In this document: in pieces, positions 1 to 64,000 of the stretch
How positions within the stretch are numbered: the first letter of the stretch is position 1
Layout: each line of letters starts with the position of its first letter
Source of the DNA: a virus
Taxonomy: Duplodnaviria > Heunggongvirae > Uroviricota > Caudoviricetes
Reading direction: 5' to 3' (one strand)
IMG/VR virus record: IMGVR_UViG_3300028374_000006
Length of the DNA stretch: 64,000 nt
Made by a program: the position numbers and the translations under genes
The notes under the pieces: model-generated
What the model was told of the DNA's origin: nothing
Databases searched by the model: none
The model's input: only the letters and a program-made list of their open reading frames with translations

Positions 1-11
1 TGGGGGTTTGA

Positions 12-251
12 ATGTCCGATGAATTAGACACATACCGTGAAACGGTTGCGAATATGAAGCTCGGTGTATTAATAGCCGAGCTATTGGATTTACGGCTTGC
101 CCCAGAGCCAGACAGTTCGAAAGAAAAGATCACGCAGGTCCAGAAGGTTAGGGAAGTTACTTTAGAGCTTAACAGGCGAGAAGTGGTAGAAGATGACAAG
201 TCAAGCGAACCTCGTAGAACCAAAATCCGCAGTCTCAAAAACGTCTTTTGA
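12..251 (+). CDS. hypothetical protein (79 aa)
   Basis: ORF in + strand gene array; no recognisable motif. Confidence 0.4.
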   Translation: MSDELDTYRETVANMKLGVLIAELLDLRLAPEPDSSKEKITQVQKVREVTLELNRREVVEDDKSSEPRRTKIRSLKNVF

Positions 252-261
252 CGAGTCTGAT

Positions 262-1302
262 ATGGCTTCAGTTGATACATCGGATCGCTACAGGCGGTTC
301 GATGAATTTTTTTCGGATTGCCCCGAAGACTTGAAGGTGTGTATTGTGATGCAACACACACCGGATCCCGATGCCATTGGTAGCGCTCTAGGTTTGGGTT
401 GGTTGTTGGAGTGCAAATATGGACTGATGAGTGACATTTATTACGCGGGCCAGATTTCCCATGCCCAGAATCAGACGGAAGTCAACGTCCTCAATGTGCA
501 GATGAAACAGCGAGACGACTTTGACCCCACCAAGTATTCGACCTATGTGACGGTAGATACGGTACCGCAAAACACGGGTTTCGAAGACTTGATCGACGAA
601 TGGCATTGCGTATTTGACCACCACCAGTTTGAATTGGATCTCCCCGTTACGGATATTCGTGCGTGCGGTGCTTGTTCATCGATCATCTGGGATTACATCC
701 GGGAATTCGAGATGGACTTTTCGACCGAAAGGGGCGCTGTCGTAGCTACCGCCCTCTTGTTCGGGATCGTAAATGATACCCACCAATTTGGTGACGACAA
801 CGTAAGTAATCTGGATCGGGATGCGTGGGCGGCCCTCCACCCGTACATCGACACGAAAAAGTATCGTGATATTCTGGACCACCCCTTGCCACCTTACCTG
901 TTCAAGCTGAGGGCCTTGGCCGCCGAGAACATGGTGTCGGAAGCGTCTATTTTGATTTCCTATCTGGGGATTCTATCCGACAAGCGGCGTGACGCACTTC
1001 CGATTATTTCGGATGAGTTCTTGCGCATGGAGGGTGTGGAAACGGTTGTGGTGTTCGCTATGATTGACGGGTGCATTCAGGCGTCCGTTCGTAGCCGCAA
1101 CAGTTCGGTAAACGTCCACACGTTCTGTCAGAAGGTCTTCGGACCCGATGTAGCAGGCGGCAAGCAGGGGGCCGGTGGAGCCAAAGTGCCTATCGGATTC
1201 CTTTACTCTCCCGACGACGATGATGAGCTTCGCGAAAAGCTCAGTGGGTTCGTCAAAGATACCTTGACCAAGCGTATCATCCGCCACCTTTCCGGTGCCT
1301 AA
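262..1302 (+). CDS. DHH-family phosphoesterase (NrnA/RecJ-like nanoRNase/pAp phosphatase)
   Basis: Has 'HTPDPDAIGS' and 'FDHHQFE' DHH motifs and a C-terminal Gly-rich 'GGKQGAGGAKVP' (DHHA1 GGGH-like). An alternative upstream start at 193 is possible. Confidence 0.75.
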   Translation: MASVDTSDRYRRFDEFFSDCPEDLKVCIVMQHTPDPDAIGSALGLGWLLECKYGLMSDIYYAGQISHAQNQTEVNVLNVQMKQRDDFDPTKYSTYVTVDTVPQNTGFEDLIDEWHCVFDHHQFELDLPVTDIRACGACSSIIWDYIREFEMDFSTERGAVVATALLFGIVNDTHQFGDDNVSNLDRDAWAALHPYIDTKKYRDILDHPLPPYLFKLRALAAENMVSEASILISYLGILSDKRRDALPIISDEFLRMEGVETVVVFAMIDGCIQASVRSRNSSVNVHTFCQKVFGPDVAGGKQGAGGAKVPIGFLYSPDDDDELREKLSGFVKDTLTKRIIRHLSGA

Positions 1303-1387
1303 GCCGGTTTGACGTTTTCCTTTAGATGGGGTAGGGTCACTACGTATTAGAGCGTAGCGCTACGACCCACTCCGTCTAGAGGAAACG

Positions 1388-2080
1388 ATGATTCGTAACC
1401 ATTTTCTTGACCACCCTTATGCTGTAGTGGCTGCCAAGGCGCTGGGTTTAGAATTTTACAGTGCGGACCAAATCCGGTCGGTGTCTTTTTTCGATGAAGT
1501 CGAAGAAGGTGATTGGTTTTTGCAGTACCGAAGGCCGGGTTTGAGTGTGGCGGGACACCGGTATAAGGATGAGGATCGAAACCAATTACCGCCGGTCATC
1601 CGTCATTTTGACCTTGACTACGGGGATATTGGTTTTTTGCCTCAGAGTAAGCGCTGTAGCACAGCTTTCCGGGTCCTTCACGTCAGCGAGCTTTTCAACG
1701 TCAATGAGCACCGGTCTTTTTTCGAGGCGGAGTCGCTTTATAGTAGACCTAGTGGTTGGGGTTTCAAACCGAATCCTTCGATGGGTTACGATACCAAATG
1801 GTATGACAAAAAGGAGTATGCGGGGGGAAGCCATAAGAGGCGTAATTTCACCCTCAAGCCTGACGGCGATCATTACGGTATCATCGGGAAGTTTAAGGAC
1901 GGCCTCGACAACCATTTTTCGAGTTTCGGGTATGTGGTAAATCCTGCAGGGGGCAATGGTGAATTTCATGCTCTTTTCAGGGCGTTACAGTCCAATGAAC
2001 CGTTCCGACCTTCGGTGGTGGGGGCCGTGGAAAAGTGGACTGAGGAACTTGGTATTGATCTAGGTGAGGCGTTGGAATGA
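1388..2080 (+). CDS. hypothetical protein, tandem paralog A (N-term MIRNHFLDHPYA)
   Basis: 230-aa ORF. Its N-terminus resembles the next ORF (MIxNHxxxxYAxxxAxKxLxxEF). Stop overlaps the next start. Confidence 0.55.
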   Translation: MIRNHFLDHPYAVVAAKALGLEFYSADQIRSVSFFDEVEEGDWFLQYRRPGLSVAGHRYKDEDRNQLPPVIRHFDLDYGDIGFLPQSKRCSTAFRVLHVSELFNVNEHRSFFEAESLYSRPSGWGFKPNPSMGYDTKWYDKKEYAGGSHKRRNFTLKPDGDHYGIIGKFKDGLDNHFSSFGYVVNPAGGNGEFHALFRALQSNEPFRPSVVGAVEKWTEELGIDLGEALE

Positions 2081-2739
2081 TTACGAACCACCTTGATTAT
2101 AGGTACGCGGCGCACATGGCTTTGAAACTCCTGAAAATCGAGTTTTGGCCTTACCATTCAAAGTTGCGCTATTGCCGATTTGAGTCCGACCTGAAAATAG
2201 GCGACCAGCTTTTGTATATGCGGCGGCCTAATTCGAAGAACCCTTCGGAATTCACCCCGGAAGAATGTAAACAGATAGCGCCTTTTTTCTTGATGCAAAC
2301 CAAAGGTGAAATGCCCTCCCGGTTATGGCGTGCGGCCTATTACCCTTCGAACTATCGAATTTCAACGTTCGGTGTCCGAATCGGGGATGTGTATTCTTTA
2401 CGTGAGCCGGGCCACCACGCAACCAGTGTTCGCAGCCGGGTAAGTTACCCGAAGAAATGGGCGTATGCAGACCGCAAAAAGCCACATGATCGCACTGATT
2501 TTTGCGAGTCCAAGTGGATAGATGCTTGGGACAAAGAGGATACGTATTGGCGCTGTAACCGAGCACTGACAGTGAACCGTGAATGTCCGGGCGTCGTGGG
2601 AAAAGTCAATGCGGATCTGGAAGCTATCGGACAAAAGGATACGTACAATCTATTACGGGCTTTGTTGCCGCAGTTTAGTCAGCGCCCTTTCGTGCATAAG
2701 ACAATCGAAAAACTAGTCAATTCGGGATTTTTGGAGTAG
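2077..2739 (+). CDS. hypothetical protein, tandem paralog B (N-term MITNHLDYRYA)
   Basis: 220-aa ORF, ATGA overlap with upstream paralog. Confidence 0.55.
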   Translation: MITNHLDYRYAAHMALKLLKIEFWPYHSKLRYCRFESDLKIGDQLLYMRRPNSKNPSEFTPEECKQIAPFFLMQTKGEMPSRLWRAAYYPSNYRISTFGVRIGDVYSLREPGHHATSVRSRVSYPKKWAYADRKKPHDRTDFCESKWIDAWDKEDTYWRCNRALTVNRECPGVVGKVNADLEAIGQKDTYNLLRALLPQFSQRPFVHKTIEKLVNSGFLE

Positions 2740-2741
2740 GT

Positions 2742-3542
2742 ATGAAATTTACATTTTTAGGTACGGGTGGCGCGTTCAGCCGGTCACACGAAAATTTTCA
2801 CAACAACGTCTTGATCCAAACGGATTCGGGCAAAAAACTGTTGATTGATTGCGGGGGCACGGCCCTCGAAAGTTTAGATGAACTTGGGGTTGATCCTCTT
2901 GATATCGACGGGGTGATCGTAACACATGTCCATGCAGATCACGTAGGCGGTCTTGAAGAATTAGGGTTCCGAGGCTTGTTCCTCGGTCCCAAGCAAAAGT
3001 TTGATATGTACGTACCGAACTTGCTGGTGCCCTCCAGAGCCGTCGTAGGTTACGATAGCGATGTTTACCCGGACCTCTGGCACAATTGCCTTAAAGGCGG
3101 TATGGTACACATTCAGGACGCCGAAGGCAACGCGGTACAGGCCGATATGGACACGTATTTCAATGTCCACGTCTCCGAGTCCCCCAAGGATCCGATAAAG
3201 GTGGGAGGTATCAAGTTCATCTTTGTGAAGACGAACCACGTACCAAATAAAACCTCTTATGGCCTTGTATTGGAATCAGAGACGGGTACTACGGTGTTCT
3301 TCTCAGCGGACTCTACATCGGAACGGACAGTCGATCTTGAAGCCTTCGATATAGTGTTCCACGACTGTATGTTTATGCCGCGTTATCCGGCCACGGTCCA
3401 CACCCATTTCGAAGAGATGGTGGATTTGCCTGAGTCCGTTCGCAAAAGAACGTACTTGATGCATTACGGAAATCCTGATAACGCTCCCGAGGACTTACAG
3501 GGAATGCGTCTAGCGCGAAAGCACCAGACGTTCGAACTGTAA
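2742..3542 (+). CDS. metallo-beta-lactamase-fold hydrolase (RNase Z/BN-like)
   Basis: 'FLGTGGAF', 'IDCGG' and 'VTHVHADHVGG' (HxHxDH) motifs. Confidence 0.8.
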   Translation: MKFTFLGTGGAFSRSHENFHNNVLIQTDSGKKLLIDCGGTALESLDELGVDPLDIDGVIVTHVHADHVGGLEELGFRGLFLGPKQKFDMYVPNLLVPSRAVVGYDSDVYPDLWHNCLKGGMVHIQDAEGNAVQADMDTYFNVHVSESPKDPIKVGGIKFIFVKTNHVPNKTSYGLVLESETGTTVFFSADSTSERTVDLEAFDIVFHDCMFMPRYPATVHTHFEEMVDLPESVRKRTYLMHYGNPDNAPEDLQGMRLARKHQTFEL

Positions 3543-3719
3543 TTTACTTTTACGCGCTCCTTACTAGGAGATGCATGATGCGCAACACGAGATATGCGGC
3601 GATGAAAACGATAACCGTTACGGGTGCAGAAAGAGTCAATGTCGGAGCCAGTCAAAAGGGGCTCATTTACAACCGCGACAGTTACAGTAAGACGTAACAT
3701 TGATCTAAAGGGTAGGAAC

Positions 3720-4259
3720 ATGGATACCTTATTGCTAAATGCTGATTACAAGCCTAAAGCCGTCGTGAAATGGCAAAAGGCGATCGAATACAAACTGCGA
3801 GACGTGGTGTACGTCTTGGCGGAATATGACGAATGGCTGGTACGCAGCGCATCCGCAGCATTTACGGTTCCTGCCATCCTCATGCTCAAGCAGTATGTGC
3901 ATCGTCATAGACGGGTGAATTTTTGCCGGACGAACCTTTACATCCGGGATAATTTCACCTGTCAGTATTGCGGCGACTGTGTAAAGAATGGCGATCTGAG
4001 GGTGCGTGATTTGACTTTCGACCACGTACTCCCCCGGTCCCGTGGTGGCTTGACGACGTGGCAAAACATTGTGGCTGCGTGCCGGACATGCAACCGGGTC
4101 AAAGGCGACTTGTTGCCCAAAGAGGCTAAGATGCCTCTGTTGCAAAAGCCTTACGAGCCGAGCAACCTCAACAACATTGAGTTCGGCCTCATCGGGCGTG
4201 AAGTCCCCGAAATCTGGAAAGATTTCCTGACGGACGACGCTTTATCTTTGACCGCCTGA
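3720..4259 (+). CDS. HNH endonuclease (McrA-like)
   Basis: 'CQYCGD...FDHVLPRSRGG...CRTCNRVKGD' HNH/Zn motif. ATG at 3720 is preceded by a GGTAGG RBS-like sequence; the ORF-track start at 3624 is probably too long. Confidence 0.8.
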   Translation: MDTLLLNADYKPKAVVKWQKAIEYKLRDVVYVLAEYDEWLVRSASAAFTVPAILMLKQYVHRHRRVNFCRTNLYIRDNFTCQYCGDCVKNGDLRVRDLTFDHVLPRSRGGLTTWQNIVAACRTCNRVKGDLLPKEAKMPLLQKPYEPSNLNNIEFGLIGREVPEIWKDFLTDDALSLTA

Positions 4260-4285
4260 TCCTTATACGTTCTATACCGAGAAAA

Positions 4286-4317
4286 GCCCGGCCTTCAAAC
4301 GCCGGGCTTTTTGTTTT
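4286..4317 (+). terminator. rho-independent terminator (GCCCGGC-loop-GCCGGGC + TTTTTGTTTT)
   Basis: Perfect 7-bp GC stem followed by a T-run, directly after the HNH gene. Confidence 0.7.
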
Positions 4318-4361
4318 CCTTTTGTACTCCGTGGGCACAGAACCTCAAGGAGGCTTTCCCG

Positions 4362-5399
4362 ATGCTCATGATAGGCGAAATCACATACCTTTATTTTCTC
4401 GTCATAGACGGGAAAGTTGAGTTGCTAGAGGCCCGACCAGACCGCCTCGAAGATCCAGCTTCGGTTTATCTAAGCCGCTTGAACACCGAATACAAACTGG
4501 CTCCCAATTGGGAAGCGGTAGGCGCACAGACGGCAATCATCAACCGTGAAGATTTGGCGGAAATGCAATTGGCGATCCCTTTTGAGCCCCTGTACGATAT
4601 CAAGGTGATGCTCATGGACAAGACCCGTGATCATTCGCGGGATATGTACGGGCGAACGATGTTCAACGAGTTCGAGTTGCAGGCGTGGAAACACGGTGAA
4701 TCGGTAGGCGTCGTGACGTTAGGACGAGATGAAAACGCACAATGGGTAACAAAGGAGTCCCCTGTGAATCGCGCTGTAAATGCTAGATCGACGCCGCTTG
4801 GTATTCCGGGTGGCCCTTGCCATATCATCCGCAACATCGAAGAAGAGCGTCTCCCTGACAGGATCAAGGGTGAGCTGATTGAGGATATTCAGAGGGGTAA
4901 GGAGCTGTCGAATGCACAGGCAGACAAAATCTACGACCCCAAGAAGATCCCCACCAAAATTGACTTGTTCAGCCAGTTGGAACTGACGGCCCACTCTCAG
5001 TACCGGATGGATCAGCGTGGTATTACCGTACCCGAGATGCAAAAGGCTTTGGACGAGTTTAGCCGGTGGTACGCTGCTCGAAAGCGTGACGCCCAGAACA
5101 TGAAGCCCAAAGCACGCAAGATTTTTGAACAGCTAGCCTATGGCGAGCCAGTCCGTTTCGACGCTCGTAAGATAGGTTTGACCGTTGTGTTTGTGGTGGA
5201 CAATAGATCTGCCCGGCTCGTAACGACGTGGTGGACAGATGTACCTAACCCTGCCAAACCGAAGCCCGGACAGTGTGACTTTGTTGAGTATTTGGACAGA
5301 GATAGAGAATTTGAGAGGCCTAAAATTTTAGGGTCTTTGGGCGTGGAGGGTGTCCGTCACTTCCATGCTAAGGTCAGAGGGTTGCTAGGTTATGAGTGA
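4362..5399 (+). CDS. hypothetical protein with DUF4258-like C-terminal segment
   Basis: AAGGAGG RBS 8 nt before ATG 4362. 'HSQYRMDQRGITVPEMQKAL...VVFVVDN' resembles the DUF4258 (RelE-fold) motif HxxxRMxERGI. Confidence 0.5.
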   Translation: MLMIGEITYLYFLVIDGKVELLEARPDRLEDPASVYLSRLNTEYKLAPNWEAVGAQTAIINREDLAEMQLAIPFEPLYDIKVMLMDKTRDHSRDMYGRTMFNEFELQAWKHGESVGVVTLGRDENAQWVTKESPVNRAVNARSTPLGIPGGPCHIIRNIEEERLPDRIKGELIEDIQRGKELSNAQADKIYDPKKIPTKIDLFSQLELTAHSQYRMDQRGITVPEMQKALDEFSRWYAARKRDAQNMKPKARKIFEQLAYGEPVRFDARKIGLTVVFVVDNRSARLVTTWWTDVPNPAKPKPGQCDFVEYLDRDREFERPKILGSLGVEGVRHFHAKVRGLLGYE

Positions 5400-6084
5400 C
5401 CCGAAGTACAGAAATGCAGGTTGGCTGCGTGAGCAGTATATGGATAAAGGGCTCTCCACTACCAAGATTGGGTCAATATGTGGTGTAGCTGCTAGAACCA
5501 TCTCCACATGGTTGAAGCGGCATGATATACCTGCCCGGCCTTCTCTCGCAGCAGCCTCTAAGTTGCCTATTGAAGAGCATCCCTTGTATAAGGGCGGGAA
5601 ACACACAGACGCAGATTGGTTGCGAGAAAAATATTTAAGTGAGCGTCTTAGTATTCAGGCCATTGCAGATGAAGCCGGAAGTAGTACCACTACCGTCCAC
5701 CGATGGTTAAAACGGCATAATATACCACGTAGACCTCCTTTAGGTGAGCTATCCGGGCCAGACCATCCCCAATATATTGATGGACGTAGCCATATTTGGG
5801 ATTCGGTTCGTAATATGCCGGAGTATTCTGAGTGGAGATCTTCGATATTTGAGAGGGACGACTGGACGTGCCAGAACTGTGGAGTCCGAGGTGGGGATCT
5901 TCAAGCAGATCATATCATCCCCTTGTCTCACCTGCTACGCACCTCTGGTGTGGCTTGTGTGGAAGATGCTCGTAATACACCGGAGGTTTGGGATCTAAGC
6001 AATGGTCGTACACTATGCGTGGGTTGCCATCGTTCAACTGACACTTTTGGGGCAAAAGCCCTTACCTTTGAGGAGAAAATATGA
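5392..6084 (+). CDS. HNH homing-endonuclease-like protein with two tandem HTH modules
   Basis: Two ~43-aa repeats (NAGWLREQYMDKGLSTTKIGSICGVAARTISTWLKRHDIP / DADWLREKYLSERLSIQAIADEAGSSTTTVHRWLKRHNIP), then 'CQNCGV...ADHIIP...CVGCH' HNH. Confidence 0.8.
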   Translation: MSDPKYRNAGWLREQYMDKGLSTTKIGSICGVAARTISTWLKRHDIPARPSLAAASKLPIEEHPLYKGGKHTDADWLREKYLSERLSIQAIADEAGSSTTTVHRWLKRHNIPRRPPLGELSGPDHPQYIDGRSHIWDSVRNMPEYSEWRSSIFERDDWTCQNCGVRGGDLQADHIIPLSHLLRTSGVACVEDARNTPEVWDLSNGRTLCVGCHRSTDTFGAKALTFEEKI

Positions 6085-6611
6085 TTGATCTAGTACGTAC
6101 AGCGTCACAACTTTACTCGCATGTTGAAGATCTCTACCGTAGTGCCTCTTGTGGCTGCGGTGGTGATTGCGGCGGCGACTGTGACGGCAATTGCGACGAT
6201 TGCTCGTGTAAAGACAGTAGCTTTTCGGTAAGCGAAGAGCCGATGATTTTGCCTGATGATTGGGATGAGGCACAAGAAGATGATTTCCTCTATGCCGAAG
6301 CGCCTCTTAGTGATCCGGGCAGCCGGTACGAAGATTCGGTCGAAGACGAGTATATGGACTTCACGATTTTGACTGAAGAGCAAGAGGAAGATTTCGATGC
6401 GGGCGTCGATGCGTTAAGCAAAGGTCGTAAATACCACGACCGCAAGCCGGTCAAAAACAGGTCGGAGAATCGCGAAAGGCGACGGGATTACGAGCGCAAC
6501 CCCGGAAAAAAGCGCCAAAAACAAATACGACCGTGGCCGTGGGAAATCGGTAAGCAAGCGGTGGTACGAAAAGAACAAGCACAAGCCCAAGCTGAGGAAC
6601 CCTTCTCTTGA
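6081..6611 (+). CDS. Cys-rich / acidic / basic-tailed protein
   Basis: 'CGCGGDCGGDCDGNCDDCSC' cluster, an acidic middle, and a K/R-rich C-terminus. Confidence 0.5.
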   Translation: MIDLVRTASQLYSHVEDLYRSASCGCGGDCGGDCDGNCDDCSCKDSSFSVSEEPMILPDDWDEAQEDDFLYAEAPLSDPGSRYEDSVEDEYMDFTILTEEQEEDFDAGVDALSKGRKYHDRKPVKNRSENRERRRDYERNPGKKRQKQIRPWPWEIGKQAVVRKEQAQAQAEEPFS

Positions 6612-6680
6612 CGATTGACGGACCCCGAGGGATAGGGTACCATACGTAACGTTGAACGTTACCCCTACGAGACGATACGT

Positions 6681-7559
6681 ATGGCTATCCCCCTTAAAAG
6701 CTCGCTTGAGCGGGGCCTACCAATATCACTATCCCGCTGGACTGATGTAGCTCACTGGTACATGCCGTGGCTGCAGGATATGATGACTGTCAAGGGTGTT
6801 ATCCCGGCGACAGACCCGAAATCCCTTTCTCTTTCGTTCTGGAAAGCGGACCCGGACGAAATCCATTCGCTATTTTTCTGGACCAAATACCCGCCCAAAC
6901 TGACGTCGGCGATGCAGACGTGGCTTGCGCCCTATCGTGTGTTTACGGCGGTGACTATCACGGGATGGCACGAGGTCGAAACCCGCGTACCGCCCCTGAA
7001 AGAGCAACTAGAAGCCTTTGGCAACCATATCGAATTGGTTGGCCCTGAAAAGGTACGTTGGCGGTACAGCCCGATTCCTAACGACTTTGGCTATCAAAAC
7101 ACGGCAGGCAAGGTGCGTCGGAAAAAGTTCACCACCCTGTGCCAGTGGATGAAGTTGTACGGGATCGACGAGGTGGATATCAGCCTCCTACAGCCTAGTC
7201 CGCATTGGGATAAGGGCTACGCCCACGACGCTATCCCCGACGAAGAAGAAGCCCGCGCCGACGTGGTAAGGCGCTTGGTCGGTATGGCGAAGTTCCACGG
7301 CATTCGTGTGGGCACTTGTGCCGACGACTTGCGACTGCTGAAAACCCTCGACGCAGGACTGGCTGAGAACGCCTTTGAGACACGTTGTCTGGACAGAGGC
7401 ACCCTTGACCGGGTTTTCGGGATGGACACGCCACAGATAGACGAGAACGGTTGTGGGTGCCAGCTTTCGCTTGACCCCTGCCAAGGTAAACAGTTCGGGT
7501 GCGCTTCGGGTTGCGAATATTGCTACGTACCATTTACAAAGGTACCAAAAGACGCTTGA
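6681..7559 (+). CDS. hypothetical protein with C-terminal Cys cluster (CxxxCxxC)
   Basis: 'CGCQLSLDPCQGKQFGCASGCEYCY' at the C-terminus; CASGCEYC matches the CxxxCxxC spacing of 4Fe-4S/radical-SAM sites but sits atypically at the C-terminal end. Confidence 0.5.
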   Translation: MAIPLKSSLERGLPISLSRWTDVAHWYMPWLQDMMTVKGVIPATDPKSLSLSFWKADPDEIHSLFFWTKYPPKLTSAMQTWLAPYRVFTAVTITGWHEVETRVPPLKEQLEAFGNHIELVGPEKVRWRYSPIPNDFGYQNTAGKVRRKKFTTLCQWMKLYGIDEVDISLLQPSPHWDKGYAHDAIPDEEEARADVVRRLVGMAKFHGIRVGTCADDLRLLKTLDAGLAENAFETRCLDRGTLDRVFGMDTPQIDENGCGCQLSLDPCQGKQFGCASGCEYCYVPFTKVPKDA

Positions 7560-7627
7560 AATCTTAGGGGTCGGGCTATATAGTCTTACGTAACTATTGG
7601 CTCGTGATCAAATCCCTGAGGATGTAA

Positions 7628-9010
7628 ATGAGCGACAACCCGTTTGAGGATATCGGGCCGGGTGCAGCACCCCCCGATGATCTCCCGGAAGACGGCGCTG
7701 TCAAGGAAGCCGTCAAGAAAGCCCGTGATTTCTACAACAAGAAAGAGGTCAAGGATACTATTCGCAAGGCCGAGCGCCTTTTCAAAGTAGCAAAGGGAGT
7801 CAAACCAAGTAATCCGTTTTCGATTGCCCACGCTGTCGCTAAGACGGCGGAGGTTTTCTACGAGTTCGATAAGGTCACGACACCAGCGGCTCTAAAGAAG
7901 TTCAATGCTCTCAAGGAAAAGGGCCATGAGCTTACGACCGATGATGTGTCGCACCTTTTCGTGCAGTTGTTCGACCCTGAACGCATCGAAGAATTAGAGT
8001 CTTCCGATGGGGACCAGAAACGCAAAGGCCCCACCCTGTACCGTTATGTCTTTACCGTGAAGGACGAGGATGAGGTAAAATACATCCCCGTCTATTGGTA
8101 TAGTGACGGTATGGAGTATACGGAGATCATTTGCTCCAAAGATTTCGACAAGGCGCATGTCAAGAAGGTGTTGGCTCGTGTGTTGTGGAAAAAACATGGC
8201 ACCCAAGTAGAGATGCTGTGGGGTCAAAACCGCGAATTTTCTTTCCGTAAGAAACCCGATCACCCGTGGCGTTACGAAGGTGAGTTCGGGGTTACGCTGA
8301 TTGAGCGCTGGAAAAAGGCGTTCGAATTGGATATTCGACGGTTCATCATCCTTCACGGTCCTCCCGGAACCGGCAAGAGTACTCTGGCCCGCCAGCTTGG
8401 GGTAGATATTGGGGCCAACGTGCTTTACGTCCCTATCGACACGATTATCGAGGCCAATTCGGTGAAGTATTTCGCCGACGCTTTGGAAATCGTACAGCCA
8501 GATGTTGTGATCATTGACGACATCGACCGCATGAAGTCCAACCTCGAACGGCTTTTGTCGCTGTTTGAAGAGACGGAAAACCACGTTCCGCTGTTACTGG
8601 CGACGACCAACCACCTCGACCGACTGCCGGATGCGATTAAGCGACCGGGCCGGTTCGATGAGATTTGGGAAATTGCCCCGCCGCCCCCGGAAGTTCGTGG
8701 CCGCGTGATTCAGTATCTTGCAGGACTTGAAGGCGTGGAGCTTACGGAAGGCCAGTTGGAAGTGATTTCCAATATTAGCGGTGATAAGAAGCTGTCCGGT
8801 GCCCACATTCGCGAGATTATTCGTCGGGTGGTTATGGGTGATGTGGGCGATGATTGGGATAGCATTGAATTCGACCCGAGGGATCTCACCTTTTCCGACC
8901 AGTGGCGTCCTTCCCAATACCGTCCCGAGGGGTTGAGCGTCCATTCTATTGACCAACGGGATGGGAGTCCCCATTTCGATGAGATGGACGGCGACGAGGA
9001 GGACTTTTAA
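7628..9010 (+). CDS. AAA+ ATPase (classic-clade AAA)
   Basis: Walker A 'GPPGTGKST', Walker B 'VVIIDDID', and 'RPGRFD' second region of homology. Confidence 0.85.
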   Translation: MSDNPFEDIGPGAAPPDDLPEDGAVKEAVKKARDFYNKKEVKDTIRKAERLFKVAKGVKPSNPFSIAHAVAKTAEVFYEFDKVTTPAALKKFNALKEKGHELTTDDVSHLFVQLFDPERIEELESSDGDQKRKGPTLYRYVFTVKDEDEVKYIPVYWYSDGMEYTEIICSKDFDKAHVKKVLARVLWKKHGTQVEMLWGQNREFSFRKKPDHPWRYEGEFGVTLIERWKKAFELDIRRFIILHGPPGTGKSTLARQLGVDIGANVLYVPIDTIIEANSVKYFADALEIVQPDVVIIDDIDRMKSNLERLLSLFEETENHVPLLLATTNHLDRLPDAIKRPGRFDEIWEIAPPPPEVRGRVIQYLAGLEGVELTEGQLEVISNISGDKKLSGAHIREIIRRVVMGDVGDDWDSIEFDPRDLTFSDQWRPSQYRPEGLSVHSIDQRDGSPHFDEMDGDEEDF

Positions 9011-9330
9011 TGGCGGAAAAGAAACACCAGCTAGGTTGCTATTGGTATTCGCAAGGCAAGTGTCAGTTGTACACGATGCCCGAAGAGATGCTGTTTTCGA
9101 TTCTTACCCGTGTCCCAGCGGCGCGGGACTCCATCGTTGAATGTGGACTGAAATGCCCGGAGGTGGATGATGTGTTCATCAAGTTCGCCAGCAACCCGGA
9201 CACGATGGTCAAAGACCAGACCATCGCCAATCAGGAATTGATGGATAAGATCAACCGGTACAATGATGCACAACGGTTGGCGGAAGCTAACCCGACCACG
9301 CCAAAAGATCCTGACGCCGAGGACGAGTAA
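9010..9330 (+). CDS. hypothetical protein
   Basis: ORF with ATGA overlap to the upstream gene. Confidence 0.5.
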   Translation: MAEKKHQLGCYWYSQGKCQLYTMPEEMLFSILTRVPAARDSIVECGLKCPEVDDVFIKFASNPDTMVKDQTIANQELMDKINRYNDAQRLAEANPTTPKDPDAEDE

Positions 9331-9716
9331 TGTCCAAGAAAAACCGACGTAGGCGTAAGCAATATGAGAACCCGATCAATACCCACGTCGCCAAGACACT
9401 AACGCAGATCGAAGATGTGGCTGAGGTGCTCAAGGACGGGCTTGCAGATCACACGGACAAGTTGGACGAGGCTCTGAACAGTATTTATGTGTTGGAGCAG
9501 GCGCTCGAAATGAATTTTTGGGTACAGCTTCGTATGGGTTATAATGGGCATTTCGATCTGGAAAGTGACGCCCGGATGGACCCGGAGATCATGGTGACGA
9601 CGGCCCAAGAATATCAGCAAGAGTATTTGGCGGTATTGGCGGTGATCACATTCTTCACAGATGTTGCCAAGTCAGAAGAAGCTGAAGGCGTTGATCCCCA
9701 AGCTACAAGCGGTTGA
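9330..9716 (+). CDS. hypothetical protein
   Basis: ORF with overlapping stop/start to the upstream gene. Confidence 0.5.
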   Translation: MSKKNRRRRKQYENPINTHVAKTLTQIEDVAEVLKDGLADHTDKLDEALNSIYVLEQALEMNFWVQLRMGYNGHFDLESDARMDPEIMVTTAQEYQQEYLAVLAVITFFTDVAKSEEAEGVDPQATSG

Positions 9717-9784
9717 TAATGTATTTATTTTCCACGCTCGCTGACACTTGTACGGTCAAACTCTGATACCAGTGAGATGACGTA

Positions 9785-10228
9785 GTGAGCGAATTGAAGC
9801 GCGGGAAAGTTAAGTTCTTCAACTATATGAAGGGCTTCGGGTTTATTTGTGAGGGGGACGAGGATTACTTTGTCCATGTCACAGATATCCAGAATGGGGA
9901 TATTCTACTTGAAGATGAAGAAGTGGAATTCAAAGCGGTGCGCGGCCACAAAGGTTGGCAGGCGATCGAAGTCACCCGTGTAGGACCACCGGACCTATCC
10001 GAAGAGGAGGGTTTAGTCAAGTTCTACAACGAAGATCGTGGTTACGGATTCGTAGAGCGTGAGGGAAAAGCGGATGTTTTTGCCCACTTTACGGATATCG
10101 TAGAGGAACAACGTGATCTCGGTTTGACCGAAGGTGACAGTGTTAGATTTATGGTGCGCCGAGGCCGGGACGGTCGAGATCGCGCCTACAAAATTCAAAT
10201 CCTGAATAAAGAAGACGATGGGAGTTAA
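9785..10228 (+). CDS. tandem cold-shock-domain protein (2 x CSD)
   Basis: 'GKVKFFNYMKGFGFI...FVHVTDI' and 'GLVKFYNEDRGYGFV...FAHFTDI' RNP1/RNP2-like motifs appear twice. GTG start. Confidence 0.75.
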   Translation: MSELKRGKVKFFNYMKGFGFICEGDEDYFVHVTDIQNGDILLEDEEVEFKAVRGHKGWQAIEVTRVGPPDLSEEEGLVKFYNEDRGYGFVEREGKADVFAHFTDIVEEQRDLGLTEGDSVRFMVRRGRDGRDRAYKIQILNKEDDGS

Positions 10229-10233
10229 AAGGC

Positions 10234-10668
10234 ATGGCATCATACACACCTTTACTGGACGATGAGCAGGAAAGCCTCCAACGAATGATTGAAGGGCAAG
10301 ACGCCTACGTAGAGGTTGTAGGTTGGGGCTACCACAACAACCCTACTATCACGGCGGGCGACAAGCGGCTTCAGGTGCGCTTTATGATGGAGTTCGTCAA
10401 GCCTGTGGACATCCAAGTGCCTGTCAATTTCTTTACGCTTCGCTTGAAGCTGAGGGACGGTAGGACGGTTTTCGAAGATACTAAGTCGACCCGTTACCAC
10501 AACCAAGCACTTCCAGTTACGGCGGGACTACAGATTGATCTTGTGTGGGATATAGCCCTCGATAAGATCAGTACGGAATTCAAGAGGATTTTTATGCCGG
10601 GAACCAAAGGCAAGACCGTTATGGAGATCGACAACGGAAAGGTCAAGCGGCCCGGCGAAGGTAGTTGA
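10234..10668 (+). CDS. hypothetical protein
   Basis: ORF. Confidence 0.5.
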   Translation: MASYTPLLDDEQESLQRMIEGQDAYVEVVGWGYHNNPTITAGDKRLQVRFMMEFVKPVDIQVPVNFFTLRLKLRDGRTVFEDTKSTRYHNQALPVTAGLQIDLVWDIALDKISTEFKRIFMPGTKGKTVMEIDNGKVKRPGEGS

Positions 10669-10669
10669 T

Positions 10670-10894
10670 ATGCCGAAACGCACGATGCGCAAGTATCTTC
10701 GGAAACCCAAACCGGGCAAGTCGAAGGTGCAAGTAAAGTGGGAGCGCCTTTATCGTAAGGCTCTTGAACGGGCCGAGGCGGAAAATGATCCCCGAGTGCA
10801 AGACCTTCGGCATTTCTCTAATAATCCCGAGGCAGCGCTTCGAAGACTGTCAATAGTCTCCGAAGTGGACCTCGAAAGAGAATTTCCGAGCTAA
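10670..10894 (+). CDS. small basic protein
   Basis: K/R-rich 74-aa ORF, adjacent start. Confidence 0.45.
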   Translation: MPKRTMRKYLRKPKPGKSKVQVKWERLYRKALERAEAENDPRVQDLRHFSNNPEAALRRLSIVSEVDLEREFPS

Positions 10895-10898
10895 GGCT

Positions 10899-11147
10899 AT
10901 GCCACCCCTTGAAAGCCACGTCAAAGACACGATCATGAACGAATACCCCGGTGTCTGGGACGTGTCTTTTTGTATGGATGGTGACGTTATAGTCGTAGTG
11001 AGTGCTACCCCCCAGACTTCCCTGTGCCTTATCAGTCTTAGTCGTCTGATCGCCGCCCATTACATCCCGTCTTACTACACGATTGACGTTCGGTTCGGTT
11101 GGAAGCCATGCCGATTTCAGGTGCTTTTTGGGAGTCGAGATCAATGA
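10899..11147 (+). CDS. hypothetical protein
   Basis: ORF. Confidence 0.45.
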   Translation: MPPLESHVKDTIMNEYPGVWDVSFCMDGDVIVVVSATPQTSLCLISLSRLIAAHYIPSYYTIDVRFGWKPCRFQVLFGSRDQ

Positions 11148-11485
11148 GTAACGAACCTACATTTGTTTATGTGCTTTTAGCTTCGGTGGAAAGCAGGCGT
11201 ATCCCTCTGGCTATATTCGATAACCGGTCACGGTGTGAAGACGCCGTAGAGACGGAGTTGGAAGAGGAACTCGAAACCTATGGTCTTCGGGTATCCGACT
11301 GTGATCATTTCACGGTTGAAGAATGGGAAACCAATAATTTCTTGTCCGGGAAAGCTGTAAAGACCTTGACCTCTTACGACCACCACGGCGAACTGGCTAA
11401 ACGGCTCGTTCCCCTTGGGATGGAAGGCAAGACGGATATGGAAAAGAAAGGCAACCGTTTCAAGCGCCTTATCGAAAAGAGGTAG
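11144..11485 (+). CDS. hypothetical protein
   Basis: ATG 11144 overlaps the upstream stop (ATGA); 'MSNEPTFVYVLL...'. Confidence 0.5.
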   Translation: MSNEPTFVYVLLASVESRRIPLAIFDNRSRCEDAVETELEEELETYGLRVSDCDHFTVEEWETNNFLSGKAVKTLTSYDHHGELAKRLVPLGMEGKTDMEKKGNRFKRLIEKR

Positions 11486-11506
11486 GCACCTCTAGCTAAG
11501 AAACTT

Positions 11507-11535
11507 TTGACAGGGTTCCGGTGTTAGGGTATAAG
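11507..11535 (+). promoter_or_regulatory. sigma70-like promoter TTGACA-17-TATAAG
   Basis: Perfect -35 hexamer, 17-nt spacer and near-consensus -10, about 45 nt upstream of CDS 11582. Confidence 0.45.
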
Positions 11536-11581
11536 GTGTTGTAAGGGACGCACACTAACCTAAGATCACACGGAGTCAGAC

Positions 11582-11836
11582 ATGAGCAAGCTACTTAACA
11601 TTGTGAAAGGCGCACGTCGTCAAGCCGCAGCGGAAGCTGGCGCTTACGATGGTCGCTTCGGCCACCGGGTTATTCAGGACCCGCGCAAAGAGTATGAGCG
11701 GACCCTGTGCCGTCAAGAGGTAGAAGTTCCGGTTGATGCCGAAGAGGAAGTTGTACTGTTCGACAAGACGGATGTAGACGGACCCTCCAGCTACACGGAG
11801 GAGGTATCGTTCAACCCGTTCGCCGATCTCGCTTGA
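11582..11836 (+). CDS. hypothetical protein
   Basis: ORF downstream of a promoter-like site and followed by a terminator. Confidence 0.5.
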   Translation: MSKLLNIVKGARRQAAAEAGAYDGRFGHRVIQDPRKEYERTLCRQEVEVPVDAEEEVVLFDKTDVDGPSSYTEEVSFNPFADLA

Positions 11837-11863
11837 CACCAGATCATACCGAAGATAGAGTAA

Positions 11864-11890
11864 GGGCCAGTTCTGACTGGTCCTTTTTCT
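11864..11890 (+). terminator. rho-independent terminator (GGGCCAG-loop-CTGGTCC + TTTTT)
   Basis: Hairpin plus T-run after CDS 11582..11836. Confidence 0.6.
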
Positions 11891-11902
11891 ATTGGGTCGC
11901 AC

Positions 11903-12088
11903 ATGAATAACAAGTACGTGATCAAAGTAGGGCACCCACTATTACGCCCCGGCTTGGAAATCGAGACGGAGGCCAGCGAAAAGTACGTGGTTGCTGTAGT
12001 TAACACCCTGATGGGTAAAGTAAGGGAGATCAATGACGGAAAAGACGGAGAAGAAATTGCAAATCGGACTCGACCTTCTGAAACTTGA
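11903..12088 (+). CDS. hypothetical small protein (overlaps dut start)
   Basis: 61-aa ORF; its 56-nt overlap with dut makes it uncertain. Confidence 0.25.
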   Translation: MNNKYVIKVGHPLLRPGLEIETEASEKYVVAVVNTLMGKVREINDGKDGEEIANRTRPSET

Positions 12089-12707
12089 TGGTTTCGAGGT
12101 CAAGGTTCACGGCAAGCATGGTCTGGTGCCTAAGCAGGCTGAACCCGGCTCTGCCGGATACGACCTGTACGCCCCTCCGGGTAACGATATCCACATGCCG
12201 TTCCAGAGCCGCCGTATGGTGGATACTGGCGTGGTTGTGCAGACCCCGATCAAGCTATTCATGCTCCTCGTGCCCCGAAGTAGCACCGGAACCAAGCGGG
12301 CGCGCTCTGTGCGGATTGCCAACACGGTAGGTATCATTGACCCGAGCTATCAGGGCAAAGACGATACCCTCAAGGTGTATCTGGAACGTGGTGCCCGCCG
12401 CAAAACGTATGTGGGAACCTTTGAGAGTTCACCGGGCTTGGGTACTAACATGGCACAAGCTAATCGGAAATTTGGGGTGTCTATGACTCCTGAAGATACG
12501 GAGTTGCTCAAGGTGGGTGCTCCCAACCAGCCGATTTTCGACGTGTTTACCCACCAAGAGAAGGCGGAAGATACGCTCGTGGTCGAAGCGGGGAGCCGGT
12601 TCGCTCAGGTGATCTTCATTCCCTATGCTCGACCCGATTTGGTGGAAGCTGCTATTGAGGAGTTTGACGAACTCGACCGTGGCGGGTTTGGTTCTACAGG
12701 TAAGTGA
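12033..12707 (+). CDS. dut: dUTP diphosphatase (long form)
   Basis: 'GSAGYDL' (motif 2), 'RSSTG', and 'GIIDPSYQG' (motif 3). Confidence 0.85.
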   Translation: MTEKTEKKLQIGLDLLKLDGFEVKVHGKHGLVPKQAEPGSAGYDLYAPPGNDIHMPFQSRRMVDTGVVVQTPIKLFMLLVPRSSTGTKRARSVRIANTVGIIDPSYQGKDDTLKVYLERGARRKTYVGTFESSPGLGTNMAQANRKFGVSMTPEDTELLKVGAPNQPIFDVFTHQEKAEDTLVVEAGSRFAQVIFIPYARPDLVEAAIEEFDELDRGGFGSTGK

Positions 12708-12783
12708 AGTTACTCAGGCAAGTAAGGGTGGTGGGCCTTGGTGGTAAGCTACGGTCGAGTTCGTCATTTCACTGCGGTGATGG

Positions 12784-13842
12784 CTAGAACGATACGTATT
12801 TTTGGTACGCTGTCAAGGTCCATTTTTCCCAAAATTCCGCATCCGCTTTTTCCGGCAAGTTGCTGTCCAAATCCTTAGACTTCTCAATGAGTTCGGGCAG
12901 GTCGTCTTGAACTTGGTCGTAATCCACCTCACCCAACTTGACTTTCCGAAGGAAATCCCGGTCTTTCAGGGGGAATTGGATACCACCGGTTTTCAGAAGC
13001 TCTTCGAGTTCGAAGATGACCCGGTAAGCGTGGCTGACCGCTTTCCAATCAACCCCATCTTTCGCCCGCCGCGCACGATTACCGTATTTGCCGACGAGTT
13101 TCTTTAGAACTTTAGCCACATCTTGAATCTTGACCCGCATATCGAATTGCTTGCCATTGATTTCTAGCAATTCAATAGGATCGTCTTGGCCGTCGAGGTC
13201 CTTTTCTACGATGAAAACCACTTCGTTTTTGGGGATTTCATCGATGATATCTTCGACGCGGTAGTACGGGTTTTGGCCCATCAAGAAGTGCATCGCATCT
13301 TCTGTGGCCTGCAGCCGGGCACCTTTCATGCCATACTTTTTGGCTTGCCCCATACAGTAACCTACGAACGGCCACACATTGGACGTAAGCAGCTTGTCCT
13401 TGTTATCCCTTAGATTGGCGTACAGGTCCGTTGAGAAGACCACACAGTCGCCCGTAGCGTGTAGTAGCTCTACGGCATAGGTCTGCCCTTTCATCGCATC
13501 TGAAAGGAACTTGCGGATTTCGATGAATTCGATATCGAGGTCGTCGGCACCGTTCCGCCCTTTGCCGCCACTGCTGGACGTAACCGTTTCCCGGTCTTTG
13601 CCGAGTACGATGCTGTTCAACGAGGACATGAAAACAGCTTTCAGGTCCAGATCGGAAGTGGGCGTAGTTGTGCCGTGCAGGTGTGACCCGAACTTGGATA
13701 GAAACAGGACATTTTCCAACGGCCCCTTTCGGAAGTCGTGGCCTTTACTGTTCACCAAGTCCGGGTCAACAAACCCTACGGAATACAGACCGTTGGATTG
13801 AAGCTCCGTCGTCACTTGTTTTAGTAGTTCGTCATGTTTCAT
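12784..13842 (-). CDS. Pol-beta-superfamily nucleotidyltransferase (PF10127/RlaP-like)
   Basis: 'GSHLHGTTTPTSDLDL' (GS-x9-DxD) NTase signature, with downstream 'AVELLHA' and 'HAYRVIFELEELLKTG' helices typical of this family. Confidence 0.65.
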   Translation of the reverse strand: MKHDELLKQVTTELQSNGLYSVGFVDPDLVNSKGHDFRKGPLENVLFLSKFGSHLHGTTTPTSDLDLKAVFMSSLNSIVLGKDRETVTSSSGGKGRNGADDLDIEFIEIRKFLSDAMKGQTYAVELLHATGDCVVFSTDLYANLRDNKDKLLTSNVWPFVGYCMGQAKKYGMKGARLQATEDAMHFLMGQNPYYRVEDIIDEIPKNEVVFIVEKDLDGQDDPIELLEINGKQFDMRVKIQDVAKVLKKLVGKYGNRARRAKDGVDWKAVSHAYRVIFELEELLKTGGIQFPLKDRDFLRKVKLGEVDYDQVQDDLPELIEKSKDLDSNLPEKADAEFWEKWTLTAYQKYVSF

Positions 13843-13857
13843 GGTGGTACCTTTAGG

Positions 13858-14457
13858 TTATGCGGCTTCCGTGCGTTCTTCGATGGTTTCTTTCGACACG
13901 AACTCATTGATGAGATCCACGTCGTAGTTTTCCAGCAAGTACTCGCGGGAGTACTTGCGTGCCCGATACAGCCGAGACATGATGGTCCCGATAGGGATTT
14001 CAAGAAGGGCCGCCGCTTCCTTATAGCTCTTATTTTTGACATCGACCAGAACAAGCACCGAGAAAAAGCAATCTTCCAAGTAGCTTTCGAGGTCGTCAAT
14101 CAGCCGTTGAAATTCGCAGCGGCCAAGCACGTCGTCAGACACGTTGCCCAGACCCTCTTTTTCCTCTTCGAGGAATTGCTTTTCCTCTTCAAGAAATTCA
14201 TAGAACCGCTTTTTACGGCGGTACCCGTTGATGAAGGTGTTACGCATAATTGTGTATAGCCATGCACGCATATTGGTACCCGGCTCGAAATTATGCTTGT
14301 ATTTCAACGCTTTGATATACGTGTCTTGCAAGAGATCGGCAGCGTCTTGTTCGTTTTTGCAAAACTTCAAAGCGTTGGCGAACAACTCTTTCGAGTATGA
14401 CGTCATTTCTTTTTCGAATTCCATATCGACCACCTCTTTAGCGTTATGAAAATCCAA
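13858..14457 (-). CDS. RNA polymerase sigma factor (sigma70/ECF-like)
   Basis: Region 2 'DLLQDTYIKALKY...AWLYTIMRNTFINGYRRKKR'; region 4 'SYKEAAALLEIPIGTIMSRLYRARK'. An alternative start at 14424 is possible. Confidence 0.75.
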   Translation of the reverse strand: MDFHNAKEVVDMEFEKEMTSYSKELFANALKFCKNEQDAADLLQDTYIKALKYKHNFEPGTNMRAWLYTIMRNTFINGYRRKKRFYEFLEEEKQFLEEEKEGLGNVSDDVLGRCEFQRLIDDLESYLEDCFFSVLVLVDVKNKSYKEAAALLEIPIGTIMSRLYRARKYSREYLLENYDVDLINEFVSKETIEERTEAA

Positions 14458-14994
14458 GACTTGGCAGACACCCCGAATCCAAATGCGAAAAGGTTCGTAT
14501 TAGATACGGTGGTCGTTCCTGCATTCAGTAGTGTCCACGCAACTCAAGATACCATATCGGACCATGCTTTGGCAACTACCCTGCTTGACTTAGCCGGGGT
14601 AGACGAGGTATTCCTGCAAGGGAATTGGGTTACCATAACCCACTCGCCAGATACGTCTTGGGACGTATTATCCCGGCAAATCGCTGGGGTCCTCCGCCAA
14701 TATCAGCCAGAAGTTGGCGGGGACGCTACGACAGATGATTCCAAATCTCAATTACCCGAGGATGACCCGAGGGTAGCTTTGATTCGTATCGTGATCAAAC
14801 AGGACGTTATGCCCTATCTCAATAGCCACGGGGGTTCGCTGGAACTCGCCGCACTGGAGGACAACACCCTCTATGTGCGATACCAAGGTGCTTGTTCGGG
14901 TTGCCCGGCTTCAATGTCAGGGACCCTAAAGGGTGTGGAAGCCATGCTACGCCGAGAAGTTGACCCGGAGCTTACCGTCGAGGCTATTTACTAA
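14446..14994 (+). CDS. Nfu/NifU-like Fe-S cluster scaffold protein
   Basis: C-terminal 'HGGSLEL...YVRYQGACSGCPASMSGTLKGVEAML' NifU-C motif. The start overlaps the divergent sigma gene. Confidence 0.7.
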   Translation: MKIQDLADTPNPNAKRFVLDTVVVPAFSSVHATQDTISDHALATTLLDLAGVDEVFLQGNWVTITHSPDTSWDVLSRQIAGVLRQYQPEVGGDATTDDSKSQLPEDDPRVALIRIVIKQDVMPYLNSHGGSLELAALEDNTLYVRYQGACSGCPASMSGTLKGVEAMLRREVDPELTVEAIY

Positions 14995-15334
14995 TTGTAT
15001 GTGATTGAGTTGGCCGGATGCTTTCGCCCCCGGTGGCTCTTTCCCACTGGAGACTCGCCCGAAGGCTAGGGGGAAAGATTCAGCAGGGTAGCGAGGCGTT
15101 TGCCTGTACCGTTGCATCCGTTCCGTAAATGCGGCCTTCGATTTTGCCGCCAAAACTTCCAGCTTCGGTACCTGTGAGGACACACCAATCCACCAAGAGA
15201 CTGACATGGCCTCTTTTCCGGCTGATTGGGGATATTAAGTGTCCAAACACGAATGTACTCGCTTGCTGGTTTAGTTTGTTAGAGTAATAGAGCGTATAGC
15301 CCGTACTCACTATTCCGCGTGTATTAAAAGATTT

Positions 15335-15363
15335 TTGACAAAGCCGTGAACATTTGGTATGGT
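15335..15363 (+). promoter_or_regulatory. sigma70-like promoter TTGACA-17-TATGGT with TGn extended -10
   Basis: Perfect -35, 17-nt spacer, TGG before -10, about 23 nt upstream of CDS 15386. Confidence 0.5.
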
Positions 15364-15385
15364 ATGGCTTTGAAGCACTAGACGG

Positions 15386-16153
15386 ATGACCGATCTTATG
15401 TCGACTGTAATCGAACCTGCTTACCAGAAATACCCTAAGCCCCGCTTTCGTAAAATGCCCGACTGGTTGCTTCAACAGGTCGCCGGTACGGTCAAGGCGC
15501 TTTTACATGCAGGGTGGGATGCGATGCGGAACCGAGGTGTTGATACCCGGAATGAGCGCCTTGGGCACACGGAGCCCTACTATTGCGAAGCCTTTGGGTT
15601 GATGAGGGCGATGCATGTTATGGGGTACGGGTATTTCGGGCCTTCTAATTTCAGTGGGACGGAAGAGCGTGGTGCTGGTATTCAGCCAGAGCAAAATCTA
15701 AGCTGGTGGTTTGATCAGTTGGTAGATGAGGTCCGGGAAGAAGAGGGTTTCAACGAAGGCTCTTACCGCTGTGACTATTGTCTAGAGCGGTATAGCAAAG
15801 ATACCCGAAGCATGATTGATAACCGTGATCGTACATTTTTCAGGTGGCGGTTCGAAGACGAGTCGTATATCACTTACGTCTGGTATGATGGACCTGTACT
15901 GGTTCATTACATTGACGGAGCCGGTTCCCGAATGATAGGGACAGCGCTCCCCGATGAACGTTACATGTACATTGAAGTCACGGCACAAGAAATAGTTGAT
16001 TTTGAAGCACGGGAAATTACCCTCCTTCAGTTGATCCAATCGAAAGAGTCGGTTTATATCGACGACCTAGAAGACGTGTCACTACATTTGGTGGCGGATC
16101 TGGATGCGCGGGACTTACCGGGCGAAGATTCATACTTACCGGGAAATTCATGA
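15386..16153 (+). CDS. hypothetical protein
   Basis: 255-aa ORF; its stop overlaps the topoisomerase start. Confidence 0.55.
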   Translation: MTDLMSTVIEPAYQKYPKPRFRKMPDWLLQQVAGTVKALLHAGWDAMRNRGVDTRNERLGHTEPYYCEAFGLMRAMHVMGYGYFGPSNFSGTEERGAGIQPEQNLSWWFDQLVDEVREEEGFNEGSYRCDYCLERYSKDTRSMIDNRDRTFFRWRFEDESYITYVWYDGPVLVHYIDGAGSRMIGTALPDERYMYIEVTAQEIVDFEAREITLLQLIQSKESVYIDDLEDVSLHLVADLDARDLPGEDSYLPGNS

Positions 16154-18078
16154 GTAAAAAATATGATGAAAATGCAATTCGGGTTCTTGAAAACCGCGAT
16201 GCGGTACGGCAACGACCCGGTATGTATATTGGTGGTACCGGCAAAACAGGATATCATCACCTCGTGTGGGAGGTCGTAGACAATAGCGTCGACGAAGCCA
16301 TGAACGGTCATGCGTCGAGCATCGAAGTGACGTTGCATGAGGACGGCAAAAAGATCACGGTCAAAGACGACGGGCGTGGTATCCCTATTGCCAAGCACCC
16401 CGATAAGGGCGTCAGTACGCTGGAGGTCGTGTTTACGGTCCTACACGCCGGGGGTAAGTTCGGCGGCGGCTCGTATGGGGCGTCAGGAGGGCTTCACGGC
16501 GTCGGAGCGTCCGTCGTTAACTTTCTGAGCGCTAGGCTAGAGACAAAGGTCTGGAGGGGCGGAGAAGTCCACGAGCAGACTTTCACCCAAGGGACCCCGG
16601 ACGGTCCAGTCAAGAAGGTCGACAAGTGCCGCAAAAACAACACGGGGACGCAGGTGACGTTTGTCCCCGACCCAGAGGTGTTTGGCAACCAGACGTTTGA
16701 CCCGGATATCATCAAGGAGCGCCTTGAAATCAAGACGTTCCTCAACAAGGGGTTGCGCATTGTTTTCCGCAACGAGGTGGATAACACCGAAGAGACGTGT
16801 CAGCACGACGGCGGTGTAGAGGAGTACCTCGAAGTGGTGGTTAAGGAGGCGAAGGTGCCGCCCATCCACCTCAAGCCTATTGTGATCGAAGACGTGGCCA
16901 AAGGCTTGAAAATAGATATTGCCCTGCAGTGGACCGAAGACACGAACGAGGATACACGGTCGTTCGTCAACACGATTCCCACGAAAAGCGGCGGTACCCA
17001 CGAAAACGGATTCAGGGCCGGGTTGATGAAAGCTGTACGGACCTATTTCGAGGTCAACAGTTCGGTGCCCAAGAGTCTTGATGTGGCCGCCGAAGATATC
17101 CGCGAGGGCTTGAAAGCGGTTGTGTCGATTTTCCTCGACGGGGACATGGAAATCGAAGGCCAGACCAAAGAGCGACTCAACAACACCGAGGTCCAGCCGC
17201 TTGTAACCAGCGTCGTGCGCAATTTCCTAGAGCAATACCTCCTGAACAACAGTTCGGTTGCCGACGCTATCACCCAGCGCATCATACAGGCAGCCAAGGC
17301 CCGTGCGGCCAGTCGCTCTGCATCGAAACATGTCCGCCGTAAAAAGCCTATCAGTAAGAAGTTGACATTGCCCGGCAAGCTGGCAGATTGCACCTCTACG
17401 GACGCCGCTGAATGCGAACTTTTCATTGTAGAGGGCGATTCCGCTGGGGGTAACGCCAAGCAGGCCCGTGATCGACACACACAGGCGGTCTTACCTTTGC
17501 GGGGTAAGATTCTGAACACCGAGTCGGCGACGATGAAGTCCATCCTCCGAAACAAGGAGATTGGGGACATCGTGGAGGCGCTTGGCTGTGGGATGGACGA
17601 TAAGGTTGATATGTCCAAGCTGCGCTACCACAAGATCATCCTGTTGATGGACGCGGATAGCGACGGCCACCATATCACGACGTTGATGTTGACGTTCTTT
17701 TATCGTTACATGACCGAGCTAATTACGGCTGGCCACCTGTACATCGCCCAACCGCCTCTTTACCGTATTTTGTCCGGGTCCGATGTGCATTGGGCCGGTG
17801 ACGACGATGAAAGGGATGAGGTGCTAAAGAAATTGGGCAAGCGTCGGGCCAAGAACGCTGAAATTTCGCGTTTCAAGGGGCTGGGCGAGATGATGAAGGA
17901 TACCTTGCGTGAAACGACGTTGGATCCAAATACCCGTAGCCTGCTTCCGGTGGAAGTGCCTACCGAATTGGAAGAAGTGACCGACGACACGATCAAGGCG
18001 CTTCTAGGTCGTAGCAGTCAGGCCCGGTACGATTTCATCGTCGATAACCTGTCTTCGGTTGACGAGCTAGATATCTAG
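16150..18078 (+). CDS. type IIA DNA topoisomerase subunit B (GyrB/ParE-like)
   Basis: GHKL ATPase 'HLVWEVVDNSVDEAM', 'KDDGRGIP', 'LHAGGKFGG'; Toprim 'LFIVEGDSAGG'; 'PLRGKILN'. Confidence 0.9.
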   Translation: MSKKYDENAIRVLENRDAVRQRPGMYIGGTGKTGYHHLVWEVVDNSVDEAMNGHASSIEVTLHEDGKKITVKDDGRGIPIAKHPDKGVSTLEVVFTVLHAGGKFGGGSYGASGGLHGVGASVVNFLSARLETKVWRGGEVHEQTFTQGTPDGPVKKVDKCRKNNTGTQVTFVPDPEVFGNQTFDPDIIKERLEIKTFLNKGLRIVFRNEVDNTEETCQHDGGVEEYLEVVVKEAKVPPIHLKPIVIEDVAKGLKIDIALQWTEDTNEDTRSFVNTIPTKSGGTHENGFRAGLMKAVRTYFEVNSSVPKSLDVAAEDIREGLKAVVSIFLDGDMEIEGQTKERLNNTEVQPLVTSVVRNFLEQYLLNNSSVADAITQRIIQAAKARAASRSASKHVRRKKPISKKLTLPGKLADCTSTDAAECELFIVEGDSAGGNAKQARDRHTQAVLPLRGKILNTESATMKSILRNKEIGDIVEALGCGMDDKVDMSKLRYHKIILLMDADSDGHHITTLMLTFFYRYMTELITAGHLYIAQPPLYRILSGSDVHWAGDDDERDEVLKKLGKRRAKNAEISRFKGLGEMMKDTLRETTLDPNTRSLLPVEVPTELEEVTDDTIKALLGRSSQARYDFIVDNLSSVDELDI

Positions 18079-18081
18079 CGG

Positions 18082-18621
18082 TTAGCCTACGAGCATAGGG
18101 CGCAGTTGGTCCAGCATGGCTAGGAACAGTTTCCCGGTCATGTAGGCGTCGTCATAGGCGTTGTGGTGGTGGCCTTCGAAGGGGAGGTCGTAGTTTTTGA
18201 GCATTTTCATTAGACCGTTCCCCTTTCGAATGTCCCCCGCCTCGGCGATACGGTGGAAGTCGCAAAGTTTCCGAAGATCAAACATCTGGACTGTAGGGAC
18301 ATCGACCCCTAGCTTGACCGAATCTTTGTAGAGCTTTTGACAATCGTCACCCCATGCCGCAATACGTATGGGAGCGTCAAGCAGGTCGAGCTTAGACCAG
18401 AAGTCGGATAACGCTTTTTCAAGCGGTTTCCCGGCTTTAACGTCTTCTGGCGTTATCCCTGTGAGCTTGGAAATGTAGCTATTTGGTAGCTCACCGGGGT
18501 TGACGGTCTCGGAAAAGAAGGGTATAATATCGAGCTTGTGAATGTCGACACTTACCGCACCCACCTGAATAATTTTTCGGCTGGGCTGATTCATTTCAAG
18601 GTCGAGGACTATAAGTTTCAT
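18082..18621 (-). CDS. DEDDh 3'-5' exonuclease (DnaQ-like)
   Basis: Exo I 'LDLEMN' and Exo III 'HHNAYDDAYMTGKLF'. An alternative longer start at 18726 would overlap lon. Confidence 0.75.
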   Translation of the reverse strand: MKLIVLDLEMNQPSRKIIQVGAVSVDIHKLDIIPFFSETVNPGELPNSYISKLTGITPEDVKAGKPLEKALSDFWSKLDLLDAPIRIAAWGDDCQKLYKDSVKLGVDVPTVQMFDLRKLCDFHRIAEAGDIRKGNGLMKMLKNYDLPFEGHHHNAYDDAYMTGKLFLAMLDQLRPMLVG

Positions 18622-18715
18622 ACGTTCCAATCGGGCTTGATTTATCACGATAGCGGGTGTATTCTCTACGTAGCAAATATACTGGCTTACAAAGGCATCA
18701 TCAGGGATACGTTTT

Positions 18716-21073
18716 ATGGCAACCAATCAGTACTCAGTCTTACCGCTCCGAAACACGGTTCTTTTCCCCCACGCGGTTGTTCCGATTGGAGTCGGACGCC
18801 CCAAAAGCGTGGCCCTACTCGAAGAAGTTATGGGTGGGGACAAACAGATGGTCTTGCTTTCGCAACGTGACGAAGACGTTGACGAGCCGACGCAAGACGA
18901 TCTTTACGAGATTGGTACCGTCTGTTCGGTCTTGAAAGTTATTTCACAGGATGGGACGTACACGGCCATCGTACAGGGCGAGCGACGCATCCGCTTGACT
19001 GATTTGGAAGACGACCCGGACAAGGGTTATTTTTTCGGACAGTTCGAAGAGGTAGAAGAGCGCCGCACCTTTGACGATGCGGAAGGGGCTTTGGTCAAGT
19101 CGCTCAAGGATACGGCGACCGAGGTTATCGAAAATAGCCCGGACATCCCCTCCGAGTCTATCCAACTCATTCAAAACATGGAGGATCCGTCACGCTTGGC
19201 GGATTTCATCACCACCCATGCCAGCTTGGACGTCGCTGAGAAGCAAGAATTTTTGAGCGAGTTCGACATCAACACGCGGCTGGAAGGGTGCATCCGCATC
19301 ATGACGGAGCAAATCGAAATCTCGAAGGTGTCCGAAAAAATCCGGGAACGGATTCGTGAGCAATCGGACAGCCAGCAGCGAGAATATTACCTCCGTCAAC
19401 AGTTGAAAGCGATCCAAGAACAGCTTGGGACTTTCAACGACGAGACCGACGAATTGGAAACCCGCATTGAAGAGGCGGGTATGCCCGAAGAAGCCTACGA
19501 GGCTGCGATGAAGCAGTTCAACCGGCTTTCGGGGATGCAACAATCGTCGTCGGAGTACAGCGTCACCCTGAACTATATCGAAACGCTCATTGAAGTCCCG
19601 TGGGATCGCAAGAGCGAAGATAGCCTCAATCTGACGCGGGCACAGGCAGTCCTCGACGACGACCATTACGGTTTGGAAAAGGTCAAGGACCGCATCATTG
19701 AGTACCTCGCTGTTCGCGGCCTCAAGGCCGATATGAAAGGGCCTATCCTGTGCCTCCACGGACCCCCCGGCGTTGGTAAAACTTCGCTAGGTCGGTCGAT
19801 CGCCCGTACCTTGGGCCGGAAGTTCCAGCGTATCAGCCTTGGTGGTGTTCACGACGAGTCCGAGATTCGCGGCCACCGTCGTACCTATGTCGGAGCGCTT
19901 CCGGGACGTATTGTCCAAGCGGTCACGAAAGCAGGCACGACGAACCCCGTGATTTTGCTTGACGAAATCGACAAGGTGGGGCGTGATTTCCGGGGCGACC
20001 CGAGTGCGGCCCTCTTGGAGGTGTTGGATCCTGAGCAAAACCACGCATTCAGCGACCACTATCTGGAAGTAGATCTCGACCTTTCCCAAGTGCTGTTTAT
20101 CGCTACGGCCAACGGTCTGGACACGATTTCCCCGCCGCTTCGCGACCGGATGGAAATCATCGACGTGCCTTCTTACACGTTGTACGAAAAGCAGCAGATT
20201 GCCCAGCGGTTCCTTATCCCGAAGCAAATCGAAGCGCACGGCATCAGCGAAGACAATATCGAATTCCCCGAGGACACGGTTCGATACGTGGTCGACAAGT
20301 ACACCCGCGAAGCCGGTGTGCGTAACCTTGAGCGTCGGTTCGCGGATCTTTGCCGTAGCGTAGCGGTCGAGGTTGCTAAATCCGATCCCGATGATAGGGC
20401 TGCCATTCATATCGAAGTGGATAACGATTTTGTCCAAGAGGCCCTTGGACCGGAGCGTTACCTTTCCGAAGTGGCCCAACGGGTTAACCGAGTGGGTGTG
20501 GCGACGGGACTGGCATGGACGCAAAGCGGTGGCGATATCCTGTTCATCGAAGCGCAAGAAATGCCCGGTAAAGGCGACCTGAAACTCACCGGCCAACTTG
20601 GCGATGTGATGAAAGAGTCGGTTCACGCTGCCCTTTCCTACATCCGAGCCAATTCCGAGAAGTTCGGTGTGGACGCTAATTTCAACGAGAAGAAGTCCGA
20701 CGTCCATATCCACGTCCCAGCGGGGGCTATCCCCAAGGATGGTCCTAGCGCCGGTATCACGATGTTCACGGCCCTTCTGAGCCGCCTCACGAACGTCAAA
20801 GTGCGCAAAGACGTTGCTATGACGGGTGAAATCACCCTGTCGGGTAATGTGCTTCCCGTGGGCGGTATCAAGGAGAAGATTATCGCGGCGCACCGTGCGG
20901 GAATCAAGACGATCGTCATGCCCGCTATTTGCAAGAAAGACCTTGTGGATGTGGACGAGCACGTGAAGGGTGATTTGGAATTCCACTTTGTGGATGACGT
21001 CGCCGAGCTTTTGCCGCTGGTTTTCGAAAAAGACCCGGTTGAAGCGGTGAAGGCTGCACCTGCCGCTGAGTAA
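18716..21073 (+). CDS. lon: ATP-dependent Lon protease
   Basis: Lon N-domain 'LPLRNTVLFPHAVVPI', Walker A 'GPPGVGKTS', catalytic 'PKDGPSAGITM'. Confidence 0.92.
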   Translation: MATNQYSVLPLRNTVLFPHAVVPIGVGRPKSVALLEEVMGGDKQMVLLSQRDEDVDEPTQDDLYEIGTVCSVLKVISQDGTYTAIVQGERRIRLTDLEDDPDKGYFFGQFEEVEERRTFDDAEGALVKSLKDTATEVIENSPDIPSESIQLIQNMEDPSRLADFITTHASLDVAEKQEFLSEFDINTRLEGCIRIMTEQIEISKVSEKIRERIREQSDSQQREYYLRQQLKAIQEQLGTFNDETDELETRIEEAGMPEEAYEAAMKQFNRLSGMQQSSSEYSVTLNYIETLIEVPWDRKSEDSLNLTRAQAVLDDDHYGLEKVKDRIIEYLAVRGLKADMKGPILCLHGPPGVGKTSLGRSIARTLGRKFQRISLGGVHDESEIRGHRRTYVGALPGRIVQAVTKAGTTNPVILLDEIDKVGRDFRGDPSAALLEVLDPEQNHAFSDHYLEVDLDLSQVLFIATANGLDTISPPLRDRMEIIDVPSYTLYEKQQIAQRFLIPKQIEAHGISEDNIEFPEDTVRYVVDKYTREAGVRNLERRFADLCRSVAVEVAKSDPDDRAAIHIEVDNDFVQEALGPERYLSEVAQRVNRVGVATGLAWTQSGGDILFIEAQEMPGKGDLKLTGQLGDVMKESVHAALSYIRANSEKFGVDANFNEKKSDVHIHVPAGAIPKDGPSAGITMFTALLSRLTNVKVRKDVAMTGEITLSGNVLPVGGIKEKIIAAHRAGIKTIVMPAICKKDLVDVDEHVKGDLEFHFVDDVAELLPLVFEKDPVEAVKAAPAAE

Positions 21074-21095
21074 TCGGCCCTTTTCATTCTTTGAC

Positions 21096-21130
21096 GCCCC
21101 TGATACTTTATGGTACAGGGGCGTTTGTGT
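21096..21130 (+). terminator. putative terminator hairpin after lon
   Basis: GCCCCTG...CAGGGGC stem with 13-nt loop followed by TTTGTGT. Confidence 0.4.
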
Positions 21131-21141
21131 AGGTACGATTT

Positions 21142-21441
21142 ATGGCCGAAATGCCCCCGGAAATGATGGTTCTATGCCCGTCTTGCATGGGCGAGAAAGT
21201 GGATTACGCCGAGTTGGAATCGGAAGAATGTTCCGAATGCGACGGTTTAGGTGAGTTGGAAGAGGTCCTATGCCCTACTTGCGAAGGTGAGGGGTGCCCC
21301 GCCTGTTTTGGTGAAGGCAAGCTCTACAACCTGCTTTGCCCGATGTGCGAAGGGGCCGGTATCAACGAATACCACCCCCAATGCCGAGCATGTCGAGGCA
21401 CCGGTTGGCGGCCTCATCCAGATTTTATGGAAGTAAAATAG
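21142..21441 (+). CDS. DnaJ-type zinc-finger protein (six CxxCxGxG repeats)
   Basis: CPSCMGEK, CSECDGLG, CPTCEGEG, CPACFGEG, CPMCEGAG, CRACRGTG. Confidence 0.7.
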   Translation: MAEMPPEMMVLCPSCMGEKVDYAELESEECSECDGLGELEEVLCPTCEGEGCPACFGEGKLYNLLCPMCEGAGINEYHPQCRACRGTGWRPHPDFMEVK

Positions 21442-21485
21442 TGATACGTATGTTAACGTACTAGATTCATTGTGGTATTCATTGA

Positions 21486-21560
21486 GCGCCCGTGGCTCAG
21501 TCAGGACAGAGCAGGAGGTTTCTACCCTCCGGGTCGCAGGTTCGAATCCTGCCGGGCGTG
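21486..21560 (+). tRNA. tRNA-Arg (anticodon UCU)
   Basis: Cloverleaf: acceptor GCGCCCG/CGGGCGU, anticodon loop UUUCUAC, T-arm GCAGGTTCGAATCCTGC. Confidence 0.8.
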
Positions 21561-21624
21561 CTACCGCTATCTAGCGGTGAGACGACGAACCCTTACGATA
21601 CTTATGACTACAAGAGAGGTACAG

Positions 21625-22362
21625 ATGTCGTCACAGAAACAAGAGTCGATGTTCACGAACATTCAGCAGCGGTTCATGGAGTTCCTCAACGACGGTGCCG
21701 ACGACGTGTTCGCCCCGTTGGAGGAACGTGAGCGGAGCCTCGACCGTCGCAAGGGCCATTTGGACAAGCGTGCAAACGAATTGTCCCAAAAGGAAAGCAA
21801 TCTCGATCGTCGGGAAAAGAGCCTTGTGGCACGCGAAGATGCTCTTCAGCGCATGGCTGGGCAGCTCGAAAAGAAGCTCGACCAGCACGAGTCCAACGTG
21901 CGTGACTTTCAAGCCACGTACAGCGATTTCCGGTCGTCATTCCGGGACTTCGACGAACAGGTGCGCGGTCTGGTTGCGCCCGAAGATGCCGAAGGTTCAC
22001 GTGTCGTGGTCCTCGACGACGCCCGTTCGGGTCAATTGTTTTCGAAAGAAAGCAAGGCCAAGTTCATCGAAGGCGACGATCTCTGTCCTCGTGAGCGTCA
22101 GGTCTACGCTTTCATCCAGAACTATTGCGATGAGAACAAGACCCACGGGGTCTGCGACCTGACCAACCGTGAGTTGCACCGGATGATGGACTATACGATC
22201 CCCGAAGGGACCATCACCAGCGTCATCTGTACCCTCAACAAAGAGGGTGTGCTTGCGAGCAACAAGGTCGTCATTGACGGCAAAAGGCGTCGTGAGGTCG
22301 TGTTGAATTACCGGCTTCGCAACCCGGAACAGTTCATCGAAAGCGCCCGCAATTCCGCCTGA
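21625..22362 (+). CDS. coiled-coil protein with C-terminal winged-helix-like domain (paralog A)
   Basis: GAGAGG RBS. The C-terminus 'CTLNKEGVLASNKVVIDGKRRREVVLNYRLRNPEQF' is paralogous to the next gene. The ORF-track N-terminus (21472) overlaps tRNA-Arg and is rejected. Confidence 0.6.
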   Translation: MSSQKQESMFTNIQQRFMEFLNDGADDVFAPLEERERSLDRRKGHLDKRANELSQKESNLDRREKSLVAREDALQRMAGQLEKKLDQHESNVRDFQATYSDFRSSFRDFDEQVRGLVAPEDAEGSRVVVLDDARSGQLFSKESKAKFIEGDDLCPRERQVYAFIQNYCDENKTHGVCDLTNRELHRMMDYTIPEGTITSVICTLNKEGVLASNKVVIDGKRRREVVLNYRLRNPEQFIESARNSA

Positions 22363-22374
22363 ATCGAGGACCGC

Positions 22375-22926
22375 ATGGCTTCCGACGTTCAAGACCTGAA
22401 GCGTAAATTCAAGGCTCAACTGGCGTCCGTAGTGGACGAGATGTTCGAAGCCCTTGAGACATGCGCATCCGACCTTGAACGTCGGGAAGCCGAACTCCTT
22501 GAGCGTGAAGTTCTTGTCGAAGATTTCCAGCAAGAGCTAGAAGCCCTCAGAAGCGACTTAGAGGCGACGGACAATCACGCACGGTATAGCACCCCCGAAA
22601 CCTATGCGGTGGACGGAGACACGTTCCTAGCGGCCTCAGAATTACCGGAACGTGAGCGGCATATCCTAGCGACCTTGCAGGTTATGTCTAAGCGTGATGA
22701 ACAGGGCCGGTGGTCCGTAGTAGTATCAACCAAGGAGTTGATGCGGGCTGCCAGCACGAACTTTGACCCGGTGACGAGGGGCGCGGCCTCAGCTTGCTTG
22801 ACCCGCCTCACCCACAAAGGGTTGATCGCTACTGAATCTTTGAACGGGCAGGGGTATCCCCGCCGTATCGTTTTGAAGGTTCGGTTAGAAAGCCCACAGG
22901 AATTCACGTCGTATACGCCCGGATAG
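22375..22926 (+). CDS. coiled-coil protein with C-terminal winged-helix-like domain (paralog B)
   Basis: C-terminus 'CLTRLTHKGLIATESLNGQGYPRRIVLKVRLESPQEF'. The 3' end overlaps tRNA-Thr by ~10 nt. Confidence 0.6.
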   Translation: MASDVQDLKRKFKAQLASVVDEMFEALETCASDLERREAELLEREVLVEDFQQELEALRSDLEATDNHARYSTPETYAVDGDTFLAASELPERERHILATLQVMSKRDEQGRWSVVVSTKELMRAASTNFDPVTRGAASACLTRLTHKGLIATESLNGQGYPRRIVLKVRLESPQEFTSYTPG

Positions 22927-22989
22927 CTCAGTTGGCAGAGCATTTCATTCGTAACGAAAAGGTCGCCGGTTCGAATCCGGCTCCGGGCT
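22917..22989 (+). tRNA. tRNA-Thr (anticodon CGU)
   Basis: Acceptor GCCCGGA/UCCGGGC, anticodon loop UUCGUAA, T-arm GCCGGTTCGAATCCGGC. Confidence 0.8.
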
Positions 22990-23005
22990 TTTAGGGTAGG
23001 CAATT

Positions 23006-23152
23006 ATGTCCTCTGAGAAAGTGTGTCCCGACTGTGATCGCCCCTTTGGGAGTGTTGAGCCTCCCAAAACGCTGTATCCTTATTGGATCTCATGTGCGAC
23101 TTGCAATCAGATTTACGTGAATGTGGAGCCGGGAAAGGTCGAAAATGAGTGA
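23006..23152 (+). CDS. small zinc-ribbon protein (48 aa)
   Basis: MSSEKVCPDCDRPF...CATCNQ. CxxC...CxxC; absent from the ORF track because under 60 aa. Confidence 0.4.
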   Translation: MSSEKVCPDCDRPFGSVEPPKTLYPYWISCATCNQIYVNVEPGKVENE

Positions 23153-23348
23153 TCTCGAATTGACCGAAGAAGAACAGGCCGAAGCCGACGAACAAGTCCG
23201 TAAGATCAACGAATGGCTCCAGTCCGATAAGGGTAAGGAGTCTGTGCGTAGGGCCAGCGAAAAGTCCCGGCAGAGCCGCCTTGAAAGGGCACGCAAACGC
23301 CGTGATCGTCAGAACAAAGCTATTGCGGCCATGCGGAGCTTGACGTGA
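23145..23348 (+). CDS. hypothetical acidic/basic small protein
   Basis: ATG overlaps the upstream stop; MSDLELTEEEQAE... Confidence 0.45.
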   Translation: MSDLELTEEEQAEADEQVRKINEWLQSDKGKESVRRASEKSRQSRLERARKRRDRQNKAIAAMRSLT

Positions 23349-23647
23349 GGTATTGCCGGATTCTGTTTACCCCGAGCCATTTCGAGGGCGTGGAATTCCC
23401 CCTTGGTGTGTTGCTTGAAAACGACGCGGGTGCTGTGATCCCTGTCCGGGCGTCGAAGTATCCCAGCAAGAAGTTTCTAGGCCCCCGGTGTTACATCTTG
23501 CTACGCGCCCTGTTGGAAGATTTTGATAAGGCCACGGCTTTATCTAGTATGTCGAATCGAAGCCCCCATGCGTGGGCCGAAGAGACAAAAGAGGTTCCCG
23601 AACACGAGGACGACCCGGTTAAATGGGTTCGTCGCTGTTTACCCTAA
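23345..23647 (+). CDS. hypothetical protein
   Basis: ORF, overlapping start. Confidence 0.45.
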   Translation: MRYCRILFTPSHFEGVEFPLGVLLENDAGAVIPVRASKYPSKKFLGPRCYILLRALLEDFDKATALSSMSNRSPHAWAEETKEVPEHEDDPVKWVRRCLP

Positions 23648-23658
23648 CTAGGAACATT

Positions 23659-23856
23659 ATGATGACGAAAGAAGAAGTACAGCGGGTGCATGATCAGTTC
23701 GTAAAATACAACAATGCCCTTGACGACACGCCGGATGCAAAGCTCTTGGAAGCCTACAAGGCATGTCCCGGCTTGATGGGTTACATCCGGGGGTCGAAAG
23801 GGTTGTTTGCGGCTATTTGCAAGGCTTACGATATCGAGCCGCAATTTGCGTATTGA
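23659..23856 (+). CDS. hypothetical small protein
   Basis: ATG after an AGGAAC RBS-like sequence. Confidence 0.45.
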   Translation: MMTKEEVQRVHDQFVKYNNALDDTPDAKLLEAYKACPGLMGYIRGSKGLFAAICKAYDIEPQFAY

Positions 23857-23881
23857 CGTAGCGATACGTATCTGATAGTAT
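23853..23881 (+). promoter_or_regulatory. sigma70-like promoter TTGACG-17-TAGTAT driving tRNA-His
   Basis: -35/-10 with 17-nt spacer ending 11 nt before the tRNA; the spacer contains the recurring GATACGTAT motif. Confidence 0.6.
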
Positions 23882-23891
23882 CAAGATGTAT

Positions 23892-23968
23892 GGTGCCTGT
23901 GGCGGAATTGGTAGACGCGCCGCACTGTGACTGCGGTTTTACTGCGGGTTCAAGTCCCGTCAGGCACC
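23892..23968 (+). tRNA. tRNA-His (anticodon GUG) with encoded G-1
   Basis: Acceptor GUGCCUG/CAGGCAC with extra 5' G opposite C73, anticodon loop CUGUGAC, T-arm GCGGGTTCAAGTCCCGT; the variable region is an unusual 7 nt. Confidence 0.65.
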
Positions 23969-23982
23969 CTTTAGGAGACAGT

Positions 23983-24282
23983 ATGTCGTTTTTCAAGCGG
24001 ATCTTGGGCTTAGGCAACGGACCAGAGCAACGTGTGGTTCCTGTCAAGCCCAAGACCATACCTATTGATCTGGACAATTTGCCTCGTGGTATTTACACCA
24101 TCGGCAACCAGAATCTTTTTGTTGAGGGTACCGCTAAGTATGGGAGCGATGAGGTCGTTATTTTCCGGCCTATCCGAACCGAAGATTGGCGAGTGATGGA
24201 AATCATCGAATTCGCAACGTCTTACCTGTACACCGAAACGGATGTGGTCATAAACCAAGTTCAGACTAACCGGGCATTTTGA
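23983..24282 (+). CDS. hypothetical protein
   Basis: AGGAGA RBS + ATG 23983; the ORF-track N-terminus overlaps the tRNA and is rejected. Confidence 0.55.
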   Translation: MSFFKRILGLGNGPEQRVVPVKPKTIPIDLDNLPRGIYTIGNQNLFVEGTAKYGSDEVVIFRPIRTEDWRVMEIIEFATSYLYTETDVVINQVQTNRAF

Positions 24283-24537
24283 ATGTTGAAGTTCGCAGAG
24301 TACGAAAAGGTCGAAGGTCTGAAAAAGTGCAAGAAAAAGGCCCCGGCCCACGCCAAGAAGATCAACGAGCCTTTCAGTGTCGTGACGATGGAGGGCACTA
24401 TGACGGGCAAGGCCGGTGATTTTTTGATGCGGGGCGTTAAGGGTGAACTTTACGTCTGTGATGCTGAGATCTTCGAAGAAACTTACGAGTTCACCGGGCC
24501 GCTGGGTTTTGTCGAGATTGACCCTAATGACTACTGA
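24283..24537 (+). CDS. hypothetical protein
   Basis: ORF. Confidence 0.5.
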   Translation: MLKFAEYEKVEGLKKCKKKAPAHAKKINEPFSVVTMEGTMTGKAGDFLMRGVKGELYVCDAEIFEETYEFTGPLGFVEIDPNDY

Positions 24538-24763
24538 AGCAAGTCGCTACACCTATGTGATCAAGCATGATGAGGACGAGGGCTATTTCATTGGCTTTTG
24601 TCTGGAGTTCCCTCTGTTGTCCGCAGATGGACTTACAGTCGAGCAGGCGTATGCGGCGATCGAAGAAGTTGTTTTTTGCGCGATACAAGATTCAGTAACA
24701 GACGGGGATTCTTACCCGGCACCCCTGTCGGTTGATGAGGTCCTCGCAGAGTTGCACGCATGA
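24527..24763 (+). CDS. HicB-like (UPF0150) antitoxin-fold protein
   Basis: 'YTYVIKHDEDEGYFIGFCLEFPLLSADGLTVEQAYAAIEEVVFCAI' matches the HicB N-domain pattern. Confidence 0.6.
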   Translation: MTTEASRYTYVIKHDEDEGYFIGFCLEFPLLSADGLTVEQAYAAIEEVVFCAIQDSVTDGDSYPAPLSVDEVLAELHA

Positions 24764-24927
24764 TGCCCCTTTTACCTTTCAAGCAGATCGAAGCCTCCGA
24801 TACTGGCTACAGTGCTCTGGAGCCAATGGCGTTTACTGTTGTAAGCATCATGGTCTTTTTCTTAGCTGTCATGGTGTTGGTGATGCTGATCGCCCTTGTT
24901 TATGCCTTTTGGCGGGGCGATCAATGA
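24760..24927 (+). CDS. small single-TM membrane protein (holin-like, 55 aa)
   Basis: Hydrophobic 'FTVVSIMVFFLAVMVLVMLIALVYAFW'; ATGA overlaps on both sides. Confidence 0.45.
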   Translation: MMPLLPFKQIEASDTGYSALEPMAFTVVSIMVFFLAVMVLVMLIALVYAFWRGDQ

Positions 24928-25136
24928 AAACCCTTATTTTTCATATCGCTCGATGCGTCGGCTTCTTGATATTCATCATGGTGTTTGTCCTGTTGATGGC
25001 GCACCGGTATGATTACCCTTCCCTGTCGACATTTTCCTATCTGGTTGAAAACTGGTGGGTGGTTGCATGGGGTGACTTCCTCATGGTACTATCGGCGATA
25101 CTTATCGGTGCCGAAGATTTACAGGAAATGCTATGA
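24924..25136 (+). CDS. small two-TM membrane protein (holin-like, 70 aa)
   Basis: Two hydrophobic segments (LIFHIARCVGFLIFIMVFVLLMA; WWVVAWGDFLMVLSAILIGA). Confidence 0.5.
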   Translation: MKTLIFHIARCVGFLIFIMVFVLLMAHRYDYPSLSTFSYLVENWWVVAWGDFLMVLSAILIGAEDLQEML

Positions 25137-25384
25137 CGGCTATGGACGACTTGCTTGAATTCGCTACAGAGTACGTAGAAGAAGCGGGCGGTTCGATAGA
25201 TGAGGTCGAAGTCTCCAAGGCTGTAACTTTGCAATCCCTCCTTGACCTTACAGGCTATACGTGTTTACGTACTGAGCGCAGTAAGTTGGGGTACGAGATT
25301 TTCGAATATCAAGCGCCGGAAGGGGATGAGAAAGTCCTTTTGATGCTTGACGTCATGACTGGTAATTGGATATCGGTCATATAG
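25133..25384 (+). CDS. hypothetical acidic protein
   Basis: ORF with overlapping start. Confidence 0.45.
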   Translation: MTAMDDLLEFATEYVEEAGGSIDEVEVSKAVTLQSLLDLTGYTCLRTERSKLGYEIFEYQAPEGDEKVLLMLDVMTGNWISVI

Positions 25385-25427
25385 TCGGGAATGAGCAACA
25401 GGTATTCTGTTGTTGTCCCCAAAGCAC

Positions 25428-25501
25428 GCCCACGTAGCTCAGTCTGGCAGAGCGGCTACCTTGTAAGTAGCTGGTCGGCGGTTCGAATCCGTCCGTGGGC
25501 T
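25428..25501 (+). tRNA. tRNA-Thr (anticodon UGU)
   Basis: Acceptor GCCCACG/CGUGGGC, anticodon loop CUUGUAA, T-arm GGCGGTTCGAATCCGTC. Confidence 0.85.
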
Positions 25502-25505
25502 TGAG

Positions 25506-25766
25506 GTGAGTATGGACGATCTGAAAAACAAGATAATGCGTGACCCCGTAGGTAGGGAAGCGCTGCGTAAAGCACCCCGAATCAAAGGGGATTTACCTAT
25601 CTTGATCGTACTTACTGACGGGTCTAAGCACTGGTTTCGCCGGGCACGCTCGACGAACCAAGATTTCGACAAGTACGTGTTATTCGATGAGAACGGCGCG
25701 GAACTTGTTGATCTTTCCGCAGAGGCCCAATTGGAAGAGGAACTCGCAGCCTTGACCAAAGAATAG
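25506..25766 (+). CDS. hypothetical protein
   Basis: ORF between two tRNAs; GTG 25506 or ATG 25512. Confidence 0.45.
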   Translation: MSMDDLKNKIMRDPVGREALRKAPRIKGDLPILIVLTDGSKHWFRRARSTNQDFDKYVLFDENGAELVDLSAEAQLEEELAALTKE

Positions 25767-25773
25767 CTTTTAA

Positions 25774-25857
25774 GCCGAAGTGATGGAATTGGTAGACTTG
25801 CCTGATTCAAAATCAGGTGGCCTTCGGGTCGTGTGGGTTCGACTCCCACCTTCGGCA
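25774..25857 (+). tRNA. tRNA-Leu (anticodon CAA), class II
   Basis: Acceptor GCCGAAG/CUUCGGC, D-arm GGAATTGGTAGA, anticodon loop UUCAAAA, long variable arm, T-arm GTGGGTTCGACTCCCAC. Confidence 0.85.
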
Positions 25858-25867
25858 CTTATCCCCT

Positions 25868-26374
25868 ATGAAAAAGATCCTTACATTCAACGTTTTCAGG
25901 GCACTCCGTGATCTCCCCCGAATGAAAGAGGCCGGTACGGACTATGCTCTGGTGGAGTTTGTTTCCCCACCTTCCGAACCACTGTGGGCTATCTTCGAAG
26001 AGGATAACCCGCGCCACGAGTTCTTTTGCTTTGACGACGTGACGTCCCCGTGGGCCGTCTCCACGGCTTCTTTGGCCGGGTACCAAGCGCCAACCGATGA
26101 CGATATCCAAAGGCTTCTCGATGCGTCTGATACGCTCCTAGAGGCTGAGTACGTCTATTGTCATTGTGAAGCGGGTATCAGCCGGTCTACGGCTGCAGCT
26201 TACATCCTCCATTGTATTGATCTAGGTCCGGGCCTGCGCCGGGAAGTATGGTGCAGAGGTCCAAAATGGTCGCATGGATCCTTTGGATGTGGAAACAATA
26301 GACCCGTCGTACACGACGTTAAAAGATCAAAATTAAGCCCCCGTGGCCCAAATGGAATGAGGCACGGCACTTAA
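25868..26374 (+). CDS. CX5R protein tyrosine / dual-specificity phosphatase
   Basis: 'VYCHCEAGISRSTAAAYI' (HCxxGxxRS) active site. The 3' tail overlaps the next tRNA, so the true stop is uncertain. Confidence 0.7.
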   Translation: MKKILTFNVFRALRDLPRMKEAGTDYALVEFVSPPSEPLWAIFEEDNPRHEFFCFDDVTSPWAVSTASLAGYQAPTDDDIQRLLDASDTLLEAEYVYCHCEAGISRSTAAAYILHCIDLGPGLRREVWCRGPKWSHGSFGCGNNRPVVHDVKRSKLSPRGPNGMRHGT

Positions 26375-26413
26375 AATGCCGGTTAGTTGTGGGTTCGAGT
26401 CCCACCGGGGGTA
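26337..26413 (+). tRNA. atypical tRNA, anticodon UAA (Leu-type) with class-I architecture, A73
   Basis: Acceptor GCCCCCG/CGGGGGU, anticodon stem CGGCA/UGCCG, loop CUUAAAA, only 7-nt variable region, T-arm GTGGGTTCGAGTCCCAC. Confidence 0.6.
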
Positions 26414-26434
26414 CTTGAATACTGGAGTTACGGC

Positions 26435-26650
26435 ATGTCTGAATATAAGCCCGCCATACATCCGAAGACTTTAATCAAAGCCGCTCGGAGAAAGTATGAA
26501 AAAGAACCCCCACAACACCCAATAGTGGTTTCGGGGTACTCTGCACTTTTACTAAAGAATTTTACTCCTAAATTAAGGCAAGTGATCACGGAAGTTGCAA
26601 ACGAAGCAAGAGATCTCACTCTTGTTTACGAGGAAGGCACTTACGAGTGA
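26435..26650 (+). CDS. hypothetical small protein
   Basis: CTGGAG RBS + ATG 26435; the upstream ORF-track extension overlaps the tRNA. Confidence 0.45.
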   Translation: MSEYKPAIHPKTLIKAARRKYEKEPPQHPIVVSGYSALLLKNFTPKLRQVITEVANEARDLTLVYEEGTYE

Positions 26651-26720
26651 GATCGGGCCTTTGGGGACATTTACAATAAGCATTATCAAGCGATAATGAA
26701 TCCAACAGAAAGGGACAGAA

Positions 26721-26975
26721 ATGCCGGATAACTATTCGATGGACATTGAATTTTACGATGATGAGGATACAGCCGGGTCAGATCACCCATTCGAATTTCA
26801 CGAATTTTCGCACCCTGTTCCCGTACCGAATGTGTCGGAAGAAGTGGTTGTAGGGGGACGGGGCGAAGATTTTAGTATGGTTAGGGGTACTATTAAGCGT
26901 CGTAAGTTCATGTATTACAGCGTCGATAGTAAATTGCGTGTGATGCTTTACTTGACCGGGGTTGAAAATGCGTGA
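26721..26975 (+). CDS. hypothetical protein
   Basis: ORF. Confidence 0.45.
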   Translation: MPDNYSMDIEFYDDEDTAGSDHPFEFHEFSHPVPVPNVSEEVVVGGRGEDFSMVRGTIKRRKFMYYSVDSKLRVMLYLTGVENA

Positions 26976-27696
26976 CAACAAAACGAAAAAATCGCCCTAC
27001 CACGACGTCCGAGTCACCAAAGGGGTCTACGGCGAACTGTCGAAGATTCAAGAGGAACTGGATGAGGCCGTTGACGCCGATATCCGGGGCCTCGACTTAC
27101 TGGTTCTGATAGAGCTTGCGGATGTGATCGGTGCTGTCGCCGGTGTGGCCGAAGAGCAATATGGCTTCGACCTCGATCAACTGATTGCCTTCAGCGAAAT
27201 GGTCCGGGGTGTTAAGTCGAAAGAGGCTGCCCAAGCCCAAGAAAATCTGGAACAGGCCAAGCAATCCCTCGAAGCCGCCAAAGCCTCACGCCGAGAACTT
27301 GAGGGGGGCTGGGAAGTTATCTGTCGGCGCATCTGGGATAACCCTTCCATTCCGATGGCCGCAAAGATCGGCAGGATGCAGGACCGTTACCTAAATCACC
27401 CGGAAGAATTGCCGCTCAAGATTCTGGAGCCGGGGGATGAACCGATGATTTGCGATGTCTTTGAAAAGCAAGGCTGGAAGTTTGATCTGGATGAGGATTT
27501 CAACCGTGGCGAGCGGGAAATGATTAACCATTTCGGCGGCCTCCGAGCATTCGCTGCTTTACTGACTGAGAAATTCACCGAACAAGCCGAACAGTATGGC
27601 CGCAAGCCTAAAGGGCTGGCTGGTGAAATGATTGGCGAAAATGGGAAATCCAGCGGGCCAGTCTTCAACCCGAAACAGTATGGCACCGATGAGTGA
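26962..27696 (+). CDS. MazG-like nucleotide pyrophosphohydrolase domain protein
   Basis: 'GELSKIQEELDEAVDA...LVLIELADVIGAV' all-alpha NTP-PPase pattern in the N-terminal ~90 aa, with a long C-terminal extension. Confidence 0.55.
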   Translation: MKMRDNKTKKSPYHDVRVTKGVYGELSKIQEELDEAVDADIRGLDLLVLIELADVIGAVAGVAEEQYGFDLDQLIAFSEMVRGVKSKEAAQAQENLEQAKQSLEAAKASRRELEGGWEVICRRIWDNPSIPMAAKIGRMQDRYLNHPEELPLKILEPGDEPMICDVFEKQGWKFDLDEDFNRGEREMINHFGGLRAFAALLTEKFTEQAEQYGRKPKGLAGEMIGENGKSSGPVFNPKQYGTDE

Positions 27697-28378
27697 TTAC
27701 ACGATCGAAGATGGGGTGGTGCATTTAGGACCCGAGCTATCGGAACTGGAGCGCCGCCTTTTTCGAATGTTCGAAGAGCGATTGATCGCCAAGGGTTTCA
27801 AGTACCTGTCGGTCCCTTCCTCTTTGAAATGGTCATCGCTTCGCAAACAAGGCACAGTCACCGTAGATCACACCCTGAACGTGGACGAGGTGCATTGTCT
27901 GGCGGGTTCGGCGGAGCAGGGTATCTTGGAGCGATATGCGGGCCAAAACGTCGAGCCGATGCTCCTGTACGCTGAGAACGCCTGTTTCCGTACCGAAGAT
28001 GAGTACGAGGGTTTGCGGTCGTGCAAAGAGTTCCGCAAACTAGAACAGTATGCCTTTGTTGATCCCGACGAATGGGAAAGGGTATTTTTCGAATTGCTGT
28101 CCAATGCGCTTCGGTTCCTAGAAGACCTTGGGATTGAATGCCGCGCCCGTGATTGCACCAAAGACGATCCGGGTTATCACCATTACAAAGTCGACATTGA
28201 GGTCTGGACTGAGCAATACGGCTGGCTAGAAACCCACTCGTGTTCGTATTTCGCCGATGAGCAGATCAAGCGGTTTTCGATTGGTGGCGACGTGCATTCG
28301 ATTTCTAACACCGGCCTTGCCTCCCCACGTGTATTGATCCCGTTTATTGAACAAGGAATAGGTCCCGATGACTTGTAA
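27680..28378 (+). CDS. seryl-tRNA synthetase catalytic-core homolog lacking the N-terminal tRNA-binding arm
   Basis: Class II motif 2 'FRTEDEYEGLRSCKEFRKLEQYAFV'. SerRS signature 'YKVDIEVWTEQYGWLETHSCSYFADEQIKRF' (cf. bacterial 'YDLEVW...EISSCSN..DFQARR'). Motif 3 'HSISNTGLASPRVLIPFIEQ'. Only 233 aa. Confidence 0.75.
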   Translation: MAPMSDYTIEDGVVHLGPELSELERRLFRMFEERLIAKGFKYLSVPSSLKWSSLRKQGTVTVDHTLNVDEVHCLAGSAEQGILERYAGQNVEPMLLYAENACFRTEDEYEGLRSCKEFRKLEQYAFVDPDEWERVFFELLSNALRFLEDLGIECRARDCTKDDPGYHHYKVDIEVWTEQYGWLETHSCSYFADEQIKRFSIGGDVHSISNTGLASPRVLIPFIEQGIGPDDL

Positions 28379-28967
28379 AGTATTGCCTGTAATCCACGTT
28401 TCTGAAACGCGCCAAGTGTTGCGTAACGTGGACATTGTTCTAAAAGCCGAAGCTGACGGCGTGTTTCTTGTGAACCACGATAAGGATTGGCAGCATTTGC
28501 AACGTGTCGTAAAGGCGGTGCAGGATTTTGCCCCCGATCTGTGGCTAGGGATCAATTCGCTTGACCTACATCCCAAGCAGGCGTTCGGCTTTTTCAAAAG
28601 CGTGGACGGTATCTGGACCGACAACGGCGGTATCGACGAGCGTTCGAAAGAGCAGCCACATGCGACTATGATCCGTGACGCCCGCGCTAACTATGATGGT
28701 CTGTATTTCGGTGGCGTTGCGTTCAAGTATCAGAGGCCCGTTTACAACGTCGTAGGGGCCGCCGAGATTGCGACTGACTACATGGACGTCGTGACGACCG
28801 TAACGCCGATTACAGATTGGCAAGAGTCAATCAATTATCGTGTGTTCGGATTGGCCGAAGACTATATGGGGTATGATGATCCGGGCTATGCTGAATCTGA
28901 AAGAGCAAAAGGCCCGGAACCCGAAATCGTCAAGTTTTTGGATTGGGCAGTGGAGCAATACGGATGA
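28368..28967 (+). CDS. TIM-barrel-like protein (BtpA/SgcQ-family-like?)
   Basis: 'VLPVIHVSE', 'DGVFLVNHD', 'LWLGINSLD' loosely match BtpA-family patterns. Translationally coupled to the SerRS-like gene. Confidence 0.35.
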   Translation: MTCKVLPVIHVSETRQVLRNVDIVLKAEADGVFLVNHDKDWQHLQRVVKAVQDFAPDLWLGINSLDLHPKQAFGFFKSVDGIWTDNGGIDERSKEQPHATMIRDARANYDGLYFGGVAFKYQRPVYNVVGAAEIATDYMDVVTTVTPITDWQESINYRVFGLAEDYMGYDDPGYAESERAKGPEPEIVKFLDWAVEQYG

Positions 28968-29290
28968 TAGGCGGATTTGATGTAGTGATACCGGTGCATA
29001 GGCCGATTGAAGGGGTCAAGCCTAAGATCATTGCTGCGTTCCGTTCGATATGGCCGGAAATGGTGCTTGAAGATCTCGAAGAGGAACCGGGTCGCTGGGA
29101 GTTGTTCATCCACAAAGACCAGTTGGCTTTGGATCGGTGGGCCGGGGGCGAAGAAGAACGCGCCGAATACGACATTGAGGACATGGTACAGGTTATCTGG
29201 GACCGTGGTGAAATAACCCTCGTGTTCGATAGGGAAGGCAAATTCGAAAAGGAAACGACCCAAAAAGTCTGCGAAGCGCTCTTGACTTGA
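28964..29290 (+). CDS. hypothetical protein
   Basis: ATG 28964 overlaps the upstream stop. Confidence 0.45.
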   Translation: MIGGFDVVIPVHRPIEGVKPKIIAAFRSIWPEMVLEDLEEEPGRWELFIHKDQLALDRWAGGEEERAEYDIEDMVQVIWDRGEITLVFDREGKFEKETTQKVCEALLT

Positions 29291-29347
29291 TCCCCCATAC
29301 GTAGTAAATCTGATACGCAATACTCACCCCCACTGTAGGAGACGTCA

Positions 29348-30877
29348 ATGACGACCCAAATGAATGCCCGCAACAACCGAGATTTCATCCGTATGTATTC
29401 GCTCGACTTGGCGAATTACGTCAACGATGTGGTTTCGAGAAAGTCTTACGTCGAAGCCACTTCGCTGGCTGTTTATTTCGTAGAAATGTGTGAGGAAGTA
29501 GTCTTTTCCCACACGAAATTCCCGTTGATCGGCACCAAGCTCTACGGCTTGACGCACAACCGGGAACAGAATTCGCTCGACATGAACTACCTCATTTTGC
29601 AAGAGGTAGCTGGTCGATCCGAAATGGATTACGAAAACATCCTTTATCACGTGGACCGCTTTCTGGCGCGCACTGAAAAGGGCCTCCGCCATTCGATGAT
29701 CCAATGCCTGCCGCCGTTCATTCAGGCTACCCGTGACGTTCTGGCAGACGCCGTAAAGAGCGGTGAAGCCCGTGGCAAGATCACAAGGGACGACCTCCCT
29801 CTGTATCTCGAAGCCCATAACCGGGCTGTAGCGAGGCACCTCGCATCCCGTGCGGACGACCCCAACGTTCCGATCGATGAGTACCGCTCCTTGGAAGATA
29901 TCCAAGAGTCCAAAGCGCACCTTGTGTTCCAGAACATGAGCGAATCGCTGAGTAAGACGCTGGCCGCTTTCGTGTATTTGGATGCCCAAGGCGAACGGTA
30001 CAGTCAGTCGGATGTGGTACGGCTTACTGGTATGACAACTTCGCTGGTATCGTCGGCTACGGAGTGGCTTCTGGACCATGCTTTCATCAACCGTGATCCA
30101 CGCCAGCGCTATTACTCGACAACGGTGACGTTCGACGGTCTTACCGTTGATGAGGCACGTAACCTCGTCAATACGGTACCGGTCGAAACTGAGCCGACTT
30201 CGAGCATCGAAAACCTTACGTGGTTGCAGGGCCTTATTTACGCCACGCTCCAAGAGTTGGCGGTCGAGGATGATCAGGTTCAGATTGGTGGCGACGAACT
30301 GGTCACTATCGCGACCCGCACACGTTGGACGGCCTCCAACGGCACGACGTCGGCTGCGATCAGTGGTCTGGAAGACCGGGGCCTTATCGCCCGGAACACC
30401 GGAACCAAGCCGTACACGTACATCGTGACGGAGCGCAACGAACCGCAAGTCATTTTCTCGAACGTGACGCCCGGTGATCAACCCGAGGTCCAAGAGGTCC
30501 TGCAGCTAGAGCCGCAAGACGATGTGACCTTTGCGGCTGTCGAAGCCCCGGCGAATGTTATCCAAGGTGGGCAAGTTACCATGCGACCTGTGGAAGTAGG
30601 TGGGCAAACCGTTACCGAGGTAACGCCTTCCGAAAATCAAGCTCCTGTTCCCCAACGATATTCGATGGGGTCGCTGGAAGACCGCCAACAGAGGCTGGCC
30701 ACGTCTAATTTGGAATTGCTCATTGACGACCTTATTGAAAGTCGTCTGAACATGTTGAACCCGGAGGTGGCCCTCGATATCATCACGAATGGCCGGGTGC
30801 GGGCGAATTTCGACGAAACTACTGGTACCAAGACCATTAGTTTTGAACTGTCGGAAGACGAGCGTATCGAAGACTGA
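29348..30877 (+). CDS. hypothetical 509-aa protein with two winged-helix-like segments
   Basis: Long ORF; 'DVVRLTGMTTSLVSSATEWLLDHAFI' and 'SAAISGLEDRGLIARNTG' look like wHTH recognition helices/wings. Confidence 0.55.
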   Translation: MTTQMNARNNRDFIRMYSLDLANYVNDVVSRKSYVEATSLAVYFVEMCEEVVFSHTKFPLIGTKLYGLTHNREQNSLDMNYLILQEVAGRSEMDYENILYHVDRFLARTEKGLRHSMIQCLPPFIQATRDVLADAVKSGEARGKITRDDLPLYLEAHNRAVARHLASRADDPNVPIDEYRSLEDIQESKAHLVFQNMSESLSKTLAAFVYLDAQGERYSQSDVVRLTGMTTSLVSSATEWLLDHAFINRDPRQRYYSTTVTFDGLTVDEARNLVNTVPVETEPTSSIENLTWLQGLIYATLQELAVEDDQVQIGGDELVTIATRTRWTASNGTTSAAISGLEDRGLIARNTGTKPYTYIVTERNEPQVIFSNVTPGDQPEVQEVLQLEPQDDVTFAAVEAPANVIQGGQVTMRPVEVGGQTVTEVTPSENQAPVPQRYSMGSLEDRQQRLATSNLELLIDDLIESRLNMLNPEVALDIITNGRVRANFDETTGTKTISFELSEDERIED

Positions 30878-30902
30878 TGACTTGATACGTTAGCAGTACG
30901 AA

Positions 30903-30932
30903 CCCCTCCCTTATCGGAGGGGTTTTTCTTTT
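30903..30932 (+). terminator. rho-independent terminator (CCCCTCC-loop-GGAGGGG + TTTTTCTTTT)
   Basis: Strong GC hairpin plus T-run after CDS 29348..30877. Confidence 0.75.
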
Positions 30933-30997
30933 GACGCCTTGCTTTTTATGTAGTATAGCTTAGATGCTGGCGGTAACTTTTCCGAGATGGAAGGCTG

Positions 30998-31519
30998 ATG
31001 ATACGACCCATCCTGTTCTTATTGTTCGTAGGACTGATTATCTACGGCACCTTTACGCTTATCCGCAGGTGGCGTAACCGGTTGGACCGGAGTCTCAAGA
31101 GGCGCTTTCGCAAGATGCGTAAGCTCATTCTCAAGGGCATAGACAGTAGCCAAAAAGACCGGGCGAAACGCCTTTTGGCGAACTGTGAGACTTTCCTCGA
31201 CATGACCCTTGTGGCCTACGAACGGCTCCAAGAGCTTAGGGAGATGCAGGCGGAAGCCTCCGAGCTTGTGGGGGTGGCAGACCATGCCGAGCACCACCAA
31301 CGATTGGAAAGGAAAATCCGCCATTCGATGGAAGAGTTCTTGAGCCGGTTGTATCTGATTTCTTCCGAAGCGACATTTGATTGGCAACGATCTTTGGACC
31401 AACTGGAAGAGTTCACCGAAGAACTCGAAGACCAGCGCAAAGTTTTCCTCGATCTCAACAGCGGTGACGTGGCGTTAGAGAATTTCGAAATCCCCGAGGA
31501 GCAAGAAATCCGCGTTTAA
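30998..31519 (+). CDS. N-terminal TM helix + coiled-coil protein
   Basis: 'ILFLLFVGLIIYGTFTLI' followed by a charged coiled-coil-like region. Confidence 0.5.
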   Translation: MIRPILFLLFVGLIIYGTFTLIRRWRNRLDRSLKRRFRKMRKLILKGIDSSQKDRAKRLLANCETFLDMTLVAYERLQELREMQAEASELVGVADHAEHHQRLERKIRHSMEEFLSRLYLISSEATFDWQRSLDQLEEFTEELEDQRKVFLDLNSGDVALENFEIPEEQEIRV

Positions 31520-31541
31520 TCAACACCCATTACTAGGAGTA

Positions 31542-32525
31542 ATGATGAAACGAGCACTAGCACTACTGTTTTTGATTTTTTTCGCCACATTCAATACGGG
31601 GTGTAGCACCCAAGACGTACCGGCAGGACACAAAGGTTTCATGTTTGATAGGACCGGTTTCCTTGCTCTGTATTCGGGCGGTGACGGCCTCCAAGAGGAA
31701 GAAGTGCTGGACGAGGGTACCCATTTCACGGGGATCTACGACCATATTCAAGGGGTCAACTGTCGTGACGCCCATGTCAAAGAGCCTATGAAGGTTCTGA
31801 CGCAAAGCGACATGGAAGTGACGGTTGACCTTCGCGTGACCTACAGCGCCGACTGTTCGTCCAACAAGAGTATGCTGAAGTTGGTCAACAAGGTGGGTCC
31901 CGCCGTTGATTCACGTTTCGTCCAACCCCCGCAGGTGTTCGAAAAGTACGTCATGCCTACGATCCGAGAATCACTGCGCAATCACCTAGCGGCATCTACC
32001 CTCGAAGAGGTCAAAAACGTTCGAGGTGAGTTGGCTCTAGCTGTGAAAAGTGATCTGGAAAAGACGCTAGAAGAGAAAGGTTTTCCGGTGCAAGTGGACG
32101 TGCTAACGGTGTCCAAGATTTCATTGCCCAAGGCTATTACAGCCAAGATTAAGGAAATCGAAGTTGCCCGCATGGAAGCCAACAAAGAAACCGAAAAGCA
32201 GCGTGCGTCCAAAGTACGCCTAGAACGTGAACTGTTTGAAGCCCAGCAACAGCGCGAAGTATCACGTGAGATGGCTGAGAAAGAGAAAGAGGTGGCGACC
32301 ATCAAGGCCGAAGCTGATCTCGAAATCAAAAAACGTGAGGCGGAGGGTATCAAAGAAATCCGCCAGCAACTGACTGGCAATTACCTAGAGTACCTTAGCC
32401 TTTTGAAAGGCGCTGAGGTGCAGCATGAGTTCGCCAAGTCGCTGAAGTCGGGTACCAAGTGGTACATCGATAAGGATTTCCTTATTCCGCCCGGTAGCGC
32501 CGCTAGTGTGTCAGTTGGTAAGTAA
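31542..32525 (+). CDS. SPFH/band-7 (stomatin/prohibitin-like) lipoprotein
   Basis: Lipobox 'FATFNTGC'; C-terminal 'KISLPKAITAKIKEIEVARMEANKE...EKEKEVATIKAEADLEIKKREAEGIKE', typical of an SPFH tail. Confidence 0.6.
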   Translation: MMKRALALLFLIFFATFNTGCSTQDVPAGHKGFMFDRTGFLALYSGGDGLQEEEVLDEGTHFTGIYDHIQGVNCRDAHVKEPMKVLTQSDMEVTVDLRVTYSADCSSNKSMLKLVNKVGPAVDSRFVQPPQVFEKYVMPTIRESLRNHLAASTLEEVKNVRGELALAVKSDLEKTLEEKGFPVQVDVLTVSKISLPKAITAKIKEIEVARMEANKETEKQRASKVRLERELFEAQQQREVSREMAEKEKEVATIKAEADLEIKKREAEGIKEIRQQLTGNYLEYLSLLKGAEVQHEFAKSLKSGTKWYIDKDFLIPPGSAASVSVGK

Positions 32526-32579
32526 TTTGACGTAACTGGACGGGGGCCTTCGGGTCCCCGTTTAGCTTTGAGGAGTTTC

Positions 32580-33047
32580 ATGATGGGCACACGATCATTA
32601 ACCGTATTTTATAACAACTATTGGCCCCAACAAGACGAAACCGAAGTTGCCGTTATGTACAAGCAGTACGACGGATACCCTTCCGGGTTAGGTGACGATC
32701 TTGTCGATTTGCTTCGCGGTGTGCGTATCGTCAATGGTATCGGCGGAGATGTATCTAATATCGCCAACGGTATGCCTTGCTTGGCGGCGCAGGTTGTGTC
32801 GCATTTTAAGTGTGGCGGGGACCCTTCCGATTTGTTCAGCAAGGGCATAGCCGGTGGAAGCTATCTGTACCCCGCAGGTACCCGTGATTGCGGCGAAGAG
32901 TATATCTACGAGATTAGGTGTGCTCCTCAAGTTGGAAGCGAACGAGACCGTGCCATTCACCTTACGGTCAAGACGACATACGGGACAGATGACGTCCTCT
33001 ATGAGGGCTTGCTGGACGAGTTCGAGAGCACCCTCCTAGAGGAATAG
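32580..33047 (+). CDS. hypothetical protein
   Basis: AGGAG RBS 4 nt before ATG 32580. Confidence 0.5.
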   Translation: MMGTRSLTVFYNNYWPQQDETEVAVMYKQYDGYPSGLGDDLVDLLRGVRIVNGIGGDVSNIANGMPCLAAQVVSHFKCGGDPSDLFSKGIAGGSYLYPAGTRDCGEEYIYEIRCAPQVGSERDRAIHLTVKTTYGTDDVLYEGLLDEFESTLLEE

Positions 33048-33146
33048 TTTTGACGGAACCTAAAAGTAAGGGTATGTGATACTAGAGATCTTCTGGGGTG
33101 GCCCTAGAAGGCTCTTACAACGTACCTTTACTTTTAGGAGTCCATT

Positions 33147-33569
33147 ATGTCAGCGGCACCGGTTTCAGCAACATTCGAAGATTCATTCGAAGATCCAGTC
33201 CAAAAAGCATTGAGGCGGGATGATAAGGTTCAACTCGTTCAAGGTGAAGACTTGACGATGGCCGAAATCGAATTGGAAGGTGATAGATACTTCTTCACTT
33301 TCCATTCGATTGTGCGGTTCATGGCGCGGGCTGACCAAGTGACCCGTGACTTGTTCCCTCACCTCGATCTGGACTATTCGGACCACGCGCTTTTCGCGAT
33401 GATTCTCTTGTTCAGACAAGGGGCTTTCGGGACTTATAAAAACGTCAAAAGACAGGGCGAGGGGAGGTTTTCGTCCGGGTGGTTGTTCGTGCTGGTCGAA
33501 GAGGGGGGCGTCAATAAGGTCGTCACTTCTTACCCCAAGAACTCAACCACACGCTTTTACCACTCATGA
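33147..33569 (+). CDS. hypothetical protein
   Basis: ORF. Confidence 0.5.
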   Translation: MSAAPVSATFEDSFEDPVQKALRRDDKVQLVQGEDLTMAEIELEGDRYFFTFHSIVRFMARADQVTRDLFPHLDLDYSDHALFAMILLFRQGAFGTYKNVKRQGEGRFSSGWLFVLVEEGGVNKVVTSYPKNSTTRFYHS

Positions 33570-33671
33570 AAGCGCACCACGGATTCAAAGAATAGTTTTG
33601 ACGTGGCCGGGATGCTAGGGTATATATAAGTAGTTGCAGGGAAACTGCTTATAACCACGACGGAGGCCGCG

Positions 33672-34196
33672 ATGCAAACTTTCGATTCCCCTTACATGTT
33701 CCTGAAAGTTCCACCGGTTATGTACCGGGAGGTCCGGGATTTCGTATACCGCAAGTATTGCGGTCACATTCTCGGGCAGGCAGAGGCGGAAATTGCGGAA
33801 ATCAAGACCTATGATTGGGCCACAAACGAATACCGCAAAAACAAGGTCGAAACCCTCGAAGGGATTCGTGAAGAGTGCCTCAAGTACACAGACAAGGCGA
33901 AGGTTTACAAGACCAAGAGCCGCACACAGATTGCCCTGAACCTTGACGGGTGGGAATACCGTGACCAAGTGTTCGAAGAAAAGATCGAGGGCTGGCTGTA
34001 CGACGGAGGCATCAAGGTGTCCCTCCATTTCAACACCCACAAGAAGCGCACGGGTTGTTGGAAAGAGGTTGACCGGTGGTTGCAGGTGGACGTTCCGCGC
34101 TATGACCCTATTAATGCTGAACGTCTGAGGTCGCGCCTGTTGCGTTTGAATAGGACGGTTAGGCACGATTGGCCCACTTCGCCCAGAACCTCTTAG
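33672..34196 (+). CDS. hypothetical protein
   Basis: ORF. Confidence 0.5.
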   Translation: MQTFDSPYMFLKVPPVMYREVRDFVYRKYCGHILGQAEAEIAEIKTYDWATNEYRKNKVETLEGIREECLKYTDKAKVYKTKSRTQIALNLDGWEYRDQVFEEKIEGWLYDGGIKVSLHFNTHKKRTGCWKEVDRWLQVDVPRYDPINAERLRSRLLRLNRTVRHDWPTSPRTS

Positions 34197-34207
34197 GGTA
34201 TGGCACA

Positions 34208-34624
34208 ATGGTCGGTGGGTTCACTGCGGGCTTACCTTCCCGCCACATTCGGGACTATGAGTTTTGTTACAGCGGGTATAAATGGAAAGGTAGCCGCCGT
34301 TTCCAACAGTTTCATGCTTTGAGGGACGTCGAGTATTTCCCCCGTCTGGACGATGAAATCCAGATGTTTTACCACACGATGAAGGGTATCGAAGACCCTG
34401 ATATAATGCTTCGGGCTGTTAAGTTGTCAACGGGGCAGTTGGAACGTGGGGCGCAGCTTTACCCGGATTACCATGAGCTTAATGGGGAACAAGAAGACCA
34501 GTTTCTGTATTGCCGTGACGGCACCCGATTCTTTAGCTCTTTGAAGTACGAGCAGCCAGAAAAATACCGTGACGCTGTTCGTAAGTTCACCAAAGCAATG
34601 CATGTCGTGGGGCTTCTTGGATAA
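34208..34624 (+). CDS. hypothetical protein
   Basis: ORF; an alternative start at 34169 would overlap the upstream gene. Confidence 0.45.
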   Translation: MVGGFTAGLPSRHIRDYEFCYSGYKWKGSRRFQQFHALRDVEYFPRLDDEIQMFYHTMKGIEDPDIMLRAVKLSTGQLERGAQLYPDYHELNGEQEDQFLYCRDGTRFFSSLKYEQPEKYRDAVRKFTKAMHVVGLLG

Positions 34625-34657
34625 TCCCTTTGTATTAAACGGGTTTAGGAGGTTACT

Positions 34658-35218
34658 ATGTCCCTAAAACTCGCCAAGATCGTAGCACACCGCTACATGC
34701 ACCGGTCTGTTTCCCGAAGTAAGACCGCATCCGACGATGATTACGCACCGGCACAGGTGCTACCTAAGCCCTGCACGGTCGTGTCGGAGGTGTGGCTGAG
34801 GGATTGGCCGGGCGTTGGGGCATGGCAAGATGAGTATGATCCTGCCATAGATAACCACGTCGACGTACCTTCCGTCGCACTAGAGCTTCGGTTGCGCACG
34901 GCGACCGGAGAAGATCACACCCGTCTTGTCTACATTGGCTTTCCCTTAGAGGCCGGGCGTTACGAGGTTCTTCGTACCGCAGGCGCTAAGGACGTCGAGG
35001 GTTTTCCCGAGGTGGGGCATACTCTCCAGACTGTGATCGGGTGGATCGGCAAAGACGAATATTCGGAGCGTGCGGTCCGTCTAGGGAACATCCATGACCC
35101 TGCAGCCGATTCGTGGAAATCCTATGTGGACCAGAACGTGAAATACCGCATCATCCACCGTGTGGCCGCTGGAACCGCCTCCCTACCTTCCGCCATTACC
35201 GGCGACATGAGCCTGTAA
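34658..35218 (+). CDS. hypothetical protein
   Basis: GGAGG RBS before ATG. Confidence 0.5.
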   Translation: MSLKLAKIVAHRYMHRSVSRSKTASDDDYAPAQVLPKPCTVVSEVWLRDWPGVGAWQDEYDPAIDNHVDVPSVALELRLRTATGEDHTRLVYIGFPLEAGRYEVLRTAGAKDVEGFPEVGHTLQTVIGWIGKDEYSERAVRLGNIHDPAADSWKSYVDQNVKYRIIHRVAAGTASLPSAITGDMSL

Positions 35219-35285
35219 CAATTCGTTTTGACACGTAGCATTTGCTGGGGTATAAGTAACAGGCATTAAAACCCCAGAGGTGCTT

Positions 35286-35873
35286 ATGTGTGAACAATGC
35301 CTAGCCGAGACGGTAACGGTGGCCATTATCGAAGGCCCACCGACACCCGAGGCTACACAGCAAGACCTTGATTTAGGTCGTGTTACTACGGGCTGGTACG
35401 TAGCTGTCGCTACCAAGGCGGCTTACGATTTCGTCCCCGGCGACGTGTTTGTGGGCAGGATAAACGACCCAGACATGGTGCTTACGGACGACCTTTTCGA
35501 TATGGAAGAGTGGACTGCCGAAGACGAGGACGAAAACGCCCTCGACCATCTTCGTGGTGGCCCCGTAAATTCCCTGTCGGAATATGAGGATTCACCTCTG
35601 GCGTCAGACCGGTTCATTTTCGGCGAAGGCAATACCAACATTTTCCATCCCGATTTCGAGACGGGTGGTAAAGGCGATTGGTGGGTGGCCGTGCCAAGCA
35701 TCGTACACGATTTCGAAGAGACGTTCGGTGCGCCCCCTAGAGGGTTCGGTATTTGGACTGCATGGCCTATCGCCAAGGTGGCAGAGGTATTTCGGGAACA
35801 CGGAGTTCCTTACGACAAGGAAGGGCGCTTGAAATGGGCGCTCGAAAACAAGGAAAACAATGACGATTCGTGA
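35286..35873 (+). CDS. hypothetical protein
   Basis: CCAGAGGTG RBS + ATG 35286. Confidence 0.5.
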   Translation: MCEQCLAETVTVAIIEGPPTPEATQQDLDLGRVTTGWYVAVATKAAYDFVPGDVFVGRINDPDMVLTDDLFDMEEWTAEDEDENALDHLRGGPVNSLSEYEDSPLASDRFIFGEGNTNIFHPDFETGGKGDWWVAVPSIVHDFEETFGAPPRGFGIWTAWPIAKVAEVFREHGVPYDKEGRLKWALENKENNDDS

Positions 35874-36360
35874 CCTAGTGCTATATCCGAATGACGTTTT
35901 GATTCAGCCGACTATCGAGGTTGAAGCAACGTCGGAAGATACCCATGCCTTGGTGCAGGATCTCGTCGATACCATGCACAATGCGAAAGGTGTCGGCTTG
36001 GCTGCCCCGCAAGTGGGTGAGTCTAAGCGGGTATGTATCGTAGAGTTCGAGGATGAACTACACGTGCTGGTTAATCCCCGCATTCTAGAGTGGGAAGGCA
36101 CCCCCGAAGCCGACGAAGAAGGGTGCCTTAGTTTCCCCGGTGTGTATACCCCTGTCGAAAGGTCGCCGAAGATCCGGGTTAAGTATCAGACCCCCGAGGG
36201 TGATGATATCGACCGGGAAGTTGAAGGGTTCTTAGCCCGAGCCTTTCAGCACGAAATCGACCACCTCAACGGCGTTCTGTTCATCGACCGAATGAGTGCT
36301 CTGCGCAAGCGGATGGCGCTGAAAAAGTATCGCAAGTTCCTGAACCGGAGGAACAAATGA
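35860..36360 (+). CDS. def: peptide deformylase
   Basis: Motifs 'GVGLAAPQVG', 'EGCLSFPGV', 'QHEIDHLNG'. Confidence 0.9.
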   Translation: MTIRDLVLYPNDVLIQPTIEVEATSEDTHALVQDLVDTMHNAKGVGLAAPQVGESKRVCIVEFEDELHVLVNPRILEWEGTPEADEEGCLSFPGVYTPVERSPKIRVKYQTPEGDDIDREVEGFLARAFQHEIDHLNGVLFIDRMSALRKRMALKKYRKFLNRRNK

Positions 36361-36770
36361 GCGACGATTTAGACATCGAAAACATGAGCGACGACGAGTT
36401 GCGGACCGAAGTTGCGGACATGGGTGAAAACATGGTCCGTAAGGTTTGCCAGCAGCTAGCTGTTTATTACCTTCGCAAGATCGACGAAGCAACGCTAGGA
36501 CAAATCGACCAAACGCTGTTCGAGGACGAGTCAGAGGTTCATCTTTATGAGGTGGTGAAACAGGTGGCCGAGGATATTCGGCGGCTTGAAGCTGCACGTG
36601 AACATAAAAAAGCGTTCCTAGCTCTCAAAGACCTTACCGAACCCCTTGCGGTTTTTTTCGAAAGTGTGATGGTCATGGCTGACGATGAGGCCGTGAAGCA
36701 AAACCGAATGCGCCTGCTCGCCGAGGTACGGGATACGTATCTTATGTTAGCTGATTTCTCTTTTCTCTGA
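36357..36770 (+). CDS. stand-alone homolog of glycyl-tRNA synthetase beta-subunit C-terminal (anticodon-binding) region
   Basis: 'EPLAVFFESVMVMADDEAVKQNRMRLLAEVRDTYLMLADFS' closely resembles the GlyS C-terminal 'FFDNVMVMAEDEALRNNRLALL...ADIS'. ATGA overlap with def. Confidence 0.6.
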   Translation: MSDDLDIENMSDDELRTEVADMGENMVRKVCQQLAVYYLRKIDEATLGQIDQTLFEDESEVHLYEVVKQVAEDIRRLEAAREHKKAFLALKDLTEPLAVFFESVMVMADDEAVKQNRMRLLAEVRDTYLMLADFSFL

Positions 36771-36779
36771 GGTCCCTAA

Positions 36780-37127
36780 ATGATGAGTGTTCCTATGCAA
36801 AAGGTGCGGGCTTGGGCTATCAGTTGGGAGGACAAATGGGCAGACCATTACCACCGAACGGGCAAAGCAGGACACCCCGGCTTTAACGGGTTGGTTACGG
36901 TCGTAGACGAATCAGGATCTACGTTCACGTATTTCGACGCTTTCGCGGTCAAGCACTGTCCCCGAGGTTGGGACGATGATTTTGTGGTGGTCTTTACTGA
37001 GCACCACGGGTTCCATATTTTTGCCGAAGACGATCTATTACACTATTCGCAGTGGGAAGACCGGGTACGGATTCCCCACCACGACGACGACCATAAAGAG
37101 ATAGCCCATGACGGAAACACTGCCTAA
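36780..37127 (+). CDS. hypothetical protein
   Basis: ORF. Confidence 0.45.
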   Translation: MMSVPMQKVRAWAISWEDKWADHYHRTGKAGHPGFNGLVTVVDESGSTFTYFDAFAVKHCPRGWDDDFVVVFTEHHGFHIFAEDDLLHYSQWEDRVRIPHHDDDHKEIAHDGNTA

Positions 37128-38217
37128 GAATCTGGATGAGCAGCTTCGAATTTCGAAGACGGTTTACTCTTGGGTGATGCCCGAGACGGAAGCCTTGATC
37201 CGGGAAGTCCAATCGGATCCTTATCATCAAAATATACTGCAGAGCCGCCACCGGGAAGCATGGACGGGTAAACAGGACGTTTACCACGAGGAGTTTTTCG
37301 AGGCGTGGGGGAATTGGGCGTCGGGAGATATTTACAAGCCCACGGGCGGTTTCATGTATCCCACGGCAGGGTCGTCGGAAGCCATTCGCGAAAGCCTCGC
37401 TCAGATGGCTTCTCTGGCTAAGTATAGCCCCCATCTTGGCGTCCCTACCATTCACGTGTTCAAAGGCGAATACGAGGGTTACAGGGCGCTTGCGGAGCCT
37501 TATGGCATCACGGTAGTGGAACATAGCCGCAACAACTGGCGGGAAGCGATCCACGCTATCGGTAAAGAGCCGCGTAAGGGTAGAGGCCAGCGGTTTTACA
37601 TTTCGCATCCATCTTCGATCGACGGCAACCTGTGGCGTGAGTTCAGTTCGTTTCTCAATACGATTGGGGATGCGACTGAACTCAAGGTGATGTTGGATCT
37701 GTGCTATATCGGGTGCGTCCCCAAAGGCCAGTATCCCTGCACGCCACAAGTCCACAAGTACGTGGGCGAACGTATCCCCGCAAACCACGATGCAGTTGAT
37801 ACCGTGTTCTTTTCGCTGTCCAAAGTGTTCGGGTTGTATTACCACCGCATCGGCGGTATGATTACGCACACGGAACATCCCGGATTGTGGGGCAACAAAT
37901 GGTTCAAAAACCTGTCGTCCCTTTATCTGGGCACGCAATTCATGAACCGGTATTCGCCGTTCGAGTTGCCAAACAAATACCGGTCGTTACAAGAGGCCGT
38001 CGTCGAAGATCTCAGGGCCGATGATGGTGGCAAAAGATTGAGCCCGTCGATGGGGTCCGATGTTAAGCCCTCCGACGTGTTCCTTTTGGCGTATCAGAGT
38101 ACGGCTGTTGGGGATCTCCCCCGCCGTTACGAGCGCGCATCCGGCAAGAATCGTTATTGCTTGACCCAGCGCATGTACGATAGGTGCATGGAGCAAGGTT
38201 TGTACGATACGGAGTAA
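37108..38217 (+). CDS. PLP-dependent aminotransferase-fold protein
   Basis: 'FFSLSKVFGLYYHRIGG' matches the class I/II aminotransferase lysine motif (SxSKxxGxxGxRxG). Confidence 0.45.
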   Translation: MTETLPKNLDEQLRISKTVYSWVMPETEALIREVQSDPYHQNILQSRHREAWTGKQDVYHEEFFEAWGNWASGDIYKPTGGFMYPTAGSSEAIRESLAQMASLAKYSPHLGVPTIHVFKGEYEGYRALAEPYGITVVEHSRNNWREAIHAIGKEPRKGRGQRFYISHPSSIDGNLWREFSSFLNTIGDATELKVMLDLCYIGCVPKGQYPCTPQVHKYVGERIPANHDAVDTVFFSLSKVFGLYYHRIGGMITHTEHPGLWGNKWFKNLSSLYLGTQFMNRYSPFELPNKYRSLQEAVVEDLRADDGGKRLSPSMGSDVKPSDVFLLAYQSTAVGDLPRRYERASGKNRYCLTQRMYDRCMEQGLYDTE

Positions 38218-38220
38218 GAC

Positions 38221-38706
38221 ATGGCTGAAGTAGAGTACGAATATCAGATTGTTCACGAGCCTTCGGGTACGGCATTAACCAAGCGTTACGTGAACCTTGG
38301 AAACGCCCTGAACCGTATCGAAAGTAACAGGCGTCGGGACTGGACCCCGGAGTATCTGGCCGATTGTATCATCCGGGAATACCGAATCGAAACGACGGTA
38401 GATGTCGAGCGCCCGTTGGACGACGCTTACGAAATTCCGCCCGGTGACACTGCGTATGTGCGCACCTTTGAAAAGCGACCTTGCACGAACTGCAACGGCA
38501 AGCCCCCGAACGGTTTCGAGTGTAAGAAGTGCAAGAATACCGGGGAGATGGATGTAGCGGTAGCAAAGCCTATCTCAATTACCCACCATTTCCGCAAGTC
38601 GGGAAGTCGTTATAAGCAGTGGAAAAAGAAATCCGGGTACCGAAATTCGACGACTGTTAATCCTGACGACATATACGCTACCCCAGAGGAAGCAGAGGAC
38701 GTATGA
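38221..38706 (+). CDS. hypothetical protein with C-terminal zinc ribbon
   Basis: 'CTNCNGKPPNGFECKKCKNTG'. Confidence 0.5.
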   Translation: MAEVEYEYQIVHEPSGTALTKRYVNLGNALNRIESNRRRDWTPEYLADCIIREYRIETTVDVERPLDDAYEIPPGDTAYVRTFEKRPCTNCNGKPPNGFECKKCKNTGEMDVAVAKPISITHHFRKSGSRYKQWKKKSGYRNSTTVNPDDIYATPEEAEDV

Positions 38707-39593
38707 AAAATATCATAGCCATACATGACCCCGAAGAGATTCATACTTACGTCAGAGATCTCTGGCGCACCGATCTTTTCCGGGATTCGCAAGACGACGA
38801 AAACGGGTATATCCGGGGTATCGTTGATGATCTAGCACAGCGGCCCGTTGTGTTTTTCGAGATGGATGACCCCAGCATTGAATGGTCGCAATTCACGACA
38901 TGGATGGGCGCTTACGCACTACGCCCGGATTACGATAGCGATGCGATTCACGACCTGTACTACCTCCACGAGTTCGTCCACGGGGCGACGATGGAGTACG
39001 ACACGGGTCTATCGTTCGTCGATTGGCATCGCAAGATGTGCGAGAATGAAATGTTGGCTTCGGTCCATTCGGAAGCCCTCGTGTATTTCGAACTGAAAGG
39101 CTTGCGGGATCTCAGTTTCGATTTTGATATTTGGGTTGACCGGTATCTGAAAGACCGAGGTAAACTGCATCCTTATGGGGCCACCATGACTTCGTGGCGT
39201 CGTGTAGACGGTAATATTTCCGTACATGGTTTCACGCACCACAACACCAAAGAGGCCCTCCTCAAGGCCCGCAAAGAGTCGATGACGACGCCGGATCCCT
39301 TTGACTTTTTGGAGATGCAGCTCCACTACTACGCCATGCAAAATGTGCAGTGGTCGAATATCTGGAAAGACCATTTCCGGGAAGTCGAAGAGCACATGGC
39401 GTCGTACCTCAAGTTAGCCGAAGAGGACCGGGCTGCCGCTCTGGAAATGCACGTGGGCTGGCTCCGAGACATGCGAAATCCCGACCCTTTGCTGCATAAC
39501 CAAGTGACCCCTTACGAAAGGGAAGCAATCGCTTTTGCCAAAATCGTGGAAGCTAACAAGAAACGCCAAGGCAACCAAATCCTGAAGGCTTGA
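38703..39593 (+). CDS. hypothetical protein
   Basis: ORF with overlapping start. Confidence 0.5.
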   Translation: MKNIIAIHDPEEIHTYVRDLWRTDLFRDSQDDENGYIRGIVDDLAQRPVVFFEMDDPSIEWSQFTTWMGAYALRPDYDSDAIHDLYYLHEFVHGATMEYDTGLSFVDWHRKMCENEMLASVHSEALVYFELKGLRDLSFDFDIWVDRYLKDRGKLHPYGATMTSWRRVDGNISVHGFTHHNTKEALLKARKESMTTPDPFDFLEMQLHYYAMQNVQWSNIWKDHFREVEEHMASYLKLAEEDRAAALEMHVGWLRDMRNPDPLLHNQVTPYEREAIAFAKIVEANKKRQGNQILKA

Positions 39594-39658
39594 CGTTACC
39601 ACACCGCTGTGGTACGTATTGCTAGTGTTTGACCCCAACTAATACGAAGAGAAATACG

Positions 39659-40573
39659 ATGGCAGCACTCAGTAACGACCTGAAACTCGCCGAAGAGGTC
39701 TACGTCAAGTTCCAGCGCCGTAGTAGAGGCGAAGACGAATATTTGCTAGGTTTCATGACGCCTTATGACAAGGACAAAGGCGAGGTGAATCGGAAATCCA
39801 CCGTCGACCATTGGGCGCAAGGCTGGGGCAAACAGGATCTTATCGACAAGCAAGCGCTGGTCTGTAAAAACGAACCGATGGAGGGGTTCAAGCTCTTGCA
39901 TTCGGTGGGCCGTTCGCAGACGGAAAATAAGGTCTGGCGCATTGAAGATCCGCGTGGTTTCGAACTCGAAATCATGACCGAAAACTTGTCGTATTTGTTG
40001 AATTACGTGAACATCGTGGATCGTGTCATGACGGGTAAGCTGATCTGGTCGACCCGCGTTCATGGGGGTACCAACTGGCTGATTCCTGCCGTTGGCGAAG
40101 ATTACGAACAGGTCATGCAGTTCACGACTTTTCGACGTGAGGCCCGAGGTCAACGTCTGTCGCTTCGGGACGTCAACCGGGGTGATATCGTGTTGCTACA
40201 TGACGCCCGGAAGGTGCGTTATCTTGGTGGCATGTATAGCATGTCTAAAAGGTACAATGGTTATATTACCCGTGATTACTATTTCGAAGTGTTGGAAGGG
40301 TCTACGCCCCGGTGGGATGCTGCCAGCACGGGCTTGGATAAGAAAAGTAGTGTCAAGGTGGGTAAAATCGTCGAAGCCTCCGATCCCCCGCTAACCAAAG
40401 AGGAAGCTGAAAAAGTCGCCAACGATCTACTTACCAATGCTACCGGCTACGGGTTGTCTAATTTCAGGTTCCTTTGTGCCGACAAATTCGAAAAAGATGA
40501 TGTTGAATTTGTCATGAAAGACGGGCAGAGTATGGCTTGCGTCAACGGGCGTGAATTCGTCAATCACCCTTAA
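39659..40573 (+). CDS. hypothetical protein
   Basis: ORF; ATG 39659 preferred over 39629. Confidence 0.5.
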   Translation: MAALSNDLKLAEEVYVKFQRRSRGEDEYLLGFMTPYDKDKGEVNRKSTVDHWAQGWGKQDLIDKQALVCKNEPMEGFKLLHSVGRSQTENKVWRIEDPRGFELEIMTENLSYLLNYVNIVDRVMTGKLIWSTRVHGGTNWLIPAVGEDYEQVMQFTTFRREARGQRLSLRDVNRGDIVLLHDARKVRYLGGMYSMSKRYNGYITRDYYFEVLEGSTPRWDAASTGLDKKSSVKVGKIVEASDPPLTKEEAEKVANDLLTNATGYGLSNFRFLCADKFEKDDVEFVMKDGQSMACVNGREFVNHP

Positions 40574-40619
40574 TTTATTTGTGGGCCGGGTTTTTTGACT
40601 CTAGCATTACGGAGGTAGT

Positions 40620-41042
40620 ATGCCCGATGACGACAAAAATTTCCGGCCCCGAGACGTTTATCGCGAAGATGGTAGCCGTCGAGGTCGGGAAGTGGAACCG
40701 GGCCTGATCCTCGTGGACACGACGCCGCCACGGAACTATGACCATTCATCGGTCCGGGCCATGTCTAACTTTGCCCGGCGCTCGATGGAGCAGGTCAGGG
40801 AAAATTTCGACCCTTCGGCGGTCAAGCGTATTCGGGGAGGGGAGCATTACCACTCGTGTTCCTATTGCGAAGACGAGCATGTATGCTATTCGGACTGTTT
40901 GATTGATCACGACCTATCGCTAGACGACGATGGGGCTGTGAACAAATATTATGGTTCGCCTTACGTATGTGATCAGTGCGAAACGGGTTTACGCTTTCGT
41001 ATCCTTATGCGGAACGCCGCTTGTAAAAATACGGGTGAGTAG
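40620..41042 (+). CDS. hypothetical Cys/His-rich protein
   Basis: 'HYHSCSYCEDEHVCYSDC...CDQCETG'. Confidence 0.45.
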   Translation: MPDDDKNFRPRDVYREDGSRRGREVEPGLILVDTTPPRNYDHSSVRAMSNFARRSMEQVRENFDPSAVKRIRGGEHYHSCSYCEDEHVCYSDCLIDHDLSLDDDGAVNKYYGSPYVCDQCETGLRFRILMRNAACKNTGE

Positions 41043-41101
41043 GTAAACTACGTACATAAAACGTAGGTCACGGCGACAAGCAGATACCTCAAAGGAAGAC
41101 C

Positions 41102-41377
41102 ATGACGAAGTTCTACGTCATTTCTGACGTGATGGATAACCCCGAAGCTGAAGCACCTGAACAACGCTATGTGTCGGGATACTGGACGGGCACGGAATTG
41201 ACGGGTACCTTGGAAGAGGGCTATCGCTACGAGTCGATTTCGGATGCGGAAATCGTGCTCCGGGCGGGTGATTTTTACGACCCCGCTGTCTACGAGGTAG
41301 AAACCCAAGACGGCAAATGCGTCAAGGGCCGGTTCTTCGATATGGTGAATAAGTACGGAGCGGCTGGCGGCAAATGA
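41102..41377 (+). CDS. hypothetical protein
   Basis: ORF. Confidence 0.45.
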   Translation: MTKFYVISDVMDNPEAEAPEQRYVSGYWTGTELTGTLEEGYRYESISDAEIVLRAGDFYDPAVYEVETQDGKCVKGRFFDMVNKYGAAGGK

Positions 41378-41387
41378 AAGGGCACTC

Positions 41388-41714
41388 ATGCGATTTTCCA
41401 AATCCGAAATCCGGGCACGGTTCCGAAAGGCTGTCTTTAAGAGGGACGGCCACCGGTGTGCTGTGTGTGGGATTGCGGAGTCGGAGGTCGAAAAGTTGGA
41501 TGCCCATCATATAACCGACCGAAACGAAATGCCAAATGGCGGGTACGTCCCGGAAAATGGCATATCCCTTTGCCCGAAATGCCATATCAAAGCCGAAATA
41601 TATCACACGTCAGACGGTTGGGATTGGGCTAGAGGCTATCATCCCAACTCCCTGTACTTCCGCATTGGAACATCCCCAGAAACGGCTGTAGAGGCCAGTG
41701 AGAGGTTAGCATGA
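41388..41714 (+). CDS. HNH endonuclease
   Basis: 'CAVCGI...DAHHITDRNEMPNGGYVPENGISLCPKCH'. Confidence 0.8.
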   Translation: MRFSKSEIRARFRKAVFKRDGHRCAVCGIAESEVEKLDAHHITDRNEMPNGGYVPENGISLCPKCHIKAEIYHTSDGWDWARGYHPNSLYFRIGTSPETAVEASERLA

Positions 41715-41836
41715 AACGCAAGCATCCGACTCAAGGTGAGGCATACGAAAGCCTGTTGGTAGGAATCGTAGCATGGGTGGTCGTTTTGTTTGGCGGTTTA
41801 GCCTTTATGAGCCTGTTAGGTGTAGTGTAAATTGAC

Positions 41837-42379
41837 ATGAAAATTAGAGGAAACAAAGTGCCCGAGATCAAGACACTGTTTGAAACAAAATGGCTCGCCC
41901 TCAAGAAGATGATCCTAGCGGAATGGGGTACCGAATATGTGTACGTGCATTCGGTACATTCGGATGGCGAAGCTGTGGCTGTTTTGCCACACCGGATTAA
42001 CGATGGCCAGATCGAGTTCCTTTTGCGAAAAGAAATCGTACCTCCGTGGTCGCTCGAACTAAGTCCCTGCAGCCTCACGGGAAGCCACGAAGGCGGCGAA
42101 CTGATTGACACCGCTGTACGTGAAGTCAAAGAGGAATCCGGCTATACTGTGGAGCCTGAATGGCTTACCTATCACGGGTTCGTTCGGAACTCCAAAGCGT
42201 CGACCACCAAGGTTCACATCTATTCGGTGGACTTGACAGGTATCGAAGCCGGTAAGCCTGGTGGTGATGGTTCGGTGTTGGAAGCAATGGGCACGTACTA
42301 TTGGACCAAGAACCCTTTCGAGTCCGAAGACGGTATTTTGCTAGCGATGTACGCCCACCTAATGCGATCACTTCAGTAA
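41837..42379 (+). CDS. Nudix hydrolase
   Basis: Nudix box 'GGELIDTAVREVKEESGY'. Confidence 0.8.
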   Translation: MKIRGNKVPEIKTLFETKWLALKKMILAEWGTEYVYVHSVHSDGEAVAVLPHRINDGQIEFLLRKEIVPPWSLELSPCSLTGSHEGGELIDTAVREVKEESGYTVEPEWLTYHGFVRNSKASTTKVHIYSVDLTGIEAGKPGGDGSVLEAMGTYYWTKNPFESEDGILLAMYAHLMRSLQ

Positions 42380-42388
42380 GGCGAACGT

Positions 42389-42850
42389 ATGAGTTTAACA
42401 ATCGGGATGGATTTTGATCACACGTATGCGGCGGACCCTAAGACGTTTTCGGTGGTCGTGGAACTTTTGCTAGCAGCAGGGCACGACGTCTTGCTTGTTA
42501 CCAAGCGTCACGACGATGGTGACGGTCCGATGGTGACGGAAGTCAACGAAACTGTAACCAACGACATCCCGATCATTTTCGTGGGTGGGACCGGGATCAT
42601 TTACAAGGATGATCTGGTGCAAGAAAGGCACGGTGTTCAGGTTGATATCTGGATCGATGATAAACCGGAGTTCATCCGGTCGCCGTCACAGCTTAAAAAA
42701 GAGCTTGACGACATGATCTATAGCCATCACACCCTCCGGGAGGAAGTGCGCTTTTTGAAAGGTTACGTCCAGCATCTTGAAAAGGTCGTGGTGGAGGAAG
42801 CCAAGCACCTGTGGGATGATATCAAAGAGAAATTCAAGGGAGACAGATGA
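42389..42850 (+). CDS. HAD-superfamily-like small phosphatase
   Basis: N-terminal 'GMDFDHT' DxDxT motif; weak otherwise. Confidence 0.4.
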   Translation: MSLTIGMDFDHTYAADPKTFSVVVELLLAAGHDVLLVTKRHDDGDGPMVTEVNETVTNDIPIIFVGGTGIIYKDDLVQERHGVQVDIWIDDKPEFIRSPSQLKKELDDMIYSHHTLREEVRFLKGYVQHLEKVVVEEAKHLWDDIKEKFKGDR

Positions 42851-43119
42851 GTGACGATGCGGTAACAACTATTTACGAAGAAATCCAAGCTGAACGAGAT
42901 CACCAACGGAGGAAATGGGGTGGTGCCGAGCACGACGACCAGCATACGACGTTTGATTGGCTTGCTATCCTCACCAAGCATGTAGGTCAGGCTTTTGATC
43001 CGGGCGAACGGGGACGTCTTGACATTCCGAAATACCGACATCAAATGATACGTGTTGCGGCAGTGGCAGTGGCCGCTATCGAATGGTGCGACCGAAACTT
43101 TGGCGACGACGATGCCTGA
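42847..43119 (+). CDS. hypothetical protein
   Basis: ORF with overlapping starts. Confidence 0.45.
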   Translation: MSDDAVTTIYEEIQAERDHQRRKWGGAEHDDQHTTFDWLAILTKHVGQAFDPGERGRLDIPKYRHQMIRVAAVAVAAIEWCDRNFGDDDA

Positions 43120-43504
43120 TTTTCCAGAAAACGATCACGTCTACAACATGTTTGTAGAGGTCCTAGAGTGGCTGAAACTGTATGACGAAGCAGGTCTGAA
43201 TCCGATGGTTCTATCGGCAGACGATCCTGTGGATGCTACCATAGGTTTCACGGTGGTCGTTGACAGTGATGCGGATTTGACGGCGCATTCAAGGCTGTTC
43301 TTGGGGTACATCAAGCAACAGAAAGAGCACCCGGAATCGGAACGGTTCTTTTTGTTCACGCCACCCATCGGGGACGTGACTCAGAAATATATCAAAACCG
43401 CCCAAGGTAGGACCTCCATAGCCAATCGGCTGACCAATGCGGACCTTACTCGGCCAATCCCCGAAATCTTGACAGATGTTCGAACATGGGGGCTTGCCGA
43501 ATAG
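43112..43504 (+). CDS. hypothetical protein
   Basis: ATG 43112 overlaps the upstream stop. Confidence 0.45.
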   Translation: MPDFPENDHVYNMFVEVLEWLKLYDEAGLNPMVLSADDPVDATIGFTVVVDSDADLTAHSRLFLGYIKQQKEHPESERFFLFTPPIGDVTQKYIKTAQGRTSIANRLTNADLTRPIPEILTDVRTWGLAE

Positions 43505-43532
43505 ATACGTATCGTGATATGTTAGAGTGAAT

Positions 43533-43622
43533 GGAGCGCTTGGCATGTGGTACGCCAGCCGGTTTTGAAAACCGTGTGGTCGCCGGAAGGCGGCTTAGGG
43601 GTTCGACCCCCCCTGCGCTCCT
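43533..43622 (+). tRNA. tRNA-Ser (anticodon UGA), class II
   Basis: Acceptor GGAGCGC/GCGCUCC, anticodon loop UUUGAAA, long variable arm, T-arm GGGGTTCGACCCC. Confidence 0.75.
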
Positions 43623-43635
43623 TGAGGAGTTATGG

Positions 43636-43857
43636 ATGGCTGAATGGGAGCGCCAAATAGCGGGTGAAGACGTAGACGCCATTATAGGTACCTGTATCTG
43701 TTGTGGTCTTGCCGCTCAAATGGCTGTGACTTTGTTCAATTACGAAGGCGCTGATCCCATTCAAATGTGTGACCTTTGCTATTCGATAACCGAAGACAAC
43801 GATTTGGACCCGATTGAAGTAGCGGCGTCTTGCGTTGTTGACGATTTAGAGGAATAG
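43636..43857 (+). CDS. hypothetical Cys-rich small protein
   Basis: 'CICCGL...CDLCYS'; the ORF-track N-terminus overlaps the tRNA and is rejected. Confidence 0.45.
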   Translation: MAEWERQIAGEDVDAIIGTCICCGLAAQMAVTLFNYEGADPIQMCDLCYSITEDNDLDPIEVAASCVVDDLEE

Positions 43858-43862
43858 CATAC

Positions 43863-43951
43863 GGAGTGGTTGACAAGGCTGGCACGTCAGGCTGTTTCGA
43901 AAACAGTTCGGTCGCTTTTGCGGCTTGGGGGTTCGATCCCCTCCCACTCCG
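43863..43951 (+). tRNA. tRNA-Ser (anticodon CGA), class II
   Basis: Acceptor GGAGUGG/CCACUCC, anticodon loop UUCGAAA, long variable arm, T-arm GGGGGTTCGATCCCC. Confidence 0.75.
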
Positions 43952-44002
43952 CTTCATTACCATTTCAAGGGTGTGGATAATTCATTTATCTTCGGGTAAG
44001 GT

Positions 44003-44359
44003 ATGTCTGGTTATTATTCCATCCTACAGTACATGCCCGACCCGGAACGGCGCGAAGCCGTCAATTTCGGCGTCATGTTGCTAGAAAAAGAGACGGGTCA
44101 GTTCAGTTGGATCTTGACTCGTCCGATCAGGCGTATCCAGAGGTTCTTTCCCGGCACTTCAGAAGCGTACCTTAACGATCTTATGACCGCTTTTTACAAC
44201 CGTATCTGTGCCGAACAGGTCAACGACTTAGATGATCTCACCCATTTTGCAATCACACGTGGCGGTGTCGTGCAATGTAGTGAGCCGCAGTGGGTTGATT
44301 TCGCACATAAAGACATGCCCAAGGTTCTCCAGCGTTTGCTAGAGGACCTTGTTTTTTAG
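44003..44359 (+). CDS. hypothetical protein
   Basis: ORF. Confidence 0.5.
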   Translation: MSGYYSILQYMPDPERREAVNFGVMLLEKETGQFSWILTRPIRRIQRFFPGTSEAYLNDLMTAFYNRICAEQVNDLDDLTHFAITRGGVVQCSEPQWVDFAHKDMPKVLQRLLEDLVF

Positions 44360-44712
44360 TAGTCCCGGTAGACCGCGTGCCCGGTTTCAACGAGGCGGTC
44401 GCTGACGTTGACCTGATTACCCTCAAGTTCAACGAATAGTTCGGCAATGTAACGCCCGTATTTACCTGTTTTTTCGGTCTTGATCTTGATCACAGACCCT
44501 ACGGGGATAAGCTCTTCAAGATAAGACTTAGCTGTGATCCCCCGTTGATACTCCTCGGAAGAGTGTTTGACCCCGAAGATTTCGGGGGCGTCAATACGGG
44601 CGATGCGAAGTCGGACGTCGTAAGATACCTGAAATCCCAAGTCGATATTGACGTCGAGGGTATCGGCATCAACGATTCGGGTAACAGTGGCACGGTAGTT
44701 CCAGAGATCCAT
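44356..44712 (-). CDS. staphylococcal-nuclease (thermonuclease) homolog
   Basis: 'ATVTRIVDADTLDV...RLRIARIDAPE' SNase motifs. A longer alternative start at 44790 is possible. Confidence 0.7.
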   Translation of the reverse strand: MDLWNYRATVTRIVDADTLDVNIDLGFQVSYDVRLRIARIDAPEIFGVKHSSEEYQRGITAKSYLEELIPVGSVIKIKTEKTGKYGRYIAELFVELEGNQVNVSDRLVETGHAVYRDY

Positions 44713-44736
44713 TGGCTGCTCCTTCGGTAAGTTAGG

Positions 44737-45192
44737 TTGTGTATGGTACAGTACAAACGAAATACCCCTGATCCTGAAAAGTTGGCCCATGATTTCTTAC
44801 TCGACATCGTAGGTCACGTGATTGATCTCCGTGAACAAGGCTGTGAGCCGCAGCTCTATATCGAATCCGGCCTATGGGATGAACGTGTGGTCAGGGTGTA
44901 TGTTTGGGATGCGGTAGAAGGGTCGCGTCGGGAGGTGTTCGAGATGGGTGAAATGATTCTCCGTCAGACTCGCTTTGCCGACGCATGGCTGTATAGGGAA
45001 GGTCGTTTGACTCTGGCGGAGGCATTGGCGTCAGCAGGGGGGATCGCAGAGGTAGATACCGCTAAGTATCTTCGGGAAGAGGTCGAAAGGCGGCGTGATG
45101 CAGTTGACGATCAATGGGAAGCTGAAAAGAAAGAGATGCCAGCGGGTTCGGGAGTAGGTTTTGGCGCACTTGCCCGGATAGCACAGGAATAA
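44737..45192 (+). CDS. hypothetical protein
   Basis: ORF. Confidence 0.45.
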   Translation: MCMVQYKRNTPDPEKLAHDFLLDIVGHVIDLREQGCEPQLYIESGLWDERVVRVYVWDAVEGSRREVFEMGEMILRQTRFADAWLYREGRLTLAEALASAGGIAEVDTAKYLREEVERRRDAVDDQWEAEKKEMPAGSGVGFGALARIAQE

Positions 45193-45232
45193 CCTTGACG
45201 ACCTACGAGGTTATGTGGTACGTATTATATAC

Positions 45233-45320
45233 GGAGGGTTGCCTGAGTTGGTAAAGGGCCGGATTGCTAATCCGAGGCGTCGATTATTTCGGCACGTGGG
45301 TTCGAACCCCACACCCTCCG
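45233..45320 (+). tRNA. tRNA-Ser (anticodon GCU), class II
   Basis: Acceptor GGAGGGU/ACCCUCC, anticodon loop UUGCUAA, long variable arm, T-arm GTGGGTTCGAACCCCAC. Confidence 0.8.
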
Positions 45321-45473
45321 CTGATATAACGAAGCCCCCGGTGGTTGAAACTGCCGGGGGCTTCGTTGCGATTTCCACCGAAGCGGAAGCAAGAAAATAC
45401 ATCTTGACTTGCTACTAACCTGTATTACAAGTAAAGTATTGGCCCCTACGACCACTAGTACGAGGATGAAATC

Positions 45474-45779
45474 ATGGGCGACCGAGGCAACATTTTTTTC
45501 GTAGACCAACGCGATGAGGAAGAAGGTACCTGTGCGGGTATTTACATGTACACCCATTGGGCCGGATACGATTTGCCACAGATTCTTCAGGAGGGCTTGA
45601 AGCGTGGCCGTAGCCGGTGGGATGATCCGCAATACCTGCCGCGTATTCTGTTTTGCGAGATGGTCAAAGACGATATCGAAGGGGAAAGGTGCTATGGACA
45701 TTTTGGAAGCAGAACCTACATGCGAATGTGGGAGCAAAAACGTCACCTTTATCATGTCACCTACGAGTCGCGTATTTGA
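45474..45779 (+). CDS. hypothetical protein
   Basis: ORF. Confidence 0.45.
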   Translation: MGDRGNIFFVDQRDEEEGTCAGIYMYTHWAGYDLPQILQEGLKRGRSRWDDPQYLPRILFCEMVKDDIEGERCYGHFGSRTYMRMWEQKRHLYHVTYESRI

Positions 45780-45933
45780 TGGGGTTGCGGGTACCCTTCG
45801 GTGTGACGAAGAAGATTGTGGGCGTCGTATCAATGCGATTAAGCATCATCGTCGTGACTATCCCAATCTGAAAGTTGATCGTTCAAAGTTTGATGAGTTT
45901 CAGGGTATGATATGTCCTGATCGAAGTAGGTAA
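45694..45933 (+). CDS. hypothetical zinc-ribbon-like protein
   Basis: 'CECGS...CDEEDCG'; overlaps the previous ORF in another frame, so one of the two may be spurious. Confidence 0.35.
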   Translation: MDILEAEPTCECGSKNVTFIMSPTSRVFDGVAGTLRCDEEDCGRRINAIKHHRRDYPNLKVDRSKFDEFQGMICPDRSR

Positions 45934-46019
45934 GCTGGAGTGGCGGAACTGGTAGACGCGCTACACTCAGACTGTAGTGGGCTTTGTAGCCCGTGTGGGT
46001 TCGAATCCCACCTTCAGTA
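45934..46019 (+). tRNA. tRNA-Leu (anticodon CAG), class II
   Basis: Acceptor GCUGGAG/CUUCAGU (2 G-U), D-arm GGAACTGGTAGA, anticodon loop CUCAGAC, long variable arm, T-arm GTGGGTTCGAATCCCAC. Confidence 0.75.
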
Positions 46020-46022
46020 TTT

Positions 46023-46268
46023 ATGGCTGACGTGCTCGAAATAAGGCAAGATGAGTTGCCGCCTACGAAGTATGATCCTTTCCTCTGCACTGAGGATGTG
46101 TTACAATTAAGGCGAGCTTTAATGCCTTTGTTGTATTCATACGAAAAGCCACTCGATGACCACGAACAGGTGGTGATTGTGGCGACGGCTAATTTCGAAG
46201 ATGGTCGAGCTATCGGAGTTAAGAATAACCTTGGCCCCCTTTCCGATTTGGATCGCGGGTTCAAATGA
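46023..46268 (+). CDS. hypothetical protein
   Basis: ATG just after the tRNA; the upstream extension in the ORF track overlaps the tRNA. Confidence 0.45.
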   Translation: MADVLEIRQDELPPTKYDPFLCTEDVLQLRRALMPLLYSYEKPLDDHEQVVIVATANFEDGRAIGVKNNLGPLSDLDRGFK

Positions 46269-46449
46269 TGCATCGTGAAGAGGCTCTTAGAACCCTTGGT
46301 ACCAAGGCGAAGTCGAAGCGGTGAAACGGCCCCGAAGTGTCCCAAGAGGCTGGGCCTGTCGTTGATACTATACCAACGGGTGGTATCTCGATCCATACAA
46401 AGCGCCGTTGGTGGGTGAGGCGGGGCCTTTAAGCTCGCCGACTTTTTAC

Positions 46450-46522
46450 GCCTCCGTATCCCAACGGCAGAGGACGCGGATTTAGAATCCGTTCAGTGTG
46501 AGTTCGAATCTCACCGGAGGCA
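46450..46522 (+). tRNA. atypical class-I tRNA, anticodon UAG (Leu-type codons CUA/CUG), A73
   Basis: Acceptor GCCUCCG/CGGAGGC perfect 7 bp, D-loop AACGGCAG, anticodon stem GCGGA/UCCGU, loop UUUAGAA, variable UCAGU, T-arm GTGAGTTCGAATCTCAC. Confidence 0.55.
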
Positions 46523-46524
46523 TT

Positions 46525-46812
46525 TCAAGGCAAATCACCCTCATAGTACGTGCGAAGTCGTTTCCTCACGGCATTATCTGATACGCCGAGATCACGTGCT
46601 ACAGCGGAATAGTTCCTTGACCGCACACGTTCCACCAGTACAGCACAAGACGGCCAATCAACCTTAGTGTCACGGGCTTTTCCGGCACAAGATTTACACC
46701 GAGTAGCTTTCCTGCTGATCGGCGTACCACAATCTTTACAACTATTCGGTTCCGAGCTACTAGCGACCGCTAGTTGTTTGTGGTGACAGTCAATACATCG
46801 TTTGGCCCCGCC
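46525..46812 (-). pseudogene. start-less remnant encoding a zinc-ribbon + HTH domain (homing-endonuclease C-terminal-like)
   Basis: Minus-strand frame translates to '...CKDCGTPISRKATRCKSCAGKARDTKVDW...YSAVARDLGVSDNAVRKRLRTYYEGDLP*' with no ATG/GTG/TTG start in the frame. It abuts the tRNA. Confidence 0.4.
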
Positions 46813-46846
46813 TTACCGAAAAAGGTCTAAAAACATTCTGGTCTGT

Positions 46847-46875
46847 TTGACACGTACCTCATCCTGTGGTACGTT
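46847..46875 (+). promoter_or_regulatory. sigma70-like promoter TTGACA-17-TACGTT with TGG extended -10
   Basis: Perfect -35 hexamer, 17-nt spacer, TGn motif. Confidence 0.4.
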
Positions 46876-46977
46876 CTAAATGCCCAAGCGGGTCGCACCC
46901 GGCCCCCTGCCTCCATAGGCTTATGGTAGGGGGTGTCGCCTCATGAGGCGAACTTGGGCTCCATTACTACCCGGAGT

Positions 46978-47241
46978 ATGACGATGCCTTGGCTCTTTGA
47001 AGTCCATAATACCCTCGATTTCAACCCGTGTTGCGACACAAGCATGGCGAGGATTGTGGACGCGGATTTTTGGGAAGAGCATGGGCACTTCGACGACCAG
47101 CACCTCCTCGAGATTTTGCAAGAAGAATTCGCTGATTTCCGGGGTGAAGAGTTAATGGAAGGTGTGTTCGACTTTGACATGCCTGCCCAAGAGACGACCG
47201 CATACCTTACCAGTCTGGGCATGCGCCCGATGGTTGAGTAA
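46978..47241 (+). CDS. hypothetical acidic protein
   Basis: ORF; ATG 46978 or 46984. Confidence 0.45.
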   Translation: MTMPWLFEVHNTLDFNPCCDTSMARIVDADFWEEHGHFDDQHLLEILQEEFADFRGEELMEGVFDFDMPAQETTAYLTSLGMRPMVE

Positions 47242-47263
47242 CTACGATACGAGCAATACTACG

Positions 47264-47779
47264 ATGCACGATCTATCAAAGGCTTCCCTCCCTACGCTGG
47301 ACACTCACATCACCGGCGTCGAATCCCGCAAACGACTTGACGAGCTGCAGACACAGCTTGATCAGGTGCGGTATCACGAATTGCAATTTCAGATGCAGTT
47401 CGTCGCTTTCGACAAAAAAGAGCGCCCCCACCGGTTCAACGACCTCCCCACCAAAAAGACCAAGTACAGCAAGTTCATGATGGTCTTGGTGCGTGTGGAT
47501 CCTAAAGGTAAAGAGGTTGAGTGGTATGGCCCCATCTGGTTTGTGGACCCCGACAAGAACGGTAAAAAGCGCTATCTCACCGGCATTGATTTGACCCGAA
47601 TGCACTGGTACGCCAGTAAAGGGTCACGCCCTTGTCCTACGGTGACGCTTGACCGTAATGATGTGGGCGAAGATGTAGAGTATGCCTACATGTCTGGGGG
47701 CGGGACATGGGTTCGCGTCCCTTCAATCACCGATGAATTTGGTCGTGTCCTGTCCCTGTATGACATCAACCTCTGGTGA
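47264..47779 (+). CDS. hypothetical protein
   Basis: ORF (ATG 47264). Confidence 0.5.
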   Translation: MHDLSKASLPTLDTHITGVESRKRLDELQTQLDQVRYHELQFQMQFVAFDKKERPHRFNDLPTKKTKYSKFMMVLVRVDPKGKEVEWYGPIWFVDPDKNGKKRYLTGIDLTRMHWYASKGSRPCPTVTLDRNDVGEDVEYAYMSGGGTWVRVPSITDEFGRVLSLYDINLW

Positions 47780-47782
47780 CGT

Positions 47783-48073
47783 GTGCTAAACCTTTTCAGC
47801 ATATTTCGGTTGGGCCGTGACCCGTGTGAGAGCTACGGACATTCGTTTCGCTTTGACCATAGGTATATCCACCCTTCCGGGTTGCCTATGGTCTATACGC
47901 GATGTAGACGGTGCGACACAGGATGTTCGCAGCCTGACTGGAACGAACTGAGTGGCCCGGAAAAGGTGACGATCCTTGTTTCCGGGGATGAATTTTACGA
48001 CCACCTCCGATTAACAGCACCGTTCAAAGAGGATTTTGAGCGGCGACGAAAAGAGATATACGGTTATGGGTGA
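47783..48073 (+). CDS. hypothetical protein with CxxC pair
   Basis: 'CRRCDTGC'. Confidence 0.45.
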   Translation: MLNLFSIFRLGRDPCESYGHSFRFDHRYIHPSGLPMVYTRCRRCDTGCSQPDWNELSGPEKVTILVSGDEFYDHLRLTAPFKEDFERRRKEIYGYG

Positions 48074-48545
48074 AGAAATCGAGCGCAAGTTCAAAGTTGA
48101 AGACGAATCTTGGCGTGATCATGTGGGCAAATCCAGTATGATCATGCAAGGGTACATCACGGATGGTGATTCCGATAGCGGTGCTGCCGTCCGGTTGCGT
48201 CTGAAAGACAACAAGGGCTACCTGACAGTCAAAGAGAACGGGAACACGCAACTGGTACGGGCTGAATTCGAATATGAAATCCCGGAAGGCGATGCGGTCC
48301 AGATGCTCCGGGACTTTTGTTCTGAGGTCATCACCAAGGTCCGCAACTATGTGGAAGTTGGTGGGCATACGTGGGAAATCGACGAATTTTTTGGGGATAA
48401 CGAGGGGTTGATTACCGCCGAGATAGAGCTTGACGATCCCGACGAAGATTTCGAAGTGCCGGAATGGGCGGGTGAAGAGGTTACGGAACAGAAGAAGTAC
48501 TCCAATTTCCAACTGGCTTTACGTCCGTATAAGGGTTGGGAATGA
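48066..48545 (+). CDS. CYTH-domain protein (triphosphatase / CyaB-like)
   Basis: N-terminal 'EIERKF' (ExExK signature) plus acidic 'WEIDEF' and 'ITAEIEL' strands. Confidence 0.7.
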   Translation: MGEEIERKFKVEDESWRDHVGKSSMIMQGYITDGDSDSGAAVRLRLKDNKGYLTVKENGNTQLVRAEFEYEIPEGDAVQMLRDFCSEVITKVRNYVEVGGHTWEIDEFFGDNEGLITAEIELDDPDEDFEVPEWAGEEVTEQKKYSNFQLALRPYKGWE

Positions 48546-48756
48546 CGTACAGGGTAGCTATTATCGAAGAGGGTTACTTAGATCAACTCAAAGGGTTCCC
48601 CTCAGAAGACGCCCGAGCACTGTGGATGGAAGGTTTTCATGACGGCGTAGAGTACAGTGGTTTAGGTTCCACCTATGCCGTGGCGACTCGGAGTTCGAGA
48701 AGGTATTCAAGTATATCATGAACGATGCTAATTTTTAACTCTAAAAGGTTCCCAAA

Positions 48757-48969
48757 ATGAACAATTACCCTAAGATTAGTTTTTCACAGTTCAAAACTCT
48801 TTTGAAGCGTGCAAAGAAGAAAGAGGACGAGAGTCCTGCAAAAAAGAAGCAAGACGACCACGCAGAGAAGAACCAAGAGAAATTGGAAAAGCACCGCAAA
48901 AAGATTGACAAAGAGGTCGACGAAGATCATTCTGAAAAGGGAAAGGATCTGGTCAAAGAAAAGAAGTAA
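48757..48969 (+). CDS. small K/E-rich protein
   Basis: Low-complexity lysine/glutamate-rich 70-aa ORF. Confidence 0.35.
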   Translation: MNNYPKISFSQFKTLLKRAKKKEDESPAKKKQDDHAEKNQEKLEKHRKKIDKEVDEDHSEKGKDLVKEKK

Positions 48970-49075
48970 CCTGAATCCCGATCAGAAAAAGACCCGTTAA
49001 TCTATTTGTATTAATCTATTTGTAAAGGCCAGTCATTGGCCAGTCCTCAAGTACCTAATTTTCATGGAGAATAGA

Positions 49076-49447
49076 ATGTCACTAAAAGACCAACTGATTA
49101 AGCTTGGATACGAAAAGCCTGAACTTCGCGATAACCTCAGACCCATTCTCGCCACTCTGGATAAGGCCGCTCACAGTGGACACTCTGACTCTCTCCACAC
49201 ACCAAGTGGAACCGGTGGGTTTGCTGTGAATACTCCAGACCTAGCAGCGTTGTCTTGGTTCGCTTATGCGGTAGCGCCAGCAGGTATCCGTAATAAGGCT
49301 GAAAAGTTAGAAAGGGCCAAAGATATTACTCTTCGTGAAGTCCTTCGGCATACTGAACGTCAGACTGACGACGTTACTATCGAGTATTTAGAGCGCAATT
49401 TTGAAGAAGTACGTTCTCGATACCTAAGTGTTGAGGAAAGGCGCTAA
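49076..49447 (+). CDS. hypothetical protein
   Basis: GGAG RBS 6 nt before ATG 49076. Confidence 0.5.
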   Translation: MSLKDQLIKLGYEKPELRDNLRPILATLDKAAHSGHSDSLHTPSGTGGFAVNTPDLAALSWFAYAVAPAGIRNKAEKLERAKDITLREVLRHTERQTDDVTIEYLERNFEEVRSRYLSVEERR

Positions 49448-49507
49448 CGATAAAGACGCGCATTCTTTCGTATTTCAGCGAGATAGTGCAAGGGAAGCTA
49501 GTAGCAT

Positions 49508-49536
49508 TTGACGGTGACTAGTCACTCTGGTATAAT
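49508..49536 (+). promoter_or_regulatory. consensus sigma70 promoter TTGACG-17-TATAAT upstream of tRNA-Val; the spacer holds the 12-bp palindrome GTGACTAGTCAC
   Basis: Exact -10 consensus, 17-nt spacer, and a perfect palindrome at 49514..49525. Confidence 0.7.
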
Positions 49537-49578
49537 GGGTTGGGAACATGATACGTACCGGTCGTGTTTCTTACGCAC

Positions 49579-49650
49579 GGGACCGTAGCTCAGGGGGAGA
49601 GCACTGCCTTGACATGGCAGGGGTCGATGGTTCGAATCCATCCGGTCCCA
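49579..49650 (+). tRNA. tRNA-Val (anticodon GAC)
   Basis: Acceptor GGGACCG/CGGUCCC, anticodon loop UUGACAU, T-arm GATGGTTCGAATCCATC. Confidence 0.85.
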
Positions 49651-49674
49651 TTAATAATTAGGGAGATAAGGGGT

Positions 49675-49875
49675 ATGGCCGAAGATAAGGCTGGCGATAA
49701 GGAAAAGGTCGACAAGGCACTTGAACGTGCTGTTTCCGCGCTCTATTTCAGGGACAACGCCGATTACGGCAGTTACCTGTGGGAGATTGTGGAGGTTCTT
49801 GATCCCGAACTGTGTGACCTTCTGGAAGAGGATGGTGACGCAGCGTATGAACAGGCTCAAGAGCGGGTCAAATAA
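49675..49875 (+). CDS. hypothetical small acidic protein
   Basis: GGGAGATAAGGGG RBS + ATG 49675; the upstream extension overlaps the tRNA. Confidence 0.45.
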   Translation: MAEDKAGDKEKVDKALERAVSALYFRDNADYGSYLWEIVEVLDPELCDLLEEDGDAAYEQAQERVK

Positions 49876-49907
49876 CTACTAATTTACCTACGACTACGAG
49901 CTTACCT

Positions 49908-50729
49908 ATGGGTATCCGCATCAACAGACGGATGGGGTACGCCCTTACCGATTTCGAGTATGATACGGATGCGTGGGAAGCCACCGATTCCCGTATCAAT
50001 CTCGAGCTTTTAAACGGTGACGGCGGTGAGGATCTTTACGAACTCAAGAACGAGTTCGTTGATTGGGCACTGAGTTACCCGTACAAAGCAAAAGAGATGT
50101 TGGTGGAAGAGATTGGGGTAGAAACCCATCTTGGGTCTATAGCACAGGGAGCGTTTGAACGCCTTGTTGAAAAGCAGGGTATCAAGCGCTTTTCTTTTCA
50201 CACCCCCCTCACCCACCGGCCCGAGTTTGGCAATCCCGGAGTGTTGCTGTTTCAGCCTTTGACTTTCACAGACTGGACGCGGCACGACGACACGATTGAC
50301 CACTACGACCATGCTCACCGGTACGACGGACCCACAACAACGCTCCTTGACATGAACGCTGAACTGCATCAATGCGGTATCTATCCGTACAGTGCGCTTA
50401 TGTTACGGCACCCGGACGCTGAGACTCACGAAGAGTTTCTCAAGCCCCGTGAAGAATACACGGATGAGGCATGGGAAAAGGAACAAAAGAACCGTTTCGG
50501 TATTCGGCAGGGTAGGCTCCACGGGCGCGAATTCAATATGATGGTGGGGCATTTTGATGAGCACCAAGCTCCACTGGTTGAAAACGAGGCGTTCCTCACG
50601 CATTTGTTAGAGGACTGGAACAGCCAGATACCGCCAGAGATCCTTTTGTTTGCTCATTACAGCAAGATTTTCACTGATTTCAATACGGTGTATCGGTTAA
50701 GACCGGTGCTCTATACCTATTGGGCCTGA
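49908..50729 (+). CDS. hypothetical protein
   Basis: 273-aa ORF. Confidence 0.5.
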   Translation: MGIRINRRMGYALTDFEYDTDAWEATDSRINLELLNGDGGEDLYELKNEFVDWALSYPYKAKEMLVEEIGVETHLGSIAQGAFERLVEKQGIKRFSFHTPLTHRPEFGNPGVLLFQPLTFTDWTRHDDTIDHYDHAHRYDGPTTTLLDMNAELHQCGIYPYSALMLRHPDAETHEEFLKPREEYTDEAWEKEQKNRFGIRQGRLHGREFNMMVGHFDEHQAPLVENEAFLTHLLEDWNSQIPPEILLFAHYSKIFTDFNTVYRLRPVLYTYWA

Positions 50730-50730
50730 T

Positions 50731-51015
50731 ATGTCCGACCCGAACCAACCCGGCAATCTTAGCGAAATCAACCCCCGAGAAAAGGCGCTGTACCAATCGG
50801 TTGAGTTGCTTGCCAAGGCTGCACAAGTCGCTGAGAAAAGCTATTTGCGGGAAGAATGTCGCCTTCAGATACTGGAATTACTGGAACCTCGCACCTCTTG
50901 TGAGGAGTCAGTACGTATGTCCTTGCGTGTTCATATCTCCCACATGGAGCTTACTGACGCGAAAGGTGGTGAACTCCACGAGCTTCTGAAAGCGGCCCGT
51001 GAGGTTTTGGTATGA
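50731..51015 (+). CDS. hypothetical protein (tandem paralog A)
   Basis: 'VELLAKAAQVAEKSY...ILELLEPR' resembles the next ORF. Confidence 0.5.
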   Translation: MSDPNQPGNLSEINPREKALYQSVELLAKAAQVAEKSYLREECRLQILELLEPRTSCEESVRMSLRVHISHMELTDAKGGELHELLKAAREVLV

Positions 51016-51272
51016 CGGACGACCGGATATTCAAGGCGGTCGAATTGCTTGCTGCTGCAACGGTCAATGAACCTAAAAGCTACAAGCGAAGAGGGTACCG
51101 GATCACGATGTTAGACTTGCTCGAACCTCGCGGGTCCACCAAAGTTCCCAGCTTACAGTTGCGTAGCTTAGTGGCGTATTTGAAGGTCAATATGGGCGAA
51201 GACGACCCGGACTATATACTCATGAAACAAGTCCAAGACGTACTGGAAGGTAAAGATGGCTCCAACACTTGA
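51012..51272 (+). CDS. hypothetical protein (tandem paralog B)
   Basis: 'VELLAAATVNEPKSY...ITMLDLLEPR'. Confidence 0.5.
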   Translation: MTDDRIFKAVELLAAATVNEPKSYKRRGYRITMLDLLEPRGSTKVPSLQLRSLVAYLKVNMGEDDPDYILMKQVQDVLEGKDGSNT

Positions 51273-51804
51273 CAAAATCGTTGTGATCGACGTAGAATCT
51301 ACTTGCTGGAAAGGTAGCGTACCGCCAGATCAAGTGTCCGAGATCATTGAGATAGGCGTGTGTACCTTGGACCCTTACCTTCGGAAGATCGAGGGTAAGC
51401 AAAGCATCCTCGTCAAGCCGATCCAGAGCGACGTCAGCGCCTTTTGTAACGAACTCACTACCATCACACCGGAAATGGTTTCGGACGCCGGTACGCTGGC
51501 TGAGGCACTTGATAAGTTGCACGACGAGTATGATACGCCCAACCGCCTGTGGGCTTCGTGGGGCGACTATGATCGCACCATGTTCGAAAAGGAGTGTGAG
51601 CGAAAAGGGTTGGACTACCCCTTTGGGAGATCCCACCAGAACGCAAAGACCCTTTTCGGTTTGATGTACGGGTACAAGAAAGCCCCCGGAATGACGAGGG
51701 CGCTCAAGAGACTAGATTTCGAACTCGAAGGAACCCATCACAGGGGCCACGACGACGCCTATAATATCGCCCGCATCTTGCGGGAATGCTTGAAAGGACC
51801 ATGA
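51256..51804 (+). CDS. DEDDh 3'-5' exonuclease (ERI-1/DnaQ-like)
   Basis: Exo I 'IVVIDVESTCW' and Exo III 'HRGHDDAYNIARI'. Confidence 0.75.
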   Translation: MAPTLDKIVVIDVESTCWKGSVPPDQVSEIIEIGVCTLDPYLRKIEGKQSILVKPIQSDVSAFCNELTTITPEMVSDAGTLAEALDKLHDEYDTPNRLWASWGDYDRTMFEKECERKGLDYPFGRSHQNAKTLFGLMYGYKKAPGMTRALKRLDFELEGTHHRGHDDAYNIARILRECLKGP

Positions 51805-51805
51805 C

Positions 51806-52375
51806 ATGTTCGTGTTTTTAGACCTTGAAACTGGCGGTATCCCGTCGAAAGAGTATCCCCTTTCCGAGATCCCGATCTTGGAAGTGGCTATTGTCGTGAC
51901 CGGCGATGACCTTGTTGAACTGGCCCACAAGCAGGTGGTGATCAGTCAGCCAGAATACAAGCTGGAAGGGATGGGTGATTGGGCGAAGGAGCACCACACT
52001 AAAACGGGCCTGTTGGCCGCTTCCCGATCCGTCACATTGGCTCAAGGGGCAGCCGGGCTTCAGTTGACGGATTGGCTCTATTCGAATTTCCTGTATCGTC
52101 ACGGGGCCGATGGTTCCGACCTGAAGCCTCCGATGTGTGGTAACAGTATCCACTACGATCGTAAGTTCCTCGAAGAGCACATGCCGCAGTTGGCGTCACT
52201 TTTCCACTATCGGAACATTGACGTATCGACTCTCAAAGAGTTAGGCAAGGCTTGGGGTATCCCCCCATTTGAAAAGGAGGGCGGTGTAGAGCATCGTGCC
52301 CTCGATGATGTTCGCCATTCGATCGACGAATTGGCGCATTACCGACAGTATTTCAACGTAGGAGATAGCAAATGA
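51806..52375 (+). CDS. orn: oligoribonuclease
   Basis: 'FVFLDLETGG', 'CGNSIHYDRKFLEEHMPQLASLFHYRNIDVSTLKELGKAWG', 'HRALDDVRHSIDELAHYR' closely follow Orn conserved blocks. Confidence 0.85.
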   Translation: MFVFLDLETGGIPSKEYPLSEIPILEVAIVVTGDDLVELAHKQVVISQPEYKLEGMGDWAKEHHTKTGLLAASRSVTLAQGAAGLQLTDWLYSNFLYRHGADGSDLKPPMCGNSIHYDRKFLEEHMPQLASLFHYRNIDVSTLKELGKAWGIPPFEKEGGVEHRALDDVRHSIDELAHYRQYFNVGDSK

Positions 52376-52500
52376 TTTATATCGTGATAGCAATGGTAGC
52401 AGCTTTTCTTCTGGCCTGTGGTTTGGTAGCGTATATACGCAACAGCCAGACCACTTTCGAAATCAAGGAAGACGACAATGACAGTAGCCGAACTGATTGA
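52372..52500 (+). CDS. tiny single-TM protein (42 aa)
   Basis: MIYIVIAMVAAFLLACGLVAYI...; ATGA overlap with the orn stop. Not in the ORF track (under 60 aa). Confidence 0.35.
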   Translation: MIYIVIAMVAAFLLACGLVAYIRNSQTTFEIKEDDNDSSRTD

Positions 52501-52630
52501 AGTGTTGCAGGGACTCGACCCGGACCGAAAGGTGATTTTGCAAAAGGACGCGGAAGGTAACGGGTTTTCCCCATTCGGAGACTGGTACGAGGCATTCGAC
52601 GAGTTGCACGCAGAGAGGTTTTACGCATGA
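52478..52630 (+). CDS. small hypothetical protein (50 aa)
   Basis: Stop overlaps the XRE start (ATGA). Confidence 0.3.
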   Translation: MTVAELIEVLQGLDPDRKVILQKDAEGNGFSPFGDWYEAFDELHAERFYA

Positions 52631-52953
52631 ACTTCGCCCAGATGGTGCGACAAAACAGGACCGACCTCAACATCGGCGTCCGGGAGCTTGCCCGCAGGGC
52701 GGATTGCTCGCCCACGATGGTCGCTCACATGGAGTCCGGGGTGTCGATGCCCGGATACGAGCTGACCGTGCGACTGGCCGAGGAACTCGACCTGCCGGTG
52801 GACCGCCTGTTGATCGAGACCGGCTTCGTCCCCAGGGACGCGCGGCCCCGGACGGCATTTGAAGCGGAGCTGATGCGCCGGGTTCGCAAGTTGTCGCGCG
52901 CCGACCAGGAGCGGCTGCTGAAATCGGGCGCGCTCGGAAAAGGAGAGGCATGA
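52627..52953 (+). CDS. XRE-family (Cro/C1-type) HTH transcriptional regulator
   Basis: 'LNIGVRELARRADCSPTMVAHMESG' HTH_3-like. Very GC-rich compared with the flanking sequence. Confidence 0.7.
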   Translation: MNFAQMVRQNRTDLNIGVRELARRADCSPTMVAHMESGVSMPGYELTVRLAEELDLPVDRLLIETGFVPRDARPRTAFEAELMRRVRKLSRADQERLLKSGALGKGEA

Positions 52954-53135
52954 TTGACGATCGGAGATTTTTCACCTGGATGGACCACGGAGGCAGCGTG
53001 AACGCACCGGCTGAAGATAACGAAAGGCAGAAGCAACGGGCGACCGGACGTCGCTACCTCGACATGGACGAATACTGGGCGTGGAAGGCCGCGCGCGAAG
53101 GCGATAATCAACTGACGCAAGCAGCTGCAGAATGA
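52950..53135 (+). CDS. small hypothetical protein (61 aa)
   Basis: ATGA overlap with the XRE gene. Confidence 0.4.
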   Translation: MIDDRRFFTWMDHGGSVNAPAEDNERQKQRATGRRYLDMDEYWAWKAAREGDNQLTQAAAE

Positions 53136-53216
53136 CGACGCCAACATGAGTGAGCACTGAGACTCGAAGCCGAAAGCCACCGCCTCTAACGTCTGATCCA
53201 ATCAAGGAACTGAGTT

Positions 53217-56200
53217 ATGCTTAGCCTCGATCAATTCAAGAGCCTCGTCGTCAAGACTGCTGATTTTTCACAGGAAACGCCTTCAAAGCCAACCGGCCGC
53301 TCTTCAGCTTTTGGTCGCGGGGCAAATGAGCGGCTGGAACCAAGGCAGCCGACAAAGAAAGCGCCGTTCATTTTACAACTTCTGAAAGAGGCGAATTTCG
53401 GTAGCAGAGCACAGAAATTCCCAAAGCCGGACGAGGTATTTGGAGGGCGTGACGCCTCAGCTTTTCATTCGAATACCGAAGAGCTGCGGGACTATCTGCC
53501 CGAGCGAGTCGCCACATTCCGCTCCGAGCACCATGACACGCTCATCCTCGAGCTCGAGAACACAGCCACGAACTTGCTCGAAACTTCGTTATTTAAGCCG
53601 CTGCAATCAGAAAGCCGTCTTGAAGACGCGCTCACACGGGTTGCTCAGGCATTTTTGCGCGGTTACGAAAAGGCACACAACAGCAACCCATCGGTCGGCG
53701 CCGCGCAGGAAGACACCCTATGCGTCGTGGCGGTCCGCGATGACCGAAAGAGTAAGAAGGAGGAGGCACCTTATCTGGTCTGTTTCGCTACTAAGTGGCA
53801 TGACAAATACAGTGGCGAAAGATCCCTCGTTCACTTTTTTCTGCGTCAGCAGTGCGTCGAGTGGGAACCGCGACTTCGCGATACCCATCTGACGCAGATC
53901 TATGAAGGTTACTTCAGCAAGCTGAACAGCCCTGAGTGGCAGAACGCTTTCATCACCAGTGAAGAATGGAAAGCTGCGAATTGCGTACTCGAAGCCTTCG
54001 ACGAAAACCGAGGGGAAGATGTAGTTCGGGGCCATATGAAAGAGCTGCTCGAACAGGTCGCGCGCAATTTCAAGCTCGACGCTGATGAAAGTGGCGACCG
54101 CCTACACTTTACGAGAACGCGTGATCATGCCATCGGTTTGGATCCAGACAAAAAACTTGAGAGTCAAAAGGCCGCATTTGAGGCGACTGTTGTCCGGGAT
54201 CTCAAGGAGCATTTGCTTGGATATATCATCTACTGTGTCGACTCGACAGATGAGGCAGAGGCTTTGCGTACCTCACTCTCTCAAAACTGCTTCGAGAACG
54301 TTTTGGTACTAGCACCAGATGAGGACGATGATTCCCTTCGCTTTGAAGTTTGGCAGGCAAACAGGGGACTCAAGGACAAACTCGTCCAGGCGGGAGCACA
54401 GGAGAGCCTCGCTGCACGGCTTATCAGCACATTGGCTCGCTTTTTCGTTGTCGGTCAATCCGATGTCATTGATGCCAACGGGCTTGCCACGCAACTCGCC
54501 GCGCGCGCGAAGCACTTGCGGCAGTCCGTTCAACTCGCTTTGCGACGAGAAGCTGGTGACGGTCCGCTCAGCAAGCTTTATGCGTCCTACAAGACCAACC
54601 TCGTTCACTCGTTGAGTGAAAAGGACTTCTCCGACTCCTATGCCCAGACAGTTACTTACGCTCTGTTAGCCGCTCGATGGCTCTCCCGCCATTCCGATCG
54701 ACGCTTTCGCCTCGCTGATGCCCAAGAGTACCTTCCAATCACGAGCCCGTTTCTGTCGAGTCTCGCCACCAAGCTGCTCAATATGGATCGCTCGCCACGA
54801 GTAAGGTGGTTACTACAGGACATCACGAGCTTGCTAGAGCGGATAGATGTCGAAGCGGTTTTCGAGTCTGAACGAAATAATGACCTCATTAACTCCGATC
54901 CAATCATCCACTTCTACGAGCCGTTCTTGGATGCTTACGACAAGAGTATCCGAGAGGAACGCGGGGTCTACTACACTCCCGATGAAGTTGTCGCAGCCAT
55001 GGTGAACCTGACTGACGACCTGGTAAAGACGCGCTTCGAACTCCCGCTCGGCCTCGCCGACGACACCAGGTGGAAAGACTACGCGAATCGACACGGAATG
55101 GAGATTCCCAAAGGAATCTCACCGAATGATTTCGTCGTCCAGATCCTCGACCCGGCCACAGGCACCGGCACGTTTTTAAAGCAGGTGGTAACGCTGATTT
55201 TCGAACGCATGATGGACCACTGGCGAGACAAGGGATTGGACAACGGTCCACGCCAGGCGGCATGGGAAAGCTACGTGCGCGATTCGCTACTGCCTCGCCT
55301 TCACGGCTTCGAAATCATTATGGCGCCGTACGTAATCTGCCATCTCTGCTTACAGTTAGCACTTGAAGAGACAGGCTTTAGCTTCGAGTCAGGGGGCAGA
55401 TTAAAGGTGCTGCTCACGAATACCTTAGAGACATCTACACCTGCACAGACAGACCTCACCTTAAGCGAAGAACTCGCAGCGGAAACTGCGGAAGCGGCCA
55501 CTACCAAGGAGAGCCCTGGCATCTCCGTGGTTATTGGTAATCCCCCCTACTCGAAGATTTCCAGCAACCTCAATGAGGAAGCCGTCGAATACATCAAGCC
55601 GTTCAGATATCTCAACGAGCAGAAAATCGTTGAAAGAGGCGCACTCGCGTTCGAGATGACGCTTCAAGATGATTACGTCAAGTTCTTCGGCTTTCTTCTT
55701 GCGAAGTTAAGCGCAAACCCGATTGCCGTTGGGAGTTACATTACAAATTTCCGATTCCTCGACTCGAACTACCTGCGAGGGATGAGGGAAAGCCTTCGCA
55801 GCAACTTCGATAGTATTCACATTCTCAATCTCGGAGGGCATCGTACTGAGCAAGAGTTCCTTCCAATGCCAGATGAGAATGTTTTTAAGATTGAACAAGG
55901 GAACGCTATCTCATTGCTAGCTCGAGACGTGACTAGCGCTAAGAAGTCGCCTCAATATTACAGAGTTTGGGGCGAACGCCGGGAAAAGCTTGACTGGCTT
56001 AATGACATATCACTTAACGATGTCGACTGGAGAAAGGTGACCACTCCACAGGGTCGAAACGACTTCGGCGTATCATCATCCGCAGCAGAAGAGTTTGCGC
56101 GCTGGCCCGCGCTTGATGAGGTTTTCCGCAAACAAAGTGGCGCGATCATTACCTCACGCGACAATCTCACGATTGATTTTTCGAAGGAGGTGCTTCTCAA

Positions 56201-57278
56201 CAAAGTGCGTAGATTTGCCGAAAGTCCAGAAGGGAGCGCTAAACTACAAGAAGAAATTGGCTTCTCGATCAAAAAGAGTTGGGATGCTGAAAAGTGTAAG
56301 GAGCAACTTAAGGAGGACGGCATCGACAAAAGACACATTCGCCCAATCCTCTACCGACCTTTTGATCTTCGCAAAGTCTTCTACTTTCAATCGCTCATCG
56401 ACACTCCCTCACGGCCGATTTGCAATCACATTCATGGCGGACCTAACCTTGTTCTCCTCACTCCGAAGACCAAGACCACTACCGAATTTTCGCACGTCTT
56501 TATCAGCCAACACGCAGTCGAAAAGAAATCTGCATCCAACGATAGAGCCACCACAATGTTTCCATTGTGGCTCTATCCTGAGCAAACAGCAAACCAGCCA
56601 GACGTGCTAAAGGGGCTCCGTTCTTCAAACTTCAGTCAATCCTTTATTGGTAACTTCACTAAATTTAGCTCCTCGTCCGAACGTGGAACGCTGGATGAAC
56701 GGGTGTTTACCTATATATATGCAGTCTTGCATGCTCCTGGATATCGACAACGTTATGGAAAGCAACTCAAAAACCAATTCCCGCGCATTCCGTACCCGTC
56801 AAACGCCAATCTCTTCAACGAACTGGCGCCTCTTGGAAATGAGATTCAAGCCATTCACACCGGGGTGACTTCGAGCAAGCCGCACAAGGCGCCAGACTGC
56901 AGCGTGGAATTCCACAACGGTGGCAGCACAAAGGTTGCGAAAGGCTACCCAAAGTACAAAGAAGAAGAAAACGCGATTTTCATCAACAGCAAATCCTCAT
57001 TCAATCAAGTCACCTTAGAAGTATGGGAATACGTACTCGGTGGCTATCCTGCGTGCAAAAAGTGGCTAAAGGACAGAAAGGGACGGAGTCTTTCTGCGAA
57101 AGAGACAGACACTTACATTGCCGTAGTTTGTGCAATTGAGGAAACAATCCGCCTATCTGCTGCAATTGAAGAGGTTGTTGTACGCTACGGTGGATGGCCA
57201 GACGCGTTTGCAGCAGCGGGGGAGGACGCCGACGTGGCTGTGCCCGAGGTGGTTGAGGAACGCGAGTTGACGACGTGA
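53217..57278 (+). CDS. 1353-aa fused gamma-class N6-adenine DNA methyltransferase protein (type IIG/IIL restriction-modification or BREX PglX-like)
   Basis: Motif I 'ILDPATGTGTFL' followed by motif IV 'VVIGNPPYSK' in the central region. About 600-aa N-terminal and 500-aa C-terminal regions without helicase Walker motifs. Confidence 0.7.
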   Translation: MLSLDQFKSLVVKTADFSQETPSKPTGRSSAFGRGANERLEPRQPTKKAPFILQLLKEANFGSRAQKFPKPDEVFGGRDASAFHSNTEELRDYLPERVATFRSEHHDTLILELENTATNLLETSLFKPLQSESRLEDALTRVAQAFLRGYEKAHNSNPSVGAAQEDTLCVVAVRDDRKSKKEEAPYLVCFATKWHDKYSGERSLVHFFLRQQCVEWEPRLRDTHLTQIYEGYFSKLNSPEWQNAFITSEEWKAANCVLEAFDENRGEDVVRGHMKELLEQVARNFKLDADESGDRLHFTRTRDHAIGLDPDKKLESQKAAFEATVVRDLKEHLLGYIIYCVDSTDEAEALRTSLSQNCFENVLVLAPDEDDDSLRFEVWQANRGLKDKLVQAGAQESLAARLISTLARFFVVGQSDVIDANGLATQLAARAKHLRQSVQLALRREAGDGPLSKLYASYKTNLVHSLSEKDFSDSYAQTVTYALLAARWLSRHSDRRFRLADAQEYLPITSPFLSSLATKLLNMDRSPRVRWLLQDITSLLERIDVEAVFESERNNDLINSDPIIHFYEPFLDAYDKSIREERGVYYTPDEVVAAMVNLTDDLVKTRFELPLGLADDTRWKDYANRHGMEIPKGISPNDFVVQILDPATGTGTFLKQVVTLIFERMMDHWRDKGLDNGPRQAAWESYVRDSLLPRLHGFEIIMAPYVICHLCLQLALEETGFSFESGGRLKVLLTNTLETSTPAQTDLTLSEELAAETAEAATTKESPGISVVIGNPPYSKISSNLNEEAVEYIKPFRYLNEQKIVERGALAFEMTLQDDYVKFFGFLLAKLSANPIAVGSYITNFRFLDSNYLRGMRESLRSNFDSIHILNLGGHRTEQEFLPMPDENVFKIEQGNAISLLARDVTSAKKSPQYYRVWGERREKLDWLNDISLNDVDWRKVTTPQGRNDFGVSSSAAEEFARWPALDEVFRKQSGAIITSRDNLTIDFSKEVLLNKVRRFAESPEGSAKLQEEIGFSIKKSWDAEKCKEQLKEDGIDKRHIRPILYRPFDLRKVFYFQSLIDTPSRPICNHIHGGPNLVLLTPKTKTTTEFSHVFISQHAVEKKSASNDRATTMFPLWLYPEQTANQPDVLKGLRSSNFSQSFIGNFTKFSSSSERGTLDERVFTYIYAVLHAPGYRQRYGKQLKNQFPRIPYPSNANLFNELAPLGNEIQAIHTGVTSSKPHKAPDCSVEFHNGGSTKVAKGYPKYKEEENAIFINSKSSFNQVTLEVWEYVLGGYPACKKWLKDRKGRSLSAKETDTYIAVVCAIEETIRLSAAIEEVVVRYGGWPDAFAAAGEDADVAVPEVVEERELTT

Positions 57279-57367
57279 AGCCATCCTTCGGAAAAACTTC
57301 GCGTCACCTCGGGGGGTATGACATCGCGAAGTGACTTCGTGACCACAAAATGCCTACCGTATAAACT

Positions 57368-58339
57368 ATGAAACCTGAAGGCAACTCGCCCAAAGTCAAG
57401 TTCGACAGCGACGTCATCAATCCCTTTGAACAGATCTGGGCCGACTTCATCGACTCCGAAGGCGTCCATTCGGAATTCAGCCGGGCAGACTATGGCTTCA
57501 TTCAGCACGAGTTCGGTCCCCAACTCCGTGACCATGTGCTCGGCGGGATCGACGGCATAGGTGATCCCTACCTGCCACAACGAACCTCGAAGTCCGACGC
57601 GCGGAGTACCCTTGTCCGTATCGAGAAGAATATCGCCCTCGAGGCGTTTGGGCTTGTGACGGAGAAAGACCACGAGAGCCCACCGCAGTCCCACGGCAAA
57701 CTCGCGCTCGATTTCGCGCCCAGATACGACAGACACCATGTCGTCCTGTACTTGAAGTTCAAGCTACCTGGAGGCGGACAGAAGCGCTTCCAAAAGGAAG
57801 GCATACTCTCCTCGAAGGCGGAGACTCTTGTTGCTGAGTTCTTTCCCGACGCCACGTATCAACCTGCGGTGAGATTCGAAGGGCTCAGTCTATCCTTTGT
57901 GTTCGAGCTGACCAAGATACCGTTCGCCTCTCTTAGAGATACGTCGCCCGAGCAGTGGCGGACTGTGCTGCAAAATCTGCGAGAACGCTGGCTCGAAGCG
58001 GAGAGCCAGATTTCTCGCCTGTACCAATCGGAAGTATTCGAGGACTTCCTGCTCGAGCTCGGCTACGGGAAGACCGAACCACCTAATGTCGAGGAGTTCG
58101 TCGAACCCATTGATGTCACGGATCGCGGCGTATGGGTCATGCGGCCTGGCGCCGGCGGTCGTCTGTGGGAGAGATGGTGTGGCGAAGAAGTTATTAGCAT
58201 GGGCTATGGCGATGCCTTCTCGGACGACCTGGAGCCGCTCGCCTCCAAGGACGAAGTCAAGAACTCCGTAACAGTGTACTGGTTCAGCGTGAAATGGAGT
58301 TTCCGCTCCTCGGTTGATGTGACTCAGCTTACCTGCTGA
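57368..58339 (+). CDS. hypothetical 323-aa protein, 3' end abutting/overlapping the IS remnant
   Basis: ORF downstream of the giant MTase; the last 16 nt overlap the inverted transposase fragment. Confidence 0.5.
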   Translation: MKPEGNSPKVKFDSDVINPFEQIWADFIDSEGVHSEFSRADYGFIQHEFGPQLRDHVLGGIDGIGDPYLPQRTSKSDARSTLVRIEKNIALEAFGLVTEKDHESPPQSHGKLALDFAPRYDRHHVVLYLKFKLPGGGQKRFQKEGILSSKAETLVAEFFPDATYQPAVRFEGLSLSFVFELTKIPFASLRDTSPEQWRTVLQNLRERWLEAESQISRLYQSEVFEDFLLELGYGKTEPPNVEEFVEPIDVTDRGVWVMRPGAGGRLWERWCGEEVISMGYGDAFSDDLEPLASKDEVKNSVTVYWFSVKWSFRSSVDVTQLTC

Positions 58340-58650
58340 GCACGGATTGCCTCTCTTGCCTTCTGACGAGCTTCCGCTCGCTTTTTCCTCGCCGCTTCGA
58401 TCTTCCGATCACGCTCGGCGAAAATCTCTTTCTCCCGGCCAGCGAGTTTGTCCATCGGGGTGATGTAGCCGATGGCGCTGTGCAGGCGTCGCATATTGTA
58501 GTGCTCGATGTACTTTGCCACGGTGCACCTGGCGTCGTCGAGGCTAAGCGGCGGCTGCGGCCTCAGGCACTCGTCTTTGATGGTGCGAAAGAAACGCTTC
58601 GATTGCGGCGCTAGGTGCGCTGAACCATTTCGGTGATTTATTTGCGGATA
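58324..58650 (-). mobile_element. IS3/IS481-family transposase C-terminal fragment (remnant; N-terminal catalytic part missing)
   Basis: 'SKRFFRTIKDECL...YIEHYNMRRLHSAIGYITPMDK' matches the integrase-core C-terminal consensus (ERFNRTLKEE...YNxxRPHSSLGYxTP). Confidence 0.7.
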
Positions 58651-58826
58651 TGACCACCAACGATGAAGTGAGCACGTTGGATAAAGCAATGCTTTCCTCA
58701 CTGGAAGGGTATATCAATTTGTATCTCCGAACCAAAGCTGATATAGTCCCGGCGACCTATCAGGTCTCCGCATAAACAGTTTCGGGGGCGGGCTACCAAT
58801 CCCCGCCCCTTTGGAAGTAGGTTACT

Positions 58827-59987
58827 ATGAGTAAATCGTGGAATGTGCTAGAGGGGGATTGTCGAGATCGCCTTCGGGAACTCCCAGATCAATCTATCCA
58901 CATGGTGTGGACTAGTCCCCCGTACTACAAGCTAAGGGACTATGGTCATGATGCTCAGATAGGTCTGGAGCCGACGCCAGATGAGTTCGTCCAGACGATG
59001 GTTACGGTCATGCGCGAGGTTCATCGCGTCCTCCGGGATGACGGTACGTTATGGCTTAATATCGGCGATTCTTATGGTGGTTCTATAGTTGGCGGTAGGG
59101 CGAAAGATCTGCAAGGCTTGGCATGGCGTGTGGCTCTAGCCCTACAAGAAGATGGCTGGTATTTGCGCAACGATATCATCTGGGCCAAGGGGGTAAGTAA
59201 TCAACAGGGTTTTGTCGAAGCCGCCGCCTCCTCAATGCTTAGGCAAGGTATCTCACCTGAAAAAGTTGATTCTATTGTATCCGAACTGGAACTATCGGTG
59301 GGAAATGCGAAGCCAGAGAGTGTTACGGATAGATTCACGCAGGCACACGAATATTTGTTTTTGCTGTCGAAAAAACCGCGTTATTTTTTCGACCACCTAG
59401 CCTCCAGAGAGGTGGGGGTTACAGGTAGTCCCCGCAATCGAAGAACGGTGTGGCTCGTACCTACGAAACCTTTTGATGGGGCACACTTCGCGGCGGCCCC
59501 AGAAGACTTAGTTGCACCGTGTATAGAGGCCGGAACATCTCAGAGGGGCTGTTGTGCTGCTTGCGGGGCACCCTATACACGTCTAGTTAAAGTTGAGGGG
59601 GAAGAAGGTACCCCCTTAGAATCGAGGTCTTCTTCGCATATTCGCCAACCCGGTAACACCCCAATTAAAGATCACCCATTTGGGTATGCTAGGGATCGTA
59701 AAATGTTAGGGTGGGAACCCACATGCTTTTGCTCTACCGATAAAGCTCCTGTGCCCTGCACGGTCTTAGATCCTTTTGCCGGGGCAGGGACAACTTTGCT
59801 GATGGCAGATCAATTGAACCGTCAATCTATTGGTATCGAACTTAATCCCGATTATGTTGAGATCATAGAAAAACGGATTTTGCATTATCGTAATGAATTA
59901 CCCCCATTTGATGAGAGATATCTTCCTGTAGAATCGGACAGTGAATTGCCTTCAGAAATTCCTTTCGAGCAGTTGCTTAATTTTTGA
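58827..59987 (+). CDS. beta-class DNA methyltransferase (N4-cytosine/N6-adenine, ParB-MTase type), apparently orphan
   Basis: Motif IV 'WTSPPYY' precedes motif I 'VLDPFAGAGTTL'. Confidence 0.8.
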   Translation: MSKSWNVLEGDCRDRLRELPDQSIHMVWTSPPYYKLRDYGHDAQIGLEPTPDEFVQTMVTVMREVHRVLRDDGTLWLNIGDSYGGSIVGGRAKDLQGLAWRVALALQEDGWYLRNDIIWAKGVSNQQGFVEAAASSMLRQGISPEKVDSIVSELELSVGNAKPESVTDRFTQAHEYLFLLSKKPRYFFDHLASREVGVTGSPRNRRTVWLVPTKPFDGAHFAAAPEDLVAPCIEAGTSQRGCCAACGAPYTRLVKVEGEEGTPLESRSSSHIRQPGNTPIKDHPFGYARDRKMLGWEPTCFCSTDKAPVPCTVLDPFAGAGTTLLMADQLNRQSIGIELNPDYVEIIEKRILHYRNELPPFDERYLPVESDSELPSEIPFEQLLNF

Positions 59988-60064
59988 CAGATCCCGGTGG
60001 CTAGGGTATAGGTTAGTGAAGCAAGGGACGATACCTAATACCTACGAGCTTAACGGAGATCACG

Positions 60065-60298
60065 ATGACCTACCAACACGATTCGGAAGGGCAAGAGTTT
60101 TTGGGCGAGTTCACCAATAACGAGGGCACCTTCGACCTTTATGTTAGCCGGAAGTTCAAGGAAGTGATCGCCCGTTTTGGCGATAGCCCGTCTGACTACA
60201 GCGCTGCCCCGCTGGACACAGCGTTTATGTACCCTGACGGTGGGCAGTTAGGTGGAAGCCCGCTTCGGGAAGCTGCAGAGCGGACCCTGCGTCAGTAA
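60065..60298 (+). CDS. hypothetical protein
   Basis: ORF followed by a terminator. Confidence 0.45.
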   Translation: MTYQHDSEGQEFLGEFTNNEGTFDLYVSRKFKEVIARFGDSPSDYSAAPLDTAFMYPDGGQLGGSPLREAAERTLRQ

Positions 60299-60327
60299 GC
60301 CCGGCCCATACGCACTACCGACTAGAG

Positions 60328-60358
60328 GCCCCTTTTCGAAGGGGCTTTTAGGTTTCTT
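60328..60358 (+). terminator. rho-independent terminator (GCCCCTT-TTCG-AAGGGGC + TTTTAGGTTTCTT)
   Basis: 7-bp stem, tetraloop, T-run. Confidence 0.7.
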
Positions 60359-60368
60359 GAAAAAGCCC

Positions 60369-60396
60369 TTGACATGTCGGAATAAATAGCTATCAT
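60369..60396 (+). promoter_or_regulatory. sigma70-like promoter TTGACA-16-TATCAT
   Basis: Near-consensus hexamers directly after the terminator; drives the mini-ORF / tRNA-like / 60626 gene region. Confidence 0.55.
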
Positions 60397-60532
60397 CCCC
60401 TTGTTGAACAGATACATCCCCGACGATGGGGACACCTAACGGAGCGAACCATGAAACGTCTGAAACGGAAACACAAACCTCGCTCCTGACCCGCCCTCCC
60501 GAAGCCGGTCAGGAGATGAGAATCTCTTGGAC

Positions 60533-60602
60533 CGGAAGCTAATGTTGGTGAAGCAGCAGGCTCTTAACCTGAAGGTCGTGGGTTCGAACCCCACCATTCC
60601 GA
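60533..60602 (+). other. degenerate tRNA-like element (anticodon-arm CUU-like, canonical T-arm, acceptor 3' strand, but broken 5' acceptor/D-arm)
   Basis: 'GCAGG CUCUUAA CCUGA AGGUC GTGGGTTCGAACCCCAC CAUUCCG A' is present; a 5' strand able to pair with CAUUCCG is absent. It shares the 18-nt T-arm with tRNA-Ser(GCU). Confidence 0.45.
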
Positions 60603-60625
60603 CTGAACACCAACAGGAGGAGAGT

Positions 60626-60886
60626 GTGGAAAACGTAGCGTCGTACGGAGACAAGATCATCGTCGAGCCGATCGACCGATCCGACGAGCAGTATCCCGAG
60701 GTAATCACCACCTCGGGCAGGGTCGGAAGGGTGGTCTGGAGTTCGAACATCAACTGCCCTAAAAGTGCGGTGGTCATTTACGAGAACTGCCTCAACAGGA
60801 TCCACGACACGAAAACGAACAAGGTCCGCGAGGCCGTGTCCGCCGACGACGTGCATTTCGTGTTCCAGAAACCGGCGCGGTTCTGA
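60626..60886 (+). CDS. hypothetical 86-aa protein (small beta-rich; GroES-like resemblance is weak)
   Basis: AGGAGG RBS 5 nt before GTG 60626. The ORF-track N-terminus (60527) translates the tRNA-like element ('VVGSNP') and is rejected. Confidence 0.45.
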   Translation: MENVASYGDKIIVEPIDRSDEQYPEVITTSGRVGRVVWSSNINCPKSAVVIYENCLNRIHDTKTNKVREAVSADDVHFVFQKPARF

Positions 60887-61024
60887 TGTTTCGCCGGTTT
60901 CTAAAGATGTTCCGGCGTCCGTGCGATTGTCCCGTTGACGTGCATGTACGCTAGCTCCATGCTAGGGGCGCTCAAACCTGCAGATTTAACACGATTGCAG
61001 CCATTCTTAAGTTCGGAGAGGACG

Positions 61025-62959
61025 ATGGATACCGACTCGACTGCCGATGCAGTTGCACAAGCCCCTGAACGGGTCGAGAGGACGAGCACCAACCCACTCG
61101 ACGACCAAGTCGAGAAGCTGAAGACCCTCTTTCCTGAGTGCGTCTCAGAGGGTCGTGTCGACTTCGAGCGGCTTAAGGCAGTCTTGGGCGACGAGCTGGA
61201 GGGAGAGGACGCCTATCGGCTGACGTGGGCTGGGAAGAAGGACGCTTTTCAACAGGTCCAGTCGCCAAGCCGAGGTACTCTCGCCGTCGATGACGACGAG
61301 TCGCTCTACTTCGACCACACCGACCATATTTTCATCGAAGGTGAAAATCTCGAAGTCCTGAAGACGCTCTACAAGTCGTATTACGGGCGCGTGAAGATGA
61401 CTTACATCGATCCGCCGTACAATACCGGCGGCGACTTCATCTACTCTGATGACTTCTCCCAGTCCCTCGATCAATATCTCGCCGCTACCAGGCAGGCTGA
61501 CGGCGAGGGTAACGTCCTGTCGAGCAATCCCGAGACAAGCGGGCGGTTTCACTCCTCATGGCTGTCGATGATGTATCCTCGGCTGTTCCTAGCTCGCCAG
61601 TTGCTACGCGACGACGGTGTGATTTTCGTATCCATCGACGACAACGAAGTCCACAACCTTCGCCTGCTGATGAACGAGGTGTTCGGCGAGGAAAACTTCG
61701 TTACCAACGTGGTTTGGCACAAGGTTTTCGCGTCCAAGGCGTCTGCTCGTTACTTTTCAGAAAGTCATGACCACATCCTCGTTTACGCCAAAGACAAGGA
61801 AAACTGGGAGCGCAATCTTCTGCCGCGAACCGAGGAGCAGAAGTCCGAGTACACCAACCCCGACAATGATCCTCGTGGACCATGGCGCTCGGTTTCGTTG
61901 TCCGCACGGAATGAATACTCCGACGGCTTGTGGGGTACGACGACGCCCAGCGGGCGGGTGATTGAGGGGCCTCCTATTGGCAGTTATTGGAAGGTCTCGA
62001 AAGAGAAATTTGAAGAACTATGTGATGACAACAGGATCTACTGGGGCAGCGAGGGGGACGGGATCCCCAGAAGAAAGTTTTTTCTATCGGAGGTACAGGA
62101 CGGCATAGTTCCCAACACCGTTTGGCGCTACGAGGACGTTGGACACACTCAGAAGGCAAAAAAAGAATTGTTGAAGTGGGTTGACTTCGAAAACACCGCG
62201 AACGTGTTAAACACAGTGAAACCTCCGCGACTAATCCGTCGAATGCTTGAAATTGGCACGGACCCCGACACTGAGGATATTGTACTCGATTTCTTTGCCG
62301 GCAGTGCAGCAACCGGCCAGGCGGTCGTCGAGCACAATGCCGAGGATGGTGGCAATCGGCGTTTTGTTTGTGTCCAGTTTCCTGAGCCTCTGCCTAAACC
62401 TGAGCCGAAGCTGAAGACCATCGCCGATATTGCTCGCGTACGGCTTCGGAACCTCCGTGACTCACTTACTGGCGATGACCACCAGCTGACCCTTGAAGGT
62501 TCGAAGGACGTCGATGCTGGCTTCAAAGCGCTTCGATTGGCCGACTCGAATCTAAGGCAGTGGCAACCACCCGAGGAGGACGACCCAGACGCTCTGATCG
62601 AGCAGATGGCGATCTTCGACGACGGACTAAAGGACGATGTGCGGCACAAGGACGTGCTGTACGAGCTGATCCTACGTGAAGGCTTTTCGCTGAACTCCGA
62701 GGTCGAAGAAGTCAAAACAAAGAGCCAGATGACCTACAAGGTCACTGACTCCAAGGAAGGCGTGGCCGAGCAGGATGAAGATGCGGCGGCACCGAGGGCA
62801 GATCGTTCGTTTTGCGTCTGCCTCGACGAAGAGATCGGCTTCGAGATCTTGGACGATCTGCAGGTGGACACCGAGCAGGTCTTCATCTGCCGTGACAGCG
62901 CGATCGACGATGCGCTGAAGGTCAATCTATCGCTCGAATGCATCCTGAAGGTGATTTGA
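61025..62959 (+). CDS. mod: type III restriction-modification methyltransferase (Mod), beta-class N6-adenine
   Basis: 'IFIEGENLEVLKTL', motif IV 'YIDPPYNTG', motif I 'VLDFFAGSAATGQA'. GGAGAGG RBS before ATG 61025. Confidence 0.8.
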   Translation: MDTDSTADAVAQAPERVERTSTNPLDDQVEKLKTLFPECVSEGRVDFERLKAVLGDELEGEDAYRLTWAGKKDAFQQVQSPSRGTLAVDDDESLYFDHTDHIFIEGENLEVLKTLYKSYYGRVKMTYIDPPYNTGGDFIYSDDFSQSLDQYLAATRQADGEGNVLSSNPETSGRFHSSWLSMMYPRLFLARQLLRDDGVIFVSIDDNEVHNLRLLMNEVFGEENFVTNVVWHKVFASKASARYFSESHDHILVYAKDKENWERNLLPRTEEQKSEYTNPDNDPRGPWRSVSLSARNEYSDGLWGTTTPSGRVIEGPPIGSYWKVSKEKFEELCDDNRIYWGSEGDGIPRRKFFLSEVQDGIVPNTVWRYEDVGHTQKAKKELLKWVDFENTANVLNTVKPPRLIRRMLEIGTDPDTEDIVLDFFAGSAATGQAVVEHNAEDGGNRRFVCVQFPEPLPKPEPKLKTIADIARVRLRNLRDSLTGDDHQLTLEGSKDVDAGFKALRLADSNLRQWQPPEEDDPDALIEQMAIFDDGLKDDVRHKDVLYELILREGFSLNSEVEEVKTKSQMTYKVTDSKEGVAEQDEDAAAPRADRSFCVCLDEEIGFEILDDLQVDTEQVFICRDSAIDDALKVNLSLECILKVI

Positions 62960-62961
62960 TC

Positions 62962-64000
62962 ATGAAGTTCCGCTTCGATCCGAACCTCGACTTCCAGACA
63001 CGAGCCATTGAATCGGTCGTGCAGCTCTTTGACGGTGCTACGCGGCTGGAGACGGGCTTTGAGCTAATCGCCGAAGACGGTGTCATCTCGAACGACCTGA
63101 CGCTGACTGAAGGCGATCTGCTGGAGAATCTGCGCGCTGTACAAGCCGACGAGGAGCTTCAGGGCGGCGCTGCCATCCCAGCCGGTAAGAGCCTCGACAG
63201 CCTCGACTTCTCAATCGAGATGGAGACAGGTACGGGCAAGACCTACGTCTACCTCCGCACCGCCTTCGAATTGCACAAAAAGCACGGCTTCCGAAAGTTC
63301 ATCATCGTGGTGCCGTCGGTCGCGATTCGAAAGGGTGTGATCAAGACCTTCGAGATGACGAAAGACCACTTCGGCCAGCTATACGACCACCTGCCTTACC
63401 GCTTCTATGAGTACGACTCGGCTAACCTATCGAGGGTGCGCCAGTTCACGTCGAGCAACGATGTCGAGTTCATGATCATGACGCTGGCGTCGTTCGACAA
63501 AGAGATCAACGTCTTTAACCGATCTCAGGATCGGATGATGGGGCGAAGTCCGCTCGAACTTGTGCAGAATACGCGTCCTATCCTGATCCTCGACGAGCCG
63601 CAGAATATGGAGGGGGCCAAGGGTAAGAAGGCTCTCGAAAGCCTCAACCCGCTGTTCAAGCTGCGGTACTCGGCGACGCACCGGAAGCTCTACAACCTCG
63701 TCTACCGCTTCACCCCTGTCGACGCCTACCGCCAAGGATTCGTCAAAAAGATCGAGGTCGCCTCTGTCGTCCAGGACCACGATGCCAACCGCGCCTATGT
63801 CGAGTGTAAGAGCGTCAAAGCCAAGAAGACGGTCGTCAGCGCAAAGTTGAAGGTCTACGTGCGGGGCAAGTCGGGGCCGGAGCCGAAGTACCGCACCGTG
63901 CAAGCTGGCGATGACTTGGAGGAGGTCACCGGCTTGTCCGTCTACGAAGGCTGGGTGGTCGAGTCTGTAGACGCTGGATACGGCGAGGTGTCCTTCCGAA
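62962..64000 (+). CDS. res: type III restriction enzyme Res subunit (partial, continues beyond window)
   Basis: Helicase motif I 'METGTGKT', motif II 'LILDEPQN'. Starts 3 nt after the mod stop; open at the window end. Confidence 0.75.
   Translation, partial: MKFRFDPNLDFQTRAIESVVQLFDGATRLETGFELIAEDGVISNDLTLTEGDLLENLRAVQADEELQGGAAIPAGKSLDSLDFSIEMETGTGKTYVYLRTAFELHKKHGFRKFIIVVPSVAIRKGVIKTFEMTKDHFGQLYDHLPYRFYEYDSANLSRVRQFTSSNDVEFMIMTLASFDKEINVFNRSQDRMMGRSPLELVQNTRPILILDEPQNMEGAKGKKALESLNPLFKLRYSATHRKLYNLVYRFTPVDAYRQGFVKKIEVASVVQDHDANRAYVECKSVKAKKTVVSAKLKVYVRGKSGPEPKYRTVQAGDDLEEVTGLSVYEGWVVESVDAGYGEVSFR

What the first reader, a model, noticed from the sequence alone, without database searches (positions are those of the whole stretch)
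35860..38217. Translation-related mini-cluster: peptide deformylase, GlyRS-beta C-terminal domain orphan, PLP aminotransferase-fold protein
def is canonical. The next gene (ATGA-coupled) is a 137-aa protein matching only the extreme C-terminal block of GlyS (FFxxVMVMA(D/E)DExxxxNR(L/M)xLL...ADxS), a region not known to exist as a free protein. A PLP-fold enzyme with the SxSK lysine motif follows two genes later. A free-standing GlyS tail could bind tRNA-Gly or the host GlyRS alpha2beta2 enzyme to modulate host translation.
Basis: partly seen in the sequence, partly recalled or inferred. Interest (0 to 1): 0.6.

Follow-up and report, generated by a model that had tools for sequence, protein, structure and literature searches.

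The report
Orphan GlyRS anticodon-binding domain in phage
A large phage carries, right behind a normal peptide deformylase gene, a small free-standing gene that is a real copy of only the tRNA-anticodon-binding tail of bacterial glycyl-tRNA synthetase; this is unusual and unexplained, but it is confined to one phage lineage, lacks one key tRNA-reading residue, and is not functionally tied to the neighbouring PLP enzyme.

Summary
ORF 35860-36360 is a canonical peptide deformylase. The ATGA-overlapping 137-aa ORF (36357-36770) is a significant homologue of only the last ~100 residues of GlyS (NCBIfam glyS E 1e-20; hhalign 99.8 %, E 5e-30; predicted four-helix bundle closest to the E. coli GlyRS-beta anticodon-binding domain). 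Residues 40-137 score like real GlyS sequences and keep the FFxxVMVM loop that reads anticodon base C35. Residues 1-39 are a new acidic segment, and the helix carrying Arg585 (reads C36) is missing.

No other GlyS remnant lies in the window. I found no other true free-standing copy in IMG/VR, INPHARED, BFVD or the best 150 library hits. The exact protein occurs only in one near-clonal phage population, and one contig has a 13-nt frameshift deletion.

The 369-aa protein is a fold-type-I PLP enzyme. It forms a conserved pair with the downstream 296-aa HExxH protein in other phages and in Pirellula, without def or the GlyS tail. The "mini-cluster" is therefore not a functional unit.

Most likely the protein is a small accessory tRNA (C35-anticodon) binder or adaptor. 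A functionless captured fragment is a serious rival.

The parts
35860..36360 (+). Peptide deformylase (166 aa), catalytically complete type with a C-terminal basic helix
   Evidence: Pfam PF01327 E 3e-50; PHROG 2890; TIGR00079 148.6 bits, above its cutoff. Motifs GVGLAAPQ, EGCLS and HEIDH are read in the translation.
36347..36351 (+). GGAGG Shine-Dalgarno for the 137-aa ORF, inside the 3' end of def and 5 nt before the ATG. The ATG (36357-36359) overlaps the def TGA (36358-36360).
   Evidence: Sequence read directly.
36357..36770 (+). Free-standing 137-aa homologue of the GlyRS beta-subunit anticodon-binding (DALR) domain
   Evidence: The AF2 model has pLDDT 84 and four helices. The top Foldseek match is 7yse_C with TMq 0.75.
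36357..36473 (+). Residues 1-39: a lineage-specific acidic N-terminal segment (net charge -7 over residues 1-36) with no detectable GlyS homology. It is predicted as a long helix (12-37) occupying the place of the GlyS 'ANKRxxNIL' helix.
   Evidence: hhalign starts at residue 37; hmmalign leaves residues 1-39 unaligned; charge; helix.
36474..36767 (+). Residues 40-137: the core homologous to E. coli GlyS ~591-688. It scores 113.7 bits against leave-one-out GlyS profiles, within the range of real GlyS sequences (81-126, median 110).
   Evidence: All columns that are at least 90 % conserved in the family are retained.
36654..36677 (+). F100-F101-E-S-V104-M-V106-M107: equivalent to the E. coli GlyS F651-M658 loop, whose backbone hydrogen-bonds to anticodon base C35
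   Evidence: Alignment; the contacts F652, V655, V657 and M658 are taken from PMC9908026 and PMC10464925.
36691..36703 (+). 13-nt stretch (CCGTGAAGCAAAA) deleted in contig L008 (JGI sample 3300028415). The deletion frameshifts the last 25 residues.
36780..37127 (+). 115-aa ORF of unknown function lying between the GlyS tail and the PLP gene
   Evidence: No Pfam, PHROG or NCBIfam match; no relative in IMG/VR.
37108..38217 (+). 369-aa fold-type-I PLP enzyme, aminotransferase class I/II-like. The predicted Schiff-base lysine K239 is at 37822-37824.
   Evidence: The family has at least 700 members. S236, S238, K239, D197, Y200 and R247 are invariant. The family profile hits 3fkd at 2e-5 and 2gb3 at 5.9e-5. 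The single sequence is below the Pfam threshold.
38703..39593 (+). 296-aa protein with an invariant HExxH motif. It is the conserved genomic partner of the PLP gene and does not belong with def or the GlyS tail.
   Evidence: Gene pair seen in L018, L001 and L020; invariant H89, E90, H93; AF2 pLDDT 89 with no PDB fold match.

Best explanation
SHOWN. [quoted passage not shown] It lies in a long co-directional gene array of a jumbo-type phage and is translationally coupled to a complete peptide deformylase gene. Residues 40-137 are as GlyS-like as real GlyS sequences. They keep the FFxxVMVM loop that reads C35 through its main chain, and the invariant polar residues E60, N116, R117 and D133. Residues 1-39 are new and acidic. 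They replace the helix that carries Arg585, the C36 reader. No catalytic alpha subunit and no GlyS body is encoded in the window.

INFERRED. The protein folds as a four-helix bundle and still docks onto the anticodon loop of tRNAs that have C35. tRNA-Gly is the ancestral ligand, but specificity is probably loosened because the C36-reading arginine is gone. Because an isolated domain would bind weakly, it most likely acts as a small accessory factor. It could be a targeting or adaptor subunit for another protein, as DALRD3 is for METTL2. Alternatively it could shield or compete at the anticodon loop. The phage invests heavily in tRNA biology: 12 tRNA genes, a SerRS core-only protein, an RlaP nucleotidyltransferase and RNase T-like exonucleases.

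The stated confidence refers to this mechanism. The identity of the domain itself is about 0.97.
For: - Homology.
- Fold: AF2 pLDDT 84 and pTM 0.76. The top Foldseek hits are the E. coli GlyRS-tRNA complex chain 7yse_C (TMq 0.75, rmsd 2.7 A over 124 columns), followed by ArgRS anticodon-binding domains.
- No sign of decay: all 13 family columns with at least 90 % conservation are retained although overall identity is only 28-43 %. The leave-one-out HMM score of 113.7 bits sits at the median of real GlyS.
- The C35 contacts F652, V655, V657 and M658 map to phage F101, V104, V106 and M107.
- The region removed in EcGlyRS575 (residues 576-689) is needed for a stable tRNA complex and for full charging (PMC8464048). 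The phage protein corresponds to that piece.
- The gene is well formed, with GGAGG 5 nt upstream of an ATG that overlaps the def stop.
- The 5.8-billion-cluster search found no protein with E <= 0.001 other than the phage's own. The best match in the 1.84-billion representative library is 43 % identical.
- Precedent for a non-synthetase DALR protein that targets an enzyme to specific tRNAs: DALRD3 with METTL2 (PMC7237682).
- tRNA-rich context.
Against: - No binding was or could be tested.
- The 'ANKRxxNIL' helix is absent. It carries Arg585 (57 of 58 family sequences in A1) and N588 (54 of 60). An ungapped extension of the alignment places Leu34 and Tyr37 at those positions.
- The protein is very acidic, with net charge -15 and pI 4.4. 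The homologous part, at -8, is within the GlyS range of -11 to +1.
- One natural contig carries a frameshifting 13-nt deletion.
- The gene is known only from one near-clonal phage population, with 0-3 SNPs per 11 kb. Selection could therefore not be measured.
- Related phages L001 and L018 lack it.
- No partner enzyme was identified.
- The AF2 model was built from an alignment of GlyS C-termini, so it leans towards that fold.
- The 27 GlyS sequences used for the leave-one-out test were chosen as best hits to the phage protein, which flatters its score.
Confidence: 0.4

Rival explanations
1. Functionless relic. The ORF is the leftover 3' end of a glyS gene that the phage or an ancestor once captured. 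It was cut inside the anticodon-binding domain at about GlyS residue 590, and it stays open only because it is short, recent or neutral.
For: - There is a sharp boundary at residue ~40 between unrelated sequence and perfectly GlyS-like sequence, as an illegitimate recombination breakpoint would leave.
- The breakpoint removes the functionally essential Arg585 helix.
- A frameshift allele exists in one sample.
- The gene is restricted to one phage population and is absent from relatives.
- It sits in a variable accessory region.
Against: - No donor is closer than 43 % identity in the representative library, and the 5.8-billion-cluster search found nothing with E <= 0.001 apart from the phage's own protein. 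Capture is therefore not recent, yet every highly conserved family position survives. Neutral drift to about 40 % identity would not spare 13 of 13 such columns.
- The gene has an intact Shine-Dalgarno and start with translational coupling.
- The new N-terminal segment is predicted to form the fourth helix of the bundle.
- No other glyS debris is present in the window.
Confidence: 0.3
2. Repurposed protein-binding module. The helical bundle no longer binds tRNA and instead binds a protein. Candidates are the host GlyRS, another host translation factor, or a phage partner such as def or the 115-aa neighbour. The acidic N-terminus may act as a nucleic-acid mimic.
For: - Loss of the basic KR..N helix and gain of a strongly acidic N-terminus (net charge -7 over residues 1-36, -15 overall).
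- Translational coupling to def.
Against: - In GlyRS the ABD is a mobile arm tip that contacts tRNA rather than other subunits (PMC9908026 and PMC10164559). There is thus no known protein interface to inherit.
- The conservation that is retained is concentrated in the tRNA-reading loop and its supporting residues.
- Phage genes are tightly packed everywhere in the window, so adjacency carries little weight.
Confidence: 0.17
3. def, the GlyS tail and the PLP enzyme act together as one translation-related module, for example in tRNA-dependent amino-acid chemistry.
For: - The genes are on the same strand with overlapping or abutting ORFs, and no terminator-like site with more than 8 stem pairs lies between ~31 kb and 41 kb.
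- PLP enzymes acting on aminoacyl-tRNA exist (SelA, SepSecS, SepCysS; from my own knowledge).
- Phages can use Gly-tRNA-Gly as a co-substrate, as Mom does (PMC13219725).
Against: - The PLP gene's conserved neighbour is the 296-aa HExxH protein. That pair occurs without def or a DALR gene in phage L018, phage L001 and Pirellula sp. SH-Sr6A.
- The PLP family has at least 700 members, whereas the GlyS tail is unique to this phage.
- No GNAT/Mom-like gene was seen in the window.
Confidence: 0.04

Closest known systems
Anticodon-binding domain (ABD, residues 541-689) of bacterial alpha2beta2 GlyRS beta subunit (E. coli GlyS, PDB 7YSE; Pfam DALR_1 PF05746)
   Same: - Clear sequence homology over GlyS ~589-688.
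- The same predicted all-alpha bundle.
- An identical FFxxVMVM loop for C35, and the NR...AD.S C-terminal signature.
   Different: - It is a separate 137-aa polypeptide with no B1/B2/B3/HD body and no alpha subunit in the window.
- It lacks the first ABD helices, including the Arg585 (C36) helix.
- It carries a new acidic 39-residue N-terminus.
DALRD3 (human DALR anticodon-binding-domain protein, partner of METTL2)
   Same: A DALR-type anticodon-binding domain outside any synthetase, used to select particular tRNAs for another enzyme (PMC7237682). This is a functional analogy for the adaptor hypothesis.
   Different: DALRD3 is ArgRS-related, eukaryotic, larger, and has a known partner. No specific sequence relationship was tested here, and no partner is known for the phage protein.
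ArgRS DALR anticodon-binding domain (e.g. PDB 5b63, 1f7u)
   Same: Same fold family. These are the next-best structural matches, with TMq 0.59-0.66. They too read C35.
   Different: They are embedded in a class I synthetase and bind tRNA in the opposite orientation (PMC9908026). Sequence similarity is much weaker than to GlyS.
Other free-standing synthetase-derived domains (Trbp111/Arc1p-type tRNA-binding domains, YbaK/ProX, AlaX, HisZ; named from my own knowledge, not tested here)
   Same: The general kind is the same: a single aaRS module living on as an independent small protein.
   Different: None of these derives from the GlyS ABD, and none known to me is phage-encoded in this form.
Phage-encoded peptide deformylases (PHROG 2890)
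   Same: The def gene here is an ordinary member.
   Different: Nothing notable, apart from the overlapping downstream GlyS-tail gene.

Membership tests
GlyRS beta subunit (GlyS; TIGR00211, Pfam tRNA_synt_2f + DALR_1) | Full-length ~690-aa architecture with B1/B2/B3/HD domains preceding the ABD | tested here: not met
   The protein is 137 aa. TIGR00211 scores 73.8 bits against a cutoff of 300 and matches only profile positions 588-683. Twenty-seven full-length GlyS queries hit only 36471-36761 in the whole window.
GlyRS beta subunit (GlyS; TIGR00211, Pfam tRNA_synt_2f + DALR_1) | C-terminal ABD sequence signature, including the FFxxVMVM C35-reading loop and NR...AD.S | tested here: met
   hhalign E 5e-30; hmmsearch 113.5 bits. 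F101, V104, V106 and M107 correspond to E. coli F652, V655, V657 and M658. All columns with at least 90 % conservation are retained.
GlyRS beta subunit (GlyS; TIGR00211, Pfam tRNA_synt_2f + DALR_1) | Conserved Arg585 (C36 reader) on the 'ANKRxxNIL' helix | tested here: not met
   Residues 1-39 do not align to the family. The ungapped extension gives Leu34 at the Arg585 position and Tyr37 at the N588 position. Arg is present in 57 of 58 family sequences in A1.
GlyRS beta subunit (GlyS; TIGR00211, Pfam tRNA_synt_2f + DALR_1) | A partner catalytic alpha subunit (GlyQ) encoded with it | tested here: not met
   No GlyQ or tRNA-synt_2e family appears among the Pfam matches of the window ORFs scanned. 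The rest of the ~230-kb genome was not available.
Pfam DALR_1 anticodon-binding domain (PF05746) | Score above the family's gathering threshold | tested here: met
   32.9 bits against 22.3, covering residues 39-127 on profile positions 12-101 of 117. The precomputed annotation on contigs agrees.
Pfam DALR_1 anticodon-binding domain (PF05746) | All-alpha helical-bundle fold superimposable on synthetase ABDs | tested here: met
   The AF2 model has four helices and pLDDT 84. Foldseek gives 7yse_C TMq 0.75, and ArgRS chains 5b63, 4oby and 1f7u TMq 0.59-0.66. Caveat: the MSA consisted of GlyS C-termini.
Pfam DALR_1 anticodon-binding domain (PF05746) | Binds the tRNA anticodon loop | not testable with these tools
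   This needs EMSA, ITC or CLIP.
Free-standing DALR adaptor proteins (DALRD3 type) | A DALR domain without a synthetase catalytic domain, working with a partner enzyme | tested here: inconclusive
   The free-standing condition is met. No partner was identified, the neighbours have unknown function, and no comparative contexts exist because the gene is unique to this phage.
Peptide deformylase (PF01327 / TIGR00079) | Family score above cutoff, plus the three catalytic motifs GxGxAAxQ, EGCLS and HExxH | tested here: met
   GVGLAAPQ, EGCLSFPG and HEIDH are read in the translation.
Fold-type I PLP enzymes, aminotransferase class I/II (PF00155) | Pfam gathering score for the protein itself | tested here: not met
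   11.4 bits against 19.7, E 0.17. Some family members do carry a precomputed PF00155 hit.
Fold-type I PLP enzymes, aminotransferase class I/II (PF00155) | Profile-level similarity to solved class I/II enzymes, and an invariant Schiff-base lysine in S-x-S-K followed by G..R.G | tested here: met
   The profile of 56 homologues hits 3fkd (threonine-phosphate decarboxylase) at 2e-5 and 2gb3 (AspAT) at 5.9e-5. S236, S238, K239, G242, R247 and G249, plus D197 and Y200, are invariant.

The most novel reading that the evidence does not exclude
The orphan GlyS anticodon-binding bundle is an active phage tRNA-targeting subunit. It selects tRNA-Gly, or more broadly C35-anticodon tRNAs such as the phage's own tRNA-Arg(UCU) and tRNA-Ser(GCU). 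It then either hands them to a phage enzyme or protects them from host anticodon- or aminoacyl-directed toxins.

The partner enzyme could perform tRNA modification or repair, carry out Mom-like aminoacyl-tRNA-dependent chemistry, or be the phage's SerRS catalytic-core-only protein. That last pairing would form a split, non-canonical synthetase.

This would be the first viral example of a synthetase recognition domain redeployed as a stand-alone tRNA adaptor.
Probability: 0.1. Interest if true: 0.8.

Novelty: new variant of a known kind. Interest (0 to 1): 0.42.

Why it matters
Free-standing pieces of aminoacyl-tRNA synthetases have repeatedly turned out to have their own biology, including editing factors, tRNA chaperones and targeting subunits such as DALRD3. 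tRNA-Gly in particular is the target of several host toxins linked to immunity (the GNAT toxins AtaT2 and TacT, and the toxSAS FaRel2). It is also a co-substrate for phage DNA hypermodification by Mom.

A phage protein made only of the GlyRS anticodon reader would, if active, be a compact natural tRNA-selecting module. It could point to a new way in which phages manipulate or protect the tRNA pool. If it is inert, it documents how jumbo phages pick up and retain fragments of host translation genes.

The same phage also carries a SerRS catalytic core without its tRNA-binding arm. This suggests that modular reuse of synthetase parts may be a theme in this lineage.

Tried and rejected
- **Frameshifted or scattered GlyS remnants.** tblastn with 27 full-length GlyS against the window found only the tail. 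One weak hit at 43256-43489 (E 0.003, one of 27 queries) had no Pfam support in the batch scan and was dropped as chance.
- **Close relatives of the 137-aa protein.** The k-mer search of 5.8 billion clusters found only itself. The full HMMER scan of 1.84 billion representatives found only itself plus GlyS at no more than 43 % identity. IMG/VR scans with the protein found nothing. Scans with the alignment found only full-length or contig-edge GlyS. INPHARED tblastn found only annotated glyS or unannotated host-like DNA. BFVD fold search found only giant-virus synthetases.
- **Short library hits as possible free-standing homologues.** P0002 sits at a contig edge. P0009 follows a 550-aa GlyS body across a single in-frame TGA. 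N-termini such as 'MKPTGDKDPFALRRA' are internal GlyS sequence.
- **Synteny in relatives.** L001 and L018 keep the PLP, 296-aa and 314-aa genes but have no def or tail. The def relatives in IMG/VR are only 32 % identical and have no DALR ORF nearby.
- **Population variation for a selection test.** The contigs are near-clonal, so no dN/dS was possible.
- **Placing Arg585.** MAFFT, hhalign and hmmalign all fail to align the N-terminal 36-39 residues. An alternative register (K29 at the R585 position) is not supported by any score.
- **Extending the genome beyond the window.** This was meant to look for tRNA-Gly or glyQ. It gained only ~3 kb upstream, and the downstream protein was not on record.
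- **Taxonomic origin of the nearest GlyS.** The results were uninformative.
- **Promoter and terminator scan.** There is one strong terminator at 30900-30925 and nothing that delimits a def/tail operon.


Full report
**Setting.** The window looks like part of a jumbo-type tailed phage. It encodes Lon protease, a GyrB-like subunit, a type ISP restriction-modification enzyme, DNA methylases and an RlaP nucleotidyltransferase. It also encodes anti-Pycsar Apyc1, a cold-shock protein, NifU, a sigma factor, dUTPase, RNase T-like exonucleases, and CYTH and NUDIX proteins. There are twelve tRNA genes, none of them for glycine. The 369-aa protein of the finding occurs with identical sequence on a contig of 230,823 bp. 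The exact 137-aa protein is on 16 metagenomic contigs from several JGI, ENA and Logan samples. These contigs are almost clonal with the window, showing 0-3 mismatches per 11 kb.

**Checking the observation.**
- The def gene (35860-36360) matches Pfam Pep_deformylase at 3e-50, PHROG 2890, and TIGR00079 above its trusted cutoff. It shows GVGLAAPQ, EGCLS and HEIDH.
- The next ORF (36357-36770, 137 aa) starts at an ATG overlapping the def TGA, and a GGAGG lies 5 nt upstream.
- The match to the GlyS tail is real:
  - DALR_1 is above its gathering score.
  - NCBIfam glyS gives E 1.1e-20 on profile positions 588-683 of 684.
  - E. coli GlyS residues 589-688 in PDB 7YSE give E 4.9e-8.
  - All 27 full-length GlyS sequences tried hit this spot and only this spot in the window, best E 1.3e-17.
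  - hhalign against a GlyS C-terminal profile gives 99.8 % probability and E 5e-30, and hmmsearch gives 113.5 bits.

**Anatomy of the 137-aa protein.** Homology begins sharply at residue 37-40.

Residues 40-137 correspond to E. coli GlyS ~591-688:
- They retain every column that is at least 90 % conserved in an alignment of 70 GlyS C-termini: E60, L63, L93, F100, F101, V104, V106, N116, R117, L120, L121, A132 and D133. Overall identity is only 28-39 % to those sequences and at most 43 % to any library hit.
- Against leave-one-out profiles of 27 real GlyS sequences, the phage segment scores 113.7 bits. That is inside the range of the real sequences (81-126) and just above their median of 110. 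The caveat is that those 27 were chosen as good hits to the phage protein.

How this maps onto the published GlyRS structures:
- In the E. coli GlyRS-tRNA structure the ABD is a four-helix bundle plus a helix-loop-helix.
- C35 is read by the main chain of F652, V655, V657 and M658.
- C36 is read by the side chain of Arg585 (PMC9908026; confirmed in PMC10464925, and for the rice plastid enzyme in PMC10164559).
- The phage protein has the C35 loop intact (F101, V104, V106, M107).
- The helix 'AANKRVxNIL' that carries Arg585 has no counterpart. Residues 1-39 are unaligned by hhalign and hmmalign, and an ungapped extension puts Leu34 at the Arg585 position.

Residues 1-36 are strongly acidic, with net charge -7. 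The whole protein has net charge -15 and pI 4.4, while the homologous part at -8 lies within the GlyS range.

AlphaFold2, run with an MSA of GlyS C-termini, predicts four helices (12-37, 58-79, 83-103, 111-129) with pLDDT 84. Foldseek places the model closest to chain C of 7YSE (TMq 0.75, 124 columns), followed by ArgRS anticodon-binding domains.

The piece therefore roughly equals what was deleted in the crystallisation construct EcGlyRS575 (residues 576-689). That construct loses the stable tRNA complex and much of the charging activity (PMC8464048).

**Is it unique?** I found no other convincing free-standing copy.
- The k-mer search of 5.8 billion clusters returned only the protein itself, as a 126-aa variant.
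- The exhaustive HMMER scan of 1.84 billion representatives returned 2,083 hits. After the self-hit, the best are ordinary GlyS proteins or short fragments.
- The fragments I checked were a contig-edge piece and a GlyS interrupted by one in-frame TGA. Many others begin with internal GlyS sequence.
- IMG/VR scans with the protein and with the alignment found only full-length or edge-cut GlyS.
- INPHARED tblastn hit only records annotated as glyS or unannotated host-like DNA.
- In BFVD the only structural relatives are ABDs inside giant-virus synthetases.
- Only the best 150 of the 2,083 library hits could be inspected, so rare orphans elsewhere cannot be excluded.

**Signs for and against function.**

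For:
- Retention of all highly conserved positions despite deep divergence from every known GlyS.
- A proper ribosome-binding site and translational coupling.
- A predicted complete bundle in which a new helix fills the vacated position.

Against:
- Loss of the Arg585 helix.
- The acidic charge.
- Restriction to one phage population.
- Absence from related phages (L001; L018).
- One contig from another sample (L008) is identical over 981 bp except for a 13-nt deletion (window 36691-36703) that frameshifts the last 25 residues. This could be a real loss-of-function allele or an assembly error.
- Selection could not be measured because the population is clonal.

**The "mini-cluster".** The 369-aa protein belongs to a family of at least 700 proteins in bacteria and large phages.
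- On its own it misses the Pfam threshold.
- A profile of 56 members matches threonine-phosphate decarboxylase 3fkd (2e-5) and an aspartate aminotransferase 2gb3 (5.9e-5).
- S236-x-S238-K239, G242, R247, D197 and Y200 are invariant.
- Its conserved neighbour is the 296-aa protein (38703-39593). The two genes are adjacent in phage contig L018 and in Pirellula sp. SH-Sr6A (L020, next to two RlaP genes). In phage L001 the PLP gene has suffered an internal deletion. None of these loci has def or a DALR gene.
- The three genes of the finding are therefore neighbours in a densely packed co-directional array. The only strong terminator nearby is at 30900-30925. They are not a demonstrable functional unit.

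**Most likely mechanism.** I commit to the following, with about 0.4 confidence for the mechanistic part. The protein is a stand-alone four-helix DALR bundle that still recognises the anticodon loop of C35-containing tRNAs. tRNA-Gly is the ancestral ligand, with relaxed discrimination at position 36. It works as a small accessory tRNA-binding factor, most plausibly as a targeting subunit for another protein. Less plausibly it acts as a shield or competitor at the anticodon loop.
- Shown: the homology, the retained C35 loop and the loss of the Arg585 helix.
- Predicted: the fold.
- Inferred: binding and role.

The adaptor idea has a precedent in DALRD3-METTL2. tRNA-Gly is a known battleground. 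It is the target of the GNAT toxins AtaT2 and TacT and of the antiphage toxSAS FaRel2. It is also the co-substrate of phage Mu Mom.

The main rival, at about 0.3, is a functionless captured 3' fragment of glyS. A repurposed protein-binding module takes about 0.17, and the cluster-level reading about 0.04.

**Comparison with known systems.** The protein is not a GlyRS beta subunit: the architecture, the partner subunit and Arg585 all fail the membership test. It is a member of the DALR_1 domain family by score and predicted fold. As a kind, it belongs with free-standing synthetase-derived domains. A free GlyS ABD, and a phage-borne one, appears to be a new variant of that kind.

**Verdict.** Interest is moderate at 0.42. 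This is a real oddity with a clear, cheap experimental test, but it is a single-lineage orphan lacking one key determinant, and no function has been demonstrated.

Noticed in passing
window 27689-28378 (+): A second orphan synthetase module in the same phage. This 229-aa protein matches only the catalytic core of seryl-tRNA synthetase (TIGR00414 positions 172-399 of 418, E 2.9e-12; PDB 1ser E 4.9e-10; Pfam tRNA-synt_2b E 8.8e-11) and has no N-terminal coiled-coil tRNA-binding arm. Three tRNA-Ser genes lie in the window (43533-45321).
   Followed up: partly
window 38703-39593 (+), with homologues in L018 7169-8029, L001 8571-9530 and L020 7275-8261: A 296-aa protein with an invariant HExxH motif (H89, E90, H93) plus invariant E116 and E124. 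The AF2 model is confident (pLDDT 89, pTM 0.88), yet Foldseek finds no PDB match (best E 1.1, TM below 0.22). The gene always sits next to the PLP aminotransferase-like gene, in phages and in Pirellula. This may be a new fold and a new two-gene enzyme module.
   Followed up: partly
window 37249-37341 (residues 48-78 of the 369-aa PLP protein): The family-conserved N-terminal motif (VYHEEFFEAWGNWASGD) resembles the AlaRS catalytic-domain motif ([20 protein letters not shown]), with phmmer E 0.17 against human AlaRS structures. It is probably chance, but the residues are conserved across the PLP family (Q56, H60, F63, W67, W70).
   Followed up: no
L008 (JGI 3300028415), equivalent to window 36017-37010: A natural variant of the same phage with a 13-nt deletion (CCGTGAAGCAAAA) that frameshifts the last 25 residues of the GlyS-tail protein. 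The contig is otherwise 100 % identical to the window.
   Followed up: yes
L004/L005 positions 1210-2429, inserted near window 28786-28799: Some contigs of the same phage carry an extra ~1.2-kb segment between the SerRS-core gene region and the 191/199-aa gene. It holds genes of 224, 77 and 125 aa, one with a weak BtpA hit. This is a strain-level gene-content difference.
   Followed up: no
L001 739-4188 and 7914-8291 (IMGVR_UViG_3300012271_000928): A distant relative phage has a Lon protease of 1149 aa, against 785 aa in the window. The extra internal ~360 residues look like an intein, but this was not checked. It also has a PLP-gene homologue reduced to 125 aa by an internal deletion that joins its N- and C-terminal ends.
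   Followed up: no
L017 576-2651 (GCA_041156885.1): A bacterial glyS is interrupted by a single in-frame TGA, so gene callers report a separate 129-aa 'DALR' protein. This may be a sequencing error, a pseudogene or stop-codon recoding. It shows how apparent free-standing ABDs arise in databases.
   Followed up: partly
window 21486-26414 and 43533-49650: Twelve tRNA genes lie in two clusters: Arg-TCT, Thr-CGT, His, Thr-TGT, Leu x4, Ser x3 and Val. None is for glycine. Two (Arg-TCT and Ser-GCT) have C at anticodon position 35.
   Followed up: partly
window 2742-3542 (+) and 12784-13842 (-): An anti-Pycsar Apyc1-type metallo-beta-lactamase-fold protein is present (Pfam PF23023, E 7e-33; located via L022). 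An RlaP-family nucleotidyltransferase is also present. RlaP genes also flank the PLP/HExxH pair in Pirellula (L020).
   Followed up: no

Follow-up and report, generated by a model that had tools for sequence, protein, structure and literature searches.

A probable hypervariable cargo arm of restriction-modification modules in a contig resembling a tRNA-rich jumbo phage

Overview

The last part of the DNA analyzed here (the window, 64,000 nucleotides), beginning at about 52.6 kb, and the 2.4 kb of its contig that follow the window probably represent the hypervariable cargo arm of a jumbo phage, composed of horizontally acquired restriction-modification (RM) modules that would now serve mainly for self-methylation. 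The arm would be bordered by the conserved RNase_T genes on one side and a cluster of tRNA-Lys genes on the other and comprise the independently exchanged parts A0, A and C together with the conserved part B. The sequence-only reading had described a mosaic, within the phage gene array, of horizontally acquired cargo for defence or epigenetic protection, and comparison with contigs having a 99.7-100% identical backbone supported this, as alternative DNA was found at 53,138-58,593 and beyond 60,595. Its foreign origin is in line with a shift of the oligonucleotide signature at the same place and with a relative of res in a bacterial tRNA-Asn island. The accessory region is of a kind known in phages and could be resolved here in unusual detail. 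The locus may show intermediate stages, the restriction partners being recognisable yet apparently decaying.

Layout and composition of the region

The features of the region are the following.

51256-51804 and 51806-52375, plus strand: two tandem RNase_T-family exonuclease genes (Pfam RNase_T 1.8e-17 and 2.7e-11)
52372-52630, plus strand: mini-ORFs of 42 aa (hydrophobic) and 50 aa, from sequence reading
52627-52953 and 52950-53135, plus strand: module A0, XRE-type HTH protein (108 aa) and orf61 (HTH_19/HTH_3; PADLOC HTH_VI)
53138-58593: cassette A, 5,456 bp, delimited by sister comparison
53217-57278, plus strand: 1,353-aa single-chain Type IIG/IIL-like protein (Type_ISP_C, Eco57I, N6_Mtase; PADLOC REase_MTase_IIG 6.7e-162)
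57368-58339, plus strand: orf323, an open reading frame
58324-58593, minus strand: IS3-family transposase fragment, C-terminal ~90 codons (rve_3 7.4e-15)
58594-60595: module B, 2.0 kb, 99.75-100% identical in all variants
58594-58772, plus strand: remnant of an 831-aa gene, last 59 codons and stop (tblastn 92% over 64 aa)
58827-59987, plus strand: 386-aa beta-class N6/N4 DNA methyltransferase with SPPY (N6_N4_Mtase 3.4e-37, phrog_67, PADLOC MTase_II 2.9e-84)
60065-60298, plus strand: orf77 of module B, 100% identical in L002, no family matches
60322-60351, plus strand: strong intrinsic terminator with a 13-bp stem, from sequence
60369-60396, plus strand: sigma-70-like promoter after the terminator, TTGACA-16-TATCAT, from sequence
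60529-60602, plus strand: chimeric tRNA-Lys(CTT) (Rfam tRNA 38.7 bits, cut-off 29; no ARAGORN call)
60596-64000 and onward to at least 65,571 (window scale): cassette C, from the parent contig and sister comparison
60626-60886, plus strand: orf86, GTG start, GC3 0.816, travelling with mod-res
60932-61037, plus strand: mod leader and first 13 nt of mod, repeated
61025-62959, plus strand: type III Mod, 644 aa, DPPY before FxGxG (PADLOC MTase_III 1.1e-179; Pfam N6_N4_Mtase)
62962-64000, ending at 65,487 (window scale), plus strand: type III Res (PADLOC REase_III 6.5e-238; Pfam ResIII, RE_endonuc)

The RNase_T pair belongs to the conserved backbone left of the variable arm, with an identical protein on 13 contigs, and takes the place of the single orn gene ending at 52375 that had been proposed. 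The ATGA overlaps described earlier were found at 52372 (RNase_T stop codon and 42-aa mini-ORF), 52627 (50-aa mini-ORF and HTH gene) and 52950 (HTH gene and orf61). The chain ends at orf61, and the RM genes, which had been thought to be translationally chained to the phage genes, share the orientation of the latter without translational coupling: the gap before the IIG gene is 81 nt, those elsewhere are 77-490 nt, and the strong terminator and the promoter at 60322-60396 are also inside the region. The 50-aa mini-ORF has a weak match to phrog_5861 and is 82% identical in L002. Module A0 is present in the window type and the L108 type and absent from L002; the HTH gene also lies upstream of the alternative cassette in L108 and does not belong to the methyltransferase cassette.

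The segment of the XRE regulator is indeed very GC-rich, the HTH gene having a GC content of 0.657 and a GC3 of 0.835, and the 500-bp GC peak at this gene (0.634) exceeded all 519 backbone windows (maximum 0.584). A different GC content for each block held for the HTH gene, orf86 and res only, but not for the giant methyltransferase gene, which is at backbone level (GC 0.515 and GC3 0.571 vs. 0.515 and 0.578). Synonymous codon usage likewise included no outliers among the genes of the region (z -1.6 to +1.4), but the tetranucleotide signature broke sharply at ~53.1 kb. All 3-kb windows from 53,001 onward had distances of 0.32-0.49, nine of the 11 exceeding the maximum of the 3-kb backbone windows (0.204 ± 0.048, maximum 0.372), and cassettes A and C had distances of 0.427 and 0.407, the reference being 5.4-kb backbone windows with 0.108 ± 0.020 (maximum 0.155). 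A break is thus present, but both composition and comparison place it at 53,137/53,138 and not at 52,372 or 52.6 kb.

Alternative cassettes in sister contigs

Comparison with related genomes revealed cassette swaps, starting at 53,138 rather than at 52.6 kb. The backbones of L108 and L111 are 99.75-99.9% identical to the window up to 53,137, after which both carry a different cassette of 3.95 kb with five other genes in the position of cassette A before they match the window again from 58,594. L108 equals positions 46807-53137 at 99.75% and then continues with unrelated DNA. The same alternative cassette (98.9%) is carried by L002. The 831-aa gene is intact in both L002 and L108, and the junction of its 59-codon remnant in the window was confirmed base by base.

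Cassette A itself includes the 1,353-aa Type IIG-like methyltransferase, orf323 and the IS3 transposase fragment. No matches for orf323 were found in Pfam, PHROGs, PADLOC, NCBIfam or the PDB sequences, and with its 3' end it runs 16 nt into the transposase fragment, across the stop of the latter. The IS remnant of the earlier reading is real, though on the minus strand; its IS3-family matches are distant (≤48% identity), and its 5' side is cut exactly at the cassette A junction. No repeats flanking cassette A were detected. Cassette A replaced an older cassette, leaving the 3' stump of the 831-aa gene, and the replacement may have been an IS-associated illegitimate event.

Module B has only three internal mismatches to L002, all adjoining the tRNA junction. 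Its beta-class methyltransferase, an orphan in the earlier reading, has no nuclease gene adjoining it. The predicted promoter downstream would drive the tRNA-Lys genes. What had been noted as a tRNA-like scar is a chimeric gene, of which the 5' three-quarters are from the phage and the part from the T-loop onward is foreign, the acceptor strands being out of register; the tRNA is probably dead. In L002 and L004 an intact tRNA-Lys(CTT) and a tRNA-Lys(TTT) are present at this place, and homology to the window stops at 60595.

An alternative is that the contig is an assembly chimera of phage and host or island DNA. Such an explanation fits the position of the region at the end of a contig that stops inside a repeat, the composition shift at 53.1 kb and the fact that several assemblies break at the junctions: L005 and L006 begin exactly at 58,594, and L109, L110 and L003 end or start at most about 80 nt from 53,137. 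It is nevertheless extremely improbable. The same junctions were 100% identical in contigs from other samples, L107 (covering 42,806-61,167 of the window scale), L008 (51,025-64,392) and L003, and different assemblers recovered them in ENA ERZ27315384, JGI 3300011187, JGI 3300028377 and Logan SRR5216657; the backbone returns between the cassettes as module B, and contig breaks at junctions are the pattern expected of co-occurring variants. As the 2 kb of module B are identical in all variants, short-read assemblers could pair a left cassette with the wrong right cassette, and L004, the sole contig with A present and C absent, could be such a chimera. Also very unlikely is that the replicon is a plasmid or a tRNA- and defence-gene-rich chromosomal region instead of a virus, despite its Lon protease, topoisomerase and RNase T, which are functions of cellular type. 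The window is part of a metagenomic contig of 230,823 bp that looks like an uncultivated, tRNA-rich jumbo phage: the genes are tightly packed and nearly all on one strand (81 of the 97 greedily chosen ORFs of the window on the plus strand), 12 tRNA genes occur in the 64 kb, and matches include a T4-type topoisomerase II large subunit (phrog_543, 2e-162) and Pfam Anti-Pycsar_Apyc1/Lactamase_B. A syntenic relative, L011, is present in IMG/VR, and megablast against 72,556 plasmids gave no matches. No integrase was found in the window, and no lysogeny genes were seen.

Methyltransferases and their restriction partners

The giant methyltransferase was confirmed in cassette A. From the N-terminus, it has a region with a restriction-endonuclease-like fold, then a helical linker, after which come the gamma-class N6-adenine methyltransferase (motifs DPATGTGTF ... 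NPPY) and, last, a target-recognition domain resembling that of Type ISP enzymes. Family-conserved positions deviate at 26 of 94 sites in the N-terminal domain vs. three of 92 in the methyltransferase core, and no conserved Lys was found in the N-terminal domain. The N-terminal domain looks degenerate and the core well conserved; as the nearest relative is only 47% identical, the deviation could also represent lineage divergence instead of decay.

The Type IIL/IIG enzymes DrdV (PDB 7LO5) and BpuSI (3S1S) and the MmeI family likewise have a single chain in which a gamma-class N6-adenine methyltransferase is combined with a target-recognition domain at the C-terminus. In the 1,353-aa protein, by contrast, a canonical D...(D/E)xK including a conserved Lys is not seen, the N-terminal part is about 400 aa instead of about 150-250 aa, and the family it falls into is a separate one of about 43 clusters. 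With the Type ISP enzymes LlaGI and LlaBIII it has the methyltransferase and Type_ISP_C in common (Pfam 1e-72; matches to PDB 5FFJ and 4XQK). A Type ISP enzyme was ruled out, because no helicase-like ATPase domain was detected in the protein.

Cassette C includes the foreign tRNA 3' end, orf86, for which no family or PDB matches were found, and the type III genes mod and res. Mod is full length, covering positions 4-606 of the 621 of the PADLOC MTase_III profile. The mod/res pair is present as reported, but res, of which the first 346 of the 841 codons are inside the window, is not fully intact. A nonsense codon (AAA to TAA, where the relatives have Lys) removes a conserved C-terminal tail of 28 aa, and with it the motif K-I-x-C-A-x-x-H-F, which all 30 homologues in the alignment share. 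The truncated Res may still cut DNA, given that its helicase motifs and ETKG (ExK) are retained and that its dN/dS against the bacterial-island copy is 0.04. When the other end of the island was sought beyond the window, cassette C could be followed to at least 65,571, but the contig breaks off where the mod leader and the first 13 nt of mod are repeated (about 105 nt, one mismatch), this second copy forming its very end 760 bp after res. L009 diverges 20 nt past the res stop.

All three methyltransferase activities, the IIG gamma-class, the 386-aa beta-class and Mod, look intact. Their most probable role is methylation of the phage DNA at several motifs, by which it would escape host restriction systems with the same specificities. 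The restriction halves, Res and the IIG N-terminal domain, look eroded, so that cutting may be reduced or lost.

Origin of cassette C and the state of the RM units

Res has its closest relative in P0001, at 97% protein identity; reference genomes included no close relative (≤48% identity). L019 matches at 89.5% nucleotide identity over 3.5 kb, and its flanks contain the remnant of a P4-type integrase, a mer operon and a tRNA-Asn whose 3' end is repeated. Cassette C is joined within the T-loop of the phage tRNA-Lys(CTT). A bacterial tRNA-targeting island or another phage may have supplied it through recombination in the conserved T-arm of the tRNA, the price being the loss of tRNA-Lys(CTT). A tRNA 3' fragment at the edge is shared by cassette C and islands with P4-type integrases such as L019, and the nearest res relative is in an island of this type, at tRNA-Asn. 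Unlike in such islands, the phage copy has no integrase, the tRNA is not regenerated, and the displaced 3' repeat was not found within the available sequence.

That cassette C came from another phage's own tRNA-Lys(CTT) locus, by homologous crossover in the conserved T-arm, is a real possibility, if short of probable. The window and the 2.4 kb of contig that follow it contain neither an integrase nor an att repeat, a T/C difference in the anticodon loop at 60,562 could mark donor sequence, the tRNA-rich contig L101 has related giant methyltransferases between tRNA genes, and Res belongs to the PHROG family phrog_11902 (1.5e-201). The sole close relative found (97% aa) is, however, in the bacterial island, and the foreign acceptor strand CATTCCG mismatches the phage 5' strand; therefore the donor tRNA was different or the join illegitimate. 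Both RM units might be fully active weapons that combine self-methylation with the degradation of host DNA or the exclusion of co-infecting phages, which is the way phage P1 uses EcoP1I. The compact mod-res operon (2 nt apart), the strong family-profile matches, the ResIII helicase match, the retained ETKG and the low dN/dS would suit this, but it seems rather unlikely: the lost tail is in its first part conserved in every aligned homologue, the IIG N-terminal domain deviates as described above, and a low dN/dS from two sequences cannot be assigned to the phage branch.

Relation to known systems

EcoP1I, the type III RM system of phage P1, has a mod-then-res operon with a beta-class Mod, and its Res combines an SF2 helicase with a C-terminal PD-(D/E)xK nuclease; the reference for the system, Redaschi & Bickle 1996, appears in the list of PMC12707154. 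The window also has a mod-then-res operon on a phage genome, with the same class of Mod and the same two domains in Res. The differences are that the phage here is large, uncultivated and tRNA-rich, that its Res does not have the conserved last 28 aa, that its mod-res cassette varies within the population, and that the junction of this cassette is inside a phage tRNA gene.

Rousset et al. reportedly described, in 2022, hotspots at which phages and satellites (P2/P4) carry antiviral systems. These hotspots and the hyperplastic accessory regions of T4-like phages likewise have alternative unrelated cargo at a fixed site flanked by conserved genes in near-identical genomes. Unlike in them, the cargo of the window is RM-derived and within a phage tRNA array, one breakpoint is in a tRNA gene and another against an IS fragment, and the jumbo phage is known from metagenomes only.

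Phage-borne methyltransferases are thought to shield phage DNA from host restriction, and orphan phage DNA methyltransferases are, reportedly according to Murphy et al. in 2013, derived from RM systems. Several methylases per genome are common in jumbo phages (PMC7824862, section 3.4.7). Unlike with orphan phage methyltransferases, the restriction partners in the window persist, apparently decaying.

Cargo modules and their breakpoints

The right arm of the window is a hotspot for cargo, in which three or more modules of foreign composition are exchangeable and have exact breakpoints. The breakpoints could be placed exactly because the same backbone, the phage gene array left of the variable arm, had been sampled many times: one lies two bases past a stop codon, one abuts an IS fragment and one falls within a tRNA T-loop. 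The features listed in the sequence-only reading were all recovered by profile searches, translation, Rfam and GC:

52372, 52627 and 52950, ATGA overlaps
GC-rich XRE/HTH segment, its HTH gene being the GC extreme of the window (0.657)
53217-57278, giant methyltransferase of 1,353 aa
IS remnant, minus strand, an rve_3 fragment of IS3 type
386-aa orphan methyltransferase of the beta class, no nuclease neighbour
tRNA-like scar, Rfam tRNA match of 38.7 bits, no ARAGORN call
60596 onward, cassette C: foreign tRNA 3' end, orf86 and a type III pair, mod (644 aa) and res (841 aa), with model matches of 1e-179 and 6.5e-238

The sister contig L108 (ENA ERZ27315599) matched positions 46,807-53,137 at 99.75% identity, including both RNase_T genes, both mini-ORFs, the HTH gene and orf61. 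Past 53,137 its next 3.95 kb were unrelated to the window and carried genes of 113, 94, 33, 252 and 831 aa, after which it rejoined the window at 58,594. The arrangement of the sister L111 was as in L108, and the sister L002 (JGI 3300028372) carried the alternative cassette of L108 at 98.9% identity with the 831-aa gene intact. In the window, positions 58,594-58,772 hold the last 59 codons and the stop of the 831-aa gene, abutting the truncated IS3 fragment. From the alternative DNA in L108 and L111 and from this stump, cassette A was delimited to 53,138-58,593, its left edge lying two bases past the orf61 stop, and it has replaced an older cassette. The HTH/orf61 block lies outside cassette A, since it precedes both the window cassette and the alternative one, and forms a separate, older variable module, since it is missing from the more diverged L002. 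An insertion had been suggested from 52.6 kb onward; comparison with the sister genomes bore out the foreign cassettes, but the break is at about 53.1 kb and the HTH/orf61 block is not part of cassette A. That the HTH protein serves the IIG gene alone, as its controller (C) protein, was rejected, because HTH and orf61 also precede the alternative cassette in L108.

Contig ends in several samples fall at these junctions: two contigs (L005 and L006) start exactly at 58,594, and three (L003, L109 and L110) have an end or a start no more than about 80 nt from 53,137, which is the pattern that would be expected if the variants co-occur. The IS3 element is incomplete, with only the C-terminal ~90 codons (rve_3) present, and the repeat search around cassette A found neither IS3 terminal inverted repeats nor target-site duplications. 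The 831-aa protein (L002 2105-4600; L108 10521-12974) gave a sub-threshold HATPase_c_3 (GHKL ATPase) match (E 0.0019). GHKL proteins with variable C-terminal domains have been reported as conflict systems of jumbo phages (PMC7824862). That the 386-aa methyltransferase once had the 831-aa protein as its restriction partner, now lost, is left as speculation, given the sub-threshold level of this one match. A second indel polymorphism was observed at 46807-46810, about 285 nt downstream of tRNA-Leu(TAG), where L108 has an extra 1.74 kb (L108 815-2558) with 4 nt common at the joint; the match of L110 also begins at 46807.

The tRNA-Lys junction

The beta-class methyltransferase of 386 aa belongs to module B, together with orf77 and tRNA-Lys, and its former upstream neighbour was the destroyed 831-aa gene. 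The sisters L002 and L004 match the window at 99.75-99.86% until 60,595 and no further. At this junction both sisters carry tRNA-Lys(CTT) in intact form (acceptor GGACCGG/CCGGTCC) and, after it, tRNA-Lys(TTT). In the window the 5' three-quarters of tRNA-Lys(CTT) are kept, and from the T-loop on the phage 3' end, TTCCCACCCGGTCC, is displaced by a different one, ACCCCACCATTCCGA. As the latter and the 5' acceptor strand cannot base-pair in register, the window tRNA is a recombination scar and probably dead. It lacks the in-register 7-bp acceptor stem of a functional tRNA, the sister copy being intact, and its Rfam alignment requires a deletion of 4 nt and a shift of the acceptor. ARAGORN found no other tRNA-Lys in the window. 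An integrase-mediated island at a tRNA gene would have an integrase gene and, at both of its ends, direct repeats of the tRNA 3' end; the window and the 2.4 kb of contig after it showed neither, the right end being located past the contig.

At position 33 the intact sister tRNA-Lys(CTT) (L002 6354-6428) carries C instead of the almost universal U, and the broken window copy has the canonical T (60562). A leader of about 130 nt (60397-60528), running from a strong promoter to tRNA-Lys, is 100% conserved in all variants and had no Rfam match. The idea from the sequence that orf86 is GroES-like was dropped, as it had no Pfam, PADLOC or PDB support.

Assembly integrity

A mis-assembly joining phage and host DNA had been named as what would overturn the island. 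The window arrangement recurs at 100% identity in L107 (JGI 3300011187), spanning 42,806-61,167, in L008 (JGI 3300028377; 51,025-64,392) and in L003 (Logan SRR5216657; 53,058-60,030), and because these assemblies are independent a phage-host chimera is very unlikely. Short-read assemblies could still mis-pair left and right cassettes, since module B is 2 kb of sequence identical in all variants. L004, with the IS fragment present and the type III unit absent, is the sole evidence that cassettes A and C may assort independently, and such assortment should be treated with care.

Composition

Composition of cargo genes in relation to backbone genes (averages GC 0.5145 +/- 0.022, GC3 0.578 +/- 0.055)
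Giant methyltransferase: GC 0.515, GC3 0.571, indistinguishable from backbone
HTH108: GC 0.657, GC3 0.835, above backbone
orf86: GC3 0.816, above backbone
res: GC3 0.764, above backbone
386-aa methyltransferase: GC3 0.444, below backbone

The expectation of a different GC content in each block thus held for HTH108, orf86 and res, above the backbone, and for the 386-aa methyltransferase, below it, but not for the giant methyltransferase. The 500-bp GC peak of the HTH gene was 0.634, against a maximum of 0.584 across 519 backbone windows. In the proposed check by GC and codon usage, no cargo gene was an outlier to the backbone in synonymous codon choice, making it a weak discriminator, and GC separated some genes only, but the tetranucleotide break was clear. 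With leave-one-out references, backbone windows of 3 kb gave 0.204 +/- 0.048 (maximum 0.372), and the 3-kb windows from 53,001 on all fell within 0.32-0.49, nine of the 11 exceeding the backbone maximum. Cassettes A and C reached 0.43 and 0.41, respectively, against 0.108 +/- 0.020 for backbone windows of 5.4 kb. The tetranucleotide signature is decisive evidence that the compositional break is real and lies at about 53.1 kb. The most atypical backbone stretch by this measure was 3001-6000 (0.372), the equivalent of which in contig L104 holds HNH genes.

Replicon and viral character

By exact-protein look-up the parent contig is ENA ERZ27315384 k141_231862 (230,823 bp), of which the window covers 164,462-228,461, with 2.36 kb remaining past its end. 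The window is 92% coding, with 81 of the 97 greedily chosen ORFs on the plus strand, and includes 12 tRNA genes, a T4-type topoisomerase II large subunit (phrog_543, 2e-162) and a Lon protease of a family also present in phage records. Three genes are candidate counter-defence genes:

193-1302, DHH/DHHA1 phosphoesterase
2742-3542, metallo-beta-lactamase-fold protein with Pfam Anti-Pycsar_Apyc1/Lactamase_B matches
12784-13842, minus strand, nucleotidyltransferase (phrog_388)

A distant, syntenic relative of the window was present in the IMG/VR contig L011. The replicon looks viral because of the gene co-orientation, the 12 tRNAs, the topoisomerase, Lon, the Anti-Pycsar_Apyc1 matches and the synteny with L011, and its assignment to a phage is well supported but not proven. 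By the length of the contig, which exceeds the 200 kb of jumbo phages, and by the viral hallmarks nearby it is a candidate jumbo phage. Megablast of the 52-64 kb region gave no match among 50,697 phage records or 72,556 plasmids. A patatin gene lies immediately upstream of the window, and L011 carries at 16285-16358 a tRNA with anticodon CTA, of the amber-suppressor type, labelled Pyl by ARAGORN.

State of the restriction-modification genes

The 1,353-aa protein matched Type_ISP_C (1e-72), Eco57I and N6_Mtase, and PADLOC REase_MTase_IIG (6.7e-162). Its domain matches and alignment with DrdV show a gamma-class methyltransferase and a target-recognition domain in one chain, as in Type IIG/IIL enzymes. 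Assignment to Type ISP was rejected, the helicase-like ATPase motor of that type not being present in the protein. When compared with 28 full-length relatives, residues 1-400 deviated at 26 of 94 conserved columns (median of the other relatives 7.5) and the linker at 10 of 56, against 3/92 in the methyltransferase core and 3/28 in the recognition domain. For the N-terminal part a word-index homology search returned nothing, while an exhaustive representative search did find the family.

Mod is full length (PADLOC MTase_III 1.1e-179, profile positions 4-606 of 621), and its translation has IDPPYNTG and DFFAGSAATG, the DPPY preceding the FxGxG motif, as in a type III Mod, which is a beta-class N6-adenine methyltransferase with its target-recognition region in the centre. 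The mod stop (62957-62959) is followed on the same strand by the res ATG at 62962, giving the type III order of mod upstream of res. Res has ResIII and RE_endonuc Pfam matches and PADLOC REase_III at 6.5e-238, and misses a conserved 28-aa tail: codon 842 is TAA, against AAA (Lys) in the bacterial island L019, and past it the frame is kept through 27 further codons to the ancestral stop. Each of the 30 homologues that were aligned, the most distant at about 48% identity, has the conserved segment past the TAA (K-I-x-C-A-x-x-H-F...V-D-Y). In type III systems cleavage is ATP-dependent and requires two unmethylated sites in inverse orientation. The TAA was also present in the independent L009 assembly, and the ETKG (ExK) motif is retained 17 residues upstream of it.

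The nearest res relative, P0001 on L019, has 97% amino acid identity, dN/dS of 0.042 and about 89% nucleotide identity over 3.5 kb. The next relatives were at 66%, and a scan of GTDB representative genomes gave 48% at most. L019 (1-7561) is a small bacterial-type island between a full tRNA-Asn and a repeat of the tRNA-Asn 3' end, and contains a P4-type integrase and a mod, both truncated, besides a full-length res (869 aa) and a mer operon (merR/merT/merA). Decay in this RM unit proceeds from the mod side, opposite to that in the phage copy.

The far end of the island, which had been sought past the window, was not reached. On the window scale res ends at 65,487, and 760 bp later the contig stops inside a second copy of the mod leader with the first 13 nt of mod (L001, the parent-contig stretch, 17422-17536 against window 60923-61037; 97.4% over 115 nt, about 105 nt with one mismatch). 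This copy could reflect an assembly break, or else belong to a second mod allele or to a type III unit in tandem. L009 diverges 20 nt past the res stop. The independent L008 (JGI) and L010 (Logan) both end at the same base inside res (64392, window scale), a hint that res contains yet another variant breakpoint. Neither exact-pattern scans of JGI metagenomes nor an IMG/VR scan found the right end of cassette C or the contig start, and in a homology search the protein downstream in L002 had no match on the 230-kb contig.

Proposed capture and present role of the cargo

Cassette A would have been captured by illegitimate or IS-associated recombination, and cassette C by recombination at the tRNA T-arm. 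The locus has a res relative on a bacterial island; its methyltransferase parts look intact, Res is truncated and the N-terminal domain of the IIG enzyme is divergent. The present value to the phage would mainly be multi-motif self-methylation against host restriction, the cutting activity being lost or at least reduced. The chief rival on function is that both RM units still cut, degrading host DNA or excluding other phages, the part played by EcoP1I in P1. With the low dN/dS of res and the retained catalytic motif the units may still do so, against which stand a Res without its conserved tail and an IIG enzyme whose deviations are concentrated at the N-terminus. A wider sequence of events that we regard as doubtful can be proposed: phage tRNA arrays would serve as landing pads for DNA that targets bacterial tRNAs, host RM islands would be captured and these would be stripped to methyltransferases. 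One population would then show the stages side by side, namely a freshly captured type III unit with Res just hit by a nonsense codon, an IIG enzyme with a decaying N-terminal domain and a fully orphaned beta-class methyltransferase beside the stump of its former neighbour. If the reading of the locus as captured and eroding RM cargo is right, it would give a concrete, testable route from captured RM systems to orphan phage methyltransferases and suggest that phage tRNA genes double as cargo recombination sites.

Variable hotspots of defence and anti-defence genes in phage genomes are already well known as a general phenomenon. Phage-borne type III RM has a precedent in EcoP1I of P1, and hotspots of alternative defence cargo in P2/P4. 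Multiple methyltransferases in jumbo phages likewise have a precedent (PMC7824862, section 3.4.7). Particular to the present locus are a breakpoint that falls within a tRNA gene of the phage, the IS fragment marking the other junction, what may be consecutive stages of RM-to-methyltransferase reduction next to one another, and giant IIG-like genes that recur among tRNA genes. Phage-borne methyltransferases and RM systems shape host range and phage competition, and here the gain, swap and apparent decay of RM cargo are legible at single-base resolution.

Relatives of the giant methyltransferase

The recurrence of giant IIG-like genes among tRNA genes was seen in a second contig of the same project, L101 (ENA ERZ27315599 k141_109884). 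At 945-10041 this tRNA-rich contig contains two tandem giant-methyltransferase paralogues of 1,397 and 1,346 aa with tRNA-Leu(TAA) between them; in the 4.6 kb that follow, five tRNAs but no genes were called. In L102/L103 (464-13140) a 42%-identical relative lies between the gene of a 1,499-aa SNF2-like helicase and McrB/McrC genes, in what looks like a composite defence island.

Follow-up and report, generated by a model that had tools for sequence, protein, structure and literature searches.

A phage-like element retains the methylase of a bacterial SNF2-methylase-McrBC operon beside a putative mcrB-like gene stub

An operon encoding an SNF2-family helicase, a large N6-adenine methylase, an McrB-like GTPase and an McrC nuclease is conserved in bacteria, and its remainder is found in the 64,000-nucleotide stretch of viral DNA analysed here (hereafter the window). 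In the window the methylase, a single chain of 1353 aa, is followed by a 323-aa open reading frame (ORF) predicted to be the truncated start of the McrB-like subunit. What a sequence-only reading had suggested could be a compact two-gene module is instead what is left of four genes, and the methylase is probably a stand-alone protective enzyme left over from a dismantled SNF2-methylase-McrBC system.

The window and its gene neighbourhood

The setting is phage-like, with a topoisomerase II large subunit, a nucleotidyltransferase and further PHROG matches; nearly all genes of the window lie on the same strand, and contigs bearing the element are as long as 230 kb. The 64-kb window showed no virion genes, and for this reason the element is considered likely, rather than proven, to be a phage. 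The features on which the analysis is based are the following, with positions counted from the first nucleotide of the window.

52627..52953, plus strand: XRE-family helix-turn-helix regulator, 108 aa (Pfam HTH_19/HTH_3; PADLOC HTH_VI, 2.8e-8)
52950..53135, plus strand: 61-aa ORF between the XRE regulator and the methylase
53217..57278, plus strand: multidomain N6-adenine DNA methyltransferase, 1353 aa, whole ORF
53499..53921, plus strand: domain A, conserved alpha/beta, about aa 95-235 (AlphaFold model; 16- and 12-sequence alignments)
53970..54401, plus strand: domain B, PD-(D/E)xK nuclease predicted to be inactivated, aa 252-395 (profile-profile alignment)
54408..54902, plus strand: helical connector, aa 398-562, common to type IIL and type ISP enzymes (AlphaFold helices 398-550; hhalign)
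54903..56096, plus strand: gamma-class N6-adenine methyltransferase domain (Pfam N6_Mtase/Eco57I; PDB matches)
56118..57110, plus strand: target-recognition domain (Type_ISP_C), aa 968-1298 (Pfam, 1e-72)
57368..58274, plus strand: native part of the 323-aa ORF, aa 1-302, putative 5' stub of an McrB-like gene
58275..58339, plus strand: IS-derived tail of the 323-aa ORF, aa 303-323 and stop codon
58275..58610, minus strand: IS3-family-like remnant of about 335 bp, with one terminal repeat and the C-terminal ~95 transposase codons

The extents of the two ORFs are exact (53217-57278 for 1353 aa and 57368-58339 for 323 aa, both on the plus strand); these, the methylase motifs, the transposase fragment, the upstream regulator and the small ORF all lie where the sequence-only reading had placed them. 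The regulator also matches NCBIfam phage_RstR (1.2e-6, under the cut-off), and from its position it is possible that it controls the methylase gene. The 61-aa ORF has no family match in Pfam, PADLOC, NCBIfam or PHROGs. Terminator-like sites in the 52.2-59 kb region are at chance level, and megablast of 52600-58800 against phage and plasmid collections gave no match. A complete type III mod-res pair is located 2.6 kb downstream, and therefore the island is not purely anti-restriction.

The region had been portrayed as a GC-shifted island, which is accurate for its flanks: GC is 0.58 in the upstream patch (52377-53216), 0.568 in the 323-aa ORF and 0.577 in the IS remnant, whereas that of the methylase gene, 0.515, is average for a window whose mean is 0.519. 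Tetranucleotide usage is atypical, with z of 2.4-3.1 in 4-kb windows across 52-58 kb and of 3.8 at 60-64 kb, these two stretches being the only 4-kb windows with z>1 in the 64 kb.

Domains of the 1353-aa protein

The protein is composed of five parts, namely an alpha/beta domain (A), a nuclease domain predicted to be inactive (B), a helical connector, a gamma-class methyltransferase and a target-recognition domain of the Type-ISP/DrdV type. Motif I (DPATGTGTFL, at aa 645, nt 55149-55178) and motif IV (NPPY, at aa 775, nt 55539-55550) both fall in invariant alignment columns. Pfam assigned Type_ISP_C to aa 968-1298 (E 1e-72), Eco57I to 741-873 and N6_Mtase to 563-601, and no family, helicase and Mrr included, to aa 1-560. 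Among PDB sequences the matches are DrdV (7lo5, 2e-38), LlaGI (5ffj) and LlaBIII (4xqk), the DrdV alignment extending through residue 976. A central gamma-class methylase related to type IIG/IIL enzymes, as first proposed, is supported by Pfam, the motifs and the DrdV match. The target-recognition domain is the most divergent part, with 5-30% identity among the closest relatives. For the connector, tblastn matched plasmid genes that carry the annotation 'type ISP restriction/modification enzyme', the match being limited to aa 397-565.

Domain A, modelled by AlphaFold with a pLDDT of about 60-75, is confined to a clade of long proteins and missing from the single-chain relatives of ~1100 aa. 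Its invariant residues are E112, D137, G161, Q164, T167, C169, D175, C189 and T192. It has no conserved lysine, K193 being V, Q or R in several members, and the E205 of the bacterial members is replaced by V in the phage clade. Given the invariant acidic residues E112, D137 and D175, the domain could be catalytic in some unrecognised way.

Domain B emerged from the profile-profile alignment (hhalign) of the long against the short clade, with a probability of 99.4%. The PD...ExK motif of the short clade aligns with F321/I338/C340, the last of which does not vary within the long clade; domain B is accordingly aligned as a PD-(D/E)xK fold minus the catalytic D, E and K and is predicted to be inactive. 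The chain had been described as devoid of helicase Walker motifs and of any obvious PD-(D/E)xK nuclease. Walker A is indeed absent from the entire 1353-aa protein and the catalytic residues are gone, but the nuclease fold is present. As for the terminal regions, whose content had been left to a domain search, the C-terminal one yielded the Type_ISP_C target-recognition domain, and the N-terminal one yielded, by profile alignment, the nuclease-fold domain.

Type IIG/IIL enzymes (DrdV 7lo5, BpuSI 3s1s; PADLOC 'IIG' models) share with this protein motifs I and IV and the C-terminal target-recognition domain. Unlike them, it has lost the catalytic D/E/K and carries an extra N-terminal extension of ~250 aa with domain A, and its bacterial members sit between an SNF2 helicase and McrBC instead of standing alone. 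In type ISP enzymes (LlaGI 5ffj, LlaBIII 4xqk) the methylase and Type_ISP_C regions are homologous to those found here, but the 1353-aa chain lacks the Mrr nuclease and the helicase-like ATPase; the bacterial operon encodes these two functions separately, with an SNF2 protein as ATPase and McrC as nuclease.

Three other systems were considered and rejected for want of model matches. The fit to BREX PglX that had been put forward was not sustained, as there is no PglX among the 13 PADLOC families matched; the neighbouring scanned ORFs encode no BREX proteins, in line with the earlier remark that the other BREX genes are absent from the window. No PADLOC model for DISARM DrmMI matched the methylase, and for MADS there was a partial MAD2 match only, of 21 bits against a 720-bit cut-off.

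The bacterial operon and its remainder

An SNF2 helicase gene lies directly upstream of the full-length homologue in all ten bacterial genome loci, for which tblastn with aa 1-400 gave E values of 1e-31 to 1e-54 and full-length phmmer gave 1e-74 to 1e-220, the least significant values belonging to copies cut short by the contig. Wherever a genome locus extends far enough downstream, McrB-like and McrC genes follow (7/7), and the same gene order is found on a metagenome contig (L017), so that the downstream total is 8/8. The locus of Xenophilus sp. Marseille-Q4582 (NZ_CAKAKO010000001.1, 521787-538647) comprises a WYL regulator together with the SNF2, methylase, McrB-like and McrC genes. The order is SNF2-family helicase, methylase, McrB-like GTPase and McrC nuclease, the methylase being the second gene. 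As a control, three loci of short relatives with an intact motif were inspected, and helicase or McrBC neighbours were found in 0/3; the short relatives that keep PD...ExK stand alone, like ordinary type IIG/IIL enzymes.

The methylase of the window has the long N-terminal region of the operon's methylases, with domain A and the apparently dead nuclease domain. Upstream, where the operon has its SNF2 gene, the window has the XRE gene and the 61-aa ORF, and tblastn with four SNF2 proteins found no match in the window. Downstream there is only the 302-residue McrB-like stub; AAA_5, McrB_lid and McrC sequences are absent from the window, which elsewhere contains no BREX, SNF2, McrB-GTPase or McrC coding sequence.

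The 323-aa ORF has no family match in Pfam, PADLOC, NCBIfam or PHROGs; in PADLOC this applies to its 64-aa C-terminal fragment and, at E<=10, to the whole ORF. Its sole homologue among 1.84 billion representatives is a protein (P0018, E 4e-5) which contains AAA_5 and McrB_lid domains and has an McrC neighbour downstream, and is therefore a genuine McrB. The aligned region, aa 82-233 of the ORF (nt 57611-58066) with aa 4-157 of P0018, is a specificity-type N-terminal domain. Further on, aa 255-291 (nt 58130-58240) represent the opening segment of a 'W-x-x-x-P-G...W..W...IGW' domain which precedes the GTPase in intact homologues: the score of the local alignment was reached by 0/2000 shuffles, and an HMM test gave E 2.8e-4 (1/2000 shuffles). 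The basis of this 'PDC-S02'-like domain link is pairwise and HMM alignment tests, not a PADLOC match. The ORF resembles the McrB-like proteins of the operon itself only weakly, through a 37-residue match at p about 5e-4, and phmmer and blastp found nothing significant beyond this short segment. The ORF follows the methylase, where the mcrB-like gene sits in 8/8 loci. Its native sequence ends 37-48 residues into the ~135-aa pre-GTPase domain, and the AAA_5 GTPase domain is not in the ORF, the IS boundary preceding it. On this evidence the ORF is best read as the N-terminal stub of an McrB-like subunit, and its product is most likely a non-functional leftover. It had been listed as an unknown partner, but on the P0018 match and the operon position it is no independent protein; the other option raised, that it is part of the IS element, holds for its last 21 codons only.

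The break in the stub falls exactly at 58275, at the IS terminal repeat, in agreement with the earlier view of a partner ORF clipped by an IS3-type remnant. The first 25 bp of the tail (58275-58299, TGTACTGGTTCAGCGTGAAATGGAG) are this repeat; the exact 25-mer was found in 50 unrelated metagenome contigs, with unrelated sequence on its outer side in every one. An rve_3 transposase fragment on the minus strand (58324-58701, Pfam E 7e-15) overlaps the 3' end of the 323-aa ORF; it is homologous to other copies over residues 32-94 of the transposase and, at the DNA level, over 58388-58581. Beyond about 58610 there is no homology to other IS copies, the remaining IS being missing, and blastn of the IS region against plasmids gave no match. 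The rve-type DDE transposase core and the terminal repeat common to other copies place the remnant in the IS3 family, presumably, by its 'TGTACTG' ends, in an IS150-like subgroup. The inactivation of the module by IS decay, which had been suspected, is compatible with the cut in the mcrB-like gene.

A census of McrBC systems (Bell et al. 2024, PMC11090510) notes McrBC together with DNA methyltransferases, SWI2/SNF2 ATPases and 'PglX-like' methylases and defers those systems to a 'forthcoming publication'. The bacterial operon matches the components listed in its text (SWI2/SNF2, large methylase, McrB-like GTPase and McrC), which describes neither the architecture of the methylase nor phage-borne copies; compared with the systems listed there, the window has the methylase and the mcrB stub alone. 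Helicase and methylase pairs are also found in DISARM class I (DrmD-DrmMI) and ARMADA (ArmA-ArmB) (bioRxiv 10.1101/2025.09.15.676423). At the level of description, the likeness consists of an SNF2/BrxHII-like helicase gene followed directly by an N6A methylase of >1000 aa with a long region before the SAM motif, but those systems use YprA-like helicases where the operon has McrBC. The operon's SNF2 protein matches DrmD models over the Helicase_C part only.

LlaJI-type systems combine an McrB-like R1 and an McrC-like R2 with protective methylases, two small ones, and have no SNF2 helicase. The operon resembles them in encoding an McrBC-type motor-nuclease plus a methylase presumably marking self. 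The AAA_5 region of its McrB-like protein is matched by PADLOC REase_II models, which may be of LlaJI type, the homology seen being that of the AAA_5 core. In the intact bacterial system, the cleavage lost by the methylase would probably be supplied in trans by McrC, and self would be marked by methylation, following a LlaJI-like logic.

Competing readings and their meaning

Phages encode orphan DNA methyltransferases against restriction. The methylase of the window resembles these in lying on a mobile element, without a matching nuclease and beside other methylase genes; unlike the small Dam/CcrM-type enzymes, it is a 1353-aa derivative of a multi-subunit system, with the putative fossils of a nuclease domain and of an adjacent gene. 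Under the favoured reading of a protective methylase, an insertion followed by a deletion would have removed the restriction half of the system, and the element would now express the methylase alone. Adenines would be methylated at the site read by the specificity domain, as predicted from the sequence, and this would shield the DNA of the element from cognate SNF2-methylase-McrBC systems in hosts and also from other host restriction enzymes with overlapping sites. One or two methylases of this kind are present on each of the related contigs, without helicase, McrBC or a 323-aa-like gene; on one of them (L004) the methylase adjoins a beta-class methylase. These methylases have mosaic N-termini and divergent specificity domains. 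A scan of viral contigs with the N-terminal alignment found no relative.

A more far-reaching account, which as a whole is rather unlikely, would treat the operon as an uncharacterised restriction class, in which a type IIL enzyme dropped its own nuclease and recruited a remodelling helicase along with an McrBC motor-nuclease. From this class, large phages would have repeatedly captured the methylase alone, retaining the N-terminal domains that dock its partners and exchanging specificity domains among paralogues, so as to pre-methylate their own DNA and interfere with the host complex.

Interference also underlies an unlikely alternative, that of an anti-defence decoy whose N-terminal domains dock host SNF2/McrBC and poison or redirect them, besides or instead of protective methylation. 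The N-terminal ~400 aa, a hallmark of the helicase/McrBC-associated clade alone, are better conserved than any other part of the partner-less copies (50-54% identity versus 42% over the full length), and such copies occur on at least three distinct contigs. This conservation counts against a plain protective methylase, because such a methylase would not obviously need that region. However, contact of these domains with helicase or McrBC is purely hypothetical, a pure decoy would have no need of the methylase motifs and specificity domain, all fully intact here, and the divergence of the specificity domains fits selection on methylation specificity.

Similarly improbable is a reading of the 1353-aa protein as a type IIG/IIL restriction-modification enzyme sufficient by itself, its cleavage site having moved to domain A. 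Its acidic residues notwithstanding, domain A lacks a conserved lysine and, in the phage clade, the E205 of bacterial members; the nuclease-homologous domain has F/I/C in place of D/E/K, and the architecture is always accompanied in bacteria by the separate nuclease McrC, whereas the relatives with an intact motif stand alone.

That the whole module is decaying cargo, its methylase no longer functional or expressed, is still harder to accept. In its favour, a now decayed IS destroyed the adjacent gene, and no sigma-70-like promoter was found in the 52.2-59 kb scan, which covered one promoter type only. Against this, the 4062-nt ORF is uninterrupted with all motifs in invariant columns, 7 contigs, drawn from several samples, share the identical methylase sequence, and the paralogues in related contigs are intact.

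Least credible of all is a working two-gene defence or anti-defence module in which the 323-aa protein acts, say, as a sensor or DNA-binding subunit: the two ORFs are neighbours on the same strand and both identical across several samples, and the stub keeps an entire N-terminal domain (aa 82-233), but its final 21 codons are IS sequence, it stops short within the pre-GTPase domain with neither ATPase nor nuclease, it is found only as itself among 5.8 and 1.84 billion proteins, and the related methylase contigs have nothing like it.

The long clade documents a clear evolutionary step, in which the nuclease of a single-chain type IIL enzyme would have died as cleavage was outsourced to McrBC. 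The bacterial four-gene system has been seen in a census, but neither described nor tested. There is direct evidence here that a large mobile element bears the 'antidote' half of such a system alone, the apparent fossil of the 'poison' half being still attached. The operons of Xenophilus and Myxococcales are ready material for defence, and the phage methylases with swapped specificity domains are their natural counter-measure.

Domain architecture of the large methylase

Both reading frames described in the sequence-only reading, the fused N6-adenine methylase and the ORF directly downstream, are present in the ORF list and translations.

53217-57278, + strand: methylase gene, 1353 aa
57368-58339, + strand: downstream ORF, 323 aa
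aa 563-601 of the 1353-aa protein: N6_Mtase, start of the domain only (Pfam)
aa 741-873: Eco57I (Pfam)
aa 968-1298: Type_ISP_C (Pfam, E 1e-72)

Motif I (DPATGTGTFL, from aa 645) and motif IV (NPPY, from aa 775) stand as first read and are invariant columns in the methylase family alignment, and the reported lack of a helicase Walker motif is borne out by the absence of Walker A. The top PADLOC model was the REBASE-type REase_MTase_IIG (6.7e-162); no PglX model was returned, which disfavours the proposed BREX PglX identity, and neither DrmMI nor any other system-specific PADLOC model matched. A sequence search against solved structures gave three matches, namely the type IIL enzyme DrdV (7lo5; E 2e-38, aa 566-1287 against 285-976) and the type ISP enzymes LlaGI and LlaBIII. 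Given the invariant motifs and the family and structure matches, the methylase and specificity domain are intact.

Pfam assigned no domain to aa 1-560, also when these were searched as a separate fragment at E<=5. Full-length relatives are few: four metagenomic proteins (P0002-P0005) align at 33-42% identity over at least 95% of the query. A short clade of ~1100-aa relatives aligns from about aa 250 onward only and keeps a textbook nuclease motif, e.g. KPDFAV...GYVELK. Profile-profile comparison of long-clade residues 252-565 with short-clade residues 17-308 (probability 99.4%, E 7e-22) places the short-clade P-D on A320-F321 of the 1353-aa protein and GY-V-E-L-K on G335-Y336-I337-I338-Y339-C340. 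From these positions the catalytic D, E and K of the nuclease domain are read as replaced by F, I and C, and C340 is invariant across the long clade. A further domain (domain A, aa 95-235) is confined to the long clade, with E112, D137, G161, Q164, T167, C169, D175, C189 and T192 invariant and no conserved lysine in the long-clade alignments.

The bacterial operon and the McrB-like stub

A context scan with the N-terminal alignment against one genome per species yielded 10 loci, from Myxococcales, Desulfobacterales, Verrucomicrobiota, Xenophilus, Rhodanobacter and others. An SNF2 gene lies directly upstream of the methylase homologue in all 10, and McrB-like and McrC genes follow downstream in each of the seven with enough sequence. 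The Xenophilus locus (L014) reads as follows.

Gene 1: HTH-WYL-WCX regulator
Gene 2: SNF2-family helicase, 1491 aa
Gene 3: methylase homologue, 1342 aa, its start overlapping the helicase stop
Gene 4: AAA_5 McrB-like protein, 663 aa
Gene 5: McrC, 545 aa

The metagenome contig of P0004 encodes a BrxC/D-like ATPase, a 2151-aa DEAD+SNF2 protein, the methylase, McrB (AAA_5, McrB_lid) and McrC, in the order of the genome loci. As a control, three short-clade proteins with an intact PD...ExK motif stand alone among unrelated neighbours; taken with the operon context of the long clade, loss of the nuclease motif therefore accompanies the McrBC partner.

BREX-style accessory genes occur upstream in two cases, the HTH-WYL-WCX (BrxR-like) regulator of the Xenophilus operon (L014 2271-3251) and the BrxC/BrxD-like ATPase of the P0004 metagenome contig (L017 444-1910). 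In a Verrucomicrobiota locus, the ORF after the methylase (L008 11963-13354) begins MICDFCNSS, stays open for >450 aa to the contig end and has no similarity to the McrB-like proteins of other loci; this ORF may carry another N-terminal region or encode another partner.

None of Pfam, PADLOC, NCBIfam and PHROGs assigned the 323-aa ORF to a family, and it retrieved itself alone from a word-indexed protein database. Among 1.84 billion representatives, a full HMMER search gave a single further homologue (P0018, E 4e-5; 27% identity between residues 82-233 and its residues 4-157), which is an McrB with AAA_5 at aa 603-758, McrB_lid and a McrC gene directly after. The operon McrB-like proteins carry, immediately before the GTPase, a ~135-aa domain beginning '...YWKVAPGRNGIAWPEWRQRGIAAIGWPDLGDIS...', to whose first 35 positions residues 255-291 of the ORF ('VWVMRPGAGGRLWERWCGEEVISMGYGDAFSDDLEPL') align. 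The Smith-Waterman score is 56, against 26.7 +/- 4.9 for shuffles (0/2000 reach it), and a small HMM gives E 2.8e-4 as a single comparison, reached by one of 2000 shuffles; PADLOC did not detect this short match, which is taken as support, not as proof. The reading of the ORF as the stub of an McrB-like gene has three independent and concordant lines behind it: it occupies the mcrB position, its sole homologue is an McrB N-terminus and the break falls inside the pre-GTPase domain.

The transposase fragment noticed earlier at the end of this ORF was recovered as well.

58324-58701, - strand: ORF with an rve_3 integrase-core fragment (Pfam)
58275-58299: IS terminal 25-mer, TGTACTGGTTCAGCGTGAAATGGAG

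The 25-mer occurs exactly in 50 metagenome contigs (loci L020-L069, many samples). When these are aligned on it, one flank is unrelated in every contig and the other sorts into a few related groups, as a terminal inverted repeat should behave. This puts the end of the IS at 58275, so residues 1-302 of the 323-aa ORF are native while residues 303-323 and the stop codon come from the IS. Similarity to other IS copies extends over transposase residues 32-94 and over DNA 58388-58581 and ends near 58610, the surviving length being about 335 bp. Conservation of the 25-bp terminus far exceeds that of the elements carrying it, whose interiors form several clearly different sequence groups. No further remnant was found within the 64-kb window by tblastn with the SNF2, McrB-like and McrC proteins. 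The simplest history would be insertion of the IS into the mcrB-like gene and a later deletion that took out mcrC, the remainder of mcrB and the greater part of the IS.

The proposal of a compact two-gene module thus gives way to the methylase of a four-gene helicase/methylase/McrBC system beside an IS-truncated McrB-like stub; the 1353-aa protein has been left alone on a large mobile element.

Genomic setting and mosaicism

The supposed GC-shifted island held for the upstream patch, the 323-aa ORF and the IS remnant, but not for the methylase gene, which lies near the window mean.

52377-53216: upstream patch, GC 0.58
Methylase gene: GC 0.515
323-aa ORF, native part: GC 0.568
IS remnant: GC 0.577
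Whole window: GC 0.519

Tetranucleotide usage in 4-kb windows is atypical at 52-58 kb (z 2.4-3.1) and 60-64 kb (z 3.8), with z not above 1 in all others. The XRE-type HTH gene (52627-52953) and the small upstream protein (a 61-aa ORF) are present as reported. Just upstream of the regulator and methylase stand two adjacent RNase_T-family 3'-5' exonuclease genes (51256-51804, 182 aa, and 51806-52375, 189 aa; both +). Downstream lie the following genes.

58827-59987, + strand: beta-class N6/N4 DNA methyltransferase, 386 aa (N6_N4_Mtase 3e-37)
60935-62959, + strand: type III Mod, 674 aa (PADLOC MTase_III 1.3e-179)
62962-64000, + strand, running off the window: type III Res directly after Mod (ResIII domain, TGTGKT and DEPQ motifs)

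The beta-class enzyme is matched in two stretches, which suggests an insertion in its middle. The type III restriction-modification pair is complete-looking and coincides with the most atypical tetranucleotide usage (z 3.8).

Long ORFs of the window are nearly all on the + strand. PHROG matches include a topoisomerase II large subunit (2e-162), a nucleotidyltransferase, a metal-dependent hydrolase, a His-tRNA-synthetase-like protein and several families of unknown function. A complete 785-aa Lon protease (18716-21073, +; phrog_15585, 2.9e-288) has substrate-binding, AAA+, lid and S16 protease domains; the closest proteins in the phage collection are 41-46% identical to it. Identical copies of the methylase protein are encoded on 7 contigs of up to 230,823 bp; near-identical DNA was absent from the phage and plasmid collections. 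Because phage-type gene content, strand bias and the 230,823-bp contig are set against the lack of an identified virion protein within the 64-kb window, a large phage is likely, not proven.

On the contigs of P0002 and P0003 (L004-L006, L019), the methylase follows small ORFs, with neither helicase nor McrBC. One of them (L004) carries two tandem paralogues of 1397 and 1346 aa (1628-5821, 6684-10724) and, upstream of both (99-560), a homologue with 46% identity to the beta-class methylase of the window, so that these three methylase genes recur as a cluster. P0003 (L019 1072-5271) matches P0002 with 100% identity over aa 1-180, and the second L004 paralogue with 97-100% identity over about aa 240-480; beyond that stretch it departs from both and has its own specificity domain. 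It is a chimera of the two L004 paralogues. The window's methylase shares 80-85% identity with P0002 around aa 480-600 and 5-30% in the specificity domain. This mosaic pattern fits recombination that would change specificity. The 3-4 kb downstream of these methylases (L004 10725-13821, L019 5272-9478) are unusually empty, with few called genes and no ORF longer than about 190 aa. One metagenome scaffold encodes, in tandem, two ~1120-aa short-clade enzymes with an intact nuclease motif and Type_ISP_C (L075 3358-6723 and 7001-10363), so tandem duplication also occurs in stand-alone type IIG-like relatives.

Predicted function and relation to known systems

Domain content, dead nuclease, operon, stub and IS boundary come directly from the analyses; the mechanism is inferred. 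The element would now produce the methylase alone, which would mark adenines at whatever site its specificity domain reads and so shield the element's DNA from cognate SNF2-methylase-McrBC systems and other overlapping restriction enzymes. In the intact bacterial system, McrC would supply the nuclease function lost by the methylase, NTP-driven translocation or remodelling would fall to McrB and the SNF2 protein, and self would be marked by methylation. LlaJI-type systems combine McrBC-like subunits with protective methylases, a logic comparable to that proposed here.

In their McrBC census, Bell et al. 2024 (PMC11090510) report that McrBC is prevalently associated with a DISARM-like cassette and, 'surprisingly', also with DNA methyltransferases; a figure legend names SWI2/SNF2 and 'PglX-like' methylases, and analysis of these associations is deferred to a forthcoming paper. 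A BrxHII-like SNF2 helicase and PglX-like methylase pair is common to DISARM class I and the new ARMADA (10.1101/2025.09.15.676423). The literature search returned no description of the SNF2-methylase-McrBC operon itself, of the dead nuclease domain in its methylase or of phage-borne copies of that methylase.

The finding combines a methylase derived from type IIL enzymes, restriction coupled to McrBC and an orphan methylase of a phage, all of known kinds. Conservation of the N-terminal 400 aa is strong, partner-less copies included; a simple protective role does not explain this, and the region may have a docking or decoy function. The more novel prospects are the bacterial SNF2-methylase-McrBC system, whose function is predicted, and this possible role as a decoy.
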